From assembly GCA_000091205.1 (NCBI GenBank), contig AP006498.2: a DNA stretch of 64,000 nt; one strand, given 5' to 3'. The translations under genes and the position numbers were made by a program. Shown here one piece after another: positions 1 to 64,000 of this stretch. The notes under the pieces were generated by a model. That model did not search any database. It was not told the DNA's origin and saw only the letters and a program-made list of their open reading frames with translations. This DNA comes from Cyanidioschyzon merolae (Eukaryota). Within the stretch, counting starts at the first letter, position 1, and each line of letters begins with the position of its first letter.

Positions 1-8
1 AAGAGCTG

Positions 9-1016
9 TTGCTCTGGGGTCTGTGTATCGGAGGTAATCGCTCTGCCGGAGGTGAAGACCTTCGAACTAGAGCGCAGCAGCAAAAGAGGTCGGGAGTATG
101 TCTCTCCTACTGTCTAGAACATGAGGAAAGGCGACTGAGCCATCATTCCCTATATATGGTGCGTCTAGAGCTGTCAGGAGTGGTGGTCGCTCGCGGACGA
201 GGTCGCTCGATTCGCAGTGCAGAGAACGCAGCAGCGGCCGCTTTCCTGAAGGCACTCGGTCTGGACTGTGCATCGTTTCGAACGCCATATGCCTCTGGGG
301 AAGCGTTATCCAGCCGAGAGATTTGGAAACAGTTCCGCGACCTCAACGTGCCGCTTTGCATCCCGGACAACTATAAGCCCGCGTCTCCTTTCGACGAGGA
401 TGCCGACTGGGCGACAATCTTGCTCTGGAATCGAGAACGCTTCGGGAGCGTCTCGCGACAAGAACAGAAAACACGCGCCAAGGCCGAAGAACGAGAGGAA
501 CGCTCTCCTGGTGATGCTGTTTTTTGGCATCAAGCTCTGGGATTCGATGATTGGGCAAACGCCCGGCAAGTGCTGCCGTCTCTGTTGGCGCTGGTGCTTC
601 CGAACGAGGGCCCCGAACCCGAGGCTGCCCGAACGGCGCTCGCTGCTGCGGAGCTGGTGGAACTCAAGTATTTGGGACACTGCGGTTTGAAGCTTTTCGC
701 AGCAAGCTCCAGTCTTCGGATCTATGGTCCGGGTGCATGGTCGACGGGAGCCCTTCACGATGACTACGTGCGAGCGATTGCGTCAACAGCGGTAACGGGG
801 CAGGCTGCGGAGCTGCTGAGACGTCTGCAGCGCGCCGGGGCCTGGCGGACGAGGCAGCGCCTCTCAGCAGCTGCGCAACGCGAACTGTTGCTAGCGTTCT
901 TAGGAATTGCACAGGTGCTGTTTGGTTACGAAAAAGGGCCGGATTTACTTCTTAGAACTCTGGATGAGGAGAAACGCGCGTCTACACCTGTCTCTTTCGA
1001 CAGACCCCATCTTTAG
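9..1016 (+). CDS. dsRNA-binding-domain protein, probably partial (ORF opens at the window edge)
   Basis: Residues around YMVRLELSGVVVARGRGRSIRSAENAAAAAFLKALG match the C-terminal half of a dsRBD (GxG-S-K/R ... AA..AL..L). The reading frame is open from position 9, so the 5' part may lie outside the window. Confidence 0.45.
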   Translation: MLWGLCIGGNRSAGGEDLRTRAQQQKRSGVCLSYCLEHEERRLSHHSLYMVRLELSGVVVARGRGRSIRSAENAAAAAFLKALGLDCASFRTPYASGEALSSREIWKQFRDLNVPLCIPDNYKPASPFDEDADWATILLWNRERFGSVSRQEQKTRAKAEEREERSPGDAVFWHQALGFDDWANARQVLPSLLALVLPNEGPEPEAARTALAAAELVELKYLGHCGLKLFAASSSLRIYGPGAWSTGALHDDYVRAIASTAVTGQAAELLRRLQRAGAWRTRQRLSAAAQRELLLAFLGIAQVLFGYEKGPDLLLRTLDEEKRASTPVSFDRPHL

Positions 1017-3496
1017 ATGAAGCTTTGGACGAGCTCACGAGTCGGTAGCTCGCATCCATGTATTCTGGCTTTCTCCGAGACTCTGAAAAGCTATGACACC
1101 CCCTTCACAATAGAAGAGGACACATCCTCCAACGCAGGCGTACAGAATACCATTTGTATCTCTTCAGATTTTCATCAAGATCAGCCTTTGTGCGCTGTTT
1201 CTGCGACTGCATTGATTTCCTCCCTCTTTTCTCCGGCTTTAAATAAGCAGCGCTTTCCTTCCCATCAAGTTCCGTTTTCAGCAGCTGGGGGATGCTGATG
1301 GACGCATGAATGTACAATAGGCACCGTTCACGGCTGGTGTCGACCCATCGGATGCACAGACCGAAGTTGCGATCCTCGCTTTGCGAACCATTTTCTTCTT
1401 CTTTGTATGTAGCCTCAATGCGCCGCTGGCAGTTGTGATACGTGGCCGCTGTTCAGTATTCTGATACGCCCACAGCATCTTCACCGCCAAGCACCACCCT
1501 GTGATGCATGAACGCCTGCGTCATCGCTCAGTACACAACCATGATGGGTATAGATGGCTGGCATCGACGCGCTCCTCCGTTCATGCGACTGCTACCACAC
1601 ACTACGATCATGGAGTTCTTCTGGGCAAACTGCTATACGTGGACGGTGCCCGCTATACGCGCCAGCGTGCGCTGTTCCACATGATGGAAGATTTCCCGAA
1701 AGATATGGTGACTATGATAAAACATGTTCCTGAAGGAATATCGAGACTCAGGGACAAATCTAGATTTTTCGATCCCACTACGCTCGCTTCGTGCAAAGCG
1801 GTGAAGCGCTTTCCATTGGTAGCGATCCCTGCGGTAAGTAAAATGCGATTCGAACACCCTTTCCCATACAGTCAGAACACAAGTGACTCGAGTCTCTGCG
1901 AGCATATCCAGTGCGAGGTATCAGGCTGTAGCTGGATACCGCTTTCGTTGATGTCCACAAAGTGAGGAAGATTTGTATTTCGAATTGAATCGATTACTTC
2001 ATGAGACAATTTCAATCGAATTTCAACATTGGCGTGTGAAGCACTCGTCAAGGGACGCAGTGGAGTTTCTTTCTCGTCAATAAAATGCTAACCATCGATG
2101 CGCCCGGTGTTCACTTTGAAACGGAAAGATCTAGGACTAGAAAGAAGCGTAGTTGAAGCATGCTGCACGTAAGGAATCGAGAAGAGTAGATGCTTGAACG
2201 TATAAACTGGATAAAGGTATCTTTTATTTTTATCAAACCTTCTTGAAGAATGTCGTGAATCAAATGCATTCCTGCGATGTATCGAATACCAGCGCGAAAA
2301 AGAATCGAAAGCGCCACTCCAGAAAGTCTCCTGAAAATCCTGAAACTCTACTCATGAGTCCGTGAAACCGTATTCGTGCAATTTAAATTTCGATGATGTG
2401 TATCAAGAAAATTTAGCACATTTTCTCAAGCCAGGCACAGAGCGAGCAGTTCGGTGTTCCATATTAGTCTGACACAGATGCAGGACACCGTTCTGCATCT
2501 GCGCTCGCAGTGCACGCATTCGTCGAATCCGAGGTCATCGATGCAACAAAAGTATCATTTCTCTGCTTTGGTGCACATGGTGATCGTTCAGGATGATGAA
2601 GATCTGTATGTCTATGCCATCGAAGCGGCAAAAGTAGCATTCTTCTGTTTTGATGCTCTCGGTGATCGTTCAGCTTCCCAGAAGTCTATACTCCGAGACC
2701 ATCGACGCGGCCAACGTCTCACTACTCTTCCACAGTGGACAGGGTTATTCATCAGCTTCCTGGAGATGCACATGGCAAGTGTACTGCAGCGGTGAACCGA
2801 TCATCCCTGTTCCTTGGTGCAAAGCGGGGTCATTAAGGTTCCGTCAGACGCATATCCAGAGGAAGCGGCGGTGGCGGGACAGTCGCCAAGCACGCTGTCG
2901 GAGCGACCAACAGAGACGCACACAGAACGACAGCTGCTTTTGCGTTCGTAAGCACCATGGATGCAAATGCATCCAAAACCGCATGCGTCGTGGACGTGGT
3001 ACCACGCATCCCGTGTACTGTGTTCGTGCCCCAGAGGATGCTGTGCAGTAGTCTACCTGGACTGCCACAAAGAGGTGCGCACCACGTTCCTGTTCACTGC
3101 AAGAGCTCAGCTGTAGAAGTGCCTATGCGCCTCAGGGCAAACGTTTTTTCCAGAGGTCGCTGGGTTTTCTGGTCTCGGTGGAATGCTCGTGCATCTTACA
3201 TAGTCTGTACGCAACACGCATTCAACTGTTCGCGAACGTTCGACGCTACACAATAGATGTACACTTCATGCGCAATGCCGTATACTCAGGTTTTTTTTTG
3301 TGCCGGCAAATCTTACCAGGGCCGCTGCAGTTCCCCTCAGAGCGTCCCGCGACACGCTCATACGTGACCTTGACCGCCGACGTCGCTGCGTGAGCGTTTT
3401 CGTGCCATTGAGAGCGTGCGTCTCTGTCTGCGGCTAGACTTGTGAACTGCGCTGCGGACAACAACAGCCCCATGACTTTATGTACAGATTGTATGC

Positions 3497-4462
3497 TCAA
3501 GGGCGTTTCATTCTTTCGGGACTTGGGCCCCTTGGTGTATCGACAGCGACGACCTCGCCCCGTTGCGTCGTCGGAAACTTTCCCGCGTCCTTCCCGTTGC
3601 TTTGCAGAGCCGCATCCGCTGCCATTTCTTCATCCATTTCTTTCAGGGCTTGTCGGGTAGTTCTCCCAATGAGCACCAGTACACCGGCAGTAGCGGCAAG
3701 GCCAACAATCAGCAGCGCAGTATTGACTCCAGTGCCGCTCGCGGCGAGCTCTTCGCCAGCATCTGACGCAGCGCGACTGGCAACCCTCTCAAGCACGGCA
3801 TTTCCAGTGCGCCCTGCGTAAACGTACGCAAGCGTGCCTGGCAGCATGCCCAACCAGCTCGCAACAATGTACGGAACGAAGCGCACGCTCGTCAGGCCGT
3901 AGAGATAGTTGCTAGCGGAGAACGGCAGCAGCGGGCTCAGACGAAGCAGAAGAACAATTTTGAAGCCCTCTTTCGCAATTGCACGGTCGATAGCGCGGAA
4001 TCGGGGAAACCTCGATGCCAGCTTCTCCTGGATCAGGTTGCGAAGAAAATACCTTGAAAGCAGAAACGAGGTTCCCGCGGCTGCAGTTGCGGCCGCCGAA
4101 GACACCAGGAGGCCTCGCCAGACGCCAAAGAGATACCCCGCCCCGATGGTCAGCAGCAGGGCTGGAAACGAAACCAGCTCTAACACAAAGTACAAACCAA
4201 AGTAGTAGAGCACTGCGGCAGGTCCCATAGATTCAAACCACTTCACAAGATCGTGGAGGTTCTCGATGGAAAGCGTGCCCAGCGAGTGCCCTAGCACGCT
4301 TACCGCACCAATAGCGCCTCCTGCAAGACCAAAGAGATAGAGCGTTCGTTTCAGCGAGCGGCGCTCGGGTTTCCTCTCCCGACTCTCCAGATCCGGCTCA
4401 GTTTTCGCCTGCAGTCTCGTTGCGGCGCAACCACTTCGCCAAGCCGAACGGACGCGCGTCAT
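3497..4462 (-). CDS. TVP38/TMEM64 (DedA / SNARE-associated Golgi protein family) membrane protein
   Basis: The core YYFGLYFVLELVSFPALLLTIGAGYLFGVWRGLLVSSAAATAAAGTSFLLSRYFLR...LLLRLSPLLPFSASNYLYGLTSVRFVPYIVASWLGMLPGTLAYVYAG is typical of DedA/TVP38. The ORF track extends to 4861, but the first in-frame ATG upstream of the conserved core is at 4462 (checked: cat at 4460-4462). Confidence 0.7.
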   Translation of the reverse strand: MTRVRSAWRSGCAATRLQAKTEPDLESRERKPERRSLKRTLYLFGLAGGAIGAVSVLGHSLGTLSIENLHDLVKWFESMGPAAVLYYFGLYFVLELVSFPALLLTIGAGYLFGVWRGLLVSSAAATAAAGTSFLLSRYFLRNLIQEKLASRFPRFRAIDRAIAKEGFKIVLLLRLSPLLPFSASNYLYGLTSVRFVPYIVASWLGMLPGTLAYVYAGRTGNAVLERVASRAASDAGEELAASGTGVNTALLIVGLAATAGVLVLIGRTTRQALKEMDEEMAADAALQSNGKDAGKFPTTQRGEVVAVDTPRGPSPERMKRP

Positions 4463-6228
4463 GCTCGCAGAGCAGCTGGGCCGGAGTAGCCTCTGTTCTG
4501 GGGGCCCCAACCAGGTTCGCTCCAGTGCTCGTGTCCCAGCACACAGCGTGCCTCGCACGGGTCGTGTGCGCGCGGAGGGAACACTCGCACAAACCGTAGA
4601 AGTACAGCTGACGCTTCGTTGGCGCGTGTTCAATACAGACTTGCCTCCGGATCCAGAAAGCACGAATGCACTGCAAGGGCGCAGCCAACTCAGGTTATGC
4701 ACTGTGCAATGCTGTAGGCACGCAACGCCGCTCAGTTGTGTGAATGCTGCAGGCTGCGCTTTCTGTGAAGCAGCGACGCACAGGACCCAAACTTTTGGCA
4801 GCGTCCAACTTTGCCTTGGCGCAGCGGTTGAAGCTTCCTGTAGAGAAAGCATACAGTCCACCAGCTTCGGGAGAGCGAGCTTGTTTCAAGCCTGCAGTCG
4901 TTTCAGACACTTTGTTCCAGCGCTGCTTGGGATGCATCTGGTGGCGGGCCCGCAACGATGCGGGCGCAGGCGATGGTGGCGGTGGAAGGGCGCAGCAGGC
5001 CGTTGCAGCGCGCGCGCCCCGGACGTCAGTCGAATCCGATCGAAATCGACAGAGGCATGGCGACTGGCGATGTCAGGCTAGGGACTGGTAGACTGCTTGA
5101 TCGTTATCAGGGGCAGGTATGCACCCATTGCTATTCTGTTCGATGCATAGATGCTAAAGCCTGAAATGTCGGACGGTTGAGTGGACAGTATCCCTGCATC
5201 TCAAGCCGCAGCCCGAATTCCATCAAGGCGAACCGTCATGCGTCCGTACAAGCTTCGTCCTTTTTTTTCTAGTCCAGATTGATGCATCCGCCAAGGCTCT
5301 CGAGGACGCGCAAACGCAGCTGATGATCAGGGAAGAGAGTTCAGTTCCTCGGCAGGCGCTTGCGTGCCCCGTACGACCAAGAACAGTTTTTAGGCAATAA
5401 CGGCCTGTCCCATCTAAAGATATTCAGAGTGCGGAGCCTATCGGGGACGCCACGATTGGACAGGGCCGCTCCGCGCGCTACCCTTGCCCGCCTCGGACCG
5501 CCACATGGAGGACACGGCGCAGGACGAGGACTCGCTCATTGCCAAGACTCCTCCGGGGAGCAGAGCAAGGCCTACTACTGGAGCCCAGCGACGTGCTGGT
5601 GCGAGTTCGCGATCAGTTCGACACGCGCGCCTCGAGGGCCTCTCTGCGTCGTCGCCGAAGAGCTGACAGAAAGCGTTCCAGGTGCGCGAGCCTCACTTGG
5701 GCATATACCAGTGAGTGGGTGCGGGCACCACTAGTCCGGTGAACTCGGCCGGTCAGCCAAATCCTCCACCCGGAAGGTTCGCACCGTCACTGCAGCGAGC
5801 GCAGTCCAAGCTTCTAGGCGCGGTAGGCGTGCAGGATGCGCGTCCAATTCGGCAAGATGCGCTGCCGGCATGCCCGCCCATGTGTCGGACCCATTCCGTG
5901 CAAGCGAGGCACGTCGAGCGATTTGGGGCGCGTGCATAGGCCCGCGCACGATGAATGATCTGGTTGCATGCGTACACAAACAGGACTTTTCTGACCATGA
6001 TATCCCTATTCGGACATGACGCATCGCGCACTTCCGCAACACCTCGTTGCTGGGCGCAGCCGGCCGCGGCACCTCGCGAGCACGCCGGCCTCGGCAGCGC
6101 GAGCGCATTAGCGAGATCTCCGACGACGGACGTGGGTCGAGATTCGATTTCGGAGGCCGCACGACGCAAAAAGGTCATTCGAGTTTGTGTCTGCGGACTC
6201 TGAACGTTCCTCGTAAAGCACTTCTGAT

Positions 6229-7464
6229 ATGATCGGCTTCGTTGGTTCTGTTAGCTCTCTCGGCGCTCGTGTTTCATCCTTCACAGCAAGCTGTAGTGCA
6301 AGCAACAGCTGCTCGGTCGTAGCTGCTCCCCGACGGGCGTTCGACCTCCGCGCGGCTGAGGAGAAGCCACAAACCAGCAGTTCGAGTGCAGCGGGATCGT
6401 CTTCTGCTTCGAGTAGTGGCGCGGGATCATCGGAGCGTGCGGCGCCATCAGCAGTGTCGTCACCCCCTGCGGCGGCGACGTCCACGCAAAGCGGGGCAGC
6501 GAAGATGCCCACGATGACTGCACTGAAGACGGCAGCAAATAGGAAGTTGGGTGAGGTTACACAGGCTCGCTTGCGCAAGGTCGGAGACTCCGTCACCCCA
6601 AGTTATCGCCAGATCGATAGCTTCCGTGTTCCAGCGTATCCGATACCCGGGAAAGATGACGAAGTGTCTCGCCGCACGGAGCGTATGTACATGATCCTGC
6701 GCCAGATCTTTGGATACGGTCACCTCTTCGAGCGAGACGGTGAGGAAATGGATAAGCTCCAGAGTTGCTATATCAATGGTGAGCTGAGCACGAAGGATTT
6801 CGTGAGAGCCGTCGCCAAGTCGGAAACATACAAGGAAAAGTTTTGGAACAACCGGCCGCCGTTCGGACGCTACGGCGCGGTGGAGCTCGCCTACAAGCAT
6901 CTGCTTGGCCGCCGCACCTTCGACGCGAAGGAGAACGCAGCTGCGCAAGCGGTGTACCACGCACACGGCTACGACGCAATGATCGATTATATTATCGACA
7001 ACGAGTATGATCGGGCGTTTCCGTTCCGCAACGACGGCAGCGACAACGTGCCGCACTGGCGTGAACCAGCTTGGTTCATGGGACGCCGCCCCGAACCCCA
7101 GGCACTACGTGGCGGTCTCGAGCGCGCGATGAGCGGTGCCCGTGGTGCGATGCTCTACCAGTACCGCGTCCGCCTCGGCTCCCAGAATATGGGCGTTGTG
7201 GCTGGAGGCTGTCCGCCGCCCGTGAACCTCAAGAACAAGACCGACGAGCCGGTGTTCCGTGTGGTCACGGCCGGGTATCGCGAGCCGGCAGTGAACAGCG
7301 GCGGGCTGGGCTACTCCGTGGGCAGGTCCTACACGCGCCAGAACAAGTACAGCACCGTGGCGCGCTCACAGCGCACGTATCTAGTGCCACTGAGCGAGCT
7401 GAACAACACCATCACTCGCATTCACCGCTCGGGAGGCTACATCCGCACAGTGGAGCGAGCGTAA
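6229..7464 (+). CDS. phycobilisome rod linker polypeptide (CpcC-type: PBS-linker domain plus C-terminal CpcD domain) with an N-terminal Ser/Ala-rich presequence
   Basis: FVRAVAKSETYKEKFW ... ELAYKHLLGRRTFD ... GYDAMIDYIIDNEYDRAFP ... DNVPHW aligns closely with cyanobacterial CpcC (FVRSVAKSELYKKKFF / ELNYKHLLGRAPYD / GYDAEIDSYIDSWEY). The C-terminal PVFRVVTAG ... RTYLVPLSELNNTITRIHRSGGYIRTV matches the CpcD domain (RVYRLEVTG ... TVFIVPYERLSDKIQQVHKQGGKIVSV). ATG confirmed at 6229. The N-terminus MIGFVGSVSSLGARVSSFTASCSASNS... resembles a red-algal plastid transit peptide with Phe at position 4. Confidence 0.9.
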   Translation: MIGFVGSVSSLGARVSSFTASCSASNSCSVVAAPRRAFDLRAAEEKPQTSSSSAAGSSSASSSGAGSSERAAPSAVSSPPAAATSTQSGAAKMPTMTALKTAANRKLGEVTQARLRKVGDSVTPSYRQIDSFRVPAYPIPGKDDEVSRRTERMYMILRQIFGYGHLFERDGEEMDKLQSCYINGELSTKDFVRAVAKSETYKEKFWNNRPPFGRYGAVELAYKHLLGRRTFDAKENAAAQAVYHAHGYDAMIDYIIDNEYDRAFPFRNDGSDNVPHWREPAWFMGRRPEPQALRGGLERAMSGARGAMLYQYRVRLGSQNMGVVAGGCPPPVNLKNKTDEPVFRVVTAGYREPAVNSGGLGYSVGRSYTRQNKYSTVARSQRTYLVPLSELNNTITRIHRSGGYIRTVERA

Positions 7465-8516
7465 TAACGGAGCGTTTCACGAGGGACGCTCACAGGAGGA
7501 TGCTTGCGCTGCGTTCACGGGACCAGAACCCGCGGGGGACGTTTAACTCATGCTGTTTCTTGGTACGCTCACTGAATGGCAGGGAAATGTGAAAAGCAGC
7601 TGGATCTCATCCTTCCAGCATGGAAATAGTATTAAGAGGACTTTTGGGAACGATATATCAATAGTTGCCATGCCATTCGTTTCGTGTTATCGCATGAAAA
7701 CGTTTGACTTCAAAGGATCGACAAAGTCAGGATTCGTAAATAGACGGTAATTAGAACATCACAGTGCTCGTGTCTCCAGCGAACGCTGTAGACCGCTGTC
7801 AGCGAGTGCGGCATTCGCGCATGCGCCAGCGCATCAGCGAAGAAACGGCGCGAGACACCTCCCAGCGAGCCCGCCATGAACTCGATCGTCAGTGATCGTG
7901 CATGAAACCAGCGAGGCGTGTTTCCTCTTCACCGGCTTTGCTCGTCAGGTTAACGTCGCACGACGGAAGACGCTTCGCCCCAGCATCCACGCTGAGGCTC
8001 CCGGAAAAAAGAAACCACCGAGCTAGAGAGGGCGCGCTCCACCCAGCCTGTGATACGCAGTTTACGAACCACACGCGGTTAGGCACGCGACGTAGGGTTT
8101 CCCAGTGCGTCGCTCTTCTTTTTCCTCTGTGCATGCGCTTTACCATAGAGATCCCGAATGCGCGTCCGGTTGTGGGCAAATTGTTTCCAGTGGCAGCTGT
8201 TGATCGCTGGTGGAACCCCGTTCGACTGGAATGGATGGACGCGCATTCCGCGTCATCCAGGAGGCGCGCTTCATCACATATCTATGACAGTGGATTAACT
8301 GACGCCGGCCAAGGCGAGCGCCAGTGTGAACGCTTGTCTCGACGATGTAGTGTGCTGCCGGCCAGTCTGCGAAGCGACGTCGGCCTTTGCTGGCAAACGC
8401 GCAGCTGTTCCCTCAAGCAGAGATCTCGAGCGATGGATGCAGCGGAAGCACACTCAAGTCGCTGGCAACGCCAACGCTTCAATAACGTTCGCAGTACTGC
8501 TTCTAGCCAGTGCACA

Positions 8517-9500
8517 TCATCGAGGAGAGTCTTCGATTGGATCACGCGAATCGGTGCATTCGGTTGGGCCCCAGGGCATAGGTCGATTTTGCAAACGCTC
8601 CTGTCTCCTTTGCAAGCGCTCAATCACGAGCATAAGTTCCGTATCGGGCTCGAGCGAGCCTATGGATACCGTGGCGACGCAGCCGGCAACTGGACAAGGT
8701 GCTGCATGCCTGTCCGTGAGACGTTCACGGGCTCGCAAACGGTTGTGGGCTCTGATGAGCTGCTCTATGCTCTGCTTTTCGTATGAGTGCTGGCAATCGC
8801 GGTTCCGGAAGGGTTGCTGCATGACTACGCCAGAAACGGGGCAGCGTATTCGAGAAGCATCTGGTTCCCAGTCAGCGGCTACATACGTCGGGGCGGTTGA
8901 ATCACCGACAATAGGGTCTGGGCTCGCTTGCTGCGTAGCGGCGAGTGACGGATCACTCAGGCTATCCGCCGAAGCTGACTGCATCGTGCCGCCTTCAACC
9001 AGGCGACGGACCTTGTCACGGTTCCGCTCCGTTATTGTCTCTCCCGAGCTAGCGCTTCTTGCCGACCTTCCCGTCTCTTCAAAACGCCGCCACGTGTCCG
9101 TGAAAGACTCTGTCGTCTGCCCTTCAGTCCCTGTTGGTGTTGGTTCCTGGCAGGAGAGAAGCGCCTCGCGAACTTTCCGTGCAGTTCGGAGGATATTTGC
9201 AGCCTCTCTCTCTCCGGTAACGCACTGCGAAGCAGCCAACGAGAGACTCTCCAGCGTACCAGCTTGCGAGGCCGCACTGGGGCCCTGACAGACTGCCTCC
9301 GGGTTCGCAGGCGCTCCTCCGAGAAGGCACCGAGATGCGCTCACCAAATGCTCCGAGAGGAGCACGCTTCGCGTCTTCCACGCAGTGGTGAAACGCTCAA
9401 TATCGGCCAGTGAGGCCTCAAAGTCAGGACTTTCAACCGTTGTGCCTTCCGCAATGGATTTGGCAAGTTCTAGTATTGAAGCCTCGCCGCTACGCTCCAT
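8517..9500 (-). CDS. NSE2: NSE2/MMS21-type SP-RING SUMO E3 ligase (SMC5/6 complex subunit)
   Basis: The C-terminal CPVSGVVMQQPFRNRDCQHSYEKQSIEQLI...APCPVAGC...L.PD..L matches the Nse2 SP-RING (CP.T..P....C.H.[FY][ED]K..I......CP..GC). ATG confirmed at 9500. The plus-strand ORFs 7902..8786 and 8326..9288 overlap it antisense and have no recognisable domains. Confidence 0.7.
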   Translation of the reverse strand: MERSGEASILELAKSIAEGTTVESPDFEASLADIERFTTAWKTRSVLLSEHLVSASRCLLGGAPANPEAVCQGPSAASQAGTLESLSLAASQCVTGEREAANILRTARKVREALLSCQEPTPTGTEGQTTESFTDTWRRFEETGRSARSASSGETITERNRDKVRRLVEGGTMQSASADSLSDPSLAATQQASPDPIVGDSTAPTYVAADWEPDASRIRCPVSGVVMQQPFRNRDCQHSYEKQSIEQLIRAHNRLRARERLTDRHAAPCPVAGCVATVSIGSLEPDTELMLVIERLQRRQERLQNRPMPWGPTECTDSRDPIEDSPR

Positions 9501-11505
9501 GTCTGGTTCTTCTTACAAGAGGTGAGCGTATCGAAGAAGACCTCCGCCTATCTACCTGCCTGTCTGCCAAACAAATATTGACGGAACCCAACCGCTTTCC
9601 AAACCAGGCGTGCCACAAGTCTAACAGTACTCTTCGGGCAAGTTTCCAGGTTTTGGCGCCACATCCTACGCGCTTCCGCAGGGTGCGTTTCATTCAATGC
9701 CGGTACACGGCTGCAGGCTTTCGTCGTACAGGCGGAGCTGCGTTCCCTTACTCCTCCACTTTGGAAACAACCTCTGCGTTATCAGAGAGAAAGGCTTGAA
9801 CTGCTGTGTCCTTGACGTTCATCGCGATGTTCGTTTATTTGCAGAGTTTCAGTTCTGCTCGCATGAGGCCAGTTGCAATATGCAAGGCACAATAGTGTCG
9901 GACTTGTACACTTTGTCGTTAATTATGCAGCACTGCAGGCAGGAACTCTCGCGAGAATAGTTAATGGGAGGGGGGTTGGAACTGTGAAGTGCCTCAACAC
10001 GGCATGTGCCGGTGACTCGGTTTGTCATGTTCTTCAGCAACCAGGTAGGCAGCCTCTGGGAGTCATTTTGTGCCGCTGCAAAAGAACCACCTTGCACCAG
10101 GGAAAACGTTCTTGTTTCCGTGAAACAAAAATAGGCGAATCTTAGGACAAAAGTAAAGATCGGTCTCTGTGATATAAAATCAGCCTCCGAGTTACCTGCG
10201 AGGAATGTGGAACTCGTGGAAAACAGCGGTCCTTTATGAGTGAAAGCCGTTGCATTCCACATGCAACGCTTTTCCGGTAGCGAATTCGGGTCCAGGTACC
10301 TCAATGTACATCATCGACTTGTAATTAATCAGACAGCGCTGTGGCGGCCACGTAGGATGGTAGATGCGTGCGCTCCTGTCCAGGCACGAAACTGTCAGCG
10401 CTCGCCTCTGTCTCCACGCCAGCTCACGGATGGTGCGATACCATGCTACGACTTGCATGAGATTCATGCACTGAAGAAGAGAAGCATGAGACAAGTCAAT
10501 TCGTAGTGGCATGCAGGCACAGACTCGTTCTATCACAAGCCAATGTTCCCTGTGCTGAAGCGTTCTTCAGGAGAATCAAAGTATGCCACCGCGCTACCCT
10601 GAGCGTTTTGGCTCCGTGCCTGTTCTGCCGCCTTCACCAAGCCGGGGCTCGAATCATTTCGATATCCTTCGGATGCTTGCTAGTGCGTTACGGGCATTTC
10701 CAGAGCACCGATGCGAAGCTGACTTCTGCTCCAGTGCCTCGGCATTGAAGTCTGTGCTCGCATGCGTTGACGAAGAATACACGGCGCGTTCGAAACTGAC
10801 GCGCCGTTTCCGGCCAATATCCCAGACGGACAGAGCTCTTCGCGGAGTCATTACTCTGGTGAACGCCACGCAACGCAGCTATCATGCGCCCGAAGACGGG
10901 ATTCGACCGTACCCAAGAGCGCCCCTGCCCAAGTGCGGCACACATCTCGTAAATGGATCCCATGTGATGGCCTCTTGTAGCGAAACTGCTACCGGATACG
11001 TTATCCGAGGCGAAACCTCGGCAAATGCCAAGATACACCGGCGTTTGCGACCAGTTCAACTGTCCCGGAGTGTGACTGCAAATCTTCGTAGAATATAGAG
11101 ATTCCCATCGCAACATATCTTTGTCTGGGCGGAAACGTTTGCAAAGTAGTTCTCCACGGAGCGACTCTTGGTGGGCGTTTCCCGCCACGGAGCGCAAACT
11201 GGCCCCTTGGGTGCGGCTTCCTGATGGCACTGTAGCTGCGCGACATGTGTGTGCGAACGAGTCGTTCCTGGGTACTATGATGTACGGAAACATGACAGTA
11301 ATGATTGCTTTCCCTGCATGGGGCCTCTTCGTGTTGTCGGCTCGCTTTCTGTGGCCCAGGGCTCTGCTAATTTGATGTCTGACGAAAATGGAAATCGTCC
11401 AATAAACTAACTCGGACGTACATGCGAAATTTTTGGATCTTTCCGCAGTCATCAACACCAGCCTTGGCGGATTCTCTGTGACTGCTTCCATTAGATTTCT
11501 CGTAG

Positions 11506-11965
11506 CTACGACTTTAAATACGCCGGTCGATCACCTCCCTCAAGATCTGTCGTCAGAGCTCGACGGATATTGATGCCAGCATTAAAGTCCCGATTTCGCC
11601 GTCTCAGGCTGGTGCCAACGCATGCCATGCCCAGGCAAAAGTTGCGATCTTCGCTTTGTCTGCCATCTCCATTTTCTCTCCAGAGCAGCATCGATACGCC
11701 CTTCGCAGCAGCGACTCTTGGTAATGGTCACGCTTTTCCTGTTTGTCCAATACGCTTCCTCCTCTGAGCGCCGCCCTGTGGCGCGTGAACGCTTGCCCCA
11801 ACGCTCACAGCACATGCACGTGCTGGGTACAGAACCATCCCGCAAGTGCCGTCCTCCATCCACGCGCCCGGTACCGTACCCTGTGATCGACAGCTTATTC
11901 CGGGTAAGTCTGCGGCAGGTGCTCTGCCCGCTGAACACGAAAGCGCACGCCACTCTATTCGACAA
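11506..11965 (-). pseudogene. TnpB/Fanzor-like C-terminal remnant (zinc ribbon plus RuvC-III), frameshifted
   Basis: SVPSTCMCCERWG resembles the TnpB motif pSSkTCsnCG. In a second frame, RNFCLGMACVGTSLRRRNRDFNAGINIRRAL resembles RtFtCpnCG...DRDvNAAiNI. The upstream ITGYGTG sits at the RuvC-II position without the Glu. Confidence 0.5.
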
Positions 11966-12160
11966 AGGATTTGTGGATCGCGATGTTGTTCACGATGAAA
12001 CAAGTTCCGGACGGGAAACCCGCAGCAGCCAGAAGACTGAGGAGCTTCGAACAATCCACGCTACACTGGTGCAACGCGGTGACGCACTCTGCGCTGGGGG
12101 CGAGCGCTGACGTCAGTGCGAGTCCAAGACACTTCTCCGTGCAAGCAGAAGCGCTGGAGC

Positions 12161-12220
12161 CTCCGAGAGCCTCCGAGAGCCTCCGAAAGCCTCCGAGAGC
12201 CTCCGAAAGCCTCCGAGAGC
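12161..12220. repeat. 10-bp tandem repeat (ctccga[g/a]agc) x6 inside R1 copy 1, with only x2 in copy 2 at 19996..20015
   Basis: Direct reading of the sequence. The 40-bp length difference is the only indel between the two near-identical copies. Confidence 0.9.
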
Positions 12221-12664
12221 ATACCCCCAAGAGAGATATCGTGCTGTTGTCGAACCCTATTTCGTGGATGGCCACACAGAGTAGAGAATAACTCCTTCGG
12301 ACGGAATAGATCGTTCGGCGTTCGCAGTCCAGTCCGGAATCGGCACAAGCTCGCGAAGGAGTCCTCAAGGGAAGGCGTCGAGTTTTTTGGTCGCCAGTCC
12401 ATCAGAGCAGATTCCTACGCGCTCGGGTAGCCTCGAAACCAGAGAACTCTAAAAATTGAAGAATGCGTCATTTGAGCATATTACTCGTAAGGAAGGAGTA
12501 TGAGTGGCGTCTTCTGCGTATGAATTGGATGATGGTATCGGTTATTTTACGAACCCTTTTACGGGGACGTCGCGAATGACCGTGACTCTGGGGATGAAAC
12601 GCAGTCCAGCGGGAACGAGTCGAAGGGGTCATTCCGGAAAGACCACCGATGATCCTGGAGTTAT

Positions 12665-14935
12665 ATGAAAATCCCAAACCGATTGCTGCACTTTGCATGC
12701 CGAGGACGTGCAGCTAAAAGAATTTCGGGAGAATTGCAAGGCAGGAAGAGAGCGAAGAGTTCAGTGTTTCATTTGAATCTGGCTCGGCTGTTGTGCACTC
12801 GTCCAGAGGAGGCACCGAAATGCCTCGGAGAACGCTCGCACTGCACTCATCTTAAGGGACTCGTGGCAATGGACTTCAAAGACTTGGTTGCTCTCCGTTG
12901 TGAACTTTCTGTGCAGAGTCTGACAGAAGTTTCGGCTGCACTCCGCCGCGTGATTCTGAGCAAGTCCTACTACGAGTATCAGGTAACTAGAGCGCCCCTG
13001 CGGAGTTTCCTCAACAACGGACCGCTATGGATTTTCCAGACTCTGAGCGGTGCAGGCAGCCTATGGGTATCAAACTTTTACGACACTTGCCGGGATCTCA
13101 TCGCGTCGGGAACGAGACCGGCAACAGGCACTTCCAGTTCTGCGGCGGGCGGCGCGCCAGCGAGGGCCTCACCGACCAGGGCGAGCGATAAAACAGAAAA
13201 GAAAAAGGCTCGGAGGCTGCTGGAGCTATGTCAGGCCGCACAGCCACCGGGGCTTCGCTCTTTGTGTGAACTAGAAAGGGCCCGATGCCAGGCTGCTGTG
13301 CATGCTCTCGGCCGTCTCGAGCGAGCCTTAGCAGTGTATCTTGGAAGGGCCCAGGAGGAGCTTTCTCGTCTACGAAGTTTAGTCGAGAAAGATCCTCAAA
13401 ATAGTTCTGAGTTGCGGGCACTCTTTCTCTCTTGCGACGAATTGCATCACCGTACACTAACAGCGCTGGAAGCAACCGATGTGGATGCTATCGAGGAGGC
13501 TGTTTACGCCCACTTGTTGGTCGATTCTGACGTTCTGGCTGATCTGGATCGCTGGGCTTCTATAATGAAAGAGGATGCAGAACGATTCATTACGCTCCTG
13601 CGCGATGTTCCGCGTAGATGGAACGTCTATTTGACTCTGGAAGAGCTCAGTCGCATCATGCCTGCGGCAGGACGTCAGTCCGGAAAGCGCCGCGGTCTGG
13701 GCTTCATCGAGCGATTGCAAAGGGTTTCGCTCATTTACCCATCGCACTTTGCGAGAAACTGGATACGCTACCTGTGCGGTACCCTGACCATCTTCTGGTC
13801 CTGGACGAAAATCAGCGCACATCGCGAGCATGTGATGCATATCGCACTGAGCGTACGTCAGGTTGTGAGAGGCTTCTGGGACGAGCGCATTATTACCCCG
13901 CTCACCATGATCTACAGGGAAATCTTTCAATCGTCGTATCGAACATTCATGGATCCGAAGGCGGTTCAGGCTGAGAAAGAGACCTTGAAGCGCATGGTTG
14001 TGGATTTTACCCGGGAGGCCTATGCGCGCCTCCCGGACGACCAGCGACAGGAAGCTGAACTTCTGGCTGCAAATGGTGATCTCACACCGGTCATGAAAGT
14101 CTACGAACGCCAGATTCGCAGCCCTGTGGTGAATATGCTTGCTGGTGACGTGATCAGAGCATTACTCATACAAGTCCAGAAACTCAAAGTTGATGTCGAG
14201 CAGGAGATGGTCGCTGTAGACTCCTTGGTTCGTTCGAACGAGCTCAATCTCCAGATCGCTGCTGCCGTTCCAGGCGTTCTTGGATGTTGCCTAGCGGTCG
14301 CGCTCCTGTACCGCTGGTTCAGGCGTTGGTGGTCGAGTATTCGCCTCACTGAAGTAGATCGTTTCGGAGGTGGCGGATATCTCTGGGCCAACGCCTTCGC
14401 CGAGAAGCTTCCCACCCGTGAGCGGGCCCGCCTCTTGCTACGAGATATCGAACGCTATCTGGTGTTGACGCTTTCGCTACGCGGCCCTGAAGCAGCTTCT
14501 GCGAGGCTTCAAGAGACGCCTCTGCTCCAGAAAGCACAAGTGCTCAACGGGAGAGCGCCGGCTTCGTTGGCGTCCGCTTCTCCGGAACGTGTGCAACGAG
14601 TATCAGATCGAACGCTCGCGACGTTCTTCCCTGGCGGTCTCGCTCAGGGTGAAACTGGCGAGAACCTCAAAAGCAGTGAAAATAGTGTGATTTTTCTCTC
14701 GACGGCTTGCATTGCTGAGTACGAAGACAAAGGACGTATTCTTCTCACCCTGGACGAACTGGAGGCCATGGTAACGAGCCGCGCTGGAGAGTTTGGGATC
14801 AGCCGCGGCTCTCAGCTGGAGACTCGCCTACGTGAAGATCTTTTGGACCTGAGATCATTCGCTCTCGACGCTGAACAAAAACTGCTCACAATCCTTCGAA
14901 TGCGCTCTACATATCCCTTTTTATGGGATCGCTAG
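12665..14935 (+). CDS. NCA2-like (nuclear control of ATPase 2 family) membrane protein; the first 39 codons come from the R1 repeat, so the true start may be ATG 12869
   Basis: A 756-aa uninterrupted ORF. VRGFWDERIITPLTMIYREIF and VDSLVRSNELNLQIAAAVPGVLGCCLAVALLYRWF (a TM segment) recall conserved NCA2-domain blocks (gFW.nWv.eP...I..ti; ksNELnF...vaP). This is recalled from memory and not verified. ATG at 12665 lies inside the repeat; the same start in copy 2 gives only the 71-aa ORF 20460..20675. Confidence 0.4.
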   Translation: MKIPNRLLHFACRGRAAKRISGELQGRKRAKSSVFHLNLARLLCTRPEEAPKCLGERSHCTHLKGLVAMDFKDLVALRCELSVQSLTEVSAALRRVILSKSYYEYQVTRAPLRSFLNNGPLWIFQTLSGAGSLWVSNFYDTCRDLIASGTRPATGTSSSAAGGAPARASPTRASDKTEKKKARRLLELCQAAQPPGLRSLCELERARCQAAVHALGRLERALAVYLGRAQEELSRLRSLVEKDPQNSSELRALFLSCDELHHRTLTALEATDVDAIEEAVYAHLLVDSDVLADLDRWASIMKEDAERFITLLRDVPRRWNVYLTLEELSRIMPAAGRQSGKRRGLGFIERLQRVSLIYPSHFARNWIRYLCGTLTIFWSWTKISAHREHVMHIALSVRQVVRGFWDERIITPLTMIYREIFQSSYRTFMDPKAVQAEKETLKRMVVDFTREAYARLPDDQRQEAELLAANGDLTPVMKVYERQIRSPVVNMLAGDVIRALLIQVQKLKVDVEQEMVAVDSLVRSNELNLQIAAAVPGVLGCCLAVALLYRWFRRWWSSIRLTEVDRFGGGGYLWANAFAEKLPTRERARLLLRDIERYLVLTLSLRGPEAASARLQETPLLQKAQVLNGRAPASLASASPERVQRVSDRTLATFFPGGLAQGETGENLKSSENSVIFLSTACIAEYEDKGRILLTLDELEAMVTSRAGEFGISRGSQLETRLREDLLDLRSFALDAEQKLLTILRMRSTYPFLWDR

Positions 14936-16112
14936 CAGCTGTGCTACCGTATTGTTCCCTGCGATCCTGCACGTTATGCGCTCATCCAGTGCCCTGCGAC
15001 CGCTTGCCACTGAGTGCTTCTGTATGTTTTCACTCTGTACCTGCAATTCGTGCGCTCTGCCAAGCCTCTGTTATCGCTCGCCACTGAGTGCTCCTGTACG
15101 TTTTCACTTGGAGCCTGCATCTGATGCGCTCATCTCATCCATAGCGCATTGGTGAAAGACAAAGTCCTTTCTCAGAGGTATTTTTAAAAAGGCTCTTACG
15201 GATGAAAACTGTTCGTATGTGCACCGCAGTGGTGCCCATCGTTTTTTTTTTCGAGTCGGAAAGTGCTCTCGCTCTATCGCCTACCCCACCGGAACTAATA
15301 CTGCATACATCGTTGTCTCCAAAAGAAACGTTCCAGCGCTTGCCACGCAGTCTGTTGTACGTATTTCGTACAAGTGATGCATCGCGTCAACGATGGCACT
15401 CTGCCAGACTGCATTTCGTCGTTTCCAGGGCCTAGCACCCAGGGTCCGTTGAAGTGGGTCGCTGTTCGTCGCATGCAGCACGCAACCGGCATCGAAGAGA
15501 GTCACTGGAAACTACTCGAGGAGCAGTGCCTGCCTCTCGCTGCTAGATCCATTTACAGCTGTCGCAACTTGTTATGGCCATAATGTCCATGGAAACCGAA
15601 AAGCTACGGTAGGCAAGTAATATGTAACTGCATCGAATGCAGTGGTTGCAGCACCTCCATCGTAGCAGCAGTCAAACGATCATGGCGCTGCTCCTTTGGC
15701 GCATAACGCATAACGCGCGGGCGCATAGACTTGCATCTGTGTTGCCATCAATGCTCGTTTATTCCGTCGGGATTTCGAAGCGCCCACGATCGCAGTGGGA
15801 GGAGTACGAAACATGTGAAAGCACCAGATGCCGAATCAATCTCCCGTCCTCGAATTTGCACATGAAACCGTGGGATTCGTGCGTCTCCACAAGCCCTGGC
15901 TAATTTAAGATGCGCTTCTTGAGACATTTTTGATTGTGTGCCGTCTAACGCCAGCGTGGGCAACGTGAACGAGCCTCCAAGCTAGGACGCGACATTTTTG
16001 TCTTCTACACACATGCGAACATACATGGGAAAGGGTCTCGTACCGCTGGCGTACGCTCTAAAGATTGGGTCTCTCCCCATTGTAATCAACATGAGCCTTT
16101 GGGGGCTTCTCA

Positions 16113-17235
16113 GCGATTGTTTCCGCTTCCTCTCTCCTGTCCACGCCATTCGGTACACTAGTCGCTACAGTTCCGTTATCAGCTGTTGGAAGATGTGGAT
16201 GGCAGTGACAAAGACCCGATTTCGCTCCTTCTCGCTGTTGTCGACGAATGCAGTGCAGAGGCGGCAGTTACAACCTGCGCTTCTGTTGCTATTTTCAATT
16301 TTTTTGTTTACAGCCTCGGTTCGCCCTTCGCAGCAGTGGTACTTGACTGCCGTCACGTGTTCTCGTACGTCCATCTCACTTTTACCTCGAGCACCGCCTT
16401 GTGGTGCGTGACGGTTGCTTCATCACTCAGAACATGCCGTGGGCTGGTACGGAGGACTCCCCATAATGTCCTTCTCCGTTTCCGCACCTGGTCCCGTACC
16501 TAACGATTACGGACTCCTTCTGGGCGGTACAAACGGCGAGTGCTCTGTTCCCTGCACATGCGAGCGCATCCTGTTCCATTCGATAGTTGATGTTTAGAAA
16601 GAGACGTTGTCCATAATGAACCGAGTGAAGGAAAAATATTTCAGGCCGGAGATCAAGTCGGGATACTTAGATCCGTCTACGCCCTCGGCATGGGAAACGG
16701 TGACTCACGCTCCACTGGAAGCGATCGCTGGAATGCCTCGATTCCCAGTCCAGGAACTTTTCCATGGAAACAGAAAAGACGGGAATCGCTGGATCCGCAA
16801 TCGGTGAGAGGTTCATGCTGCTGCCGAATCCTGTATTTCGGATAGCCTGAAAGAGAGAAGGATTTACCTTTCGAACAGAGTCGATCATTAAATGTGACAA
16901 GTTAAGCGAAATTTCAGCATGAACTTCTTAACAAGGCCCTGATGGACGTTGTCGAGTTTTTCTCTCGCCAATCTAGCTATGCGAAGGGTTGCGACAACAA
17001 AGTTGCCTTCAAACAGCAATATGGAAAACTTGAGGAACGCATGATTTGAGCATGGAACACCTAGTGACTTGGGAAGATTGGAGGCTTGCGCGTGTGAACT
17101 GGATAATGATATCGTCTATTTTACGACCCGCCGTTCGAAGGCGTTGCGAATCATCTTAATTCGTGTGAAGTTACGAATTCCAGCAGCAAATAGTCGAAGA
17201 CGCCATTCCGAAGACACAACCGAGAATTCTAAAAT
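16113..17235 (-). mobile_element. R1 element copy 3 (diverged, about 1.1 kb), same orientation as copies 1 and 2
   Basis: Plus-to-plus DNA homology to copy 1 over 11441..12650, for example aaagacccgatttcgctcc versus aaagtcccgatttcgccgtc. The end module 16900..17225 aligns with 12340..12650. The minus ORF 16165..16374 carries KYHCCEGRTEAV...CNCRLC...RNRVFVTAIHIFQQL in a single frame, matching the copy-1 pieces RCCEGRIDAA / CLGMAC / RNRDFNAGINIRRAL. It starts with TTTCCGCTT. Confidence 0.6.
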
Positions 17236-17406
17236 CTACATATGAACCAGTAAGTCCTCACAGCTGTACTTTAAAATGTCGATGCTTAACGTCTAAAAAC
17301 AAGTGCGAATAAAAGTCGAAGTGCAGGAACATTGCGAGTAGTCCAGCGTTCCATTTTTAATCTGACGCAGTTGTGGAGGGACAATGAATCCCGGAGCGAC
17401 TTTGCC

Positions 17407-18436
17407 ATGCCAGAGCTGCCAGCAGTTGAGCGGGCTCGTCGTATGATCGATGCCTTATGTAAGAGCTATAGACGGATAAACGTTCAATCCGCACCCGATC
17501 CGAAACATGCCTCTGAGTTTGTGGACAAGCTTTTCGAAGGCAGGCTGGGGCTGGACCTGCTCGAGCGACGTGTCTGCGTAGGTCATGTGCTGCGGCAACT
17601 TGGCCGTCACGGCAAGAACCTGTGGTTTGAGTTCGACGAACCTCCCCACGTTTTCGTCCGCTTTCGAATGGCTGGCTCTTTCGTGGTTCGTGGTCACGAA
17701 GACGGCTACGTTTATGAGACTTTTCGCCGACGTACTGCCGCCTGTCGGTTCCACGACTCAGGAACGCCCCTCGTCTCAGTCTGGCCACCGAAGCATACAC
17801 ACATTGTTTTTAGTTTTGCTCCCTGCTCCCCAGGAGTAGATTCTGCCAGTATAAACGGTATCTCTGTCCGAGAGTTCGCGCTGGTCGACCCGCGAAAGGT
17901 TACGAGGATGCGCCTCAGCGACTCGTCGTGTCCTTCTGTCGAGATTCGAAGCCTCATAGGAGGCTTCGATGCGCTGCATGCGCTCCCTCCTATTGAGCGC
18001 TTCGAAAGGAAAATGTTAGTGTACCCGAAAGCGAATATCAAATCGTTGCTTTTGGGCCAGCGCTTCATCGCTGGGCTCGACAATTGGATGGTCGACGAAG
18101 TTCTTTATTACGCTCATATTCACCCGGAGAGTCGCACTTGTGACCTCACTCGTATCGATGTTGCAGCATTGCATCAGAGCATCGCATAAGTTGTGCGAAG
18201 CTCGTGTGATGCAAACGCAGACTTGGCCCTTTTCCCCTAAGACTGGCTCTTTCATATCCGGTGGCAAGGAGCAGCGAAAAGGAGACGCGGCCGCGACATG
18301 CATCAAGTCGTTATTACAGCAGACGGGAAAAGCAAATTTCATTCATGCTAGCGGACGTACAGCGGTATATGTACCCTCTCTGCAAAGAAAACGTGGCCAT
18401 GCCCGAAAGGTTTGCCACACAGACGCCGGCGCATAA
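17407..18436 (+). CDS. FPG: Fpg/Nei-family (formamidopyrimidine-DNA glycosylase, H2TH) base-excision repair enzyme, plant/fungal zincless-finger type; needs a short intron (about 18160..18220) or a +1 frameshift
   Basis: The N-terminus is MPELPAVERARRM (canonical Fpg MPELPEVE with catalytic Pro2; ATG at 17407). The H2TH block is DNWMVDEVLYYAHIHPE. ORF 1 stops at 18189, but the +1 frame (18221 onward) encodes TWPFSPKTG...ASGRTAVYVPSLQ, matching the Fpg C-terminal beta-hairpin (gGRsTffCPqCQ) with the Cys residues replaced. A candidate 61-nt intron is GTTGCA...AAACGCAG at 18160..18220; the exon phases fit. Confidence 0.75.
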
Positions 18437-18516
18437 CAGTTGAAAACGTTAAAGTGTCTTCTCTTGCTGACTCGGACGAGCTTGCGTATTTCAAGTGAAG
18501 GACTTTTCACGCTTTG

Positions 18517-19191
18517 ATGCCTCGCATAAAGCACGCTTCAACGAGCGACGGAAGGAGCAAGACGGTGACAACGCATGGCAAAGGAGGCTCTTCCACAGTG
18601 CGCTCGAGCAGAGCCTCCGCACGCGCCGGCACTGATGCACCTCGAAGCCTGGCCCGCACTGGGGGCGCGCAAGACCACAACTTGCGGCGTTGCAGCAGCG
18701 AATCAACAGAGGCTCTCTCTGATTCGGACACGAGCTGGAAGCGAAGCGACGCAGAGAGCGCGGACGAGACCAGTGGGGAGCACGACCGGTCAGCCACGCG
18801 GAAGCGTAAGCAAACCCAAGTTAGCGGAAGCGCAGTGAACGGCAAGAGAGCTGTTCGCGGAAATGGCGTAAGAGAGCTTGAACAGCCCACTGCAGCTGCC
18901 GCAACCGTGAAAACAGAGGCAGCTTCTCTGAAAAAAAAGCCCGCTGACAGTGCGAAAAAGTTGAAAGCATCGGAGGTCACCTTCGTTTTCGATGAACTTC
19001 GCAATGATCAACGTTTTATTACACCTCGCCAGCTCATGAGGGCAATCATGTGTCAAATGGGGCAACAAGAGGCTGAACAAATGACTGACAGCGACATCAC
19101 AGCGATGATTAGACTAGCCGACACCAACGGAGACAACAGAATCGACAGAGAGGAGTTTGAGAATTTTGTACAGAGAGAAATCCGTCTCTGA
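18517..19191 (+). CDS. small basic protein with a C-terminal EF-hand
   Basis: The C-terminus has an EF-hand loop DTNGDNRIDREEFENFV. The N-terminal half is basic and Ser/Ala-rich. ATG at 18517 (the ORF track starts at TTG 18514). Confidence 0.45.
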   Translation: MPRIKHASTSDGRSKTVTTHGKGGSSTVRSSRASARAGTDAPRSLARTGGAQDHNLRRCSSESTEALSDSDTSWKRSDAESADETSGEHDRSATRKRKQTQVSGSAVNGKRAVRGNGVRELEQPTAAAATVKTEAASLKKKPADSAKKLKASEVTFVFDELRNDQRFITPRQLMRAIMCQMGQQEAEQMTDSDITAMIRLADTNGDNRIDREEFENFVQREIRL

Positions 19192-19273
19192 ATATACCAC
19201 TAAACCTATGCTCCATAAGTATGAAACGAGTCCTATCTGGACAATTCTGGTTTGCATATTCAAGTTTCTGTCC

Positions 19274-20583
19274 CTTTCCGCAGTCATCAACACCAGCCTT
19301 GGCGGATTCTCTGTGACTGCTTCCATTAGATTTCTCGTAGCTACGACTTTAAATACGCCGGTCGATCACCTCCCTCAAGATCTGTCGTCAGAGCTCGACG
19401 GATATTGATGCCAGCATTAAAGTCCCGATTTCGCCGTCTCAGGCTGGTGCCAACGCATGCCATGCCCAGGCAAAAGTTGCGATCTTCGCTTTGTCTGCCA
19501 TCTCCATTTTCTCTCCAGAGCAGCATCGATACGCCCTTCGCAGCAGCGACTCTTGGTAATGGTCACGCTTTTCCTGTTTGTCCAATACGCTTCCTCCTCT
19601 GAGCGCCGCCCTGTGGCGCGTGAACGCTTGCCCCAACGCTCACAGCACATGCACGTGCTGGGTACAGAACCATCCCGCAAGTGCCGTCCTCCATCCACGC
19701 GCCCGGTACCGTACCCTGTGATCGACAGCTTATTCCGGGTAAGTCTGCGGCAGGTGCTCTGCCCGCTGAACACGAAAGCGCACGCCACTCTATTCGACAA
19801 AGGATTTGTGGATCGCGATGTTGTTCACGATGAAACAAGTTCCGGACGGGAAACCCGCAGCAGCCAGAAGACTGAGGAGCTTCGAACAATCCACGCTACA
19901 CTGGTGCAACGCGGTGACGCACTCTGCGCTGGGGGCGAGCGCTGACGTCAGTGCGAGTCCAAAACACTTCTCCGTGCAAGCAGAAGCGCTGGAGCCTCCG
20001 AGAGCCTCCGAGAGCATACCCCCAAGAGAGATATCGTGCTGTTGTCGAACCCTATTTCGTGGATGGCCACACAGAGTAGAGAATAACTCCTTCGGACGGA
20101 ATAGATCGTTCGGCGTTCGCAGTCCAGTCCGGAATCGGCACAAGCTCGCGAAGGAGTCCTCAAGGGAAGGCGTCGAGTTTTTTGGTCGCCAGTCCATCAG
20201 AGCAGATTCCTGCGCGCTCGGGTAGCCTCGAAACCAGAGAACTCTAAAAATTGAAGAATGCGTCATTTGAGCATATTACTCGTAAGGAAGGAGTATGAGT
20301 GGCGTCTTCTGCGTATGAATTGGATGATGGTATCGGTTATTTTACGAACCCTTTTACGGGGACGTCGCGAATGACCGTGACTCCGGGGATGAAACGCAGT
20401 CCAGCGGGAACGAGTCGAAGGGGTCATTCCGGAAAGACCACCGATGATCCTGGAGTTATATGAAAATCCCAAACCGATTGCTGCACTTTGCATGCCGAGG
20501 ACGTGCAGCTAAAAGAATTTCGGGAGAATTGCAAGGCAGGAAGAGAGCGAAGAGTTCAGTGTTTCGTTTCAGTCTGAAGGTTG
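19274..20583 (-). mobile_element. R1 element copy 2, near-identical to copy 1
   Basis: The six-frame ORFs are identical to those of copy 1 (for example the 61-aa MLLWRENGDGRQSEDRNFCLGMACVGTSLRRRNRDFNAGINIRRAL... and the 162-aa ORF). The only differences are the VNTR count and roughly 3 SNPs. It diverges from copy 1 immediately after ...agttcagtgtttc. Confidence 0.75.
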
Positions 20584-20804
20584 TAAAGTGCGATTGGTCA
20601 ACGATACTTGCACTGCCCATCAAGAGAGTTTTACGGATCATCGTTTCCCCACCGCTGCCAAAAATTTGCAACTAAGCATTGCGAGCTGGATCATGTTCTA
20701 CATCGTGTAAAATCGATCCGCACTTGTCCAACAGAGGCATTCGTCCGTGCCCCTGAACGAAAGCCTCGCCTGGAATTCTCAACGTGAAGGTTCTCCCGTC
20801 CGTG

Positions 20805-21650
20805 TTAAAACACGTTTGGAATGAAAGCCTTCACTCGCGCGGCATACTCTTCATACTCTTTGCCGAAGCGCTCAATAAGATATTTCTCCTCTTCAGTTGC
20901 TTTGCGAGTGAAGAAGTAAAACAGCGCTAACGTTAAAACTAAACGTTCCGGAGAATGCGAAACCGTTGAAAATCCAAAACTGGTCAGAACTATCCCAGTA
21001 TAGATCGGATGCCGCATGAGGCCGTACAAGCCGTCAGTTTTCAGAGCGGCGCTCGCCGGCGGCTTCACCCAAGGCACAAAATTCTCAGGACCGAGCTCTC
21101 GGATAGCCTGCACGACAACGTATATGCCCAGGAAAAGAGGCACAGGCCCCATAAGGAAACCGAAGACGGGATCAAGTGCTCCTGGATCGCGCAAAATCAG
21201 TAGTATGAGAGCAAGTTGTATAACAACGTAAGTCTCACCGCGATTGAACCATTCGCCGGCCACCGTGTTGTCTAAGACTCTTTTCCAGTATGCAGCTGAA
21301 TCACGAGAAAACTTTTCCACGTCGAAATTAGCTATTTTCTTCGAAATTGCTTCGGGTATTTTCTCGATGCTTTCCAATACCTTTTGCAGTTTCTCTCCCA
21401 GTTCAACAGTTACAGACTCGTTTGCTGGAGTCGCATCTACAATTTCAGGTGCGCTTTTACTCGCTTTAGGCGCTTCGTCGACCTTCCGCATCAGCAGCGT
21501 TGCTCGCTGTGCACGCGAACTTGGAGTACAAGCCAAACCAGTCCTCCCGGAGTGCCGGCGGCTCGTTGATCGCCCCCACAGTGGCGAGAGCGTTTCACGA
21601 CACAGTGCCGCTGGCACAAAGGCAAGCTCATCTCCCGCAAGAAAAGTCAT
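20805..21650 (-). CDS. phospholipid / isoprenylcysteine-carboxyl methyltransferase-family (PEMT/ICMT-like) membrane methyltransferase
   Basis: The C-terminus GLYGLMRHPIYTGIVLTSFGFSTVSHSPERLVLTLALFYFFTRKATEEEKYLIERFGKEYEEYAARV matches the PEMT/ICMT SAM-binding region (RHP.Y.G......G ... EE..L...FG..Y..Y). The ORF-track start at 21830 is TTG. Candidate ATGs are 21800 and 21650 (MTFLAGDELAFVPAAL, transit-peptide-like), so the start is uncertain. Confidence 0.6.
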   Translation of the reverse strand: MTFLAGDELAFVPAALCRETLSPLWGRSTSRRHSGRTGLACTPSSRAQRATLLMRKVDEAPKASKSAPEIVDATPANESVTVELGEKLQKVLESIEKIPEAISKKIANFDVEKFSRDSAAYWKRVLDNTVAGEWFNRGETYVVIQLALILLILRDPGALDPVFGFLMGPVPLFLGIYVVVQAIRELGPENFVPWVKPPASAALKTDGLYGLMRHPIYTGIVLTSFGFSTVSHSPERLVLTLALFYFFTRKATEEEKYLIERFGKEYEEYAARVKAFIPNVF

Positions 21651-21761
21651 TTGTGGCTGTACTCTGCGTCGCGAACGTTCTCTCTCGGGCTCTTTGTACA
21701 GGCGTGACACCCGCACGTTCTGTCGACGCCGCAAATACGCGCCATACATTGTCATACACTT

Positions 21762-21910
21762 CATGCGATCGACATGGACAAGGCGTCCGTGGCACTCCAT
21801 TGGTGCAGGTATGTCTGTAAATGTACACAACTAGCGATACGCATCATGCGAGCGACACGGACAGGGCGCCCGTGGCAGCACATTGGTGTATAAATGTCTA
21901 ATAAGGTACA
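21762..21910. repeat. imperfect tandem duplication of about 70 bp, upstream of the methyltransferase gene
   Basis: catgcgatcgacatggacaaggcgtccgtggcactccattggtgcaggtatgtctgtaaatgtacac is followed by catgcgagcgacacggacagggcgcccgtggcagcacattggtgtataaatgtctaataaggtacac. Confidence 0.8.
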
Positions 21911-22016
21911 CGGCAAGGTCGCCGCGTGTCGCTGCGTCGCCATTCCGCGAAATAAGCTACTGTGTGCAGCGCTCGACGCTGGAGTGGGGCGTTATCGTTC
22001 GTTAGGCTCGTGAGTC

Positions 22017-22370
22017 ATGGTGCGTGCGACCAAGCAGGCTTTACTAAAGGAAGACGTTACAAGAGAGTACACGATCCACCTTCATAAATACATCCACAGC
22101 GTCGTATTCAAAAAGAGAGCACCGCGAGCGATCGCAGCAATAAAGGCGTTCGCACGACGGACCATGGGTACCGAAGACGTGCGAATCGACGCCAAAGTCA
22201 ATAAGGAAGTGTGGAAAAATGGCATTCGGGGCGTTCCAAACCGTGTGCGTGTCCGGCTCTCGAGGAGAAGAGCGGATACGGATGCGTCCAAACCGAAGCT
22301 TTACACGTACGTGACACTCGTGCCGGTAACCAGCTTTCGAGGCTTGCAGACCGTGAACGTAGATGAGTAA
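22017..22370 (+). CDS. RPL31: 60S ribosomal protein eL31 (L31e)
   Basis: The full-length 117-aa protein [85 protein letters not shown]... is an unmistakable eL31. ATG confirmed at 22017; single exon. Confidence 0.95.
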
Positions 22371-24384
22371 CCTATTGAAGCCAAGCTGTTCTTTCCACTC
22401 TCAACAGGGCTAAGCCTCGTTCGCAGTCTGTCTTATGGAAGAGTCGGAAGAGTGCCCATGGGATTCAACAAGGATGCGCGCACATATTGCGAGGCGCACT
22501 TCAGAGGGACGCGCTGCATGGTCGCGGCCTACGCGAGTCAGTGCGGGCAGTCTCAGTTCGGCTTTTCTACGGCATTTTCTTACGACAACGCTCGGCTCAA
22601 AGTATTTGTGATTGAGAGCTGAGGCAGCCGCGGGATACCATGTGTATCGAGAAGTACTGTGGGCCTTGTGGAATAGTAGCATTCTGCACATGGGAGCTGC
22701 AGTTGTTTCCGCTTTCAGCCTAATGCCCTGCTATTTCACATCGACAAAGATGTAAGCCTCCTTGATTTCTGAGGAAATTTCCCTATCTCGGTGCTTTTTA
22801 CAGAGCTTCGAGCTTACCGTGTCTATCGCGTTCGAGGCGCAGGGCAAGGCGCTCAGCGGATGGACGACTCTTTGTACGTGTCATTTCGTGATAAAGCAGG
22901 GAATACACATCGAATGTTCTGGCCAGCGCTGTCCACGGGCATGGCGTCCAAATAAAGCTGAGGATATGGAATCCATAGCGTGCATACGCCTTCTTGGTTC
23001 CAGAGCGTGCTTCCCGGTAGCGTGTCGACGTGTGCGGACTGTTGTGGGTGCGGAAGTAATCCTATGCAAACCGCGTTCCGTCTACGTGCCAGGGCAATGT
23101 GTGTTTCCGGTGCGGCATAATATATTGCTCAGAGTGGCGTGTGTCCATGAGAACCCCAAAAACTTGGTAAGCAGCATGGGCAAACTTCTCTCTGAAAGTG
23201 GCTTGAAAAAGTATCGTCTGCTGTACCTGGAACAAGTCGACTTGTAGCTGCCGGCTAAATGCTCCAGTCTCTGATTGCACATGAAACACGCTGCGTGGAA
23301 ACGCTACTTGTCATGACGTGGGACGCATGCTGCTATGAAAGTTGACGCCAAGTGGTATGCCGTTCGTTTCCGTTCCGCTTTGCCTGTACCGCCTCGAGGC
23401 ACATACCAGCATATATGTATAGCCCTTGGAGCTTCGTTGCGCATCGAGCTCTTGATAATTGGATGTCTTCATAGCCTTGGAAATTCTCGGCAAGCACGTT
23501 ATGCGGCTCTGAAATCTTGCACGACGAGCGAATGGATTCCCATACATCACTGGTTCAAGCCTCGAGCGAAAATTTGCCCCAGAATTGATGACGAACACAG
23601 ATGTAATCATGCACAGGCGATCTAAGTGTCGCCTTGACAGTCATCCATGGAGCGGACTTGCATGAACAGCGCATACAGTAAACTAGAAACTCGTTGATCC
23701 TCGAGAGCTGTATGTAGCGAGCTTGGGCTGGAAACCGAACAACGACTTGGTGTTCTATGCAGTTAGATTTTATTTCGTTTGATCAAATTCCCTTCAAGTG
23801 CGCGTTGTGGTATCCCCGAGAAGCGGTGGCTGAACGTTGACTTTCGCCCGGCCTGTCACACCGCTGCGTGATACAGTCCTGTAGCGCATTGGCCTGTCAA
23901 ACCATGGACTTTTTGCGCTGCAGTGGAAACAGCGGTATTCGTGGCACGATCCTTGTTTGCAGCGCTGCAATGCCCGATAACTTGCGCGATGGCGCATCCG
24001 CTACCGCCATCCAGCCTAATGTATGAGGCGTGTCGTCACCCGTCTAAAGACACTGCATTAACAAACCAGTATGCCTCATGCGCTCCACTCTATAGTGTCA
24101 AATGTGTGGCGATCTTGTGGAGCCTTAGTCTCGCCAACGATCCTGGTGACGCACGGAGGTCCCGTATTCTACGATCCAGTGCAGCTTTCTTGGAAGCTGC
24201 CAAAAGCACCCATCATAACTAAATCTCTCAAGTTGTCGAAGGTTGCATACTGGAGGGTTTCTGGGTCATCTGTCCAATCCAGATAAGAATACCTCACCAC
24301 GAACAGCCCAGCAGAAGGTCACAAAGCGGAAAGTAAGCACAGTTATTCGGACCGCTCTTTATCGCGCTCTTTCAAGTGCCCCGA

Positions 24385-27300
24385 TCACGCCTGCGGGCCC
24401 TGATCTGTGCGCGTGTCGCCGCACATGCAGTGCTCAAGCTCACGCTCAAGAAGGGAATCACAGGCATCCTCTGCATCTGGCGATAGGGCTTCTGCTTGCC
24501 GGTGATTGGGAAAGCCAAGTGACGCCCCCGAGAGGTCTCGCTCCCCAACATTGTTGCAGGGAGCTTCTCCGTCATCACAGGAGTCCGGGATGTGCCCCGT
24601 CCTCCAAGGGACGTGCTCCTGTGCAAACTCTCGCCCCTCCTCTGCCTCGGAGGCAGGGGAAACAGCGTGCAAGCCGTGCTGCAAGCGCTCGGCACGAAGA
24701 CTAGCCATCTGCGCGCGGTATGCCTCCAAGTTCACAAGCTTAGAGATGCTGGATCCATCCTGTCCCGATGCGCGTTGTGCAACAGAATCCCCAGCGAATG
24801 TTGCAGAAGCGCTTTCACCGTCATCAAGTAGATGCTCCAGTTCATTGGCGCGGCGCATATCCTCCGCAGAACAGACTAACCAAGTGGGTTTCACAATGAA
24901 CACGCTATTCATTGCTCTAGCAGTCTGGGTTTTCAGTGTATCGCGGCCTCGTTGCGGATCAGCAATAAGATGGGAAACCTGCGGAAGTACCTCCCGATGG
25001 CATACGGCGCCGAAACGAACCGCTAAGCGCCACAGCTCGTGATCCTCAGGAGCCATCCCAGCATGCTTGGCAAACACACCCGTAAAGCACAGCTCGCAGC
25101 CAGTCAAAACAGAGCGCCGCAGCTCAGCGAGGATATCTTTGATGCTCGCCGGCGGTCGCCAGAGTGGAAGCGAAGCGCTCACGGTATACGCCTTCCCGCG
25201 CTTCACAGGATCCAAACCTCCTGACGGAGGAGGCACTGGTGGTGTCGAGCGCGACTCCGGCGTCGCCTCTGGATGGCAGCGAGGACGAAGTACTCTGCGC
25301 GGGCGACGTGTTGCTCCATCATGTTCCGGGTTAGACCCAGGGGAAGGTTTTTGCGTGGTGCTGCTCTCCGCCAGGGTACCACTGGTGATACGGTTTTGTT
25401 CATCGCCTTCAGCGAGCGCCAGCGCTGCCGTGCGACGCAGCAGGTTCTGACGGAGTTGCGTTGCAGGCGACGGAGAGCGCCTCTGCTCCCTCGCTCGCTC
25501 GGGAAAGCGGTTCCGCGTTTTCTTCGTCGGCGCGACACTTTGGCGCTCACTCGAGTCAGCTATTGTGGGCTTGTCGTATCGCCCAATTTCTCCTTCACAG
25601 TTCGGATCAATCGTGAAAGACGTTCGTTCTGAGACGCTATCTTTCAATGCAATTCCGCCCGTGTTCATCTCTCTGGAAGCCGAAAGATTCCGTTTTCTTC
25701 CGGTTCGCGTGTAACCCACTGCACTACCCAGCGTTGCCCACGCAGTCGAACCCGAGTCAGCACTCTGCTTGCCGCTCTCCCCGTTGCTACGTTTCAGGCT
25801 TTGCTCCAAGAGTCGTCGAGAGCGGCGAATGATTTTGCCATCCGCACAAGACTCCCCTCCGAGGGCTTGTGATATCAGCAAAAAAGTGGAACCAGACTCC
25901 ACCTGTGCAGGCGTATTCCTATCGACCATGCTGTCCCAGGACCGCTGTGTTATGGGCGTCGGCGTATCGCCAAGCCCGTCAGTTCGGCTCTGTTCAGAGA
26001 GATCGCCCTTTGTGGAGAAACTGAGGCCTGGGTCGCGCTCTTCCTCGGCGACGTCCGCAGCCGCAGTGAAATCATGCACAGTCGGCGCTGGAGACGGTGA
26101 CGCTATCGCCGCACTCTCGTCGTCATCGTCGTCGTCGTCAACATTTTCGTCTTCCGCACCATCAGAGTCTGCGACATGAAGGCTTCGAGCTTCGACAACC
26201 ACGGAACTAGCTTGGTTGCCATCTGCAAACTCGCCACCGCCGTCAGTTCCCAGAATGCTGCTGGGATAATCCTTCGCACCGCCAGTTCCTAAATCGTACG
26301 TAAATGCAAGGTTGGCATCTTCTGCGTGTAGAATCCGTGCTGCGCCCGTCGCTTCTTGAACCTCAAACGTAGCCGGCAACATGCGCATTCCGGTTTCAGC
26401 GGAGAGCGGCGAGTCGGTACCCGACTTGGTCCGTTTCTCGTGGCGGTCCCAAACCATCATCTGCATCGCCCCGGCGGATGTCCCACGATAGACTGCGCAG
26501 CCCCCTTCGTCCGGCATTTTGGAAGGGCCCTTCGTCAGGAACAACTCTGTCGAAGTGCCCTTTGGACTCTGGTTATCGCAATAAGATGGAAACGTATGCA
26601 TGTTTGGTTCCGAGTCGCCATCGTAAGCATTCGAGGCTTTCGCATTGACGGCGGCGCCTGTGCGCTGCAGTAGTTCGCCTCCTCGTGCTTTGTAGCCATG
26701 GATATCAGCCACGGTCGAATAGGAGCCCGGGAGAAATGATCCCTCTGCTTTGGAGGAAGCAATGAGGGGTGATCCTGATAAGGCATTAACCGCCGGATCG
26801 GAGGACGAGCGTTCTTGTGTTGGCTCATGCTGCGGTGCGTTTGCCTGCAAGACAGCCTCGCTTACATTTCCGTCGAGGGTGCGTCGCTCAAGTGGACATT
26901 GATCCGGATAACGTGCAGTTACGGAGTCTGAATGTCGCCTGAGTCGCTGTATCCGTGATCCCTTCTCGAAGACGTCTCGCTCATGTGCTACCTCGGCTAG
27001 CCTCTGCCGAGGATACTCGATCGAAAGCGATTGCAGTTGATCAGACTTGGACACTGAAGTGCTCGGGTCCAACTCACTCGCTGCAATCGGATGCTGCTCG
27101 ATCCCAGATGCTACATATTGGTCGTAGAGGGTGAAAAATCGCTGGTGGCATTCGGCTAGAATTTCCGCAAGCCGTCGGAGATGGCTGTGATCCTGATGAT
27201 CAGCAGCAATCCACTGCTGCAGAAACCATAGGGCGCTCTTCACTGCAGAGCTCGGGCTGTTTTGCGAATTTTCAGACAAGAGTACACCCTCACGAGATGG

Positions 27301-29307
27301 GGCAGGATCCCCATCAACGATCAGGCTCAAGTCCGAATGATCATGAGTATTCGTAAGAATGTCAGTGGTTGCTGTGTGCTGTTCTCGTTGAAAGGTCTCT
27401 TCGAGTCCGCGGAAGAAATAGTATGGCCTTGCTCTAATGAGATTCGGAAAATGGCGTCCGTGCAAAGACTGATCCTGAGCGACCCAAACATCCTCGCGGT
27501 CATCAACAACTAGAACCATTGAATCGTCACAGGGAAACACGTGTTTCAGATTCTTCTGGTTCAGCCGACCATCTTCAAAGTCATCTCTTGAGGTTATCCG
27601 GCCCTGGAACAACCGCTCATCCGAATCGATTATAGAAGCAACAGTGTCCGCATATGGTCGCGAGCCCATCGTGTAAATGTGAAGCTCAAAACGATCCGCG
27701 ATCGTTCTGAGAAATTCATGCAGACCGGGACGTAGTTTGATGTAATAAAGAGACGTATTCGCATCTGCTGTCTGACCAATTCCTTTTGAGCTGTTCGTTT
27801 GCTGCAGGGAGGCCGGGTCAGTCCGCCACCATCTCCAGAATGGAACCAGTTTCGCGTCAGTGGTGTTGTCCAATGGTGCACAACCCCTTGACGCTGAGGT
27901 GTCTTTGCCGATTGCAAAGGCGAAGATCCCAAGTCGCTGGAACAGGTTTTGCAGAAGCCTATCTACGGTTGCAGCAGATTGCTCCGTAGCGTTCAAGTCT
28001 GCCCGATCCGCGGAGACCTTGGATACGACCCGGTTGGGGCTGTCCATCCTAGTCAGCTCCCGGAGGAGACGTTCCGCAATGGGAGCGCTCGGGTCTTGAA
28101 GTATTCGCTCCCATTCGCTTAGCGCCCCCGTGAGCTGTAACGAGGCGTGAAGCGTGCTCGACAGAACGCACAGAATTTCTCGAGCCCTCGGGTCATTCGT
28201 TGCGTGGACTAGTGTGTGATCTAGATCAAGCACAAGCGGCAATTTGCGCTGACGCAACAAGCGTCTTGCATTCTCCTCTGATAGTTCTTCGGCCTTACGA
28301 AGCGAAACGCTGAGCTGATGGTTTTGGTAGGCAACCGGTATGTGGAATTTTCGACTGGATCGAAGGATATCGCTACCTGAATCCTCCATCCAGGCGACAC
28401 GTCTAAACGAAGAACCATGCCCCATGCTGGGACCATACGAAAAAGTGGTACTTTCTTGTGATTGAGGCCGCGCTACCGTGGGTACCGCGCGAGCCTCGCT
28501 TGACACGTCCCTTTGGCAGTTGACGCAAATACCGCGGTAAACAGTCGAATGTGTGCAATACTGCACAGTGCCGATAACCTGGCCAGGTTCGACACGTGCA
28601 GGTGAGAACGCGCACGCACGTATGACCTCAGACAGCTGTTCCTTGTCGCTTTCGGACTCCATAATCGAGGCTAATTTCTGTGCAAGATCAGTTGGTAACT
28701 GTGCCGCCAAATGTTTCAGAGTACCGTTCACTCTGGAAGGCAGGTGAGCTCGGCCTACGCGAAACATTGGCTCCTGTCCACTGCCTTTTCTGGTGACTAG
28801 ACCTGATTGGCCGTTCGTGGTCGAAACAGGACCTTGCCCGCTGTGCTCTGTCTCAAAAAGTACGACTTTAACGCTTTCATCAGTGCGCGAAGGTTGCTCT
28901 ACGCTGAAGCGCACCAGTTCTGCTACAGAACTCCCAGCTGCCACATCCCCACCATCTTCGGCGTACCAGTGCATAATAACATAGAAGGGAAAAGCTACAA
29001 CCTCCGTATTCAGGGAGCGCGTCTCTTTCCTTCCAGCCTTCTCGGAAGCCCAACTCGAGTCGTTCTGAGCCTCGACACTCGCATTAGCCGCGGTGCTGTC
29101 CTCTAAGGGAGTCGTTGAGGAACTCAGCGGTGTCGTGGAGCCTCTCCACGCGGTAGCCTCCGCCGCAGTAGAAACGCTGGAGCTCGTCGAGCACGTGAGC
29201 GCGGCGTCCGCGCACTCGCTGGGGCCTCGAGTCGGACCCTCCAGTACTGGAGGCCAGCAGCTCGGTGCTCGAAGCTCCCACGTTTCCCAGTCCCCTTCCA
29301 TGGCCAT
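24385..29307 (-). CDS. FCP1: FCP1-like RNA polymerase II CTD phosphatase (FCP1 homology domain plus BRCT) with long low-complexity insertions
   Basis: LPLVLDLDHTLVHATNDP carries the DxDxT phosphatase motif. HIYTMGSRPYADTVASIIDSDERLFQGRITSRDDF...VVDDREDVW is the FCP1/HAD core. VRFGAVCHREVLPQVSHLIADPQRGRDTLKTQTARAMNSVFIVKPTWLVCSAEDMRR is BRCT-like. The ORF-track start at 29322 is TTG; the first ATG is 29307 (MAMEGD). A run of Asp (DDDDDDD) is encoded by the GTC/GAC repeat near 26110. Confidence 0.8.
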   Translation of the reverse strand: MAMEGDWETWELRAPSCWPPVLEGPTRGPSECADAALTCSTSSSVSTAAEATAWRGSTTPLSSSTTPLEDSTAANASVEAQNDSSWASEKAGRKETRSLNTEVVAFPFYVIMHWYAEDGGDVAAGSSVAELVRFSVEQPSRTDESVKVVLFETEHSGQGPVSTTNGQSGLVTRKGSGQEPMFRVGRAHLPSRVNGTLKHLAAQLPTDLAQKLASIMESESDKEQLSEVIRACAFSPARVEPGQVIGTVQYCTHSTVYRGICVNCQRDVSSEARAVPTVARPQSQESTTFSYGPSMGHGSSFRRVAWMEDSGSDILRSSRKFHIPVAYQNHQLSVSLRKAEELSEENARRLLRQRKLPLVLDLDHTLVHATNDPRAREILCVLSSTLHASLQLTGALSEWERILQDPSAPIAERLLRELTRMDSPNRVVSKVSADRADLNATEQSAATVDRLLQNLFQRLGIFAFAIGKDTSASRGCAPLDNTTDAKLVPFWRWWRTDPASLQQTNSSKGIGQTADANTSLYYIKLRPGLHEFLRTIADRFELHIYTMGSRPYADTVASIIDSDERLFQGRITSRDDFEDGRLNQKNLKHVFPCDDSMVLVVDDREDVWVAQDQSLHGRHFPNLIRARPYYFFRGLEETFQREQHTATTDILTNTHDHSDLSLIVDGDPAPSREGVLLSENSQNSPSSAVKSALWFLQQWIAADHQDHSHLRRLAEILAECHQRFFTLYDQYVASGIEQHPIAASELDPSTSVSKSDQLQSLSIEYPRQRLAEVAHERDVFEKGSRIQRLRRHSDSVTARYPDQCPLERRTLDGNVSEAVLQANAPQHEPTQERSSSDPAVNALSGSPLIASSKAEGSFLPGSYSTVADIHGYKARGGELLQRTGAAVNAKASNAYDGDSEPNMHTFPSYCDNQSPKGTSTELFLTKGPSKMPDEGGCAVYRGTSAGAMQMMVWDRHEKRTKSGTDSPLSAETGMRMLPATFEVQEATGAARILHAEDANLAFTYDLGTGGAKDYPSSILGTDGGGEFADGNQASSVVVEARSLHVADSDGAEDENVDDDDDDDESAAIASPSPAPTVHDFTAAADVAEEERDPGLSFSTKGDLSEQSRTDGLGDTPTPITQRSWDSMVDRNTPAQVESGSTFLLISQALGGESCADGKIIRRSRRLLEQSLKRSNGESGKQSADSGSTAWATLGSAVGYTRTGRKRNLSASREMNTGGIALKDSVSERTSFTIDPNCEGEIGRYDKPTIADSSERQSVAPTKKTRNRFPERAREQRRSPSPATQLRQNLLRRTAALALAEGDEQNRITSGTLAESSTTQKPSPGSNPEHDGATRRPRRVLRPRCHPEATPESRSTPPVPPPSGGLDPVKRGKAYTVSASLPLWRPPASIKDILAELRRSVLTGCELCFTGVFAKHAGMAPEDHELWRLAVRFGAVCHREVLPQVSHLIADPQRGRDTLKTQTARAMNSVFIVKPTWLVCSAEDMRRANELEHLLDDGESASATFAGDSVAQRASGQDGSSISKLVNLEAYRAQMASLRAERLQHGLHAVSPASEAEEGREFAQEHVPWRTGHIPDSCDDGEAPCNNVGERDLSGASLGFPNHRQAEALSPDAEDACDSLLERELEHCMCGDTRTDQGPQA

Positions 29308-29949
29308 ATTGGGCCTGCTCAAGGCGTCTCAGAGCCAAGACGGCTGAGGCTGCTCCGCAGCGTGCGAGGAAAGCGTTCGTTGCAGTTGCACAGCCTTCAT
29401 GCGGCGACCGTCCAGCGACCGCCACCTCGAGATCTTCATCCGCGCGCAGTGCGTCCGACGCGAGCCTGGAGCAGCCGGACCTGTGGCGAAGTCCGACGAC
29501 GCTTGGCATAGCTGCACTTCCTGTCGTTCAACGCAATGCTGTTCCGTACCCGCTGCGTATCATTGAATGCTTATTCGATGTTTATAGCAAGAGATCGAGA
29601 TCGTTATGCAATGCACCCTACATACCGCAGACGGGTTGCCTGTATGGTACACTCTGTACTGAGGAGTGTACCGGGAACTGCATGCCTCCTTCAGGTCAGT
29701 CATACCGCATTACTTTGATGGCAGAGGAACGCTGAAAGAAATAACTAGATCTGCTCCGCGCCGAAAACTGGTATTGCCAAAGTATGTTTGCGGTCAATGG
29801 TACAAAAACAACCCGTTGATCTCTTGAGGGAAAGCAAAAGCTGTGATAGGAGCTGCTAGGACTGTCTCTGTTACTCAGTAGCTTGTTCGCTTGATCCTGA
29901 AAACACTGGGACACAGTCGCAAGAAAAGGCAATCTAATTCAGCACCATC

Positions 29950-30545
29950 TTGCACGGAAATCGCAACGAAAGCGTTCCTAGAACGTTGCGATCGGTATGA
30001 AGCTGAGCAACGCCCGTGTATTTCAGTCGATGTGGCTTGCTTCGGATGAAACGGTCGGAGCGTACATAAGTATTTGCTGGGCGGGAGCCCGGCGTATGTA
30101 CGATCCAACACGAAGAGAATGACGACATTATCATCTGTTCTAGGTACAGTGTATGCATATGGCGGCCTCAGTTTCGCTTATAAAGAAGGCTCATACATCA
30201 GGACCCTTTTCGTCGAATTATTCAAGATTTTCCTCCTCACGTCTGGCGGCGTCATTTTGTTGGACAACGTGGCGTTTCACCATTCCCCTTGCGTTCGAGC
30301 TTTTGCAGATGCGGTTGGGGTAGAACTGCTTTTCACTCCTTCGTACGCTCCTTGGTTAATCCCAGTCCAGGAGTGTTTTCTATCATGAAACGTAATGAGC
30401 GCTCCACTGGGCGTACTGATGAAGCGTTCAGCACACGGTGACACCAGGGCACATTTCGTCTTTCCTCCGCAAGTCCCTGTCTCTCCGGGAGGGTTTTCCC
30501 CTAAGGGCATAAAAAGGTGCGTTTATTTGAAGGAATAAAAAAATC
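29950..30545 (+). mobile_element. Tc1/mariner (IS630-superfamily) transposase relic B, 5'-truncated
   Basis: ORF 30074..30388 encodes ...GGVILLDNVAFHHSPCVRAFADAVGVELLFTPSYAPWLIPVQECF, which carries the second D and the E of the DD(34)E motif (DN..H ... Y.P.LNP.E). It is homologous to relics at 34550..35350 and 45840..46790, and the 3' tail is homologous to the low end of relic C. Confidence 0.7.
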
Positions 30546-30989
30546 CGAGGGAAAATTAAGGACATGAAAGTCGGGGATCCTGGCGAGCCGTCATCGCCAG
30601 CTGCCGGAAAACAACGAAAAACTCCTCCGCCCGCCCACCATCGAGCGAAGAAGGACAAGTGACAAAGAAGAAAACAGAAGTTTAGCTAGAAATGGTGTTT
30701 CCTCCAACAGAACAATGAATAGGCTGTTGTAGCATATACAGCATGAGTTCTGGGAGTCCTTCCAAAGGTGAATTCTATCAGAGGCAATAAACGCATGGAG
30801 TACGTGAAGCGAGACTTTACGCTGCTACCAACATCATACGCTATGTGGTGCTGTATACGAGACTACAGGAGCTTAGGCGATATGAGTTTGTAAGGCAGCC
30901 TCTCAGGGACTTGGTGCAAAGAGAAAAACTGAAGCCAATGGCAGGAGGGCGGCCAAAAAGGCTGCGAGGCGTCTTCGGGTGGGTGTCAA

Positions 30990-31650
30990 TTTGCCAAGGA
31001 TAGCAAGAACAGAAACTAAACACTTACTAGCTGCCCGATAACGATTTCTTCCCGCCTCTACAGTAAGCGTTGAAAGGGAGGGAAGGGTTCCGTATATTCG
31101 AAAGTTTACCTTCTAGGCGGAAGATCCCCCGACCCGGACGAGTCTGCCGGGCTTACGCTCCGTTTGAATCTGCAGTGACGAAAGCTGTGATGAAGTTTGA
31201 GCAGCTCGTCCGAAATGCAAGTTATCCTGGGACTCGGAGCTGATATGCTGCCTCTGGATGTCGCCCTGGTCGCAGTGGACTCCTAGTATATCGCTTCGCG
31301 TTGCCGCAGGCAGTATGTCTGTCTGTACAGTTTCCAGGCTCCCAGAATGATAATGAATCCCAACCTGTGTCGGATGAACCACGCCTCGGTCCGACGCCTC
31401 AGCAGTATGGCAAAGCCGCTCTATCTCCGTTCTGCATCGGCATCAGCGGTATGGGCGCTTTCGCTGGAGCCCAGAGCAGGTACTCGGCACGCGACAGAAT
31501 GTATGAAGCGACCAGTGTGTCCAAGAAGAAGTATCGGTTATGGAACTTGGAGTTAAGGTGCCGCGTGATGGACGCTTTCCCGAAAGCCAAGACCCATCCG
31601 GCAATCTGGAATCCATAGTCTATGTAAATATTCTGTCAAAGAAAAAAGAT
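30990..31650 (+). repeat. R2 dispersed repeat copy 1 (about 650 bp, no recognisable coding capacity)
   Basis: Homologous to 33880..34575 in the same orientation, for example gcgttgaaagggagggaagggttccgtatattcgaaagttt versus gcgttgaaagggaaaagtgtttcccttattttagaaagttt. Both ends match: ...gatggacgctttcc... and aaagaacagaaacta. Confidence 0.7.
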
Positions 31651-31811
31651 CGACGCGATCGCTGCCTCTGTTGGATGCTGCCGCCCTCGATGTTTCCCAT
31701 CGATTCCAAACCTACTAAACACCCGCGACGACTCGCCCGTCGTGCAGTTCTGTGCAGCTCTGCAACCGCTTGGCCGCATTGCACGAAATAGTCTCGGGTT
31801 GCACTCGTGCC

Positions 31812-32273
31812 ATGTACGGGCGTGACGCAGATGTTAAAGTTCCTAGGAACTTTCGTTTACTCGAAGAGCTCGAGAAAGGGGAACACGGGCTTGGAGACGT
31901 GTGCGTCAGCTATGGCCTTGTGGATGACGACATGACGCTCTCGAACTGGACTGGCACGATCTTGGGCCCACTCAACACGGTGTTTGAGAATCGAATCTAC
32001 AACCTTCGGATTTACTGCGGGCCAGACTATCCGACAAAACCGCCTGTTGTTTTCTTTCGCACTCGTATTAATATAAGCTGTGTGAACGGCGCAACAGGCC
32101 AGGTCGATCCGACGCGTTGTGGCATTCTGCACAACTGGACGCCGGACTGCACGCTGGAGACACTGCTCGTTGAGCTGCGACGTGAAATGACTAGCGCAAC
32201 CAACCGTAGACTGAACCAACCTCCAGAGGGGTCAGAGTTCCCGCCACCGCGCGACATAGAGCGGTTTGGTTAG
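31812..32273 (+). CDS. MMS2: ubiquitin-conjugating enzyme E2 variant (UEV1/MMS2 family, partner of UBC13)
   Basis: [93 protein letters not shown]...LPQPPEG aligns residue for residue with human UEV1A/MMS2. ATG at 31812 (the ORF track begins at 31752). Confidence 0.9.
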
Positions 32274-33024
32274 TGCGTTACATGGGTTTGCTCTCACAGC
32301 GGTTTACCGAAAGTTCCCCAACAGAGGCGTGCACCATGATTTTTCGCGTGAAATGGTGCTAAGGATCTGATATCTTTCTCAGCGTCCGCAGGTTAGCTAG
32401 GGGATGAGCCTGCTAATGATTAACGTGTACCTTTCGCGGTACCAACACAAGCGTTCACCCTTTTCATCGACGCGAACGTGTTCGAAAACGTGGTCGTCGA
32501 CAGATGGCGTTCACCCGAGTTGGATGTTCAAACGTCGCAGGCGTCCGTTGGACTGGGAAAATTCGTTCACAGAGACGCTTGCAATTGCGCCCAAGAGTTG
32601 TTCGAAGGGGCAGCGAAAGCGTCAGACAGCTTCCTTCCATGGGAGGCTGTTGCTTGGCACGCATGCAGAAGTTGCTCGTTTTCCGTTGGCGCGGTCGACG
32701 CTCACCAGAACCTATCGCCGCGGAATTACGAGAAAATAGTCAATCTGGAACATTGTGGGATCGCATAAGTTTCCTGCTGCCTGACGGTTAGAAGAAAACC
32801 TTGCACTCTCTACTTCTCACTTCGGCACTACTACGCTTTACTCGATTTTCTCTCTGTCTTCGTCTGAAAAGCCGAGCAGAGCCGGACTCGCTGCTCACTG
32901 TAAAGAAGGACCGAGAATGCAATGTTTCTCGGAAACCAGCGGGCAGGCTCCATTCGGAGCTCTATTTCAAGCCACGATGACAAGGAAATGCTCGCGAGTA
33001 TCGGGCATACCGCAAAAGATGCCC

Positions 33025-33681
33025 CTAGTACAACCGATGTGGTTTGCCCATGGAGGTCTTCACGTGAATAGACTTGATGTTCTGCCACTGCTTCTTAAGA
33101 AGAGAGATTAAAAAGTTGATTGCCAGTGTAATGTTGGCGACAAGTTCATCCTCTGTCATTTGGACGTTACCCACAGCCACCGCGAGGCAGAGAACTTTCT
33201 TCAGCTGGAACTTGATCGTGGCTTTCACCTCATTAACCTTCGCCTCTACAGTTTCATTTGAGGCGATGAGAGTCGGAAACTTGCCTGCCTTGTTCAATCC
33301 AGGCCCCAGAACCCTTGGAATCTGACGTATTACAGACTCACTCGCCAGAAAGGCGTCATAGGACTTGGCAAACTTTTTGATCGGTTTCTTCTGTTTGTTG
33401 AACTGCTTGAGCTTCTCGAGGTCGTAAAAGTCTATGCCAAGGGCTGCTGCCTGTGCATTATGCGCAGCATCTCCCAAAACTGCCACTTTCATTTTCGGTC
33501 GGGGAATGTACGGCAGCTTGACGGAGCCAGAGAAACGCTTGTCTTTCTGTGGATCATAGTTTTTCAGACCAACCTGAAGCTCAACCGTTTCGACAAAGTT
33601 TCTCTTGCGCTCCTCCCTTGACTCGCGCAACATTTCCTGCACCGCAGCGCGAGTTACGGACACAGGTAGTTTGCTCGTCAT
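33025..33681 (-). CDS. RPL10A: 60S ribosomal protein uL1 (L10a)
   Basis: [137 protein letters not shown]... is a full-length L10a of 218 aa. ATG at 33681; the ORF track extends upstream to 33783. Confidence 0.95.
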
Positions 33682-33879
33682 GGTATACCGTCTAGTTTCT
33701 ATTCCACAGAAACTACAGAAAAGACTAGAGCGTGTCTCGACAGCAATGACGGCGCATCCGCGACGCCGGATACGAATGGACAAGGCTAGCTAAATCTGAT
33801 CAATACGAATAAAAGAGACAGCGATCGCGCCTCTAGCACGCAGGCAGTGACCTACGACCACATACACCACGCGAAACAA

Positions 33880-34575
33880 CAACCTACGAGCTACAATTGC
33901 GCTAAAAGAACAGAAACTATCCAATAACCAGCAACTCTATAACAATTTCGTTTCATCTTCACGGCACGCGTTGAAAGGGAAAAGTGTTTCCCTTATTTTA
34001 GAAAGTTTGTCTTCAAGCCGGAAGGTCCCGCGAGACGGACGAGTGTTCCGGGCTTGCACTCCGTGCGCCTCTACAGTGGCGGTCGCAGTGCCGAGACCTG
34101 AACGGCTCATCTGGAATGCGTTTTATTCTGGGAATAAGGGTGGCAAGGGTGTATCCAGGTATCGCCCTGGTGGAAGTGGTCTCCTAGCACAGCTCTTTCG
34201 CGCTGCCGCATGCAGTAGGTCTGTCTGCGCAGATTGCATGCTCCAAAATGATTCTATGATCCGATTCCGTATCGGGTGCACCACGCCTTGGGCCGACGCC
34301 CTCTGTGCCATGACAAAGCCGTTTTGTCTCCGTGCTGTATCCGTACCATCCATGTAGGCGTTATTGTGGGTGCTCACGGCAGGCTCGGCGCGCGGTAGAA
34401 CGCACGTAACGACCAGTACACCCGAGAGGAAATATGGGTGATGAAACTTGAAGGTGGAGCGCAGCATGATGGACGCTTTCCACAATGCCACAACTCATCC
34501 CGCAATTTAGTGACCATGGCCATCTAAAACGATTTCTCAAACAAAAAGGTTCGCATAATGGAGCGATCATTACGT
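33880..34575 (+). repeat. R2 dispersed repeat copy 2
   Basis: See copy 1. It lies about 200 bp upstream of the RPL10A start codon and abuts the truncated 3' tail of Tc1-like relic A. Confidence 0.7.
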
Positions 34576-35350
34576 TACACTATGAAAAACACTCGTTCTT
34601 TGGGGTTCAGCTATGGGCATTACGGAGGAATGAAAAGTAGCTCTACCCCCGATAGAATCCGCAAAAGCTCGAACGCAACGGAAATCGTGAAATGCCAGGT
34701 TGTCCAGTAGAAGCACATCAGCAGATGTGAGGGAAAAGTCTCCAATGATTGGATCATGTGGGTGCTATTTCATGAGCCTTCTCTGCGAGAGAATCCGAGG
34801 CCGCCAAATATATCCACTGCAGCTAGAACAGATGATGAAATCTTTCTCTTGGAGTTCGATCTTATATACAACTGGCGCCTTCTATGCGAATACCCATATA
34901 CAATCCGACCGTTTCGTCCGAACGGAGTCTTACCGACTAAGTAAACGGACCGACGTGCCTGTGCTTCCCAGCGATCGAGACGTCCCAGTAACTCTGTCGT
35001 TGCGATATCGGTGGAAGATGGTGGTGCATGAAACTCAACTTTTTTGCGACTGTATCCCTGTGTATTCAGGACCACACGAACAAGCTGCTGAGTACCAGAC
35101 ACGCCCGTGGTCGCTACCATCGTACGGTTTGATTTCTCTAAAGTGATCAACATATCGTTTTCTACCATTGACCGCAAGCACGCTTCGAGAATATCGGTTA
35201 CTGGCTCGGAGCGCATACACGTTTTTCTTTCAGTTTTCCTCAAACATTTGCGCACTGTGGTATGGCTTACTTGAAGGGGCAAGGCAGTCCTCCTTGCACT
35301 CTTCAACAGAGCATATATCCTATAGGTAATTCGCCTACGATCTAAATGTT
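34550..35350 (-). mobile_element. Tc1/mariner (IS630-superfamily) transposase relic A, degenerate
   Basis: The minus ORF 34770..35306 has an HTH (LQVSHTTVRKCLRK) followed by SVYLVGKTPFGRN (first D of the DDE motif mutated to G) and YIRSNSKRKISSSVLAAVDIFGGLGF. A further reading below 34770 gives ...VLLLDNLAFH.... It is homologous to relics B and C, and the 5' flank 35150..35350 matches 46600..46790. Confidence 0.7.
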
Positions 35351-35607
35351 ACATTCATTAGAGATTTCTGTCTCCTTCTCCACCCCGCAACGATGGTGAA
35401 CCAAAATTGAGTTGAAAGATTACAAGCGACGGCCGTTCCGTGGCCGCAGCTGCTGTGTCCGAATTTACCAAGATCGAGAGCCGTTACGCTTCTGTGCCTG
35501 GCCCTGAGCTCAAACAGCTACGTTTACGTACATACGTTGCAGTGGGTTATGTGAGCACAACTTTAGGCGTCTTACTTTTTCTCACTAGCGCACCAGGATT
35601 TTTCCTA

Positions 35608-36243
35608 ATGAGCAGTCAGGAAATACCATGCAGTTCGCAAAACACTCGAATCGAGTTTGGAAGAGCAGCGAAGCGCTTGCAGTCAGAGCTGTCGTCTCTT
35701 ATGTTGGAAAGCGTACCGGGCGTATCCGCTTTTCCTGAGTCTGACGACATATTGACCTGGAGAGGCACGATTCGTGGCACCGAGCACTCACCATATTCAG
35801 GTATGCGTTTCCATCTGGCACTCAAGTTCCCGCAGAACTATCCATTTTCGCCACCAACGGTCACTTTTGTTACTCGTTGCTTCCACCCGAACATAGACTA
35901 TGCGAGCGGGACCATATGCCTCGATATCCTCAAGGAGCACTGGAGCTCAACATTTACCGTGAAAACTATTCTCTTAAGCATACAGTCTCTTCTCGATGAG
36001 CCCAACGTTGAAAGCCCGCTGAACGTGCAAGCCGCGGGCCTCTGGGAGACAGACCCGCGCGAGTTTCGCGAAGTTTGCATTGCCAAGTATGAGGAAGCAA
36101 CTGGTGAGAAGATCGTTTCTGCAGATTACAGCCAAAGGAACGAGGGGAAGTCGGAGCAGCATGCTCGCAGGGTTCCCGCACCCTTGTATAAATCAAATCC
36201 CATGGTTGCGAACCGGGTGCATCGTTACCGAAACCAAAGTTAG
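35608..36243 (+). CDS. UBE2C: ubiquitin-conjugating enzyme E2 C-like (UBC domain) with a C-terminal extension
   Basis: KRLQSELSSLMLESVPGVSAFPESDDILTWRGTIRGTEHSPYSGMRFHLALKFPQNYPFSPPTVTFVTRCFHPNIDYASGTICLDILKEHWSSTFTVKTILLSIQSLLDEPNVESPLNVQAAGLW aligns closely with human UBE2C, including the catalytic Cys within HPN..Y.SG.ICLDIL. ATG at 35608 (the ORF track begins at 35440). Confidence 0.85.
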   Translation: MSSQEIPCSSQNTRIEFGRAAKRLQSELSSLMLESVPGVSAFPESDDILTWRGTIRGTEHSPYSGMRFHLALKFPQNYPFSPPTVTFVTRCFHPNIDYASGTICLDILKEHWSSTFTVKTILLSIQSLLDEPNVESPLNVQAAGLWETDPREFREVCIAKYEEATGEKIVSADYSQRNEGKSEQHARRVPAPLYKSNPMVANRVHRYRNQS

Positions 36244-36623
36244 TCGACTGCATTCAAGAGCGCACATACTGCGCTCTCCACTAAGCAGCTCTCTAGCCGA
36301 TTGGAAAATCCCACTCGGAGCACGTTCGCTGACGTGCACGCACTCAGATTTAGAACGGTATGCCGTTTCCTGTATCGTGTTGGCAGATGGCAATCGAATT
36401 CTCTTTCATACGACATAGCCCCCGATCGCGGGGCATTCGAGGCGCACGTGGCGAGCTCCAGCCCGAGCCGATGTTCGCACAGAAGCTGGAGCTGTGGTAA
36501 TCGGTGCGTCGCTTCTATTTTATCTTGCTCGAGGACCAACGATTGCGCTGAGTCGCAGGGATAAATATATAAACGGAATTCGTCTGCCATTGACTAACAC
36601 GATCTGCGGCGTTCTGCTGGGCG

Positions 36624-37769
36624 CTACTCAAACCACAGTCTTCTGTGGGAGATGAAATCGAGATGCAGAAGCGATGTGGCTGATTCGGCTTCAGGAAAAA
36701 GGTTCTGAGTAAGGAAACGGCGCAGACCTACGATGATTATCATTTCCTCCTCTGTGAGTTGATCTATTTCATCCGTATCTCGTTCAAGGAGTCGGAACGG
36801 TATAAGCACAGGTTGCTCTTCGAGGGTCCTGAGCCGCCTTAGCCCTATTCCTGGTGTCTTCGCTAGAGTGCGGCTATCAATCTTAAGCGTCCGATTATTA
36901 TCGTCGGCCCGATTTGCTGCTGTTTCGGGTCGTGCTGTTCTCGACCGAACTATCAGCGCCCTGAAACGCCAGTCGAGGAACTGCTGATGATCCCGAGTTT
37001 CACTCTCTCGCACCCTGCAAGATAGTTTCGCACTTGAAAACTGCTCTAGCATGCGAATAGCAGAGTTGGTATCAGGAACCCAAATCACGGCGAAGGTATC
37101 CATGGGGAAGAAGTGCCCATGCTTATCGAAATGTCCTGGAACTTCATCTGTGAAAACCGGGCACTGCGGGTAGAACTCGCGGTATATGAACCATTCCAAT
37201 TCCGCTAACACATGAAGCAGGGTAGAATCTGACAGAAGTGGCAGTTTTCTGCCAAGTCTGGTGCGAAACTCGAACTCATTACTAATACTGGAAGTTGCAT
37301 TCTGCGAGACAAAGCTCAGAGGGATTTGGCAGAGAACAACTTTGCGCTTTGCGGTACATACCCCCTCTTGGGGTTGCTTGGCTGCCTGCTCCACTGAAGT
37401 TCCAGAGCAACCCGCCTCATGAGTGCTCGGTCGTAAAAAGTGGCGCACCCTGCTGAGAAGCCTCGAAACGGAAGCCGCTGACACCGAAGACAGGTCCGTC
37501 GACGACTCACCTGCACCTATTATCTCATTCCAGCAACTGCCACCCGGTTGGTAGCTGATATCGGCAAGAGCAGCGCTGACCTCAGCCGCGTCTACGAACA
37601 GAACCTCAGTCTGGGAGGCTGCGATCCAAAAGTCACAGTTCTCCAAAACGATACTAGAGGGGTCCCGCACGAGCGCTCGAAAACGGTAGGTTTCTTCTCC
37701 ATCGAGTAGCTCAGCGAGCAGTTCGGTTCCTTCGAGTCGTGAGCTACATAGCAAGTAAGGGCACTTCAT
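36624..37769 (-). CDS. hypothetical protein (381 aa), no recognised domain
   Basis: An uninterrupted ORF with a confirmed ATG at 37769, lying between UBE2C and a repeat-rich region. No motif that I can assign. Confidence 0.35.
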   Translation of the reverse strand: MKCPYLLCSSRLEGTELLAELLDGEETYRFRALVRDPSSIVLENCDFWIAASQTEVLFVDAAEVSAALADISYQPGGSCWNEIIGAGESSTDLSSVSAASVSRLLSRVRHFLRPSTHEAGCSGTSVEQAAKQPQEGVCTAKRKVVLCQIPLSFVSQNATSSISNEFEFRTRLGRKLPLLSDSTLLHVLAELEWFIYREFYPQCPVFTDEVPGHFDKHGHFFPMDTFAVIWVPDTNSAIRMLEQFSSAKLSCRVRESETRDHQQFLDWRFRALIVRSRTARPETAANRADDNNRTLKIDSRTLAKTPGIGLRRLRTLEEQPVLIPFRLLERDTDEIDQLTEEEMIIIVGLRRFLTQNLFPEAESATSLLHLDFISHRRLWFE

Positions 37770-38279
37770 CGTCCAGCGAGCGACGTGCTCGGCTCAAAAG
37801 CCTGTCGTTCGCAGAGATCCATCGGGGTGGGCGTCTGCTAGGACAGCGCTCGCGCATCTGCGGACGCTACGACTTGCGGCAAATTGAATTGCGGAGTGCT
37901 GGATCATCGGCGCCACGCGACCCGACGCCGCAGTGGTGTAACAAGCCGCTAAGCATACCGATAGCTATCGTGCAAATGAGGATAGCTGGATCTTGAAGAA
38001 ATTCCGAAACACTCAAAATACGGAATCGCTACGGCACGCATGCGCATCAATGTGAGAATAAAATGGAACGGATCCTCTACTTCGGACGAACACACTAAAG
38101 TTTCTAACCTCCTGATGCCACCAACACCAGCTTTTTCGGGTTTTTTTCTGCGTTTGCTACTCTTTCCTCTTTTTTGTACCAGGTTATAAATCCGCTGATC
38201 ACTCCTTTCCGTCCAGCTATTTGTCAGCAGTTGGCAGTCGTCGATGGCAGCGTTAGGATCCTGAGTTCGCTGCTTGTAG

Positions 38280-38760
38280 CTTTCGTCAACTCATTTCGAG
38301 CACAGGCGGCAGATGCGATCTTCGTTTCGCTCGCCATTTTCGTCTTCTGTGTATACAGCCACGATGTACCTTTGGTAGCACAGAAACTGCACCGCGGTCA
38401 ATTGTCCTCATATTAAAAACATCTCTTTTTCCGAGGGCCGCACTGTACAGCGTAAAAGCTTGCTTCATTTCTTGGTACACACTTTTCACGGGTTCAGAAG
38501 GTTCTTCTCGATGCCATCCGCCGTTTCCGCACCCGGTGCCGTATGCTATGATCACGAACTTCTCGCGCGCGATGCGCTCAGCGAGTAGCCTGTCCGCTGC
38601 ACGCGCATATAGACGCTTCCCGTTGGAGAACTCGCCATACCTTTCCTTGCACCCACTTCGTTTTCTGCAAACTCTACAACCCAACGTAACGTTGAGCGTT
38701 GCGGGCATCGATGTGCCTTGGCCACTTGCAGGCATCGTGTCCACACGTTCCACTCACACA
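38280..38760 (-). mobile_element. R1/F-family fragment (copy 5), same orientation as the others
   Basis: DNA such as ccatccgccgtttccgcacccggtgccgtatgctatgatcacgaactt matches ccatccacgcgcccggtaccgtaccctgtgatcgacagctt in copy 1. The minus ORF 38286..38753 carries KFVIIAYGTGCGNGGWH, compared with copy 1 ITGYGTGRVDGG and the long element KILVVAHGAARW. Confidence 0.5.
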
Positions 38761-39548
38761 AGCTGATGCGGGTAAGGCTTCTGAGCCTCCCTACTGCTTC
38801 CGTCGCTCGACGTACCGTTCTCTTACCTGCCCGGTTTCGTTGAGACGAAGACAATTGGTGCGCGAATTGGACGCCCAGCTGTAAGTGCAAATTAGGCGAT
38901 TCGAAATTCTTGTCTTCAAAGCGTTGTCGGTTGTCAAAGTAGGATTTACTCGAATTCGGTGCTGACAGAAACGCTGGTGTGGAGATGTGCACTCCATGAG
39001 GTCAAGCCTGTGCAGATCGCATTGGGGAGTAAATTCGCAGCGCTATACTTCTGTACGGCTTGTTTCCCCTCGGCTATGTCCTCTTCTAACTAGTGGTGCA
39101 TTTGAGTTCTGACGGGTCATGGAGCGCGTGGGACGTTCGCTATCGATGGCAATGGATACAATCACGCGATCGGTCTCGATAGAGCACCGTGTCTCCTCGA
39201 TATACCGCCAGACTCCTGTTCCTCATTTTTTCGTTCTCTTTCGCACCTTGCTTTATCTGACAGAGCTTTTCCTTTCTCAAACGGTTCAAGATTGCCTGAG
39301 AAGCTCCAGAAAAAGGCTCCAAATATTGCTTCATAAACTCCAGGTCGTCGATCAGCACCTCTTCTACGCCGCACCTTCCGTTCTCCATCGGACGCATCCG
39401 CACCCTGTCTGCGTTGGCAAGCCTCTTCACAATAAAGCAAGAAAGGCGCAAAGCGAGGCGATACTACCAGCGAACCAGAGATGTGTTCGGAAAAGATGGA
39501 GGCCTCTGCCATCAGGAGTTCTGGAAAACCACTCCATCTACAGAAGCA

Positions 39549-40619
39549 TCATTGCTTTCTTGGACGGTTACTTGCAGGTTGCAGGTCTATCTTCTTCTTG
39601 GTGTCTTCGTCTTTCTCGGATATTCCGTAGAGTTGCATCACGCTTTCCATATCTTCCGAGCCAATGGGCTTCAGCACAGCTCCCGTTGTGAAGAATGCGT
39701 CCATGCCGCCCAGGCCAATGACCGTGTCGCCGCTCTCTCTCCTCCCCGTAATCGGGACCTTCATGTGCCCATCGGGTTGAATTCTTAATTTTTTCAAGTT
39801 CGACGTACGTACTTTTCTGTCTACATACTTCTTTGTTTTATCCAGGCCATTATGAGTCACCATGCGAGTGAGGATCTCGACATCCGCAAACCCGTTCAAC
39901 TTGGAAGCCGATGTGCGTGTGGCGTCGATGGAAGCATTGAGCGCATGAGGTGTTTCCGGTATGCGCTCCGGCAGAGTGAGGACATGCAAGGCCGTAAGTG
40001 TCAGCAACGCCTCTAAGAAGTACCCGACTTTTACAAGAATCCCGCCGCACATGATGTTTGCGGTTACGATGGTGAGGTAAGCGCATCGCTGGAGCATGGT
40101 GCGAAAAAAAACATATTCCTGGACGCCAGCTGTCTGTTCCGGCGACAGCAACTACGTTCCGAGGTATCCCTTTATGATCATAGTGTCGCAGAGCAGCGAT
40201 GAGAACAGCTCCTCGTCCCAGAGAACGCCGAAGCAGTAATCTTCCTGTAGGAACGCGTTTCGTATGGTGCTGCCACATTCTCTGCGAGCGACAAACAGCT
40301 CTCTTCGAAACCAGCTGGGATCTTTTGGCGAGTCTTTCACAGTTGTTTCCCTGGCATACCTGGTTTGTACGGGCTGCGTGCCTCCATTAATAAACAGGTC
40401 ATTAATCCGTATCCTTAATGCATTATTTTCCGTTTTTGGTATGCCTCTTCTAGAATCCACGATTAGAGAACGTCGGCGACTTCTTGCAAAACCTGCGCAG
40501 GCGAGTGCGGCAGCCGCAGTCGCTATGCCATGAGCGTCGAGCACTTGTTCGTTTCGGGGACGATCTTTATGATGGAAACTTGCATTTGATTCCATGAAAC
40601 AGCTTTTCAAGGTCCCCAA
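39549..40619 (-). pseudogene. two-TM membrane protein gene interrupted by a single in-frame TAG (356 codons in all), either a pseudogene or a readthrough/sequencing issue
   Basis: ORFs 40152..40619 and 39549..40151 are in the same frame and directly contiguous, separated only by TAG (plus strand cta at 40152..40154). The hydrophobic stretch YLTIVTANIMCGGILVKVGYFLEALLTLTALHVLTL forms the TM segments. Family not recognised. Confidence 0.4.
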
Positions 40620-40649
40620 ACGACATATTCGTGTTTAACCATGGGGAAT

Positions 40650-41340
40650 AAGTTGTAATGTATACGATGATAAATGCTTTGTTCACTGGCGTCTACCAAA
40701 GAGAAGAGGGTTGGTGGAACGTGATGTTGTCCGTGATGAAACAAGTACCGGGAGGAAAATACAACCAGGAGAATAAGTCGACCAATCTGGATTCGTCAAC
40801 GCACTCTTCATGTCCAGCGGTGGCGCAATCTCTACCGAAAATGATCGCCACTATAGCTTAAGTCCGATCCCAAGTCAACTGTCCATGCAAACAGAAGAGA
40901 TGGGAGCCTCCCGGAGTAAATATTTTGAGCGGCATCATCATGCAGAGGAGTGGTGTTGCATCGATGGAAGCGAAGAAGGGATCATTTTTATCAGAGCGAA
41001 ACCCATTATTTGGCGTGACAAGTTCAGTGTGCTTTCGGCATGAGCTTGTGAAGGAGTCTTCAAGCGACGGCGTCGCGTTTTTCTCGTCGCCATTCCAGCG
41101 GCGCGAATCGCTGCGCTCTCGAGTTGCCATCAAAGAAAAAACCAACAGCTTGAAGAACGCTTGATTTGAGCAAGCAACTCGTAAGGAGAGAAGCAGCGTG
41201 GTAGCTGGACCGTATGAACTGGGTGCTGATATGGATTAGTATACAAACCCTCTTTCCAGTCTGTGGCGATTCATCTTGATTCCAGTGGCTTGAGGAATTC
41301 CAGCGTCAACGCCTCAAAGGAGCCAGTTCGAAGCGACGAT
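40650..41340 (-). mobile_element. R1-family fragment (copy 4), containing the conserved end module
   Basis: gaacgtgatgttgtccgtgatgaaacaagtaccgggagg matches gatcgcgatgttgttcacgatgaaacaagttccggacgg in copy 1. Peptide echoes are MLSVMKQVPGGK versus MLFTMKQVPDGK, and KNATPSLEDSFTSSCRKHTELVTPNN versus KNSTPSLEDSFASLCRFRTGLRTPND. The module 41150..41340 aligns with 12460..12650. It lies in the divergent promoter region between the 39549..40619 gene and the DHQS-like gene. Confidence 0.6.
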
Positions 41341-41623
41341 CGATTAGCCAAAATCTACGTGCAAAACCTTTAGCGGTAAATACGGCACTTAAATGCCTTG
41401 GCTGCACAGCTAAAAAAGTTCAGAAAAAATCGAAAGGCAGAACTTAGCGATTAGTTCATCTTTACCTGCCGCGGCGGCTAGATCCGGGATGGTACGCTCG
41501 GTAAGATCTTGCTGCAGATTCCAAACTAGGTAGTGGTCAGCACAGCGTTTCAACGTGCTCGACGAACAGACGAATCTGCAAAAAAACCCTGACGTCGTAC
41601 GCATAGGGCCGAGGTGTTGGTCT

Positions 41624-42937
41624 ATGTCACTGGTCAAGGACGAGAGCACGGAAACGAGGTTTGTTCCGCTAGAGCGTGCACCGCGGAACGTTTTCAAGCG
41701 GGAAGTATTCAGTTACAAAGATGAGCAGTTTCCGGAAACCCAAGGTCCCAGGGCCGGAAACATTGCCAAAATCGTGCACTGGAGGAACTGCTTCCCACTT
41801 CCTATCGAGTACTCGGTGTATTTATGCGATCCTCTTTTGAGGGCCGAGAACGCCCTCCTGGGTGAGTGCTTGCTACCGGCGAACTTGTCGAGGAGGTTTT
41901 GCGTCGTTGACGATTCCGTTTGGGCAATATATGGAGAAAAATTGAAGGCATACTTTGATGAACGAAATATAGCATCTAAATATGTGGTCTTACCAGGAGG
42001 GGAAGAACATAAAAACATTGGCGCTGTGTTCCAAGTGTTGGATGCCCTTTGTGACTTTGGTCTTCACCGTAGGGAACCGATTCTAGCTATTGGCGGCGGC
42101 GTGGTCCTCGATATTGCGGGATTCGCAGCATCCCTCTATAGGCGTGGTGTTCCCTATATTCGGGTGCCCACGACATTGCTTGCAATCGTTGATGCCAGCG
42201 TCGGCGTCAAAACTGGAATAGACTATACGCATACTGTGACTGACGAACATTTCAAGAACAGGATGGGTGCGTTCTACGCCCCAGTCGCATCATTTTTGGA
42301 CAAAACGTTCGTCGCTACCCAGGACGAAAGACAAATCATTAATGGGCTCGGAGAAATCTTGAAACTGGCCCTTGTTCGCTCTGCAGAGCTCTTCGCTCTT
42401 CTGGAAGAGCACGCAGCAGATTTGGTTCGTATGAAGTTCCAGCAATCGTTTGTGCCGGACCGTGTAATCGAGCTCAGTGTCGAAATCATGCTTGAAGAGT
42501 TAGGGCCGAACCTTTGGGAACAGAAGCTCGAACGATGTGTCGACTATGGCCACACATTTAGCAAAGTGCTCGAAATGAAATGTTTAGGTGAACTCTGCCA
42601 TGGAGAGGCGGTTAACATCGATGGATTTTTCTGTGTCCTACTCAGCGAAGGCCGTGGATGGCTGGATAGCAGGACAAGGAACCGCATCCTGCGTGTTATG
42701 CGTGATTGCTGCCGACTTCCATTCTATCATCCACTCTGCGAGGACGTGGACACTATGTGGCAGGCTGTTATGGATGGGATCGAACATCGCGATGGGCTGC
42801 AGAGGATTCCTCTCATTTACCACGAAATTGGTCGGTGCACTTTTGTGAACGACTTGACAAAGGATGAAATTAAGGTCGCAGCCCAAAAGCTGGTACATAT
42901 CAAGAAGAACTTGTCCGAAGCGCAGGCGTCTCAATAA
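41624..42937 (+). CDS. 3-dehydroquinate-synthase-like sugar phosphate cyclase (DHQS superfamily), possibly a sedoheptulose-7-phosphate cyclase (EEVS/DDGS-like) rather than AroB
   Basis: The Rossmann and metal-site blocks GGGVVLDIAGFAASLYRRGVPYIRVPTTLLAIVDASVGVKTGIDY ... KNRMGAFYAP ... DYGHTFSKVLE ... HGEAVNIDG match the DHQS fold. At the position of the DHQS motif LNLGHTFGHAIE the sequence has VDYGHTFSKVLE: Asp replaces Asn268 and Lys replaces His275. The ORF-track start at 41555 is GTG; the first ATG is 41624. There is no obvious transit peptide. Confidence 0.75.
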   Translation: MSLVKDESTETRFVPLERAPRNVFKREVFSYKDEQFPETQGPRAGNIAKIVHWRNCFPLPIEYSVYLCDPLLRAENALLGECLLPANLSRRFCVVDDSVWAIYGEKLKAYFDERNIASKYVVLPGGEEHKNIGAVFQVLDALCDFGLHRREPILAIGGGVVLDIAGFAASLYRRGVPYIRVPTTLLAIVDASVGVKTGIDYTHTVTDEHFKNRMGAFYAPVASFLDKTFVATQDERQIINGLGEILKLALVRSAELFALLEEHAADLVRMKFQQSFVPDRVIELSVEIMLEELGPNLWEQKLERCVDYGHTFSKVLEMKCLGELCHGEAVNIDGFFCVLLSEGRGWLDSRTRNRILRVMRDCCRLPFYHPLCEDVDTMWQAVMDGIEHRDGLQRIPLIYHEIGRCTFVNDLTKDEIKVAAQKLVHIKKNLSEAQASQ

Positions 42938-43511
42938 ACTCGAGCGCGTTCCCATCAGGATCTCTGCAGAAAAGCGCTCTTCTGCCGCTTCGACTCATCG
43001 TGAAGGGTATGCCTTTTTCACGTAGCCTTCGTTCCAAAGGCTCAAGGGCGTCGACCGTCATGGCGAGGTGGTAGTCCCTGCCTCCATGCGCGGGTCGGTT
43101 TTCCCGAAAGCTGGGTTCCGGTATTTCGAGATTGTCTGCCACCATCAAGTGAATTTGAGTTGCACCCACTTTCACGAAAGCTCCTCCAAAAGGTAACTTT
43201 GGATTTCTGAGGTGAGAGTCGTCTTCCATACCAAGCACACCGACGTAGAAATCGAGCGAACGGTTCAGATCACTCACGATGATCCCCGCGTGCTGGATAC
43301 CACCATAAGTAGCGACTCCATTCTGCGCCACGGTGCAAAAAAGTTTGGGGAGCGAACTATCCACGAACAAACGTTTCCTCGACCCTGCCGAAAAGTGTAT
43401 AGACCAGTTTCGACTTAGGCGAACTGAAGACTTGCAAACTTCACAGGTCAAAGGCCCGCGAAAAGACACGAAGGGCGAAAGGAAAGCAGACGAATAGCTC
43501 TTCCCGAACAT
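42900..43511 (-). CDS. glyoxalase I / VOC-family protein with an N-terminal presequence
   Basis: GGIQHAGIIVSDLNRSLDFYVGVLGM ... GGAFVKVGATQIHLM ... HLAMTVDALEPLERRLREKGIPF ... RRALFCRDPDGNALEFIE is a VOC (glyoxalase/bleomycin-resistance/dioxygenase) fold. The ORF-track start at 43658 is GTG. ATG at 43511 gives MFGKSYSSAFLSPFVSF..., with Phe near the N-terminus as in a red-algal transit peptide. Its 3' end overlaps the DHQS-like gene by about 37 bp in a convergent arrangement. Confidence 0.65.
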   Translation of the reverse strand: MFGKSYSSAFLSPFVSFRGPLTCEVCKSSVRLSRNWSIHFSAGSRKRLFVDSSLPKLFCTVAQNGVATYGGIQHAGIIVSDLNRSLDFYVGVLGMEDDSHLRNPKLPFGGAFVKVGATQIHLMVADNLEIPEPSFRENRPAHGGRDYHLAMTVDALEPLERRLREKGIPFTMSRSGRRALFCRDPDGNALEFIETPALRTSSS

Positions 43512-43721
43512 ACGATGTGCGCAGAACACGAAATAACGAAATCGTCGCCGCAAAAATCGTGAGCGGCGAACGCGTTTTGCAACAGCGCCATTTGTATTTG
43601 CGGCCAGAGTCAATGGTACGAAAAACGTTTCGCAATCATTGGATAAATGAATAGCCACCTAAAGACTCATCCCAGTCTTTCTCGACCGGCCACCCACAAC
43701 TGGATTCAACTTCTTTCCGAG

Positions 43722-45800
43722 CAATTCCGCCTTGAGAGGTTGCCCCGTAAAGTTGGCTCTCGTCAACTCTGAGGATCTCGTCTCGAGCACAGCACATCTT
43801 CTGATATTAATAGCAGCGTAAATGTCATGGTTCATGAACTTTATTCCATTCTTTCAGTTCGTTGTACTCACCAGTGCGAGCAGTCTTCGAAAATGTGCCC
43901 CTCTTTCCGTTTGCTGTTCTGTCAGCGCTCCGTACTTTTCTACATCCTCAGGGCTTCGCTGGCACTTTTCCATCTCGACCCTCTGAAGCGTGCACCCCAG
44001 CTCATAGTGCATACAGGACGTTTGGAAATCATCTACCAGTATTGTGACAAAACGGTGTGTACATTTCTTGTACGCTCTCGTCGATGGAGCAGGTGTGCCT
44101 TTTTTGGACGCCCATCGCGCCGCTCCGTGTGCTACTACGAGAATTTTTCTCGTGTCCGCCTTGAGGGCGCTCAGCTGATTGATGAAGTTGGCGAATGCAC
44201 GCTGTTTCCCATAGTACAGGCTCATACGCGTACGAGCGCACCAGAGCCCTGTGTACTCTTTTCACAGCTCCTCGTTATGAGCAGCGCCAACTTTCATGAA
44301 TTCCTGAAAAGCTTCAAAGTTCTCTACGCGGCTCGGCAGCTGGCTGATCGCTTCCAGATGCTCCTTCACTCCTGCGTTCCATGTCTCAGTTTTCTTCCTC
44401 TCATTCATTATTCCCGATTCTCGGCAATATATCGCTCTCGAGAACTTTAAAAGACGCATGTCTTTTTGACGTAAGTTTGAGTCAGTGCCATCTTCCGCAC
44501 ACTTGGGTGCTGTGATGGCCATGATATTCGTCTTCCCAGTGTCAAGGCCAACGACAAAGTCGTTATCCTGCACTTTCTGTGTCGCAGGATCCGCCTCCTT
44601 CTCATCTTCCTGCTTCGTCACGGGCGATCTCGCAGATGGGCCACGATGATCTGCCTTCAACCTTCGACAGTGTACACATAGGGCTACTCCATCGGTCTCG
44701 ATGATGCCTGCGAGTGCCTTCTGCCTACTCGTTTTGAGACATTTAAAATCGAAGATATTCTTCCAGTACGTCTCCCGGTTTTCGCCGGTGAACTCTGTCA
44801 CCCTTACATCGAACTCCGGACAGATCTCCTTCGTGATGCCGAAAAGGGATGTGGAGTCGATTGTCACAAAACGCCACTTGATCTTACGGAACAGAACGAC
44901 GTTGAAGCGCGTCCCCATTACGACAGCCCTCCGTCGCTCCTGCTCTTCGCTTCCGCCCTCACTCAGCTTCATCTCCACCTTGCGTTCGAGTTCACGGTCC
45001 AAAAATACAAAATAGCGCAGGATGAGGGGATAACACTTTTTCTTATCTTTTTTCGTAGCTGATACCTTTTCTGCTGCATTCGCTAGCCGCAAGACTGCAC
45101 GGTGCTCTTGAACAGCCGCAGAGATCACAGAAGCTCCATTCTTTCTCCTGCGTGATGTCTTCTTGTGGACGAAATCTATCTCCTGTTAATATTGGATATC
45201 GTCCGTGATGCTTTCGACAATGATCCATCTCTCTTTCCGAGAGAGGCCCGGGTACAGTGCAAGCGTGGCGCGTATCATGAAGATTTTGAGTTTCATGGTC
45301 AGATTGTTCTTCAGCTTCGTGAGATACTTCGTCGCCCGTAGGTGCAAATATCCCCGTCACCCCCGTATCGAGTACCGTTGAAAAGGCACTCGGGGTGATT
45401 TTCTTGTAGGACGTGTACTCAATCAATTCTGCTCGACGCTTCCCGTGTGCCAAGCATCAGGCGGAGAATGAAGGTCATGTTGAAAAATTCTTCCGGTACC
45501 TCTACTGTTTTGATGTCCGCCACGTCGTGATGCATCTCCCTCACCATATGCCTCAGTTCTAAAGAAGTGTTTCGGACACTGCTGGAGTACGAGGCGACTC
45601 GGTTTCTGATTGCCTCTTGGACTTTTTGCTCGTACGAACTCTTGATGTGTCCGAGAAGAGACGCTTTCCCTACCATCTCGTCATACTGTCGTCTTCCGTG
45701 CAGCTTTTGATGTCTGACCTCCCTTTTCTGCTCCTTCATCTTCCCCTATTCCTCCGGGCTTGGCACTGTTTTTCGTTTTTTCCGGCAGCCGGCGACACCG
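43722..45800 (-). mobile_element. F element (about 2.1 kb): the longest TnpB/Fanzor-like element in the window and a relative of R1
   Basis: The low-coordinate terminus cttcTTTCCGAGCaattccgccttgagagg is homologous to the R1 terminus ctTTCCGCAGtcatcaacaccagccttggcgg. It encodes the minus-strand TnpB-like ORFs at 43854..45739. Its high end abuts Tc1-like relic C. Confidence 0.55.
43854..45739 (-). pseudogene. TnpB/Fanzor-like (OrfB_IS605 RuvC-fold) protein gene with one in-frame TGA (44262..44264) and upstream frameshifts
   Basis: ORFs 44262..45128 and 43854..44225 share a frame, separated by TGA plus 12 sense codons. DNDFVVGLDTGKTNIMAITAP matches the RuvC-I motif vGIDlGiknlA. KILVVAHGAARW lies at the RuvC-II position with the Glu replaced. 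FVTILVDDFQTSCMHYELGC matches V.p.yTSQ.C..CG. The RuvC-III DxNAAxNI block is missing here but present in R1 copies as RDFNAGINI. The upstream ORFs 45043..45453 and 45419..45739 are in other frames. Confidence 0.5.
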
Positions 45801-45839
45801 TCCCTCCAGGATCCTCAGCCTCCGCGTCCATAACTTGTT

Positions 45840-46790
45840 CTTGCGTTTTTTTTATTTTTGACAATTAACGCGCTTGTTTATGCCGTTAGGTGAGGACCTG
45901 TACGGCGGGGGAAATATTAGCGGGAGAACGACGACATGCGCCCCTATGTCAACGTGTTCTGAACGTTTCGGCGATCCTTCCACTGGATCGATCGTTACTT
46001 TTCCGGATAGAAGAAACTCCATCGATGGGGTTCAAACACGGACACTTCGAAGGAATAAAAAAGCAACGTTAGCCCGATAGAATTGGCAAAAGCTCGAACA
46101 CAAATGGAATGGTATTTACCATTTCGTCCAAGGGAAGGAGGTCACCACACGTCAGGAAAAAAGTTTCAATGATTCGAAAAAGTGGGCGCTGTTGTTTGAG
46201 CCTTCACTATGAGCGATACTGAGACCGCCAAACGAGTCCATCGCAGCTAGAACAGATGATGTCGGAGTTCTCTTTGAGTTCGACCCTGCATACAACAGGC
46301 TCCCTCTCCGCGAATACCCATGTACGCTCCGACGGTTCTGCCCGAGGGGAGTCTCATCGACTAAAAAATAAATCGACACACCTGTGCTTCTTACCTATCG
46401 CACGGTTTCAGGAAAGCTGTAGTCGCGATTCCTGTGGAAGATGGCGATGCCTGAAGCTGAACTTTTTTGCGACTGTATCTTAGTGTTTCCAAGACAATAT
46501 CAACAAGCTGCTGATAAACAGAGACGCCCGTGGCGACTAGTGTCGTCGCGTTTTGCTTTCCTTGAGGCGAGCAACGGGTCATTTTTATACGACTGACCGC
46601 AAACACGCTTTGACAATTCCAGGCTTTGGTGCGGAGCACACATACTTGTTTCTTTTAGTGTTCTTGAACGATCAGAGTATTGTGGTATGACTGACCCGAA
46701 AGAGGAATGCCGTCCTCGTTGCACTCTTCAGTAAAGAATGCATCCTACATTCAATTCGTCTACTATCTGTACGGCACATTTCGTAATGAT
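45840..46790 (-). mobile_element. Tc1/mariner (IS630-superfamily) transposase relic C, degenerate
   Basis: The minus ORFs carry an HTH (RVSHTTIL), then ATGVSVYQQLVDIVLETLRYSRKKVQLQASPSSTGIATT, then SIYFLVDETPLGQNRRSVHGYSRRGSLLYAGSNSKRTPTSSVLAAMDSFGGLSIAHSEGS (first D of DDE within FLVDET). It is homologous to relics A and B. The antisense ORF MPLGEDLYGGG... mirrors 30277..30510. Confidence 0.7.
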
Positions 46791-47479
46791 TTTGATCTCC
46801 TGCTCTGCGCTCGAAAAAGCATTCGATTGCACTTAGCGACATGGGAGCGAAACTGAATTGGAAGAATTTAAGTTTTTGACCACATCGTCTGAATCCAAAC
46901 CCATCGGGTTGAAAACGGTAAGAAAAAGCATTTGTCTGTGGTGTGGGAAATGAGCAGCGGGCGCATCCGCAGCAGTGATGTACCTCGTTCAGGAAAGGTT
47001 TTCCGGCATTCTCTCCTGCACTGCGGGCTCCAGCTTCCAACTCAAAGGGGCAAATTTCGGCGTTTTTTCCCACGTTGTGTTCATTTCTAGACCAGACACT
47101 GAACAACTGAGATAAGGCAAATTTTCTAAATGGTACGTTTGGATTTGTGACAACCAAGATGTACCAGGCTTTTGGCGGCCTGGTTGCCAAACGCTGCTTT
47201 CCACTGCGAATCAATGGTAATTTTCTCGGCAGTATCACCTAAAGCAAAGATCATCTTCGTTCGCCAATTGCTCAGAAAAATCTCTCTCGGTGCGTTCATC
47301 CGGCGCTCAAGACTCGCTGGACAGCTGAACATTACATTACCGGTGCCTTGCTAGGGTCGACAAGAAAATACCCTCTGTTCTGGCTGCTTACGTTCTCATC
47401 GGAAGTCTCCGTGGTTCGGTACATTGCCCACGTTGAGTACTAATTGATGCTCTGAGAAGTTCGCTCGACACTCCGGAAG

Positions 47480-48020
47480 CACGAGATATTCCAGGATGCT
47501 TATCAAAGGGCGTTGAAGGCTCAGTGCAGAACTTGCTCCCGCACATGCACACTGGTGAAATCACACTGTAACAAGCCGCTCACCTCCGATTGCATCCCCA
47601 TTTGAAGTTCGATCATCTTACCGCACACAATCCCTTGCATCCGGGTCAGTTTCACGCTGGAATTCTCTAACGGGTTTGGCGAGAACCCGTGCTCGAGATG
47701 CACGGATGTTTTCCCAAACCTTCCATTCATATCGCGCATAATCGTTACTACACTAAATGTACGCCCTTGTGGATGGAGCAGAGGTGCAGCACATGCGTGC
47801 TATATTACGTCCAGCGCCATTGGCTATCATAGAAAGACGTGACTTATCGGTCATTTCCGTTCCCAACTCATTGAACAAGTTCGTTATTGCATGCCTCTTG
47901 CCTTTATAAATCAGAAACCGTTGACAACCCGAGCGTGTCTCGTGTGCTTCTACCAAAGGTCGTCTGCATGAGTCATTGGGATGCTGGTGCACTCTCTGAC
48001 TGAGGCGAACAACGCATCGC
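47480..48020 (-). mobile_element. F-family fragment (copy 6), same orientation
   Basis: The minus ORF 47753..48022 has GKRHAITNLFNELGTEMTDKSRLSMIANGAGRNIARMCCTSAPSTRAYI, compared with the F element GKQRAFANFINQLSALKADTRKILVVAHGAARWASKKGTPAPSTRAYKK. ORF 47521..47739 has LQCDFTSVHV, compared with LVDDFQTSCMHY. Confidence 0.5.
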
Positions 48021-49206
48021 ACTTTGCTCGATTCAGTGCTCAGAGTCTAGGGATCGGTCCTTGTGTTGTCATAACGCTTCTTGACCTGCATCCTGGCATC
48101 CATTGTGCCGGACTTACCATGAGATCGAGCCATGGAAAAGCTGTGAAGCTCCATCCGGTTTCCGGTCAAATATTCGTCACTACCGCCTTGTTCTAGTGGT
48201 ATAGCGGCGGGCATCATATCCTTGGAGCCAGGATCCACGCCCCTCACGAAATCTTTCTTTCTTCATGGAACTTGAAGGAGTGAAAATGAGAGCCGTTGCA
48301 TCACTCAGGCCTAGTTATCAAGAAGTGTATGCAGATGAATATTCTGTTGGTCTCCGTGGTCCTCGAAAAACTCTTTCCACTTTGTTCCTATATAAAGCAG
48401 GGTCCTTGAACGAGCTTTACCTATTCTTATTGCTAGGTTGTTCGAGTGCTTTGAAGTTTTATGCTTAGGCGAACCATGGCATATAGAGAACCGCCCATAG
48501 TACACTGTGCTAATTCCTACAAAGATATGATTGGGCTGTCAAGCGACGTATGAGACCATGTCGAATAGACGCGTGAGGATTCGAGGGTGGATTCTGCTTT
48601 GTTGTCCTTGGTTTCCTGGAGGAAAACGTGGGAACGAAAGATGCACGCAAGGCAGGTGTTATGTTTGATGAATTCTTAAGACAAGCCCTCTGTGGGTATG
48701 AGGGCTGAAATAACAGCATGAGCTTGCTCGATCCGAAGTGATACGCGCCCCCGCTGAGGTATACCTTCCGGTACTACTAGCTCGTGATTGTCCTCTAACG
48801 ACTTCCCTGTATCCCATCCATTCGTGCCCTCCTTTCTGGGCCGGTACTCTGAGGCTACAACGCCGAGAGGTACGCCTTACGAAGCGCTCGAGATTAACCC
48901 GCAAATAGCTTTTGAGGTTTATTGATACTTTTTGGCAACTACGCCGTAGATATTCCAAAACCCGACTGAGCATTGCTGGGCGTCAAGGTGTTCTGGAGAC
49001 CCTGTTTGCAAATCCCTTATGCTACGTTCCAACCGTCTTGCATCGTCTGTCCCGAGCATCAGTTCATTTCTATTGGGAGTTTTGATCAAAAAAATAGGTA
49101 GCCATGTGGACAGCCTGCAGACTTGTTTGCGGAACTCGGATGTTCAGCTGCGTGATGGAGTGCGTCAAGACGAAACACGCTAACCGAGCATTGCTCGAGT
49201 AAGTAG

Positions 49207-49689
49207 CTACACGCTCACGGATAGCTTGCTGCACCTTACCTTTTGGAAGATTGCCTCCGCGCATGTGTTTAGGTATCTAGCCTTGACAAGGCGTTCAGAC
49301 AGACAAATCCCCCGCTGATTGATCTCTTTCCTGCCCTTCCTCGTCCCCTTTTCGGGAGGACACCTCTCTTCATTGTCCATGGTTTTTTCCTCCTTCTTCG
49401 TCTTCACCCTCTTGTTGCGGTATGCGGTGGCATAGATATGGGAGCTGAAAGCCATATTCGCTCGTTTTTCCTCGGGACCTGAATGCACTAGGTGGATACT
49501 GGGGCCGAAGCTCATATTTTTTGAATGAATATAATGTTGTTCGAGTGCTTTTTCGTGGCCATCTCCGTCATGAGCACGCCCAAGGACTGAAGCGCGTCTA
49601 TACGCACTCTCCCTCGCAAAAGCATAAAAGCAACAGATCGATACAGGGCTGGTAAGGGTAGAGAACAATTCGGTGATGAACGGGCTCAT
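49207..49689 (-). CDS. hypothetical small protein (160 aa) containing an internal short duplication
   Basis: ATG confirmed at 49689. A partial tandem duplication at 49440..49530 (gctgaaagccatattcgctcg / gccgaagctcatattttttga) lies in the coding sequence. No recognisable domain, so it may be spurious. Confidence 0.2.
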   Translation of the reverse strand: MSPFITELFSTLTSPVSICCFYAFARESAYRRASVLGRAHDGDGHEKALEQHYIHSKNMSFGPSIHLVHSGPEEKRANMAFSSHIYATAYRNKRVKTKKEEKTMDNEERCPPEKGTRKGRKEINQRGICLSERLVKARYLNTCAEAIFQKVRCSKLSVSV

Positions 49690-50769
49690 GGATGCGAGCG
49701 ATTCGACTATTGGTCCGTGAGCGGAAAAGTGGCGATCGACTACAGAAAAGACGCCGCCGACAGTACTGAACCATGGAGAATAGGCTTAAGCAATGCGCAG
49801 CTCAGCGCCTAATTCAGCTACATACTCCTTGAGCGCTTGTTGAGTGATGGAAAGCGACGTTGTCCGTGAGCTTTACTGGAAAATGTGGAAAGAAGAAGAC
49901 ACGAAGAGTGTCCCGACGGAGGGTGGGGTGACATACGATTCTGTATGTTTCAGAATTTGTTGGTGGCCACAAGATCCAAGCACAGCTAGGGCTGATTTTA
50001 TGGGAATGCTCGCTCGTCTCCTCTTCATGGACAGCAGTTTACCCTTTTTCGTGCTCACATTCAAGTCTACCATTTCTCCAGAATGACGTTCCACAGAATG
50101 AATCGTGCACCCGTCCCTTCATACTCAGCGTTTGCGTTTCGGTATAGAATCGATAGCGTGCCGTTAAATGCGCAAAGATCTCCCAGAGAAGCGTGCGTTT
50201 CTCTTTGTTCAGTCTTGTTCCTTCATCACTATTCATAGAAGAGACATGTAAACTTCATGTGCAGTGGCATCTACGGTATTTTTCTCAGAGATCTTGTTGA
50301 TCGGATTCGATTGACGGGAACACTGACTTGTAGATAGATTCTGTCAACTTCTATTGATGGTGCAGCATGTTTAGGATACGGTCTACGAGAACGGTGATTC
50401 ATCCACCTGGTGACCGCAGAATTACTGCATTGGACACCCAATGCCGTTTTTCGCAAGCCTGAAACGCCAATTCTAAATCATCCGGCAAACTTTCGCGAGT
50501 CTGTGGAGTATAATCGTTCTGATCAATACCCACAAGAAAAACAAGCGATAACAAGAAGGGCGTCACCGTGCGGGTGTTCGAGAACTCACACCTCAAAGCG
50601 GAACCGCGTGCTGCACCGAGCGTCGCCTGAGCAGCCCGCTGGGAAGCAAAAGAGACGCGCGTCCGCTTCGCCGCGAGACGTTTTGGAGCTTCTGAAAGCG
50701 CCCGTACGACTGTTCGAGCCCTTGCCAGTTGGCTGTCAGTGTGCAGCCGCCGGGCGCGAGCGGACGTTC

Positions 50770-51411
50770 ATGTACTTTCACGAGCTGATCGCCCGTGGCT
50801 TTATTTCGCGAACAGAAGATTACGGTCCAGTTTTGAGCATTTTAGAGCGTTTGGCGCCATCTACAAACCCCGGCGTCGAGTTCGCGGAGCTCGAGAGACT
50901 CTACCGGATACCGAGCGCCCTCAACACGAACAGGCATCTGAGATTTTCGCAACCCGAAGTTGTTGTACGTTTCAATCTGCTTCCGGAAAATGAGGCACCG
51001 GAACCTGCCGCTCAGGTAGACCTGTACGTGCGGACCGTGCAGAGGAACGAGGGGACTGTGAGAGCTCGGCGCTTTTGCCGAACTACTTTGCCACCTGTCG
51101 ATGCCCTCTGTTTCGTTGAGGGGTTTTTGCCTGAGGCTACCTTCGCTTTTGAACGTGTCCGCCGCGGAAATCGCTTTTGTTTCCGAGATGGAACAGTGAT
51201 GGACGTCTTCCGCCTGGAGCGAGTGTGTTCAGATTCGAAAGGGAATTTCCACTCAGAACTGCTCTCGGAGCTCAAATGGATTGTAGAGTTGAGATGCTTG
51301 CGTAGTCTCAACGCTCTCGGATCTGAGATTTCTGCAGAGCCTCAATGCAGCATTTCAGATATGCTGGGAAAAAGACTTTCCCTGCTTGCACCGTATGTTG
51401 TCCAAGTGTAG
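50770..51411 (+). CDS. Mediator subunit MED18-like protein (tentative)
   Basis: MYFHELIARGFI..GPVLSILERL loosely matches human MED18 MEYLLQGSV..SLESLIHRL. LCFVEGFLPEATFAFERVRRGNRFCFRDGTVMDVFRLE loosely matches LEFLTALGYQPDHEFVCRGNLFRLGDLVLTLGCLF. This alignment is from memory. The ORF-track start at 50410 is GTG; the first ATG is 50770. Confidence 0.4.
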   Translation: MYFHELIARGFISRTEDYGPVLSILERLAPSTNPGVEFAELERLYRIPSALNTNRHLRFSQPEVVVRFNLLPENEAPEPAAQVDLYVRTVQRNEGTVRARRFCRTTLPPVDALCFVEGFLPEATFAFERVRRGNRFCFRDGTVMDVFRLERVCSDSKGNFHSELLSELKWIVELRCLRSLNALGSEISAEPQCSISDMLGKRLSLLAPYVVQV

Positions 51412-52598
51412 CAGCACCTTAGAGAACATCGTATGAGTCGCCCGTCCAACTAGAAAAGTTATTGGAATCTTTTGCGTGAAAATTGGTGAGTGCAGCCTCC
51501 GGCACGTCCTCTGCTTTGGAAAAGCTCTCGTTACGAACACTTTTCGAAGCCGTTGCATTAGGAGAAGCCAAGAGAGTCTAATATTGATCTTCTCAGAGTC
51601 GAGAGGTGTAGGATCACAGAGTACTTTGCGATGTGAACCTCTCTGCAGAGCAGCGATGAACACTTCCGCAGTGTTTGTCTGCTGCAAACGTACCAGTTAT
51701 CGCTTGTTATTGGCTCGAGTCCGAAACCTATTTTAGTATCAGACTAGGCTTGCTGCACCACCACAACAACGTGCTCATTTTCCCTGCAATGTTGCAGACT
51801 TGTTCTAATCACAGGCAAGCCAAAGAGCGTTCGAGGTCATAGCGGCTGTTATTCATCCCCAGGATGAGCTCCTTCTTTCTATTTATGAGAGACACCAGAA
51901 CCTGGGGTCGCATGAATTTACCTCTACTCGAAATGCACCCACCACTCTGAGGGGCGGTAACAGCTGCAGTCCGGTTTCAATGACGGAAGACATCTACATA
52001 TACATCGTGGCCCCTGTTGGATGCTTTTGATGACGAGGCATTCGAATATGCAGGACGCAGCCGCTCGTGATGTTAGTTGCATGTCTCGCATGGCTGTGAG
52101 CGCCATAGTGATGTTGTCGATGAACGCTCAACGCGCGTTTGTGGACTCTTGAACATCTCCTGGCATCCTAGATAGAGAAACATATTTACAACGTTCCATG
52201 AAGGATACCTCGAAGGTTACCATCGGCTACTCAAGAAGACTTTGCACAGTTTCCCTCTTTAGCATCAGCCAGAGATTCCCGATGGTCATCTGGACCAAGG
52301 GCCAGGTCAGCGCTCTCGTCTCATGAACGCAGCAGACCAAGCATGTTTAATGCTATAAAGGAAGCAACCGCACGCCAATCCAGCAACGCGATCCGTAGGG
52401 TTACTCTGGTAAGCGATTCAAGTGGCCATCGAGCCCTAGCCGCAATTCTCGCGCAAGTTTCCTGTGTACGGTGGCGAACGCACAGGTACCGTCTGCCTCC
52501 CACAGACGAAAACAGGTACTCTATGAACGTCAAACTTGATGCACAGGGCAGAGAGTTGTCCCAAAGTAGCCGCCATTTGGGGGTGACAAAGCGTGAAA

Positions 52599-53330
52599 TC
52601 AGCTTTTCGGGCAGTAACTGACTGAATAGGTCCCATCAGGGTTGCGCTTTGTCTGAAAATTATCGATCGAAACGCCGAAGAGAGAGAGAAACGAGTTGCC
52701 GACCTCTTTGAGTTTCTGTAATGCCTCCTGCTTTGCCCTCTCGCTCTCAGCAGCTGCACGCTGCGCGAGAAGTTCCGCCTCCGAGCGGTACTCAGGCCGA
52801 ATCTTAGCTAGCGCTTCGGCATCTTTGGCGGCATCCGCGAAGTTATTCTGCCCTTTGTTCGCAACCATACGCCTATAGAGTGCTTTGACGCGTAGTTCCG
52901 TGACCCTTTCTGACTCACCTTCATCCTCAAAGTCAGTAATCAGGTCCAGAGCCACCGAAGCGTCTTCCGCCGCTCTTTGCCAGAGGCTACACGGAGTTGC
53001 TTCTTCAGACTCGTGCTCCGCGGTGCACGCGTCCTCTTCAAAACGGTTCGAGCCAACGTTTGGCAGCGCGGCAGCGGATGCAAGTCTGAGAAAGACGAGT
53101 GCTCGATTGCAGCGGATCAACACCTCCTCAAGACTCCAGGGATAACGGTCTTGGGTTGGCAGCTCCGTTTTCGCTAATCGTATCTTCTCCAAAGCCTCTG
53201 AATAGTAGCTAGCAGCAGCCTCATAATTTCCACGGCGAAATGCTTCGTTTCCCCGAAGACGATCTTCCACGAAGTCGCCTTCCACAGCCTCGCTACTCTT
53301 AGTCAACGGTGCTCCACCTCCCGTCTCCAT
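52599..53330 (-). CDS. TTC1: TTC1-like TPR-repeat protein
   Basis: TPR-like helices (GNEAFRRGNYEAAASYYSEALE...) and the C-terminal tail LKEVGNSFLSLFGVSIDNFQTKRNPDGTYSVSY match the TTC1 C-terminus ([31 protein letters not shown]). The ORF-track start at 53339 is TTG; ATG at 53330. Confidence 0.6.
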   Translation of the reverse strand: METGGGAPLTKSSEAVEGDFVEDRLRGNEAFRRGNYEAAASYYSEALEKIRLAKTELPTQDRYPWSLEEVLIRCNRALVFLRLASAAALPNVGSNRFEEDACTAEHESEEATPCSLWQRAAEDASVALDLITDFEDEGESERVTELRVKALYRRMVANKGQNNFADAAKDAEALAKIRPEYRSEAELLAQRAAAESERAKQEALQKLKEVGNSFLSLFGVSIDNFQTKRNPDGTYSVSYCPKS

Positions 53331-54077
53331 CTCAGCCAAAACTTGCTTACAGTGCCCTTCTCCACGGTGCTCCAGCTCGAAAGAACAAAGGTGCTCACAG
53401 AAAATAGTTTCTGTGTTGATAGCGATGTGCGTCGCATTGCATTCGTACCAGCTTCAAGCAGAGTACGCTTCGTACGAGGCTCTCCTTGTGTGAATATGAA
53501 ATAATTGTACAGAATCTCCCATCAGGTGAACAGCATCAAGCCGAGCATGCTTCCACTGAGGCTCCCCTTCAGTAAATTAGAAATGATTGTACAGAATAGC
53601 CCATCAGATTGCATGCGCTTTTCGGGACGGACGTCGATCACCGGCCGCTCATATGCTCCAGCGCAGCTACGAGTGTTCTGCAGCCTATAGCACGTTTCTG
53701 CAGCCCTGTTTAGCTGGAACTACGACAGCTCTTCGCGTGGTTTTCGTTTGGGCACATACTGTGGGGTGCTGCCTAGCTGGCCTGGGTGAAGTCTTCGAGC
53801 GCACGACGACGCGCCTTGAACTTGCTTGGTTTTGCGGTACACTTGTCGCAAACGACGCGCTGCATCCGAGCGAAGCGCTGCTTCCTCTCTGGGCTAGTTT
53901 TGGGGCCATACTGGAAGCTGCTTCTGGTCGCCTTATATTGCCAGTGCTACGGTGGAAGCTTAGCGGTGGCGTCTAAGGAGGTGCATCGCAAACAGGCTCA
54001 ATCTGCGGCGAATACGACTCGCGCTAGAGAACGGCACGGCGCCTTCTGCTAAGCGTCTTGGAGGGGCTGCTTGCATC

Positions 54078-57000
54078 ATGGACAAATTTTGTTCGAAGCT
54101 TAGCTGCAGTGATGAGGAGAGTGCTCGTCAAAGTTCTGAAGGCCGACCTACGCTAGGCGGTGAAGCTCTGGATTTCGGGGCACCGCCAGCGCTGCCCTTT
54201 CCACCAGACGCGAGTCTGGGACTCTGTCGGCGCTTGGAAATCCATGGAGCCACCTGCTCATGTGTATGTGAAGCCTTTGGTAACATGGGCTCACATCTCG
54301 ATAGCCTCGTGCCACTGAACACTGCTGACGTCTTGGCCAAGGTGCGAAGTGCTGCGAAACGCCTCGCCACTCGTCTGGACGAAACTGCCGATGAAGAGCG
54401 ACTGCGCCAGACCTGTTTATCGCTCTGCGATTTATTTGGAGACGGTATTCATCACGATTTGATCCAGGCTGTGCTTGATGCTGGGGTCGTTCCGCGAGTC
54501 GTGAGGATCCTCGAACCACTAATAGATGATGATGGAAGTGGCTCGGGCACGACGCAAGATGCGGATGGGCATACCTCGGACGCGTTTCATTCGCCAATGC
54601 AACGACAGCGGGACGGAGCCGCGACATCTCGACTGAACGAGGAACGGACTGCGGAGTTGTTAGAGACTCCTGACAGATCTGGAGATTCTCCGGGACCGGA
54701 GATGAGACACAGTAGAGTCACGAGTCGCGATCATGCCAGAGCTAGCTCTGGGCATGCGGCAAGCACCGTACGGAAGCGCAGTCGCAGGAGAGAGGTATCC
54801 TTGGGCTTGCAGTCCGCTGCTTTGCAGGTGATCGGGAACATTGCTTGCGGAGACGACCGTCAAACGCAGGTCATTATTGATTGCCCGAACGCTTTGACGA
54901 TTTTGCGAACGCTGCTAGCCTCTGTGGAGCCATGCATTCAGAAGGAATGCTGCTGGATCATTTCGAACATTACAGAATCCGCGCATCAAGTGCAGGATAT
55001 TGTCAGGGCTGGCATTCTAGAACCGCTTGTGGGCATCTTCTCCGGAGGACACGAATCCTGCGATGAGGATGCTGCATGGGTTCTCTACAACGTCACAGCT
55101 AGTGGCGATCCGGAGCACATACGATATTTGGCGAATATCGGTGGCATCTCTGCTCTGTGCGCTCTGATTCTCTCGCCTGCTGAGCTAGAGGTTGCCTGGA
55201 AGGGCTGTGCAACGGTTGCAGCTGTTGCGTTGCACGCACTGTCGAATATGCTCACCGTTTTACCAAACGAGATGCCGTATCGCATTGCTGCGGAGTACGG
55301 TGTGGAATGTCTGGATCTTCTTGCACATGGAGGTGGCCGCCACATCGAAGATGACGAGAACAGACGTCAAGCACGCGAATTGCTGAGTCGTCATTTCCAG
55401 GGCAAGAGCGTCTCGGAAACCGCCGCTGCTCGAAGAAGAAGTGCAAATGAGACGCCCATGTTAGCATCTCTCGGATCCCAGAGGCCGTCTGCCTCCAAGA
55501 TGGAGGCTTCCGCAAACGACGCCCAGGTGCATCTCGTTGCAAGTGGCACTGCCGGCAAACATGCGCCCCAGATTTGTACGGACGAATCTGTACAAACATC
55601 TACATATATAGATGAAGTGGACTATGCGCAAGCGTGCTCGACCGCGACGACTGGCGGCCTCGTGCAGACAGGTTCCGCGGACGCCGAGCGACTCTGCGAA
55701 TGCTCTGCGTCTGAGGTGACTTTGAAGCAGCTCCCCTATGGCGATATCAGCGATGTCAAGCAGATGCGAAACCTGCGGGCATGTTCGTTCTGCTCTGGTC
55801 TTGAGCCTCGGTATGACGTAGACGCAAGCGACTTTATTGGGTGCACCCGGCGTGACAAGTGCACTGCGCTTATGGCGCGTGCTGTGCGAGTGGATCATAA
55901 TTCGTGCTTGGAGAGCATCATCGATGCTTGGTTGACCATGGACGATGTTGATCTGGTCGTGGAGAGGCTTATTCCAGATGCAGGAAAAATTTATGTTGAG
56001 TATCAAGAATTTGTCAGTCGTATTTGCAATTTCCTGCGAAGCGTGATGATGGAAACCAGCACGCTCTCGTGCGCTGTTCAGATGGTTCCACCTGAGGTCG
56101 GTACTGGCACGCCCGGGACGCAGCCGCCTTGGCCGAGCGAAAGAGCGAGCAGCCTAACTGCTTCGAGGTCCGTCGACTGTGAACAATCGACCCAAGATAG
56201 GAATCGTTGCTCTATCATTACGCTTGCGTCGCAACTGGGAAGAGCGGAATGTCTGCAGACGATCCTAAGTCGCATGCAGCCGCTGCTAGTTCCCGAGTGG
56301 AGGGATTTTCTGTATTCCTCGCTGCTAGCTGGTGCCGCCTACAAGGGTCACTTGAACGTTGTGCAGACGTTGCTCGCGTATTGGTGCAATTCCGTTCAGG
56401 AGAATGGGAGGACGCGTTCCATGAGAGGCTCAGCGAATGAAGGTCACGGTACGCTACCGCTGGAAACGATCGATTTCAATGCCCTGCATCTCGCTGCAGC
56501 AGCTGGACAATATAAGACATGTAGCCTGCTTTTGAAGGGGTTTCCGGAAGCGCTGAACTTGACGAGTTCAATGGGACACACCGCTTTGAGCTTTGCTGCA
56601 CTTTTCGGATACACAGATGTTTGCCGTCTTCTGCTGGAAAAGGGAGCAGATATCTGGTCAATGGACACTTACCAGCGAACAGCACTGCATCTGGCTTGTG
56701 TTCACGGTCGCACGGACACCGTGGCATTACTCGTGGAACACGCCAGAAAAGTTCTTGCGGATCAGGATCGAGACGCTTTCACGAAGTGGCTGAACGCCCG
56801 CACGACGACCGGCATAACCGCACTACACTACAGTATACAAAGTCGGGTGCTGGCGTGTGTAGAGCTCCTGGTGACGAACGGTGCTTGCATCAAGGATCGA
56901 TTACCGAATTCAGGGCCGAATCCGCTGCTGGTACTTGCAGCGGATGCGGATTCTCTGGAAATCGTGCAGTTTCTGCTGGAGGCTGGGGCCCCGGTGCGAT

Positions 57001-60000
57001 CCGTCGTACCGCTGAGGATTCGGATTGGTGACACAAGCGACACGCTCTCGCTTTCGTCCCCAGAAGATAGTTTGCACGCCGAAATTGAGGATTTTTTCAC
57101 GCCGCTGCATGTTGCAGCGAACAAAGGTAGCTTGCAGCTAGTGCAGATGCTCCTGGAATCCGGCGCTGATGTCAATGTTCGCGGTGTCACCGGTTGGTCT
57201 GCGCTTGATCTAGCGGTGCTGAACGGTTTCGATGCGGTTGCGAGCTTGCTGCTCTCAAAGGGCGCCATCGTGGATCCCCATCTGAAGATTATTCCAAGCG
57301 GAATCGTCGGGCAAATGCCCAGTGCCAAGACGCTGGTCCAGATTGCTGCAATGAACCACCGCAAGGATTTGGTGCGGATGTTAGTCGAGCGCCTCCGCGT
57401 TCAGAGCCTTAACAGTGAGTCGGCGAATGCTGGAGTCTCGAGCGCATGTCTCGTCTCTGCGTCTCCAGCTGGTGGTGCTGACGTCTCCACGACATGCAGT
57501 GTCGAGGGACCCGATACCGGCCAACATGGTGCCGGCGAGTCTGTCGGCGCTCTTGATGCTCCAAACGATCGAGGAAGCGCTTCAGTGGATGTAAGCGAGT
57601 CCACCGGTTCCAAGAAGCGCCAAGAATCAGATAAGGACTCGCAGCGAAATCGGGAGCTGCGACGACGGGAACTGGAGGCGAACGATGCGCGAGAGCGCTT
57701 GCGAGATGCCATCCAGACGCGCTCTTTAACGAAACTGCAGGATGCTATCGGGATTGCAAACCGGGTGATACTGCAGCTGGCCGCTAGTTACGTCAAATCC
57801 GGCTCCGCCAAACTGGTTGGTCCGGAGATTGGGCTCGGAGCTGAGGTGGAGCGAGCGCGTCGTGTGCTCGCTGCTCTTCAAGAGCAGCAGCAGCGCGTTG
57901 CCGCGGACCGAGAGCGCCTCGCGTTGGAGGCCCGTCAGGATGCCGCACACCGCAAACTGTTAGAGTCCATCGCGTCCTTCTTTTCTTCCAGCGATGTTCG
58001 CGTATTTGACAAAGCGATTCGGCGGGCATCCAAAGCGGGGCTTGACCCCTCTGATAGCGTGATGCAAAGTGTCACGGAGCTGCGCTCTCGCTGGACTGAA
58101 ATGCAAGATGCTGCTCGAGGATTGGATGATTATCTCAACGATGAACATCGGCTCGGAGAGGACGCAGCGACCGTGGTACGTGGATTGGAGGGCATCATTT
58201 CGAAAGCAGAGCATGCATTAGAGCGTTTTTCCGCGTTCAGCCCCGAGGCGGCGAAATGCAGCGCTGCGGAGCGGGTCCGGGATAGTATCAGGCGAGCGAA
58301 GGAGCGAGCGAATGAAGTTCAGAAACTAGTCGAAGAGAAAGCTCGCTTATTCGCGGTTGAGGAAGCCAAATGCCGAGAAATATGCGAACGCCTTGATCAA
58401 ATATGCGCAGTATTGCGGCAGGGACGCTCGCTCGTTGATGCGCCCTCGTCGCTCACAGAGGCGGAAAACGCTATCGAGTTGTTTGCTGTGCAGGTTACCA
58501 AGTCGCTGCAGGATTCGACGCTGCAACTGCGGGCTGAGGAGCATTTGGAGCAGGCTCGTCGGGCGCTGCAGAAAATCGTTCGAAACGAGCGCAAGAGGTT
58601 GCGCTCAGTTGCTACGCTGGAGGATATTACGGCAATCGATGAGCTGATCGATTCAGTGCGGCAACTTGGACTCAAGGCACTAAGTGCGGACCTCTCGAGC
58701 GCCATGGAAGTTCGAGAGCGCAGAATCCTGCAGAGGGAAGCGCTCGCTGACTGGGAGGAGGTTGAAGCTCGGCGCTCGTCGGCGCTGGAGCTTGACGAAG
58801 TGTTGGCACTGCAATCGCGCCTAGAGCAGTTGGGCCTCATCGAGGCTGCTGAGAAGGCACGTCAGCTGGCGGACCACCTTGCTCGAGAGCAGCGTGCGGC
58901 ACAAACGCTGAAGACAGCGACGGATGAAGCTCGCGAAGCGCTGTCCTCTTACGCAGAGGTTGACGCAGACTCGTGCCTTCAGCAGCTTTTGAGCCGAGCT
59001 GGAGACTCGCTGGATCGCGCAAGTCTGGAGAAACTTCGTCGGCTGCGCGTCGCCATCGAACGGGCAAGAAAGTTTGACAGCTTAGCGGAGATCGTCCATG
59101 AGGCACAGCACGTGTACGAAGCTTTCCTTGAGATCCAACGGGAGCGACTGCAGCGTATCTGTAACTGTTTGCGGGCTGTACCTTTGGAGGATGTTCCTAG
59201 CTTGGTTCAGCTCAAAACAGCACTGTGTCATGATAACAGTGAAAAATCCGAGTCCGATACTGGCGTTACTCGTGATGAAGCCCGTTGCCTTGTAGCCGCG
59301 CAAGTGCTGCGAGAGATTTCTGATCGAGTGCAAGTGCTCATGAACGTCTACGCGAACGCGCTGAACGTTGACCCGGAGAATGCCGAAAACAGCTCTCGGG
59401 GGCCTTACTCTGTGATACCGTCAGCGCTGGTAGATTTGAGGTCCTGGCTGGAGAAAGCGACGTGTCGCTGTACTGAGCTTCACGAGGCTGCCCGCCAGCT
59501 GCAAGAGTCTCGCGCCACCGAGTCGCTTATGGTAGAATCGAACGCGGATGGTGCTTCGGAGAAGGCGCGGAGCCAAACACCAGAGGTAGTGGATGTTACA
59601 AGCAAGCTAGCATCCCCGTTGGAACTGGGTTCATCGGTACCTTCAGAGATGCCTTCGTCGGGCGAGCGAAGCGTATCATCGCAACGTCGCTCCGGTCGAA
59701 GAGCTCGAAACCGACGAGGCAGCGCTTCTGCAGTACCTGCAGCCTCCGAGTCCCGCGAAGCTGCGTCTTACATAGAGAGCGGCGCGGAGCGCATGACCGC
59801 GTCGACGACTGTCGACAGCCATGCGGAAGACAATCAGGCACGACGCAGTACCAAGGGGAAGAGTCTCTCCGAGAAGAAGAAGGGCGGCAAGGCAGGTAGA
59901 TCTGCGGACAGTGGAATCGTATTGACGGACGCTGGAGCGGACGAAACAGAGAGTGTGCAGCGGAAAGCGGGAAGCGCCGATCCTGTGGCAGAAGAAGTAA

Positions 60001-61298
60001 GTCGACGCGCAACGCCGAGTCTGGAGACGACGCATCGGAAACGACAAACAGCGAAACGTGCGGAAACGGGTGAGTCAGCGGGTACCGGCAAGCAGGAGAC
60101 GAGGCCATCCGAGGGATCCGGCATCCGCGAGTCAGGCGAACTGGTCGCACCGGAGGCTGGATGCCCTCACTATTACATCTGGACCAAGTCGAACATTGTT
60201 GTCTGCGGCAAATGTGGCGACGTGAGGATCTCACATAATCAGAACTGGCTCGAGCGCGTGAAGAAACGGACGCAGAAGAAGAAGGATCAGGTGCCGGCAG
60301 AGTTTCTGGAGGCTGTGGAAAGCGCATTGCTCGCACGCCGGCGCCGGTCTACCTCCCGGAGTGATACGAATCGAGCACCTGGCGACGAGCAGACTGCTGC
60401 TCTCCAAAATGACGACTCGTACGATAGTGTGCCGTACACTGGCCCAGCGACAAGCACAGGTGATGACTCGCGAGCGAGCGATCCGCATCAAGACCGCTAT
60501 CCACGGCCAACGAGCAGTATGTTCTGGACGACTCCAGCAGCGTTTCCGATCGGGGAAATGAGTTTTGTTGCGAGACCTAGCGTCATGGAGCGTTCACCAT
60601 CGAGCTTCCAGATGCGGCAGGCGCGTCTCGGGTATGCAGCGCCCGCAGAGTCCCTGGAGATGAGTTCGCGTCCAGGTACGCCTGCTCGTCCCGTATCGCC
60701 ATTTGTGAATGCGTTTCCCTCGCCAGGTCGAAATGTGGTCGATGGACGTGCCAACACGCCGCTCTACGCAGACATGATCCTAGGCATGCCAGATACGCGC
60801 TTGAGTGTCGCAGCGAACGGTGCAGCGCGCTCGCCCTGCGTAACCTTGTATCGAGAAGCCCGAGCGGCAGCTGCCACTCCTATGGGGCGGTATCCACCAA
60901 GTCTCGGGGGCGACGTTTGCGATGCAAACGCTGGTGTCTGGTTGCAACCGGGCCTGGTGGCCGGAGCGACAACTCAGGTACCGTTTCCGAATAGTATTCA
61001 CGGAAGTGGCCAAGCTGCGGAGCCGTCCCTGGACCCCGTGGCTCATGGGCACCCTCTGCGCGACGAGCGCGGCCACCTTTTTGGGATGACTGATGTCTTC
61101 CATGGACATGGCGTGCTGAATGGAGTCGACGACGCCCTGCTATCGTCTTCACCTGTTGGTGTTGGGGACTCGGAGTTTGCGAGTCAGAATTTCGGCTTTA
61201 ACATAGATGCTATCGTGGATGAGAATCCACAACCTCGGACAACTTCGAAAGACAAACTGGCAGTAGAAAGCGATTCTTCTCAGTATAGGATCTTTTAA
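54078..61298 (+). CDS. giant (2406 aa) armadillo-repeat plus ankyrin-repeat plus coiled-coil protein with a Ser/Ala-rich tail
   Basis: N-terminal importin-alpha-like ARM repeats (QAVLDAGVVPRVVRIL; ALQVIGNIACGDDRQTQVIIDCPNALTILRTLL; CCWIISNITESAHQVQDIVRAGILEPLV). At least five ANK repeats (TALSFAALFGYTDVCRLLLEKGADI; TALHLACVHGRTDTVALLVEHA; TPLHVAANKGSLQLVQMLLESGADVN; SALDLAVLNGFDAVASLLLSKGA). A long heptad-rich central region (residues about 1150-1800). ATG confirmed at 54078; uninterrupted 7.2 kb ORF. Confidence 0.8.
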   Translation: MDKFCSKLSCSDEESARQSSEGRPTLGGEALDFGAPPALPFPPDASLGLCRRLEIHGATCSCVCEAFGNMGSHLDSLVPLNTADVLAKVRSAAKRLATRLDETADEERLRQTCLSLCDLFGDGIHHDLIQAVLDAGVVPRVVRILEPLIDDDGSGSGTTQDADGHTSDAFHSPMQRQRDGAATSRLNEERTAELLETPDRSGDSPGPEMRHSRVTSRDHARASSGHAASTVRKRSRRREVSLGLQSAALQVIGNIACGDDRQTQVIIDCPNALTILRTLLASVEPCIQKECCWIISNITESAHQVQDIVRAGILEPLVGIFSGGHESCDEDAAWVLYNVTASGDPEHIRYLANIGGISALCALILSPAELEVAWKGCATVAAVALHALSNMLTVLPNEMPYRIAAEYGVECLDLLAHGGGRHIEDDENRRQARELLSRHFQGKSVSETAAARRRSANETPMLASLGSQRPSASKMEASANDAQVHLVASGTAGKHAPQICTDESVQTSTYIDEVDYAQACSTATTGGLVQTGSADAERLCECSASEVTLKQLPYGDISDVKQMRNLRACSFCSGLEPRYDVDASDFIGCTRRDKCTALMARAVRVDHNSCLESIIDAWLTMDDVDLVVERLIPDAGKIYVEYQEFVSRICNFLRSVMMETSTLSCAVQMVPPEVGTGTPGTQPPWPSERASSLTASRSVDCEQSTQDRNRCSIITLASQLGRAECLQTILSRMQPLLVPEWRDFLYSSLLAGAAYKGHLNVVQTLLAYWCNSVQENGRTRSMRGSANEGHGTLPLETIDFNALHLAAAAGQYKTCSLLLKGFPEALNLTSSMGHTALSFAALFGYTDVCRLLLEKGADIWSMDTYQRTALHLACVHGRTDTVALLVEHARKVLADQDRDAFTKWLNARTTTGITALHYSIQSRVLACVELLVTNGACIKDRLPNSGPNPLLVLAADADSLEIVQFLLEAGAPVRSVVPLRIRIGDTSDTLSLSSPEDSLHAEIEDFFTPLHVAANKGSLQLVQMLLESGADVNVRGVTGWSALDLAVLNGFDAVASLLLSKGAIVDPHLKIIPSGIVGQMPSAKTLVQIAAMNHRKDLVRMLVERLRVQSLNSESANAGVSSACLVSASPAGGADVSTTCSVEGPDTGQHGAGESVGALDAPNDRGSASVDVSESTGSKKRQESDKDSQRNRELRRRELEANDARERLRDAIQTRSLTKLQDAIGIANRVILQLAASYVKSGSAKLVGPEIGLGAEVERARRVLAALQEQQQRVAADRERLALEARQDAAHRKLLESIASFFSSSDVRVFDKAIRRASKAGLDPSDSVMQSVTELRSRWTEMQDAARGLDDYLNDEHRLGEDAATVVRGLEGIISKAEHALERFSAFSPEAAKCSAAERVRDSIRRAKERANEVQKLVEEKARLFAVEEAKCREICERLDQICAVLRQGRSLVDAPSSLTEAENAIELFAVQVTKSLQDSTLQLRAEEHLEQARRALQKIVRNERKRLRSVATLEDITAIDELIDSVRQLGLKALSADLSSAMEVRERRILQREALADWEEVEARRSSALELDEVLALQSRLEQLGLIEAAEKARQLADHLAREQRAAQTLKTATDEAREALSSYAEVDADSCLQQLLSRAGDSLDRASLEKLRRLRVAIERARKFDSLAEIVHEAQHVYEAFLEIQRERLQRICNCLRAVPLEDVPSLVQLKTALCHDNSEKSESDTGVTRDEARCLVAAQVLREISDRVQVLMNVYANALNVDPENAENSSRGPYSVIPSALVDLRSWLEKATCRCTELHEAARQLQESRATESLMVESNADGASEKARSQTPEVVDVTSKLASPLELGSSVPSEMPSSGERSVSSQRRSGRRARNRRGSASAVPAASESREAASYIESGAERMTASTTVDSHAEDNQARRSTKGKSLSEKKKGGKAGRSADSGIVLTDAGADETESVQRKAGSADPVAEEVSRRATPSLETTHRKRQTAKRAETGESAGTGKQETRPSEGSGIRESGELVAPEAGCPHYYIWTKSNIVVCGKCGDVRISHNQNWLERVKKRTQKKKDQVPAEFLEAVESALLARRRRSTSRSDTNRAPGDEQTAALQNDDSYDSVPYTGPATSTGDDSRASDPHQDRYPRPTSSMFWTTPAAFPIGEMSFVARPSVMERSPSSFQMRQARLGYAAPAESLEMSSRPGTPARPVSPFVNAFPSPGRNVVDGRANTPLYADMILGMPDTRLSVAANGAARSPCVTLYREARAAAATPMGRYPPSLGGDVCDANAGVWLQPGLVAGATTQVPFPNSIHGSGQAAEPSLDPVAHGHPLRDERGHLFGMTDVFHGHGVLNGVDDALLSSSPVGVGDSEFASQNFGFNIDAIVDENPQPRTTSKDKLAVESDSSQYRIF

Positions 61299-61633
61299 AC
61301 GCTGCTGATCGTGCTTTTTACCTTGCGGCATCGCTCCCGTTACAGGGTGTTCCTGAGTCGACGCACATCGCACGAGGTACTCGCCCGGTTCGCGAGTTGA
61401 GACTCGGGAAACGGGGTGCGCGCATCCTCACCTATTCCATAAAAAAGATGCCCAGTCCGCGGAAGGTTGTCTGTTGCACCTGTGATCCTTCTTCGTTTCT
61501 CCGTGGACTGCTTGCGGTGAGGTTGCGACGGCGTCAAGCACAAGTCAGCGTAGTGCGAGAGCGTCTCGGGCCAGCGACAAGTGCGAAATCCGATCTCTAT
61601 CCAGATATGATTTCGCTATACATCCTGTGTGCA

Positions 61634-63448
61634 TTAAACTTCTAAAATTTTCACGTGATCGAGGATTCTAGCCTCGCGGCTTCCCGGGACCACTCTGCCT
61701 ACAATCCATGCCGGCCAGTGATCGTCTACCGTGGCCAGTTTTTCGCAAAACTGCCGGGCGACGACTTGGCTGCTCCGCTCTGTGCTGGATGCACCGAAGC
61801 AAATGAGTAGACCGCCGCTGGTCTCCGCAGAGAAGCCCTCCAGAAGTCGGAACATTTTTCCACCTTGCAATGCACGATCTGCGCTCGTCATACCCCGAAT
61901 GATCGGAAGTACATCAATCTCCATGTCCACGGGAGCTTTCTGGTTTCGCGCTAGATTTTGGGCGTGCCCCAGAATCCCGAAACCGGTTATGTCAGTGACG
62001 GCGTGCGCAGCACCACTTTCTAAAAGCAGCTGGGCAGCTCTTGCGTTGAGATGGGCCATACTAAGACAAGCCACATCGTAGGCACGACAGATATCCGCTG
62101 GGGTCAGCACTTGTTCGATTTTCGAGTAGTGGACGCGCGCTTGGCGACCTTGAGCGAGCGTCTTGCGGGCAGCGGGTGGTAGTTGTTCGAGAATGCTGCT
62201 CGACAACGCTCGAGACAAACGAGCATCATGAGTTGTATGTGCAGGACCCGGTCCCGGGATGTCGCGAGCATGCGTTTCCTCTGAAGGCGGCACGAACTGC
62301 CCATGAACGCTTCGACGGGTGTCTTCGGGGCCATACTCCTGCTGCTGTGTGGTCTCTAGACTCTCCAGAAGATGCAAGTAGTGAGCATCCTCCATTTGTC
62401 CGAGCCACTGGTAGAGATTGATGGCTACCTGCGTTCCGAGGGGTTTCGTAAGCACAATGGTGTCGCCCGGCTGCGCTGCATCCGGCATTAGAAACTCGCC
62501 TCGAGGGAGGACGACTTCGGCAACACCTCCGATGAGCGGCCACGGATTCAGCGTCGTCTGACCTCCTGTGACTTGAGTACCAGCCTCGTGGCAGGCATCA
62601 ATGAATCCCGCCATCATGGTCTGTGTTACGCCAGCTCGAAGCGCTGGAGGCTCAATCTCTGTTGCCGCACACACGAGCATCAGCATGGTACTCGGTGGTG
62701 TTCGGATACCCAGAGCGTACGCATCGGACAGCACATTCGCGGCTGCAATGCGTCCCATGAGATACGGATCTTCAACCAGTGGGAAAAAGAAGTCCGTAGT
62801 GCTGATCAGATATAGCGGCTGGGTGCCGAAGGAGGGCGCATTCTCGGCGTCTTTCTCCGTGCTCTGTTGTCTGCTGGAGAGCTGGGTCAAGCGTACCACG
62901 GAGGCGTCCATGCCAACCCCGAGTTCCACGGAGACGTCTCCTGGCGTGCTCGACTCTGTGTTGCTTGTACTCATCAAGCCGCCAGGTCTGGAAAAGCTCT
63001 TCATTGGTGAACGCAAGAGGTTCTTGGTTGCGGTCATCCACTCGAGCAACTCACTTTGAGGAACCTTGCAACCACAGCCCTTAAGTGTAGAATACCGCGT
63101 AAGGCGGAAGCGCAGCGTCTGCAGGTCCAGTACCTGATCAGCGGCCTTCTGCTTTGCAGCATATTGAGTCACTCGCTCGAACCAATCCTCTGCTCGGCGT
63201 CGGACGTGCTCATCAGCGCGCTGAAGCGTTGGCAGACCCGTTTCGTGGAGCTTGCGAAAAGCCTTTTCGCTGTGCTCCTCAAGACTGAGCGGCAGCCTCT
63301 CCTGGTCCTTCAACGGCGGCGGAAAGTACTCCCTGAGTGCTTCATAGTCACAGGGATCGAACTCACTCGGACGCGGCACCTTTTCTAACAGGGAGTCCAG
63401 CGACATTTGCACAGCGCATATGAAGTCAGCGTGGAACTGGGAATCCAT
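61634..63448 (-). CDS. SEPHS: selenophosphate synthetase (selenide, water dikinase; SelD/SPS family), Cys-type, with low-complexity insertions and an N-terminal extension
   Basis: FRLTRYSTLKGCGCKVPQSELLEWM matches SPS FRLTRFTELKG[T/U]GCKVPQ, with Cys at the Sec/Cys catalytic position. AIR-synthase-like blocks are MGRIAAANVLSDAYALG, GGQTTLNPWPLIGGVAEVV, GDTIVLTKPLGTQVA and HAVTDITGFGILGHAQNLA. The ORF-track start at 63526 is TTG; the first ATG is 63448, with another candidate at 63406. Confidence 0.8.
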   Translation of the reverse strand: MDSQFHADFICAVQMSLDSLLEKVPRPSEFDPCDYEALREYFPPPLKDQERLPLSLEEHSEKAFRKLHETGLPTLQRADEHVRRRAEDWFERVTQYAAKQKAADQVLDLQTLRFRLTRYSTLKGCGCKVPQSELLEWMTATKNLLRSPMKSFSRPGGLMSTSNTESSTPGDVSVELGVGMDASVVRLTQLSSRQQSTEKDAENAPSFGTQPLYLISTTDFFFPLVEDPYLMGRIAAANVLSDAYALGIRTPPSTMLMLVCAATEIEPPALRAGVTQTMMAGFIDACHEAGTQVTGGQTTLNPWPLIGGVAEVVLPRGEFLMPDAAQPGDTIVLTKPLGTQVAINLYQWLGQMEDAHYLHLLESLETTQQQEYGPEDTRRSVHGQFVPPSEETHARDIPGPGPAHTTHDARLSRALSSSILEQLPPAARKTLAQGRQARVHYSKIEQVLTPADICRAYDVACLSMAHLNARAAQLLLESGAAHAVTDITGFGILGHAQNLARNQKAPVDMEIDVLPIIRGMTSADRALQGGKMFRLLEGFSAETSGGLLICFGASSTERSSQVVARQFCEKLATVDDHWPAWIVGRVVPGSREARILDHVKILEV

Positions 63449-64000
63449 ATGCACAGTGCGTTTAGCGACACGTTCGGCGATGCGGTAATCAGTACGTATT
63501 TTGGTGCTGCTGCGACAAGTACTCAAGCAGGACTCTCTTACCTACAGCAGGGCAGGTGCAAAACTGGATATTCATTTCGCAGCGTGTGATCTGTCTAAAG
63601 AAGATTGCAAAGTCTGTATGCAGTGAACAAGTACTTGCACAGAGGGCTGGAAACTAGCGAACTCAAAAAGCGTACTGTATTGGGTACAGAGCCGAGACGC
63701 GCGCTGACAACAAAAACAGCACGAGGCGCCTATTTTGCACGATCCGCGCTACGTACCTCTCCAGCGTAGCTGTGTTCGGTCTGGATTGAATCCTGGGCTT
63801 TCACGAACAGGTGTTTGCTGAGTGTCAGCAAAACAGGTGTCCCGGCAACGGCTGTATGGAGAGGTGTTTCCAGGGGGAGCTGCCCTCTCTGGGTCGAGAC
63901 GGATAGCAGACTGCACTGGCAGCAGACGATTCAAGGAAACCGCTGATAACCTGTGGAGCGCGGTTGTGGTCAAAAGGCGATGGGATTTTTAGGACAAGCA

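Follow-up and report, generated by a model that had tools for sequence, protein, structure and literature searches.

Fanzor1 relics on chromosome 16 of C. merolae

The window analysed here is a 64-kb stretch of nuclear DNA from chromosome 16 of the red alga Cyanidioschyzon merolae 10D. Its host origin is evident from three open reading frames that match C. merolae 10D proteins exactly: 6229-7464 (rod linker protein), 36624-37769 (CMP182C) and 54078-61298 (CMP188C). Scans for Rfam families and for tRNAs found nothing in the window. The window is a graveyard of relics related to Fanzor1, the eukaryotic homologue of TnpB, a bacterial RNA-guided nuclease. Among them is the F element (approximately 43600-46827, minus strand, with the 3' limit approximate), full-length but decayed, which is very probably (we estimate a probability of about 0.93) a dead genomic copy of the multicopy transposable element CMe-1, whose single gene codes for a Fanzor1 protein.

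The CMe-1 family is already known and was published in 2013 from C. merolae itself. The paper that named Fanzor lists C. merolae and describes CMe-1A (Bao and Jurka 2013, Mobile DNA 4:12; PMC3627910) as an element of about 150 copies that each have approximately 80% identity to the consensus and show neither a TIR nor a detectable TSD; some CMe-1 copies are still intact (PMC3627910). Rhodophyta are also among the Fanzor-bearing groups in a later study (PMC10530073), and the statement in the original prediction that none had been described in red algae is thus contradicted by the literature. The references used here were the 734-aa CMe-1 consensus protein (PMC3627910, supplementary file 3) and the 3169-bp CMe-1A DNA consensus from Repbase.

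When compared by tblastn with the consensus protein, F gave three HSPs in three frames with 66-71% identity (approximately 70% overall, E=0), and its Fanzor1 pseudogene, corresponding to CMe-1 protein residues 1-729, occupies 43659-45831 on the minus strand. At the DNA level, CMe-1A consensus bases 869-3082 align to 45875-43663 with 81% identity (blastn), a level of decay which matches that published for the approximately 150 CMe-1A copies. Pieces of F also match the family profile A3 with E-values of 2.5e-60 to 5.5e-9. The central proposal of the original prediction, namely a repeat family of degenerate TnpB/Fanzor-type (RuvC) genes, is therefore borne out by the published consensus, by profiles and by the fold of an intact relative, P0081. 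As for the gene itself, which had been drawn at 43854-45739, the stretch from 45335 to 43653 does lie in a single, stop-interrupted frame, but the true gene is longer (45831-43659) and the element extends to approximately 46827.

Beyond the aligned core, CMe-1A consensus bases 1-868 and 3083-3169 are replaced in F by other, recurrent termini, and consensus bases 1-868 have no match in F. The 5' non-coding module of F (45876-46827, minus strand, approximately 950 bp) is subfamily-specific and differs from the CMe-1A 5' end (TE-N2_CMe). With 70% identity it matches 29562-30622, in inverted orientation, as well as 34559-35380, and it is also found at eight metagenome loci. The alternative 3' tail of approximately 65 nt is common to the plus-strand copy at 29562-30974 and to metagenome loci. 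A reading of F as a 3'-truncated copy was rejected, because the sequence past consensus base 3082 is this recurrent alternative terminus. CMe-1A in the strict sense has about 80% DNA identity over its full length, including the 5' 635 bp, and F does not. Because the CMe-1A termini are replaced by recurrent other sequence, F is, judged from its sequence, a member of a sister subfamily and not CMe-1A sensu stricto, while its assignment to the CMe-1 protein family holds. The 3.2-kb element showed neither a second ORF nor a gene for a transposase.

Active-site residues and decay of the F element

The four motifs quoted in the original prediction (GLDTGKTN, VVAHGAARW, VDDFQTS and NHDIYAAINI) are all present on the minus strand at the places given for them. 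The RuvC-I motif GLDTGKTN (44526-44549, minus strand) keeps the catalytic Asp, with the Fanzor DPG changed to DTG, and aligns through the family profile to VVVIDPNKRDI of SpuFz1. The canonical RuvC-II position lies in VVAHGAARW (44112-44138, minus strand) and is occupied by Gly, as in every family member. The alternative-Glu motif VDDFQTS (44016-44036, minus strand) departs from the family VDEFRTS by Glu to Asp and Arg to Gln changes, and the RuvC-III motif NHDIYAAINI (43803-43832, minus strand; NRDFNAAINI in the family) keeps the Asp, with Arg changed to His and Asn to Tyr. In the family alignment A3, there is little or no variation at D422-P423-G424, G560, E593 and R661-D662; G560, at the canonical RuvC-II position, and E593, in VDEFRTS, are invariant. 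The RuvC-I DPG is found in 35 of 36 family members as well as in the CMe-1 consensus, and the RuvC-III motif NRDxNAAxNI, with the RD expected of Fanzor1, is conserved across the family. The family thus displays the rearranged RuvC-II of Fanzor1, and the replacement of the Glu by Asp in F is as expected of a pseudogene.

F is a pseudogene with five internal stops on the minus strand (TAG 45746-45748, TGA 45419-45421, TAA 45186-45188, TGA 44262-44264 and TGA 43854-43856) and two frameshifts (near 45769-45781 and at 45335). Additionally, F carries replacements at 8 of the 23 positions that vary little or not at all in the family, as against none of 23 in the CMe-1 consensus. With such lesions, including the change of the relocated Glu to Asp, the F product would not be able to work. 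Two other readings of these data deserve consideration. One is that F is a live gene whose stops are spliced out or read through, since the 1.5-kb stretch at 45185-43662 keeps a single frame, with TGA codons at 44262 and 43854, the second of them inside a GTGAGT...AG stretch (the GTGAGT follows codon 43860). We give this very little credence. Stops of every type (TAG, TAA and TGA) are present, two frameshifts lie upstream of the 1.5-kb stretch, and eight invariant positions are replaced. The residues flanking the stops are colinear with the consensus, and the TGA at 44262 sits at a conserved Trp codon, thus indicating that the stops are point mutations and not introns. Moreover, a protein collection that includes the neighbouring C. 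merolae genes has no entry for the longest piece of F, the 288-aa ORF at 44262-45128. The other reading, put forward in the original prediction, takes the family for a TnpB derivative that, like TldR, was domesticated and is nuclease-dead, having lost the RuvC-II Glu, and that serves as an RNA-guided regulator. It draws on the residues at the canonical RuvC-II position, which are Gly or Ala-Gly in all of the copies (VVAHG, ITGYG and IIAYG), but Gly or Pro at this position is the rule for all Fanzors (PMC10530073, PMC10711439). These use an alternative Glu that lies approximately 45 residues further downstream and precedes the zinc finger by six residues, and this Glu, the relocation of which is documented in all Fanzors, is essential for cleavage (PMC10530073, PMC10711439). 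Both G560 and the alternative Glu E593 are invariant throughout the active-type family. Stops and frameshifts disrupt the copies in the window, which are multicopy transposon relics and not single conserved host genes. A TldR is recognised by an intact, conserved ORF that has lost its catalytic residues, whereas the F ORF is broken and the catalytic residues of the family are conserved. Domestication is, like a live F gene, very improbable. The inactivity of F stems from its decay into a pseudogene and not from domestication, and the apparent absence of the RuvC-II Glu is the ordinary active-site rearrangement of Fanzors.

Other relics in the window and their orientation

Several further segments of the window are related to Fanzor1. 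F2 (47509-49414, minus strand) is another Fanzor1 pseudogene, far more diverged and decayed than F and from a different sublineage; residues 19-661 of P0082, also an intact member of the family, match it with E 5.9e-33 and P0081 with E 1.6e-26 (tblastn), and its profile matches are co-linear. The plus-strand copy at 29562-30974 is an internally deleted, non-autonomous CMe-1 derivative, made up of the 5' module, the ORF start and the last ~190 bp of the ORF (consensus 868-970 at 30514-30622 and 2889-3082 at 30783-30974 by blastn; tblastn E 8e-6), and this architecture of 5' module plus deleted ORF recurs at metagenome loci. TE-N2_CMe-like repeats, which correspond to the 5' 635 bp of CMe-1A, lie on the minus strand at 31005-31638 (consensus 4-635, 81% identity) and 33905-34539 (consensus 4-636, 77% identity), as found by blastn. 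A further subfamily 5' module, at 34559-35380 (minus strand), is 70% identical to 45984-46805 and runs in the same direction.

The R1 repeats comprise R1a (11439-12781), R1b (19274-20576, 96.6% identical to R1a) and a diverged copy, R1c (16192-17239), all on the minus strand. Within R1a, the segment 11512-11941 (ITGYGTGR ... RNRDFNAGINIRR) is probably what is left of a Fanzor1 C-terminus, and a probable relic of the RuvC-II region lies at 38448-38642 on the minus strand (FVIIAYGTGCGNGG...). The A3 profile scores 14.4 bits at 11512-11595 of R1a (E 1.5e-3) and 13.7 bits at 38448-38642 (E 2.4e-3; E 0.033 with the A1 profile); shuffle controls were run for both. R1a also gives two co-linear HSPs to P0082 (E 0.009) and 61% identity to P0081 over 28 aa (E 0.004). 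On this sequence evidence, at E ~1e-3, R1 and the fragment at 38448 are probably Fanzor1 relics in which only short C-terminal stretches are kept. Could they instead be unrelated repeats with a chance likeness to the NRDFNAAINI and AYGxG motifs? The matches are short, covering 24-63 profile positions with E ~1e-3, the remainder of R1a (11941-12781) is without Fanzor similarity, and a protein search with a frame-joined conceptual R1 peptide returned nothing. Nevertheless, none of 30 composition-matched shuffled windows reached 10 bits (the best scored 8.7 bits), compared with the observed 14.4 and 13.7 bits, the two HSPs to P0082 are co-linear and agree in order and in strand, and the surrounding region is full of proven CMe-1 relics, and we therefore consider chance likeness unlikely. 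Of the seven copies or fragments counted in the original prediction, F (E=0) and that at 47480 (F2, E 6e-33) are secure and those at 38280 and in R1a and R1b are probable. For R1, only the RuvC-III end matches (14.4 bits), and the third copy is tied to R1a and R1b only by 68% DNA identity (blastn), and its own Fanzor signal is insignificant (profile matches with E 4-8 only). The one at 40650 has no Fanzor signal: the nearest feature, 41015-41358 (minus strand), gave no profile match and is R1-related DNA (blastn to 12340-12560 and 16894-17239) from the Fanzor-unlike part of R1.

All copies had been described as co-oriented, which overlooked the plus-strand copy at 29562-30974, and the shared orientation had been likened to the strand bias of IS200/IS605 elements. 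Six of the seven coding relics in the window do lie on the minus strand, as do 10 of 11 family-related segments, and CMe-1 is without TIR and without detectable TSD (PMC3627910), all of which would suit a strand-specific, single-strand-DNA or replication-coupled insertion. With one copy on the plus strand, the two-sided binomial p for independent coding relics is ~0.13. The segments are not independent, since R1a and R1b are 96.6% identical and adjacent modules belong together, and the p-value rises if the R1 pair is counted once. Our orientation census covered only metagenome relatives within 10 kb; on these related contigs, the 24 pairs of neighbouring copies were split evenly, with 12 on the same strand and 12 on opposite strands. 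Fanzors are also phylogenetically tied to IS607-type TnpBs and not to those of IS200/605 (PMC10711439). Given the plus-strand copy and the even split of neighbours, strand-biased insertion of the IS200/IS605 kind is not observed, and we hold it to be very improbable as the source of the shared strand. The mostly common minus orientation would rather be a local accident or a product of local duplication, and no property of the CMe-1 family.

Family placement and comparison with characterised nucleases

The placement of F in a family rests on profiles and on the published CMe-1 consensus. Single decayed F sequences are too divergent for Pfam and PDB searches, and thus profiles were needed: a Pfam scan of the individual F ORFs and of a 419-aa read-through translation gave no relevant match, and phmmer of this translation against PDB found nothing. 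The Pfam check on single ORFs that had been proposed for F is therefore negative, which reflects divergence only, as the profile and fold tests succeed. Word-indexed protein searches with the consensus and alignment A1 gave only close Cyanidiales, and the diversity of the family came from an exhaustive profile search. Against PDB, profile A1 has SpuFz1 as its sole match (E 2e-5), and profile A3 matches only Fanzor1 proteins, from Parasitella (E 8e-25), Spizellomyces (E 1.5e-18) and Guillardia (E 5e-14). The Pfam family PF07282 (OrfB_Zn_ribbon) is reached by 9 of 36 family members. P0081 shares 43% identity with the CMe-1 consensus, and its AlphaFold model (pLDDT 85.8, pTM 0.83) has as its top seven Foldseek hits in PDB the Fanzor1 proteins PpFz, SpuFz and GtFz (E 4e-18 to 2e-14, TM 0.5-0.7). 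The predicted fold of this relative is thus that of Fanzor1, with a WED/REC part and a RuvC nuclease lobe, while F itself is broken.

A C4 zinc ribbon between the alternative Glu and RuvC-III is part of the 2013 Fanzor motif definition, and the same paper counts CMe-1 as a Fanzor1 (PMC3627910). F and the CMe-1 consensus have no CxxC motif, and neither do 32 of the 36 clade members that were sampled. We read this as a secondary loss within Fanzor1 and not as grounds for exclusion, since homology and fold are unambiguous. A more speculative view, which we consider doubtful, is that the CMe-1 lineage belongs to a large zinc-ribbon-less branch of Fanzor1, with thousands of database representatives, that keeps the DPG, the alternative Glu and the Asp and includes intact ORFs of ~700 aa in environmental (hot-spring) Cyanidiales. 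If the proteins of these relatives are active, thermoacidophilic eukaryotes would possess zinc-ribbon-less RNA-guided nucleases, with 5' and 3' terminal modules exchanged between subfamilies of the elements; this concerns the relatives and not F.

F itself has little discovery value: it is a textbook case of a decayed Fanzor1 copy, and it sits in the genome from which the family was catalogued for the first time, in 2013. What the analysis offers is mainly corrective: the RuvC-II reading gives no sign of domestication, Fanzors of red algae were already on record, and co-orientation does not characterise the CMe-1 family. Transposon curators may find some minor use in the subfamily that has other termini and in its derivatives with internal deletions, as well as in the lack of a zinc ribbon across the clade.

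Intact CMe-1 relatives would be expected to use the Asp of DPG (RuvC-I), the relocated Glu of VDEFRTS and the Asp of NRD (RuvC-III), with Gly at the old RuvC-II position. By homology to Fanzor1, they would bind a guide RNA from the 3' end of the element and cut matching DNA. Sequence at the 3' terminus is conserved across 46 copies. No consensus structure was predicted there by RNAalifold, and two hand-drawn 3' hairpins in CMe-1A-type copies showed no covariation beyond controls; an early impression of compensatory changes in these hairpins was dropped.

Among characterised nucleases, bacterial TnpB (of IS200/IS605 and IS607, e.g., ISDra2 TnpB) and Cas12f are distant homologues that have the RuvC fold in common with CMe-1; in the Foldseek search with the P0081 model, Cas12o and Cas12f were hit with E 1e-4 to 1e-2 and Fanzor2 with E 3e-3. 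The bacterial proteins have the canonical RuvC-II Glu, a length of ~400 aa, a zinc ribbon and a TnpA partner, whereas CMe-1 is ~730 aa long, has the relocated Glu and shows no transposase gene in the element. CMe-1 resembles TldR only superficially, in having no Glu where the canonical RuvC-II residue would be. TldRs are conserved host regulators that stay intact but have lost catalytic residues, while CMe-1 conserves the triad and its window copies are simply broken. The Fanzor1 nucleases SpuFz1 (Spizellomyces punctatus, 8GKH), PpFz (Parasitella parasitica, 9CF0) and GtFz (Guillardia theta, 9CER) share the whole fold with the CMe-1 family, as well as the DPG Asp, the Gly at the RuvC-II position, the Glu of (V/L)DE(F/Y)xTS and the RuvC-III Asp, at a sequence identity of only 13-15%. 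SpuFz1 differs in keeping the CxxC...CxxC zinc ribbon, which the CMe-1 clade is without. Closest of all to F is CMe-1 as described by Bao and Jurka in 2013, with the same species, the same gene, 729 of 734 residues aligned, and TE-N2_CMe-like pieces nearby.

A decayed member of the CMe-1 Fanzor1 family

The motifs quoted in the original prediction lie on the minus strand where it had placed them, within one reading frame broken by stops (45335 to 43653), with two frame shifts further upstream. ORFs of this region, used as single-sequence queries, gave no match in Pfam or PDB. The CMe-1 consensus protein (734 aa) and consensus DNA (3169 bp) of this C. merolae Fanzor1 transposon family, obtained from the supplementary files of PMC3627910, both align to the element F: protein residues 1-729 match 45831..43653 in three frames (66-71% identity, E=0), and CMe-1A consensus bases 869-3082 match at 81% DNA identity. 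F is therefore a genomic copy of the known CMe-1 family. Its gene (43659-45831) is a pseudogene: it has five internal stops (TAG 45746, TGA 45419, TAA 45186, TGA 44262 and TGA 43854), its frame shifts twice (near 45775 and at 45335), and of 23 residues that are invariant or nearly so in the family, 8 are replaced in F and none in the CMe-1 consensus.

The assignment to Fanzor1 draws on profiles and structure. A profile of the CMe-1 consensus and five metagenomic homologues had a single PDB match, Spizellomyces punctatus Fanzor1 (8GKH), in an alignment that pairs the DPG, the glutamate of (V/L)DE(F/Y)xTS and the RD motif. Exhaustive profile search yielded 3935 representatives at E<=1e-3, from which a 36-sequence alignment (A3) was drawn; its only PDB matches are Fanzor1 proteins (Parasitella, E 8e-25; Spizellomyces, E 1.5e-18; Guillardia, E 5e-14), and 9 of its 36 members match Pfam PF07282 (Cas12f1-like TNB, formerly OrfB_Zn_ribbon). 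Pieces of F match the A3 profile with E 2.5e-60 to 5.5e-9. P0081, an intact relative, was modelled with AlphaFold (pLDDT 85.8), and the seven best PDB matches of the model are Fanzor1 structures (E 4e-18 to 2e-14, TM 0.5-0.7), followed by Cas12 proteins and Fanzor2 with far weaker scores. Many close CMe-1 homologues (P0042-P0123) carry the precomputed Pfam label PF26935.1.

The feature is thus real, its TnpB/Fanzor type was correctly recognised and is borne out by the profile matches, PF07282 and the P0081 fold, and it is already known in kind. The suggestion that such proteins are new to red algae does not hold, as the paper naming Fanzor includes C. merolae among the Fanzor1 hosts (Bao & Jurka 2013, PMC3627910). 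It describes about 150 CMe-1A copies that individually show about 80% identity to a ~3-kb consensus, without TIR or detectable TSD, and equates the 5' 635 bp with a second repeat, TE-N2_CMe.

Further copies and their orientation

When the A1 and A3 family profiles were run against all six-frame fragments of the window, a second, strongly diverged and near full-length Fanzor1 pseudogene was recovered at 47509-49414 (minus strand; match to the homologue P0082, E 6e-33). The minus-strand repeats R1a (11439-12781) and R1b (19274-20576) match the RuvC-III end (14.4 bits, E 1.5e-3) and, co-linear with it, more weakly the RuvC-II region of P0082; 38448-38642 (minus) gave a RuvC-II-region match (13.7 bits, E 2.4e-3). 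Because the best score among 30 locally shuffled windows was only 8.7 bits, R1a, R1b and 38448-38642 are probable Fanzor1 relics. A protein search with the R1 peptide had no match. Of the seven copies originally listed, F and 47509-49414 stand, R1a, R1b and the one at 38448 are probable, and R1c (16192-17239, minus) is linked to R1 by 68% DNA identity only. The seventh, at about 40650, drops out, as the A1 and A3 profiles gave no Fanzor-like signal there and the nearest related sequence is R1-related DNA at 41015-41358.

R1a and R1b, 7.8 kb apart with unrelated flanks, are 96.6% identical across 1343 bp; all other repeats of the window show 66-81% identity. The comparison suggests that R1 was recently duplicated or underwent gene conversion. 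The upstream two-thirds of R1 (11941-12781) has no similarity to Fanzor or CMe-1A, yet is itself repeated (16894-17239 and 41015-41358), and R1 may be a composite element with only a Fanzor 3' remnant.

The proposed meaningful co-orientation of the copies is not sustained. An internally deleted CMe-1 copy at 29562-30974, which had been overlooked, lies on the plus strand; it is made up of the 5' module, the beginning of the ORF and ~190 bp from the ORF's end. When it is counted, the minus strand carries 6 of the 7 coding relics (p about 0.13), and the R1a/R1b pair is not independent because of its 96.6% identity. We also took 80 loci with CMe-1 copies on metagenome contigs of related Cyanidiales, with five duplicate loci removed, and recorded all further copies within 10 kb: in these relatives, rather than in the C. 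merolae genome itself, neighbouring copies shared a strand in 12 cases and lay on opposite strands in 12, the random arrangement that the original prediction had itself set against its claim. As for the suggested parallel in IS200/IS605 strand bias, Fanzors have been linked to IS607-type TnpBs, not IS200/605 (PMC10711439).

Element anatomy and genomic setting

F lacks CMe-1A consensus bases 1-868 and 3083-3169. Its 5' module (45876-46827) recurs in the window at 29562-30513 (plus sense) and 34559-35380, and in eight metagenome loci (L015, L024, L051, L055, L057, L061, L066 and L080); the same copies share its ~65-nt 3' tail (~43600-43662). Because this recurrent module and tail replace the consensus ends, F belongs, as a full-length copy, to a subfamily that is sister to CMe-1A and has its own ~950-bp 5' module. 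In the metagenome loci, the F-type module usually lies beside 250-350 bp from the 3' end of the Fanzor ORF; this non-autonomous deletion derivative is recurrent and resembles the plus-strand copy. TE-N2_CMe-like repeats occur at 31005-31638 and 33905-34539. In 46 CMe-1A-type copies (loci L002-L080), similarity runs ~13 nt beyond the point where the published consensus stops (GAAAGRCG, then TTTGTTnnnnnTG), which may reflect a longer true 3' terminus or a target-site preference.

Three ORFs exactly match annotated strain 10D proteins, namely the phycocyanin-associated rod linker (6229-7464), CMP188C (54078-61298) and CMP182C (36624-37769), and thus place the window on C. merolae chromosome 16. 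Its large ORFs encode eukaryotic domains (ankyrin/armadillo, NIF phosphatase, NCA2) along with the nuclear phycobilisome rod-linker gene. A 252-aa ORF at 42900-43658 (minus) begins right where F ends on its 3' side, and the tail of F overlaps the N-terminal portion of this ORF; the C-terminal half of the ORF looks, by eye, like a glyoxalase/VOC-type domain, and the true start of the gene is probably further downstream. AT skew (-0.208) and GC skew (-0.105) are strongest in the window at 44001-46000, consistent with a purine-rich Fanzor ORF sense strand, here the minus strand. Self-comparison also found two short direct/tandem repeats unrelated to the Fanzor family (14941-15131 and 53449-53607, 72-78% identity).

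Activity and the catalytic site

The analysis establishes homology and fold, the D/E/D triad kept in intact relatives, the setting of a multicopy transposon and the degeneration of the copies in the window. By analogy with characterised Fanzor1 (8GKH; PMC10530073), intact CMe-1 proteins would bind a guide RNA from the element 3' end and would cut matching DNA. For CMe-1, RNAalifold predicted no conserved RNA structure, with two candidate hairpins lacking covariation, and Rfam gave no match.

The alanine or glycine at the RuvC-II glutamate position had been read, provided that the alignment was right, as a nuclease-dead, TldR-like state. In A3, the glycine at the canonical position (AYG) is invariant, as is a glutamate 33 residues downstream in VDEFRT. 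In all Fanzors, Gly or Pro stands in place of the canonical glutamate, and cleavage requires an alternative glutamate ~45 residues away, which precedes the zinc finger by six residues (PMC10530073; PMC10711439). Since the Fanzor catalytic site is documented as rearranged in this way, the residue is the family norm and not a TldR-like sign. F itself is inactive because it is broken, and its alternative glutamate is mutated to Asp.

F (43803-44036) and the CMe-1 consensus both lack the C4 zinc ribbon that would be expected to lie between the alternative glutamate and RuvC-III, and text searches of two Fanzor papers brought up no discussion of such an absence. Among the 36 sampled A3 members (relatives P0081-P0271) of this Fanzor1 clade, 32 are without any CxxC, with the DPG/E/D residues retained.
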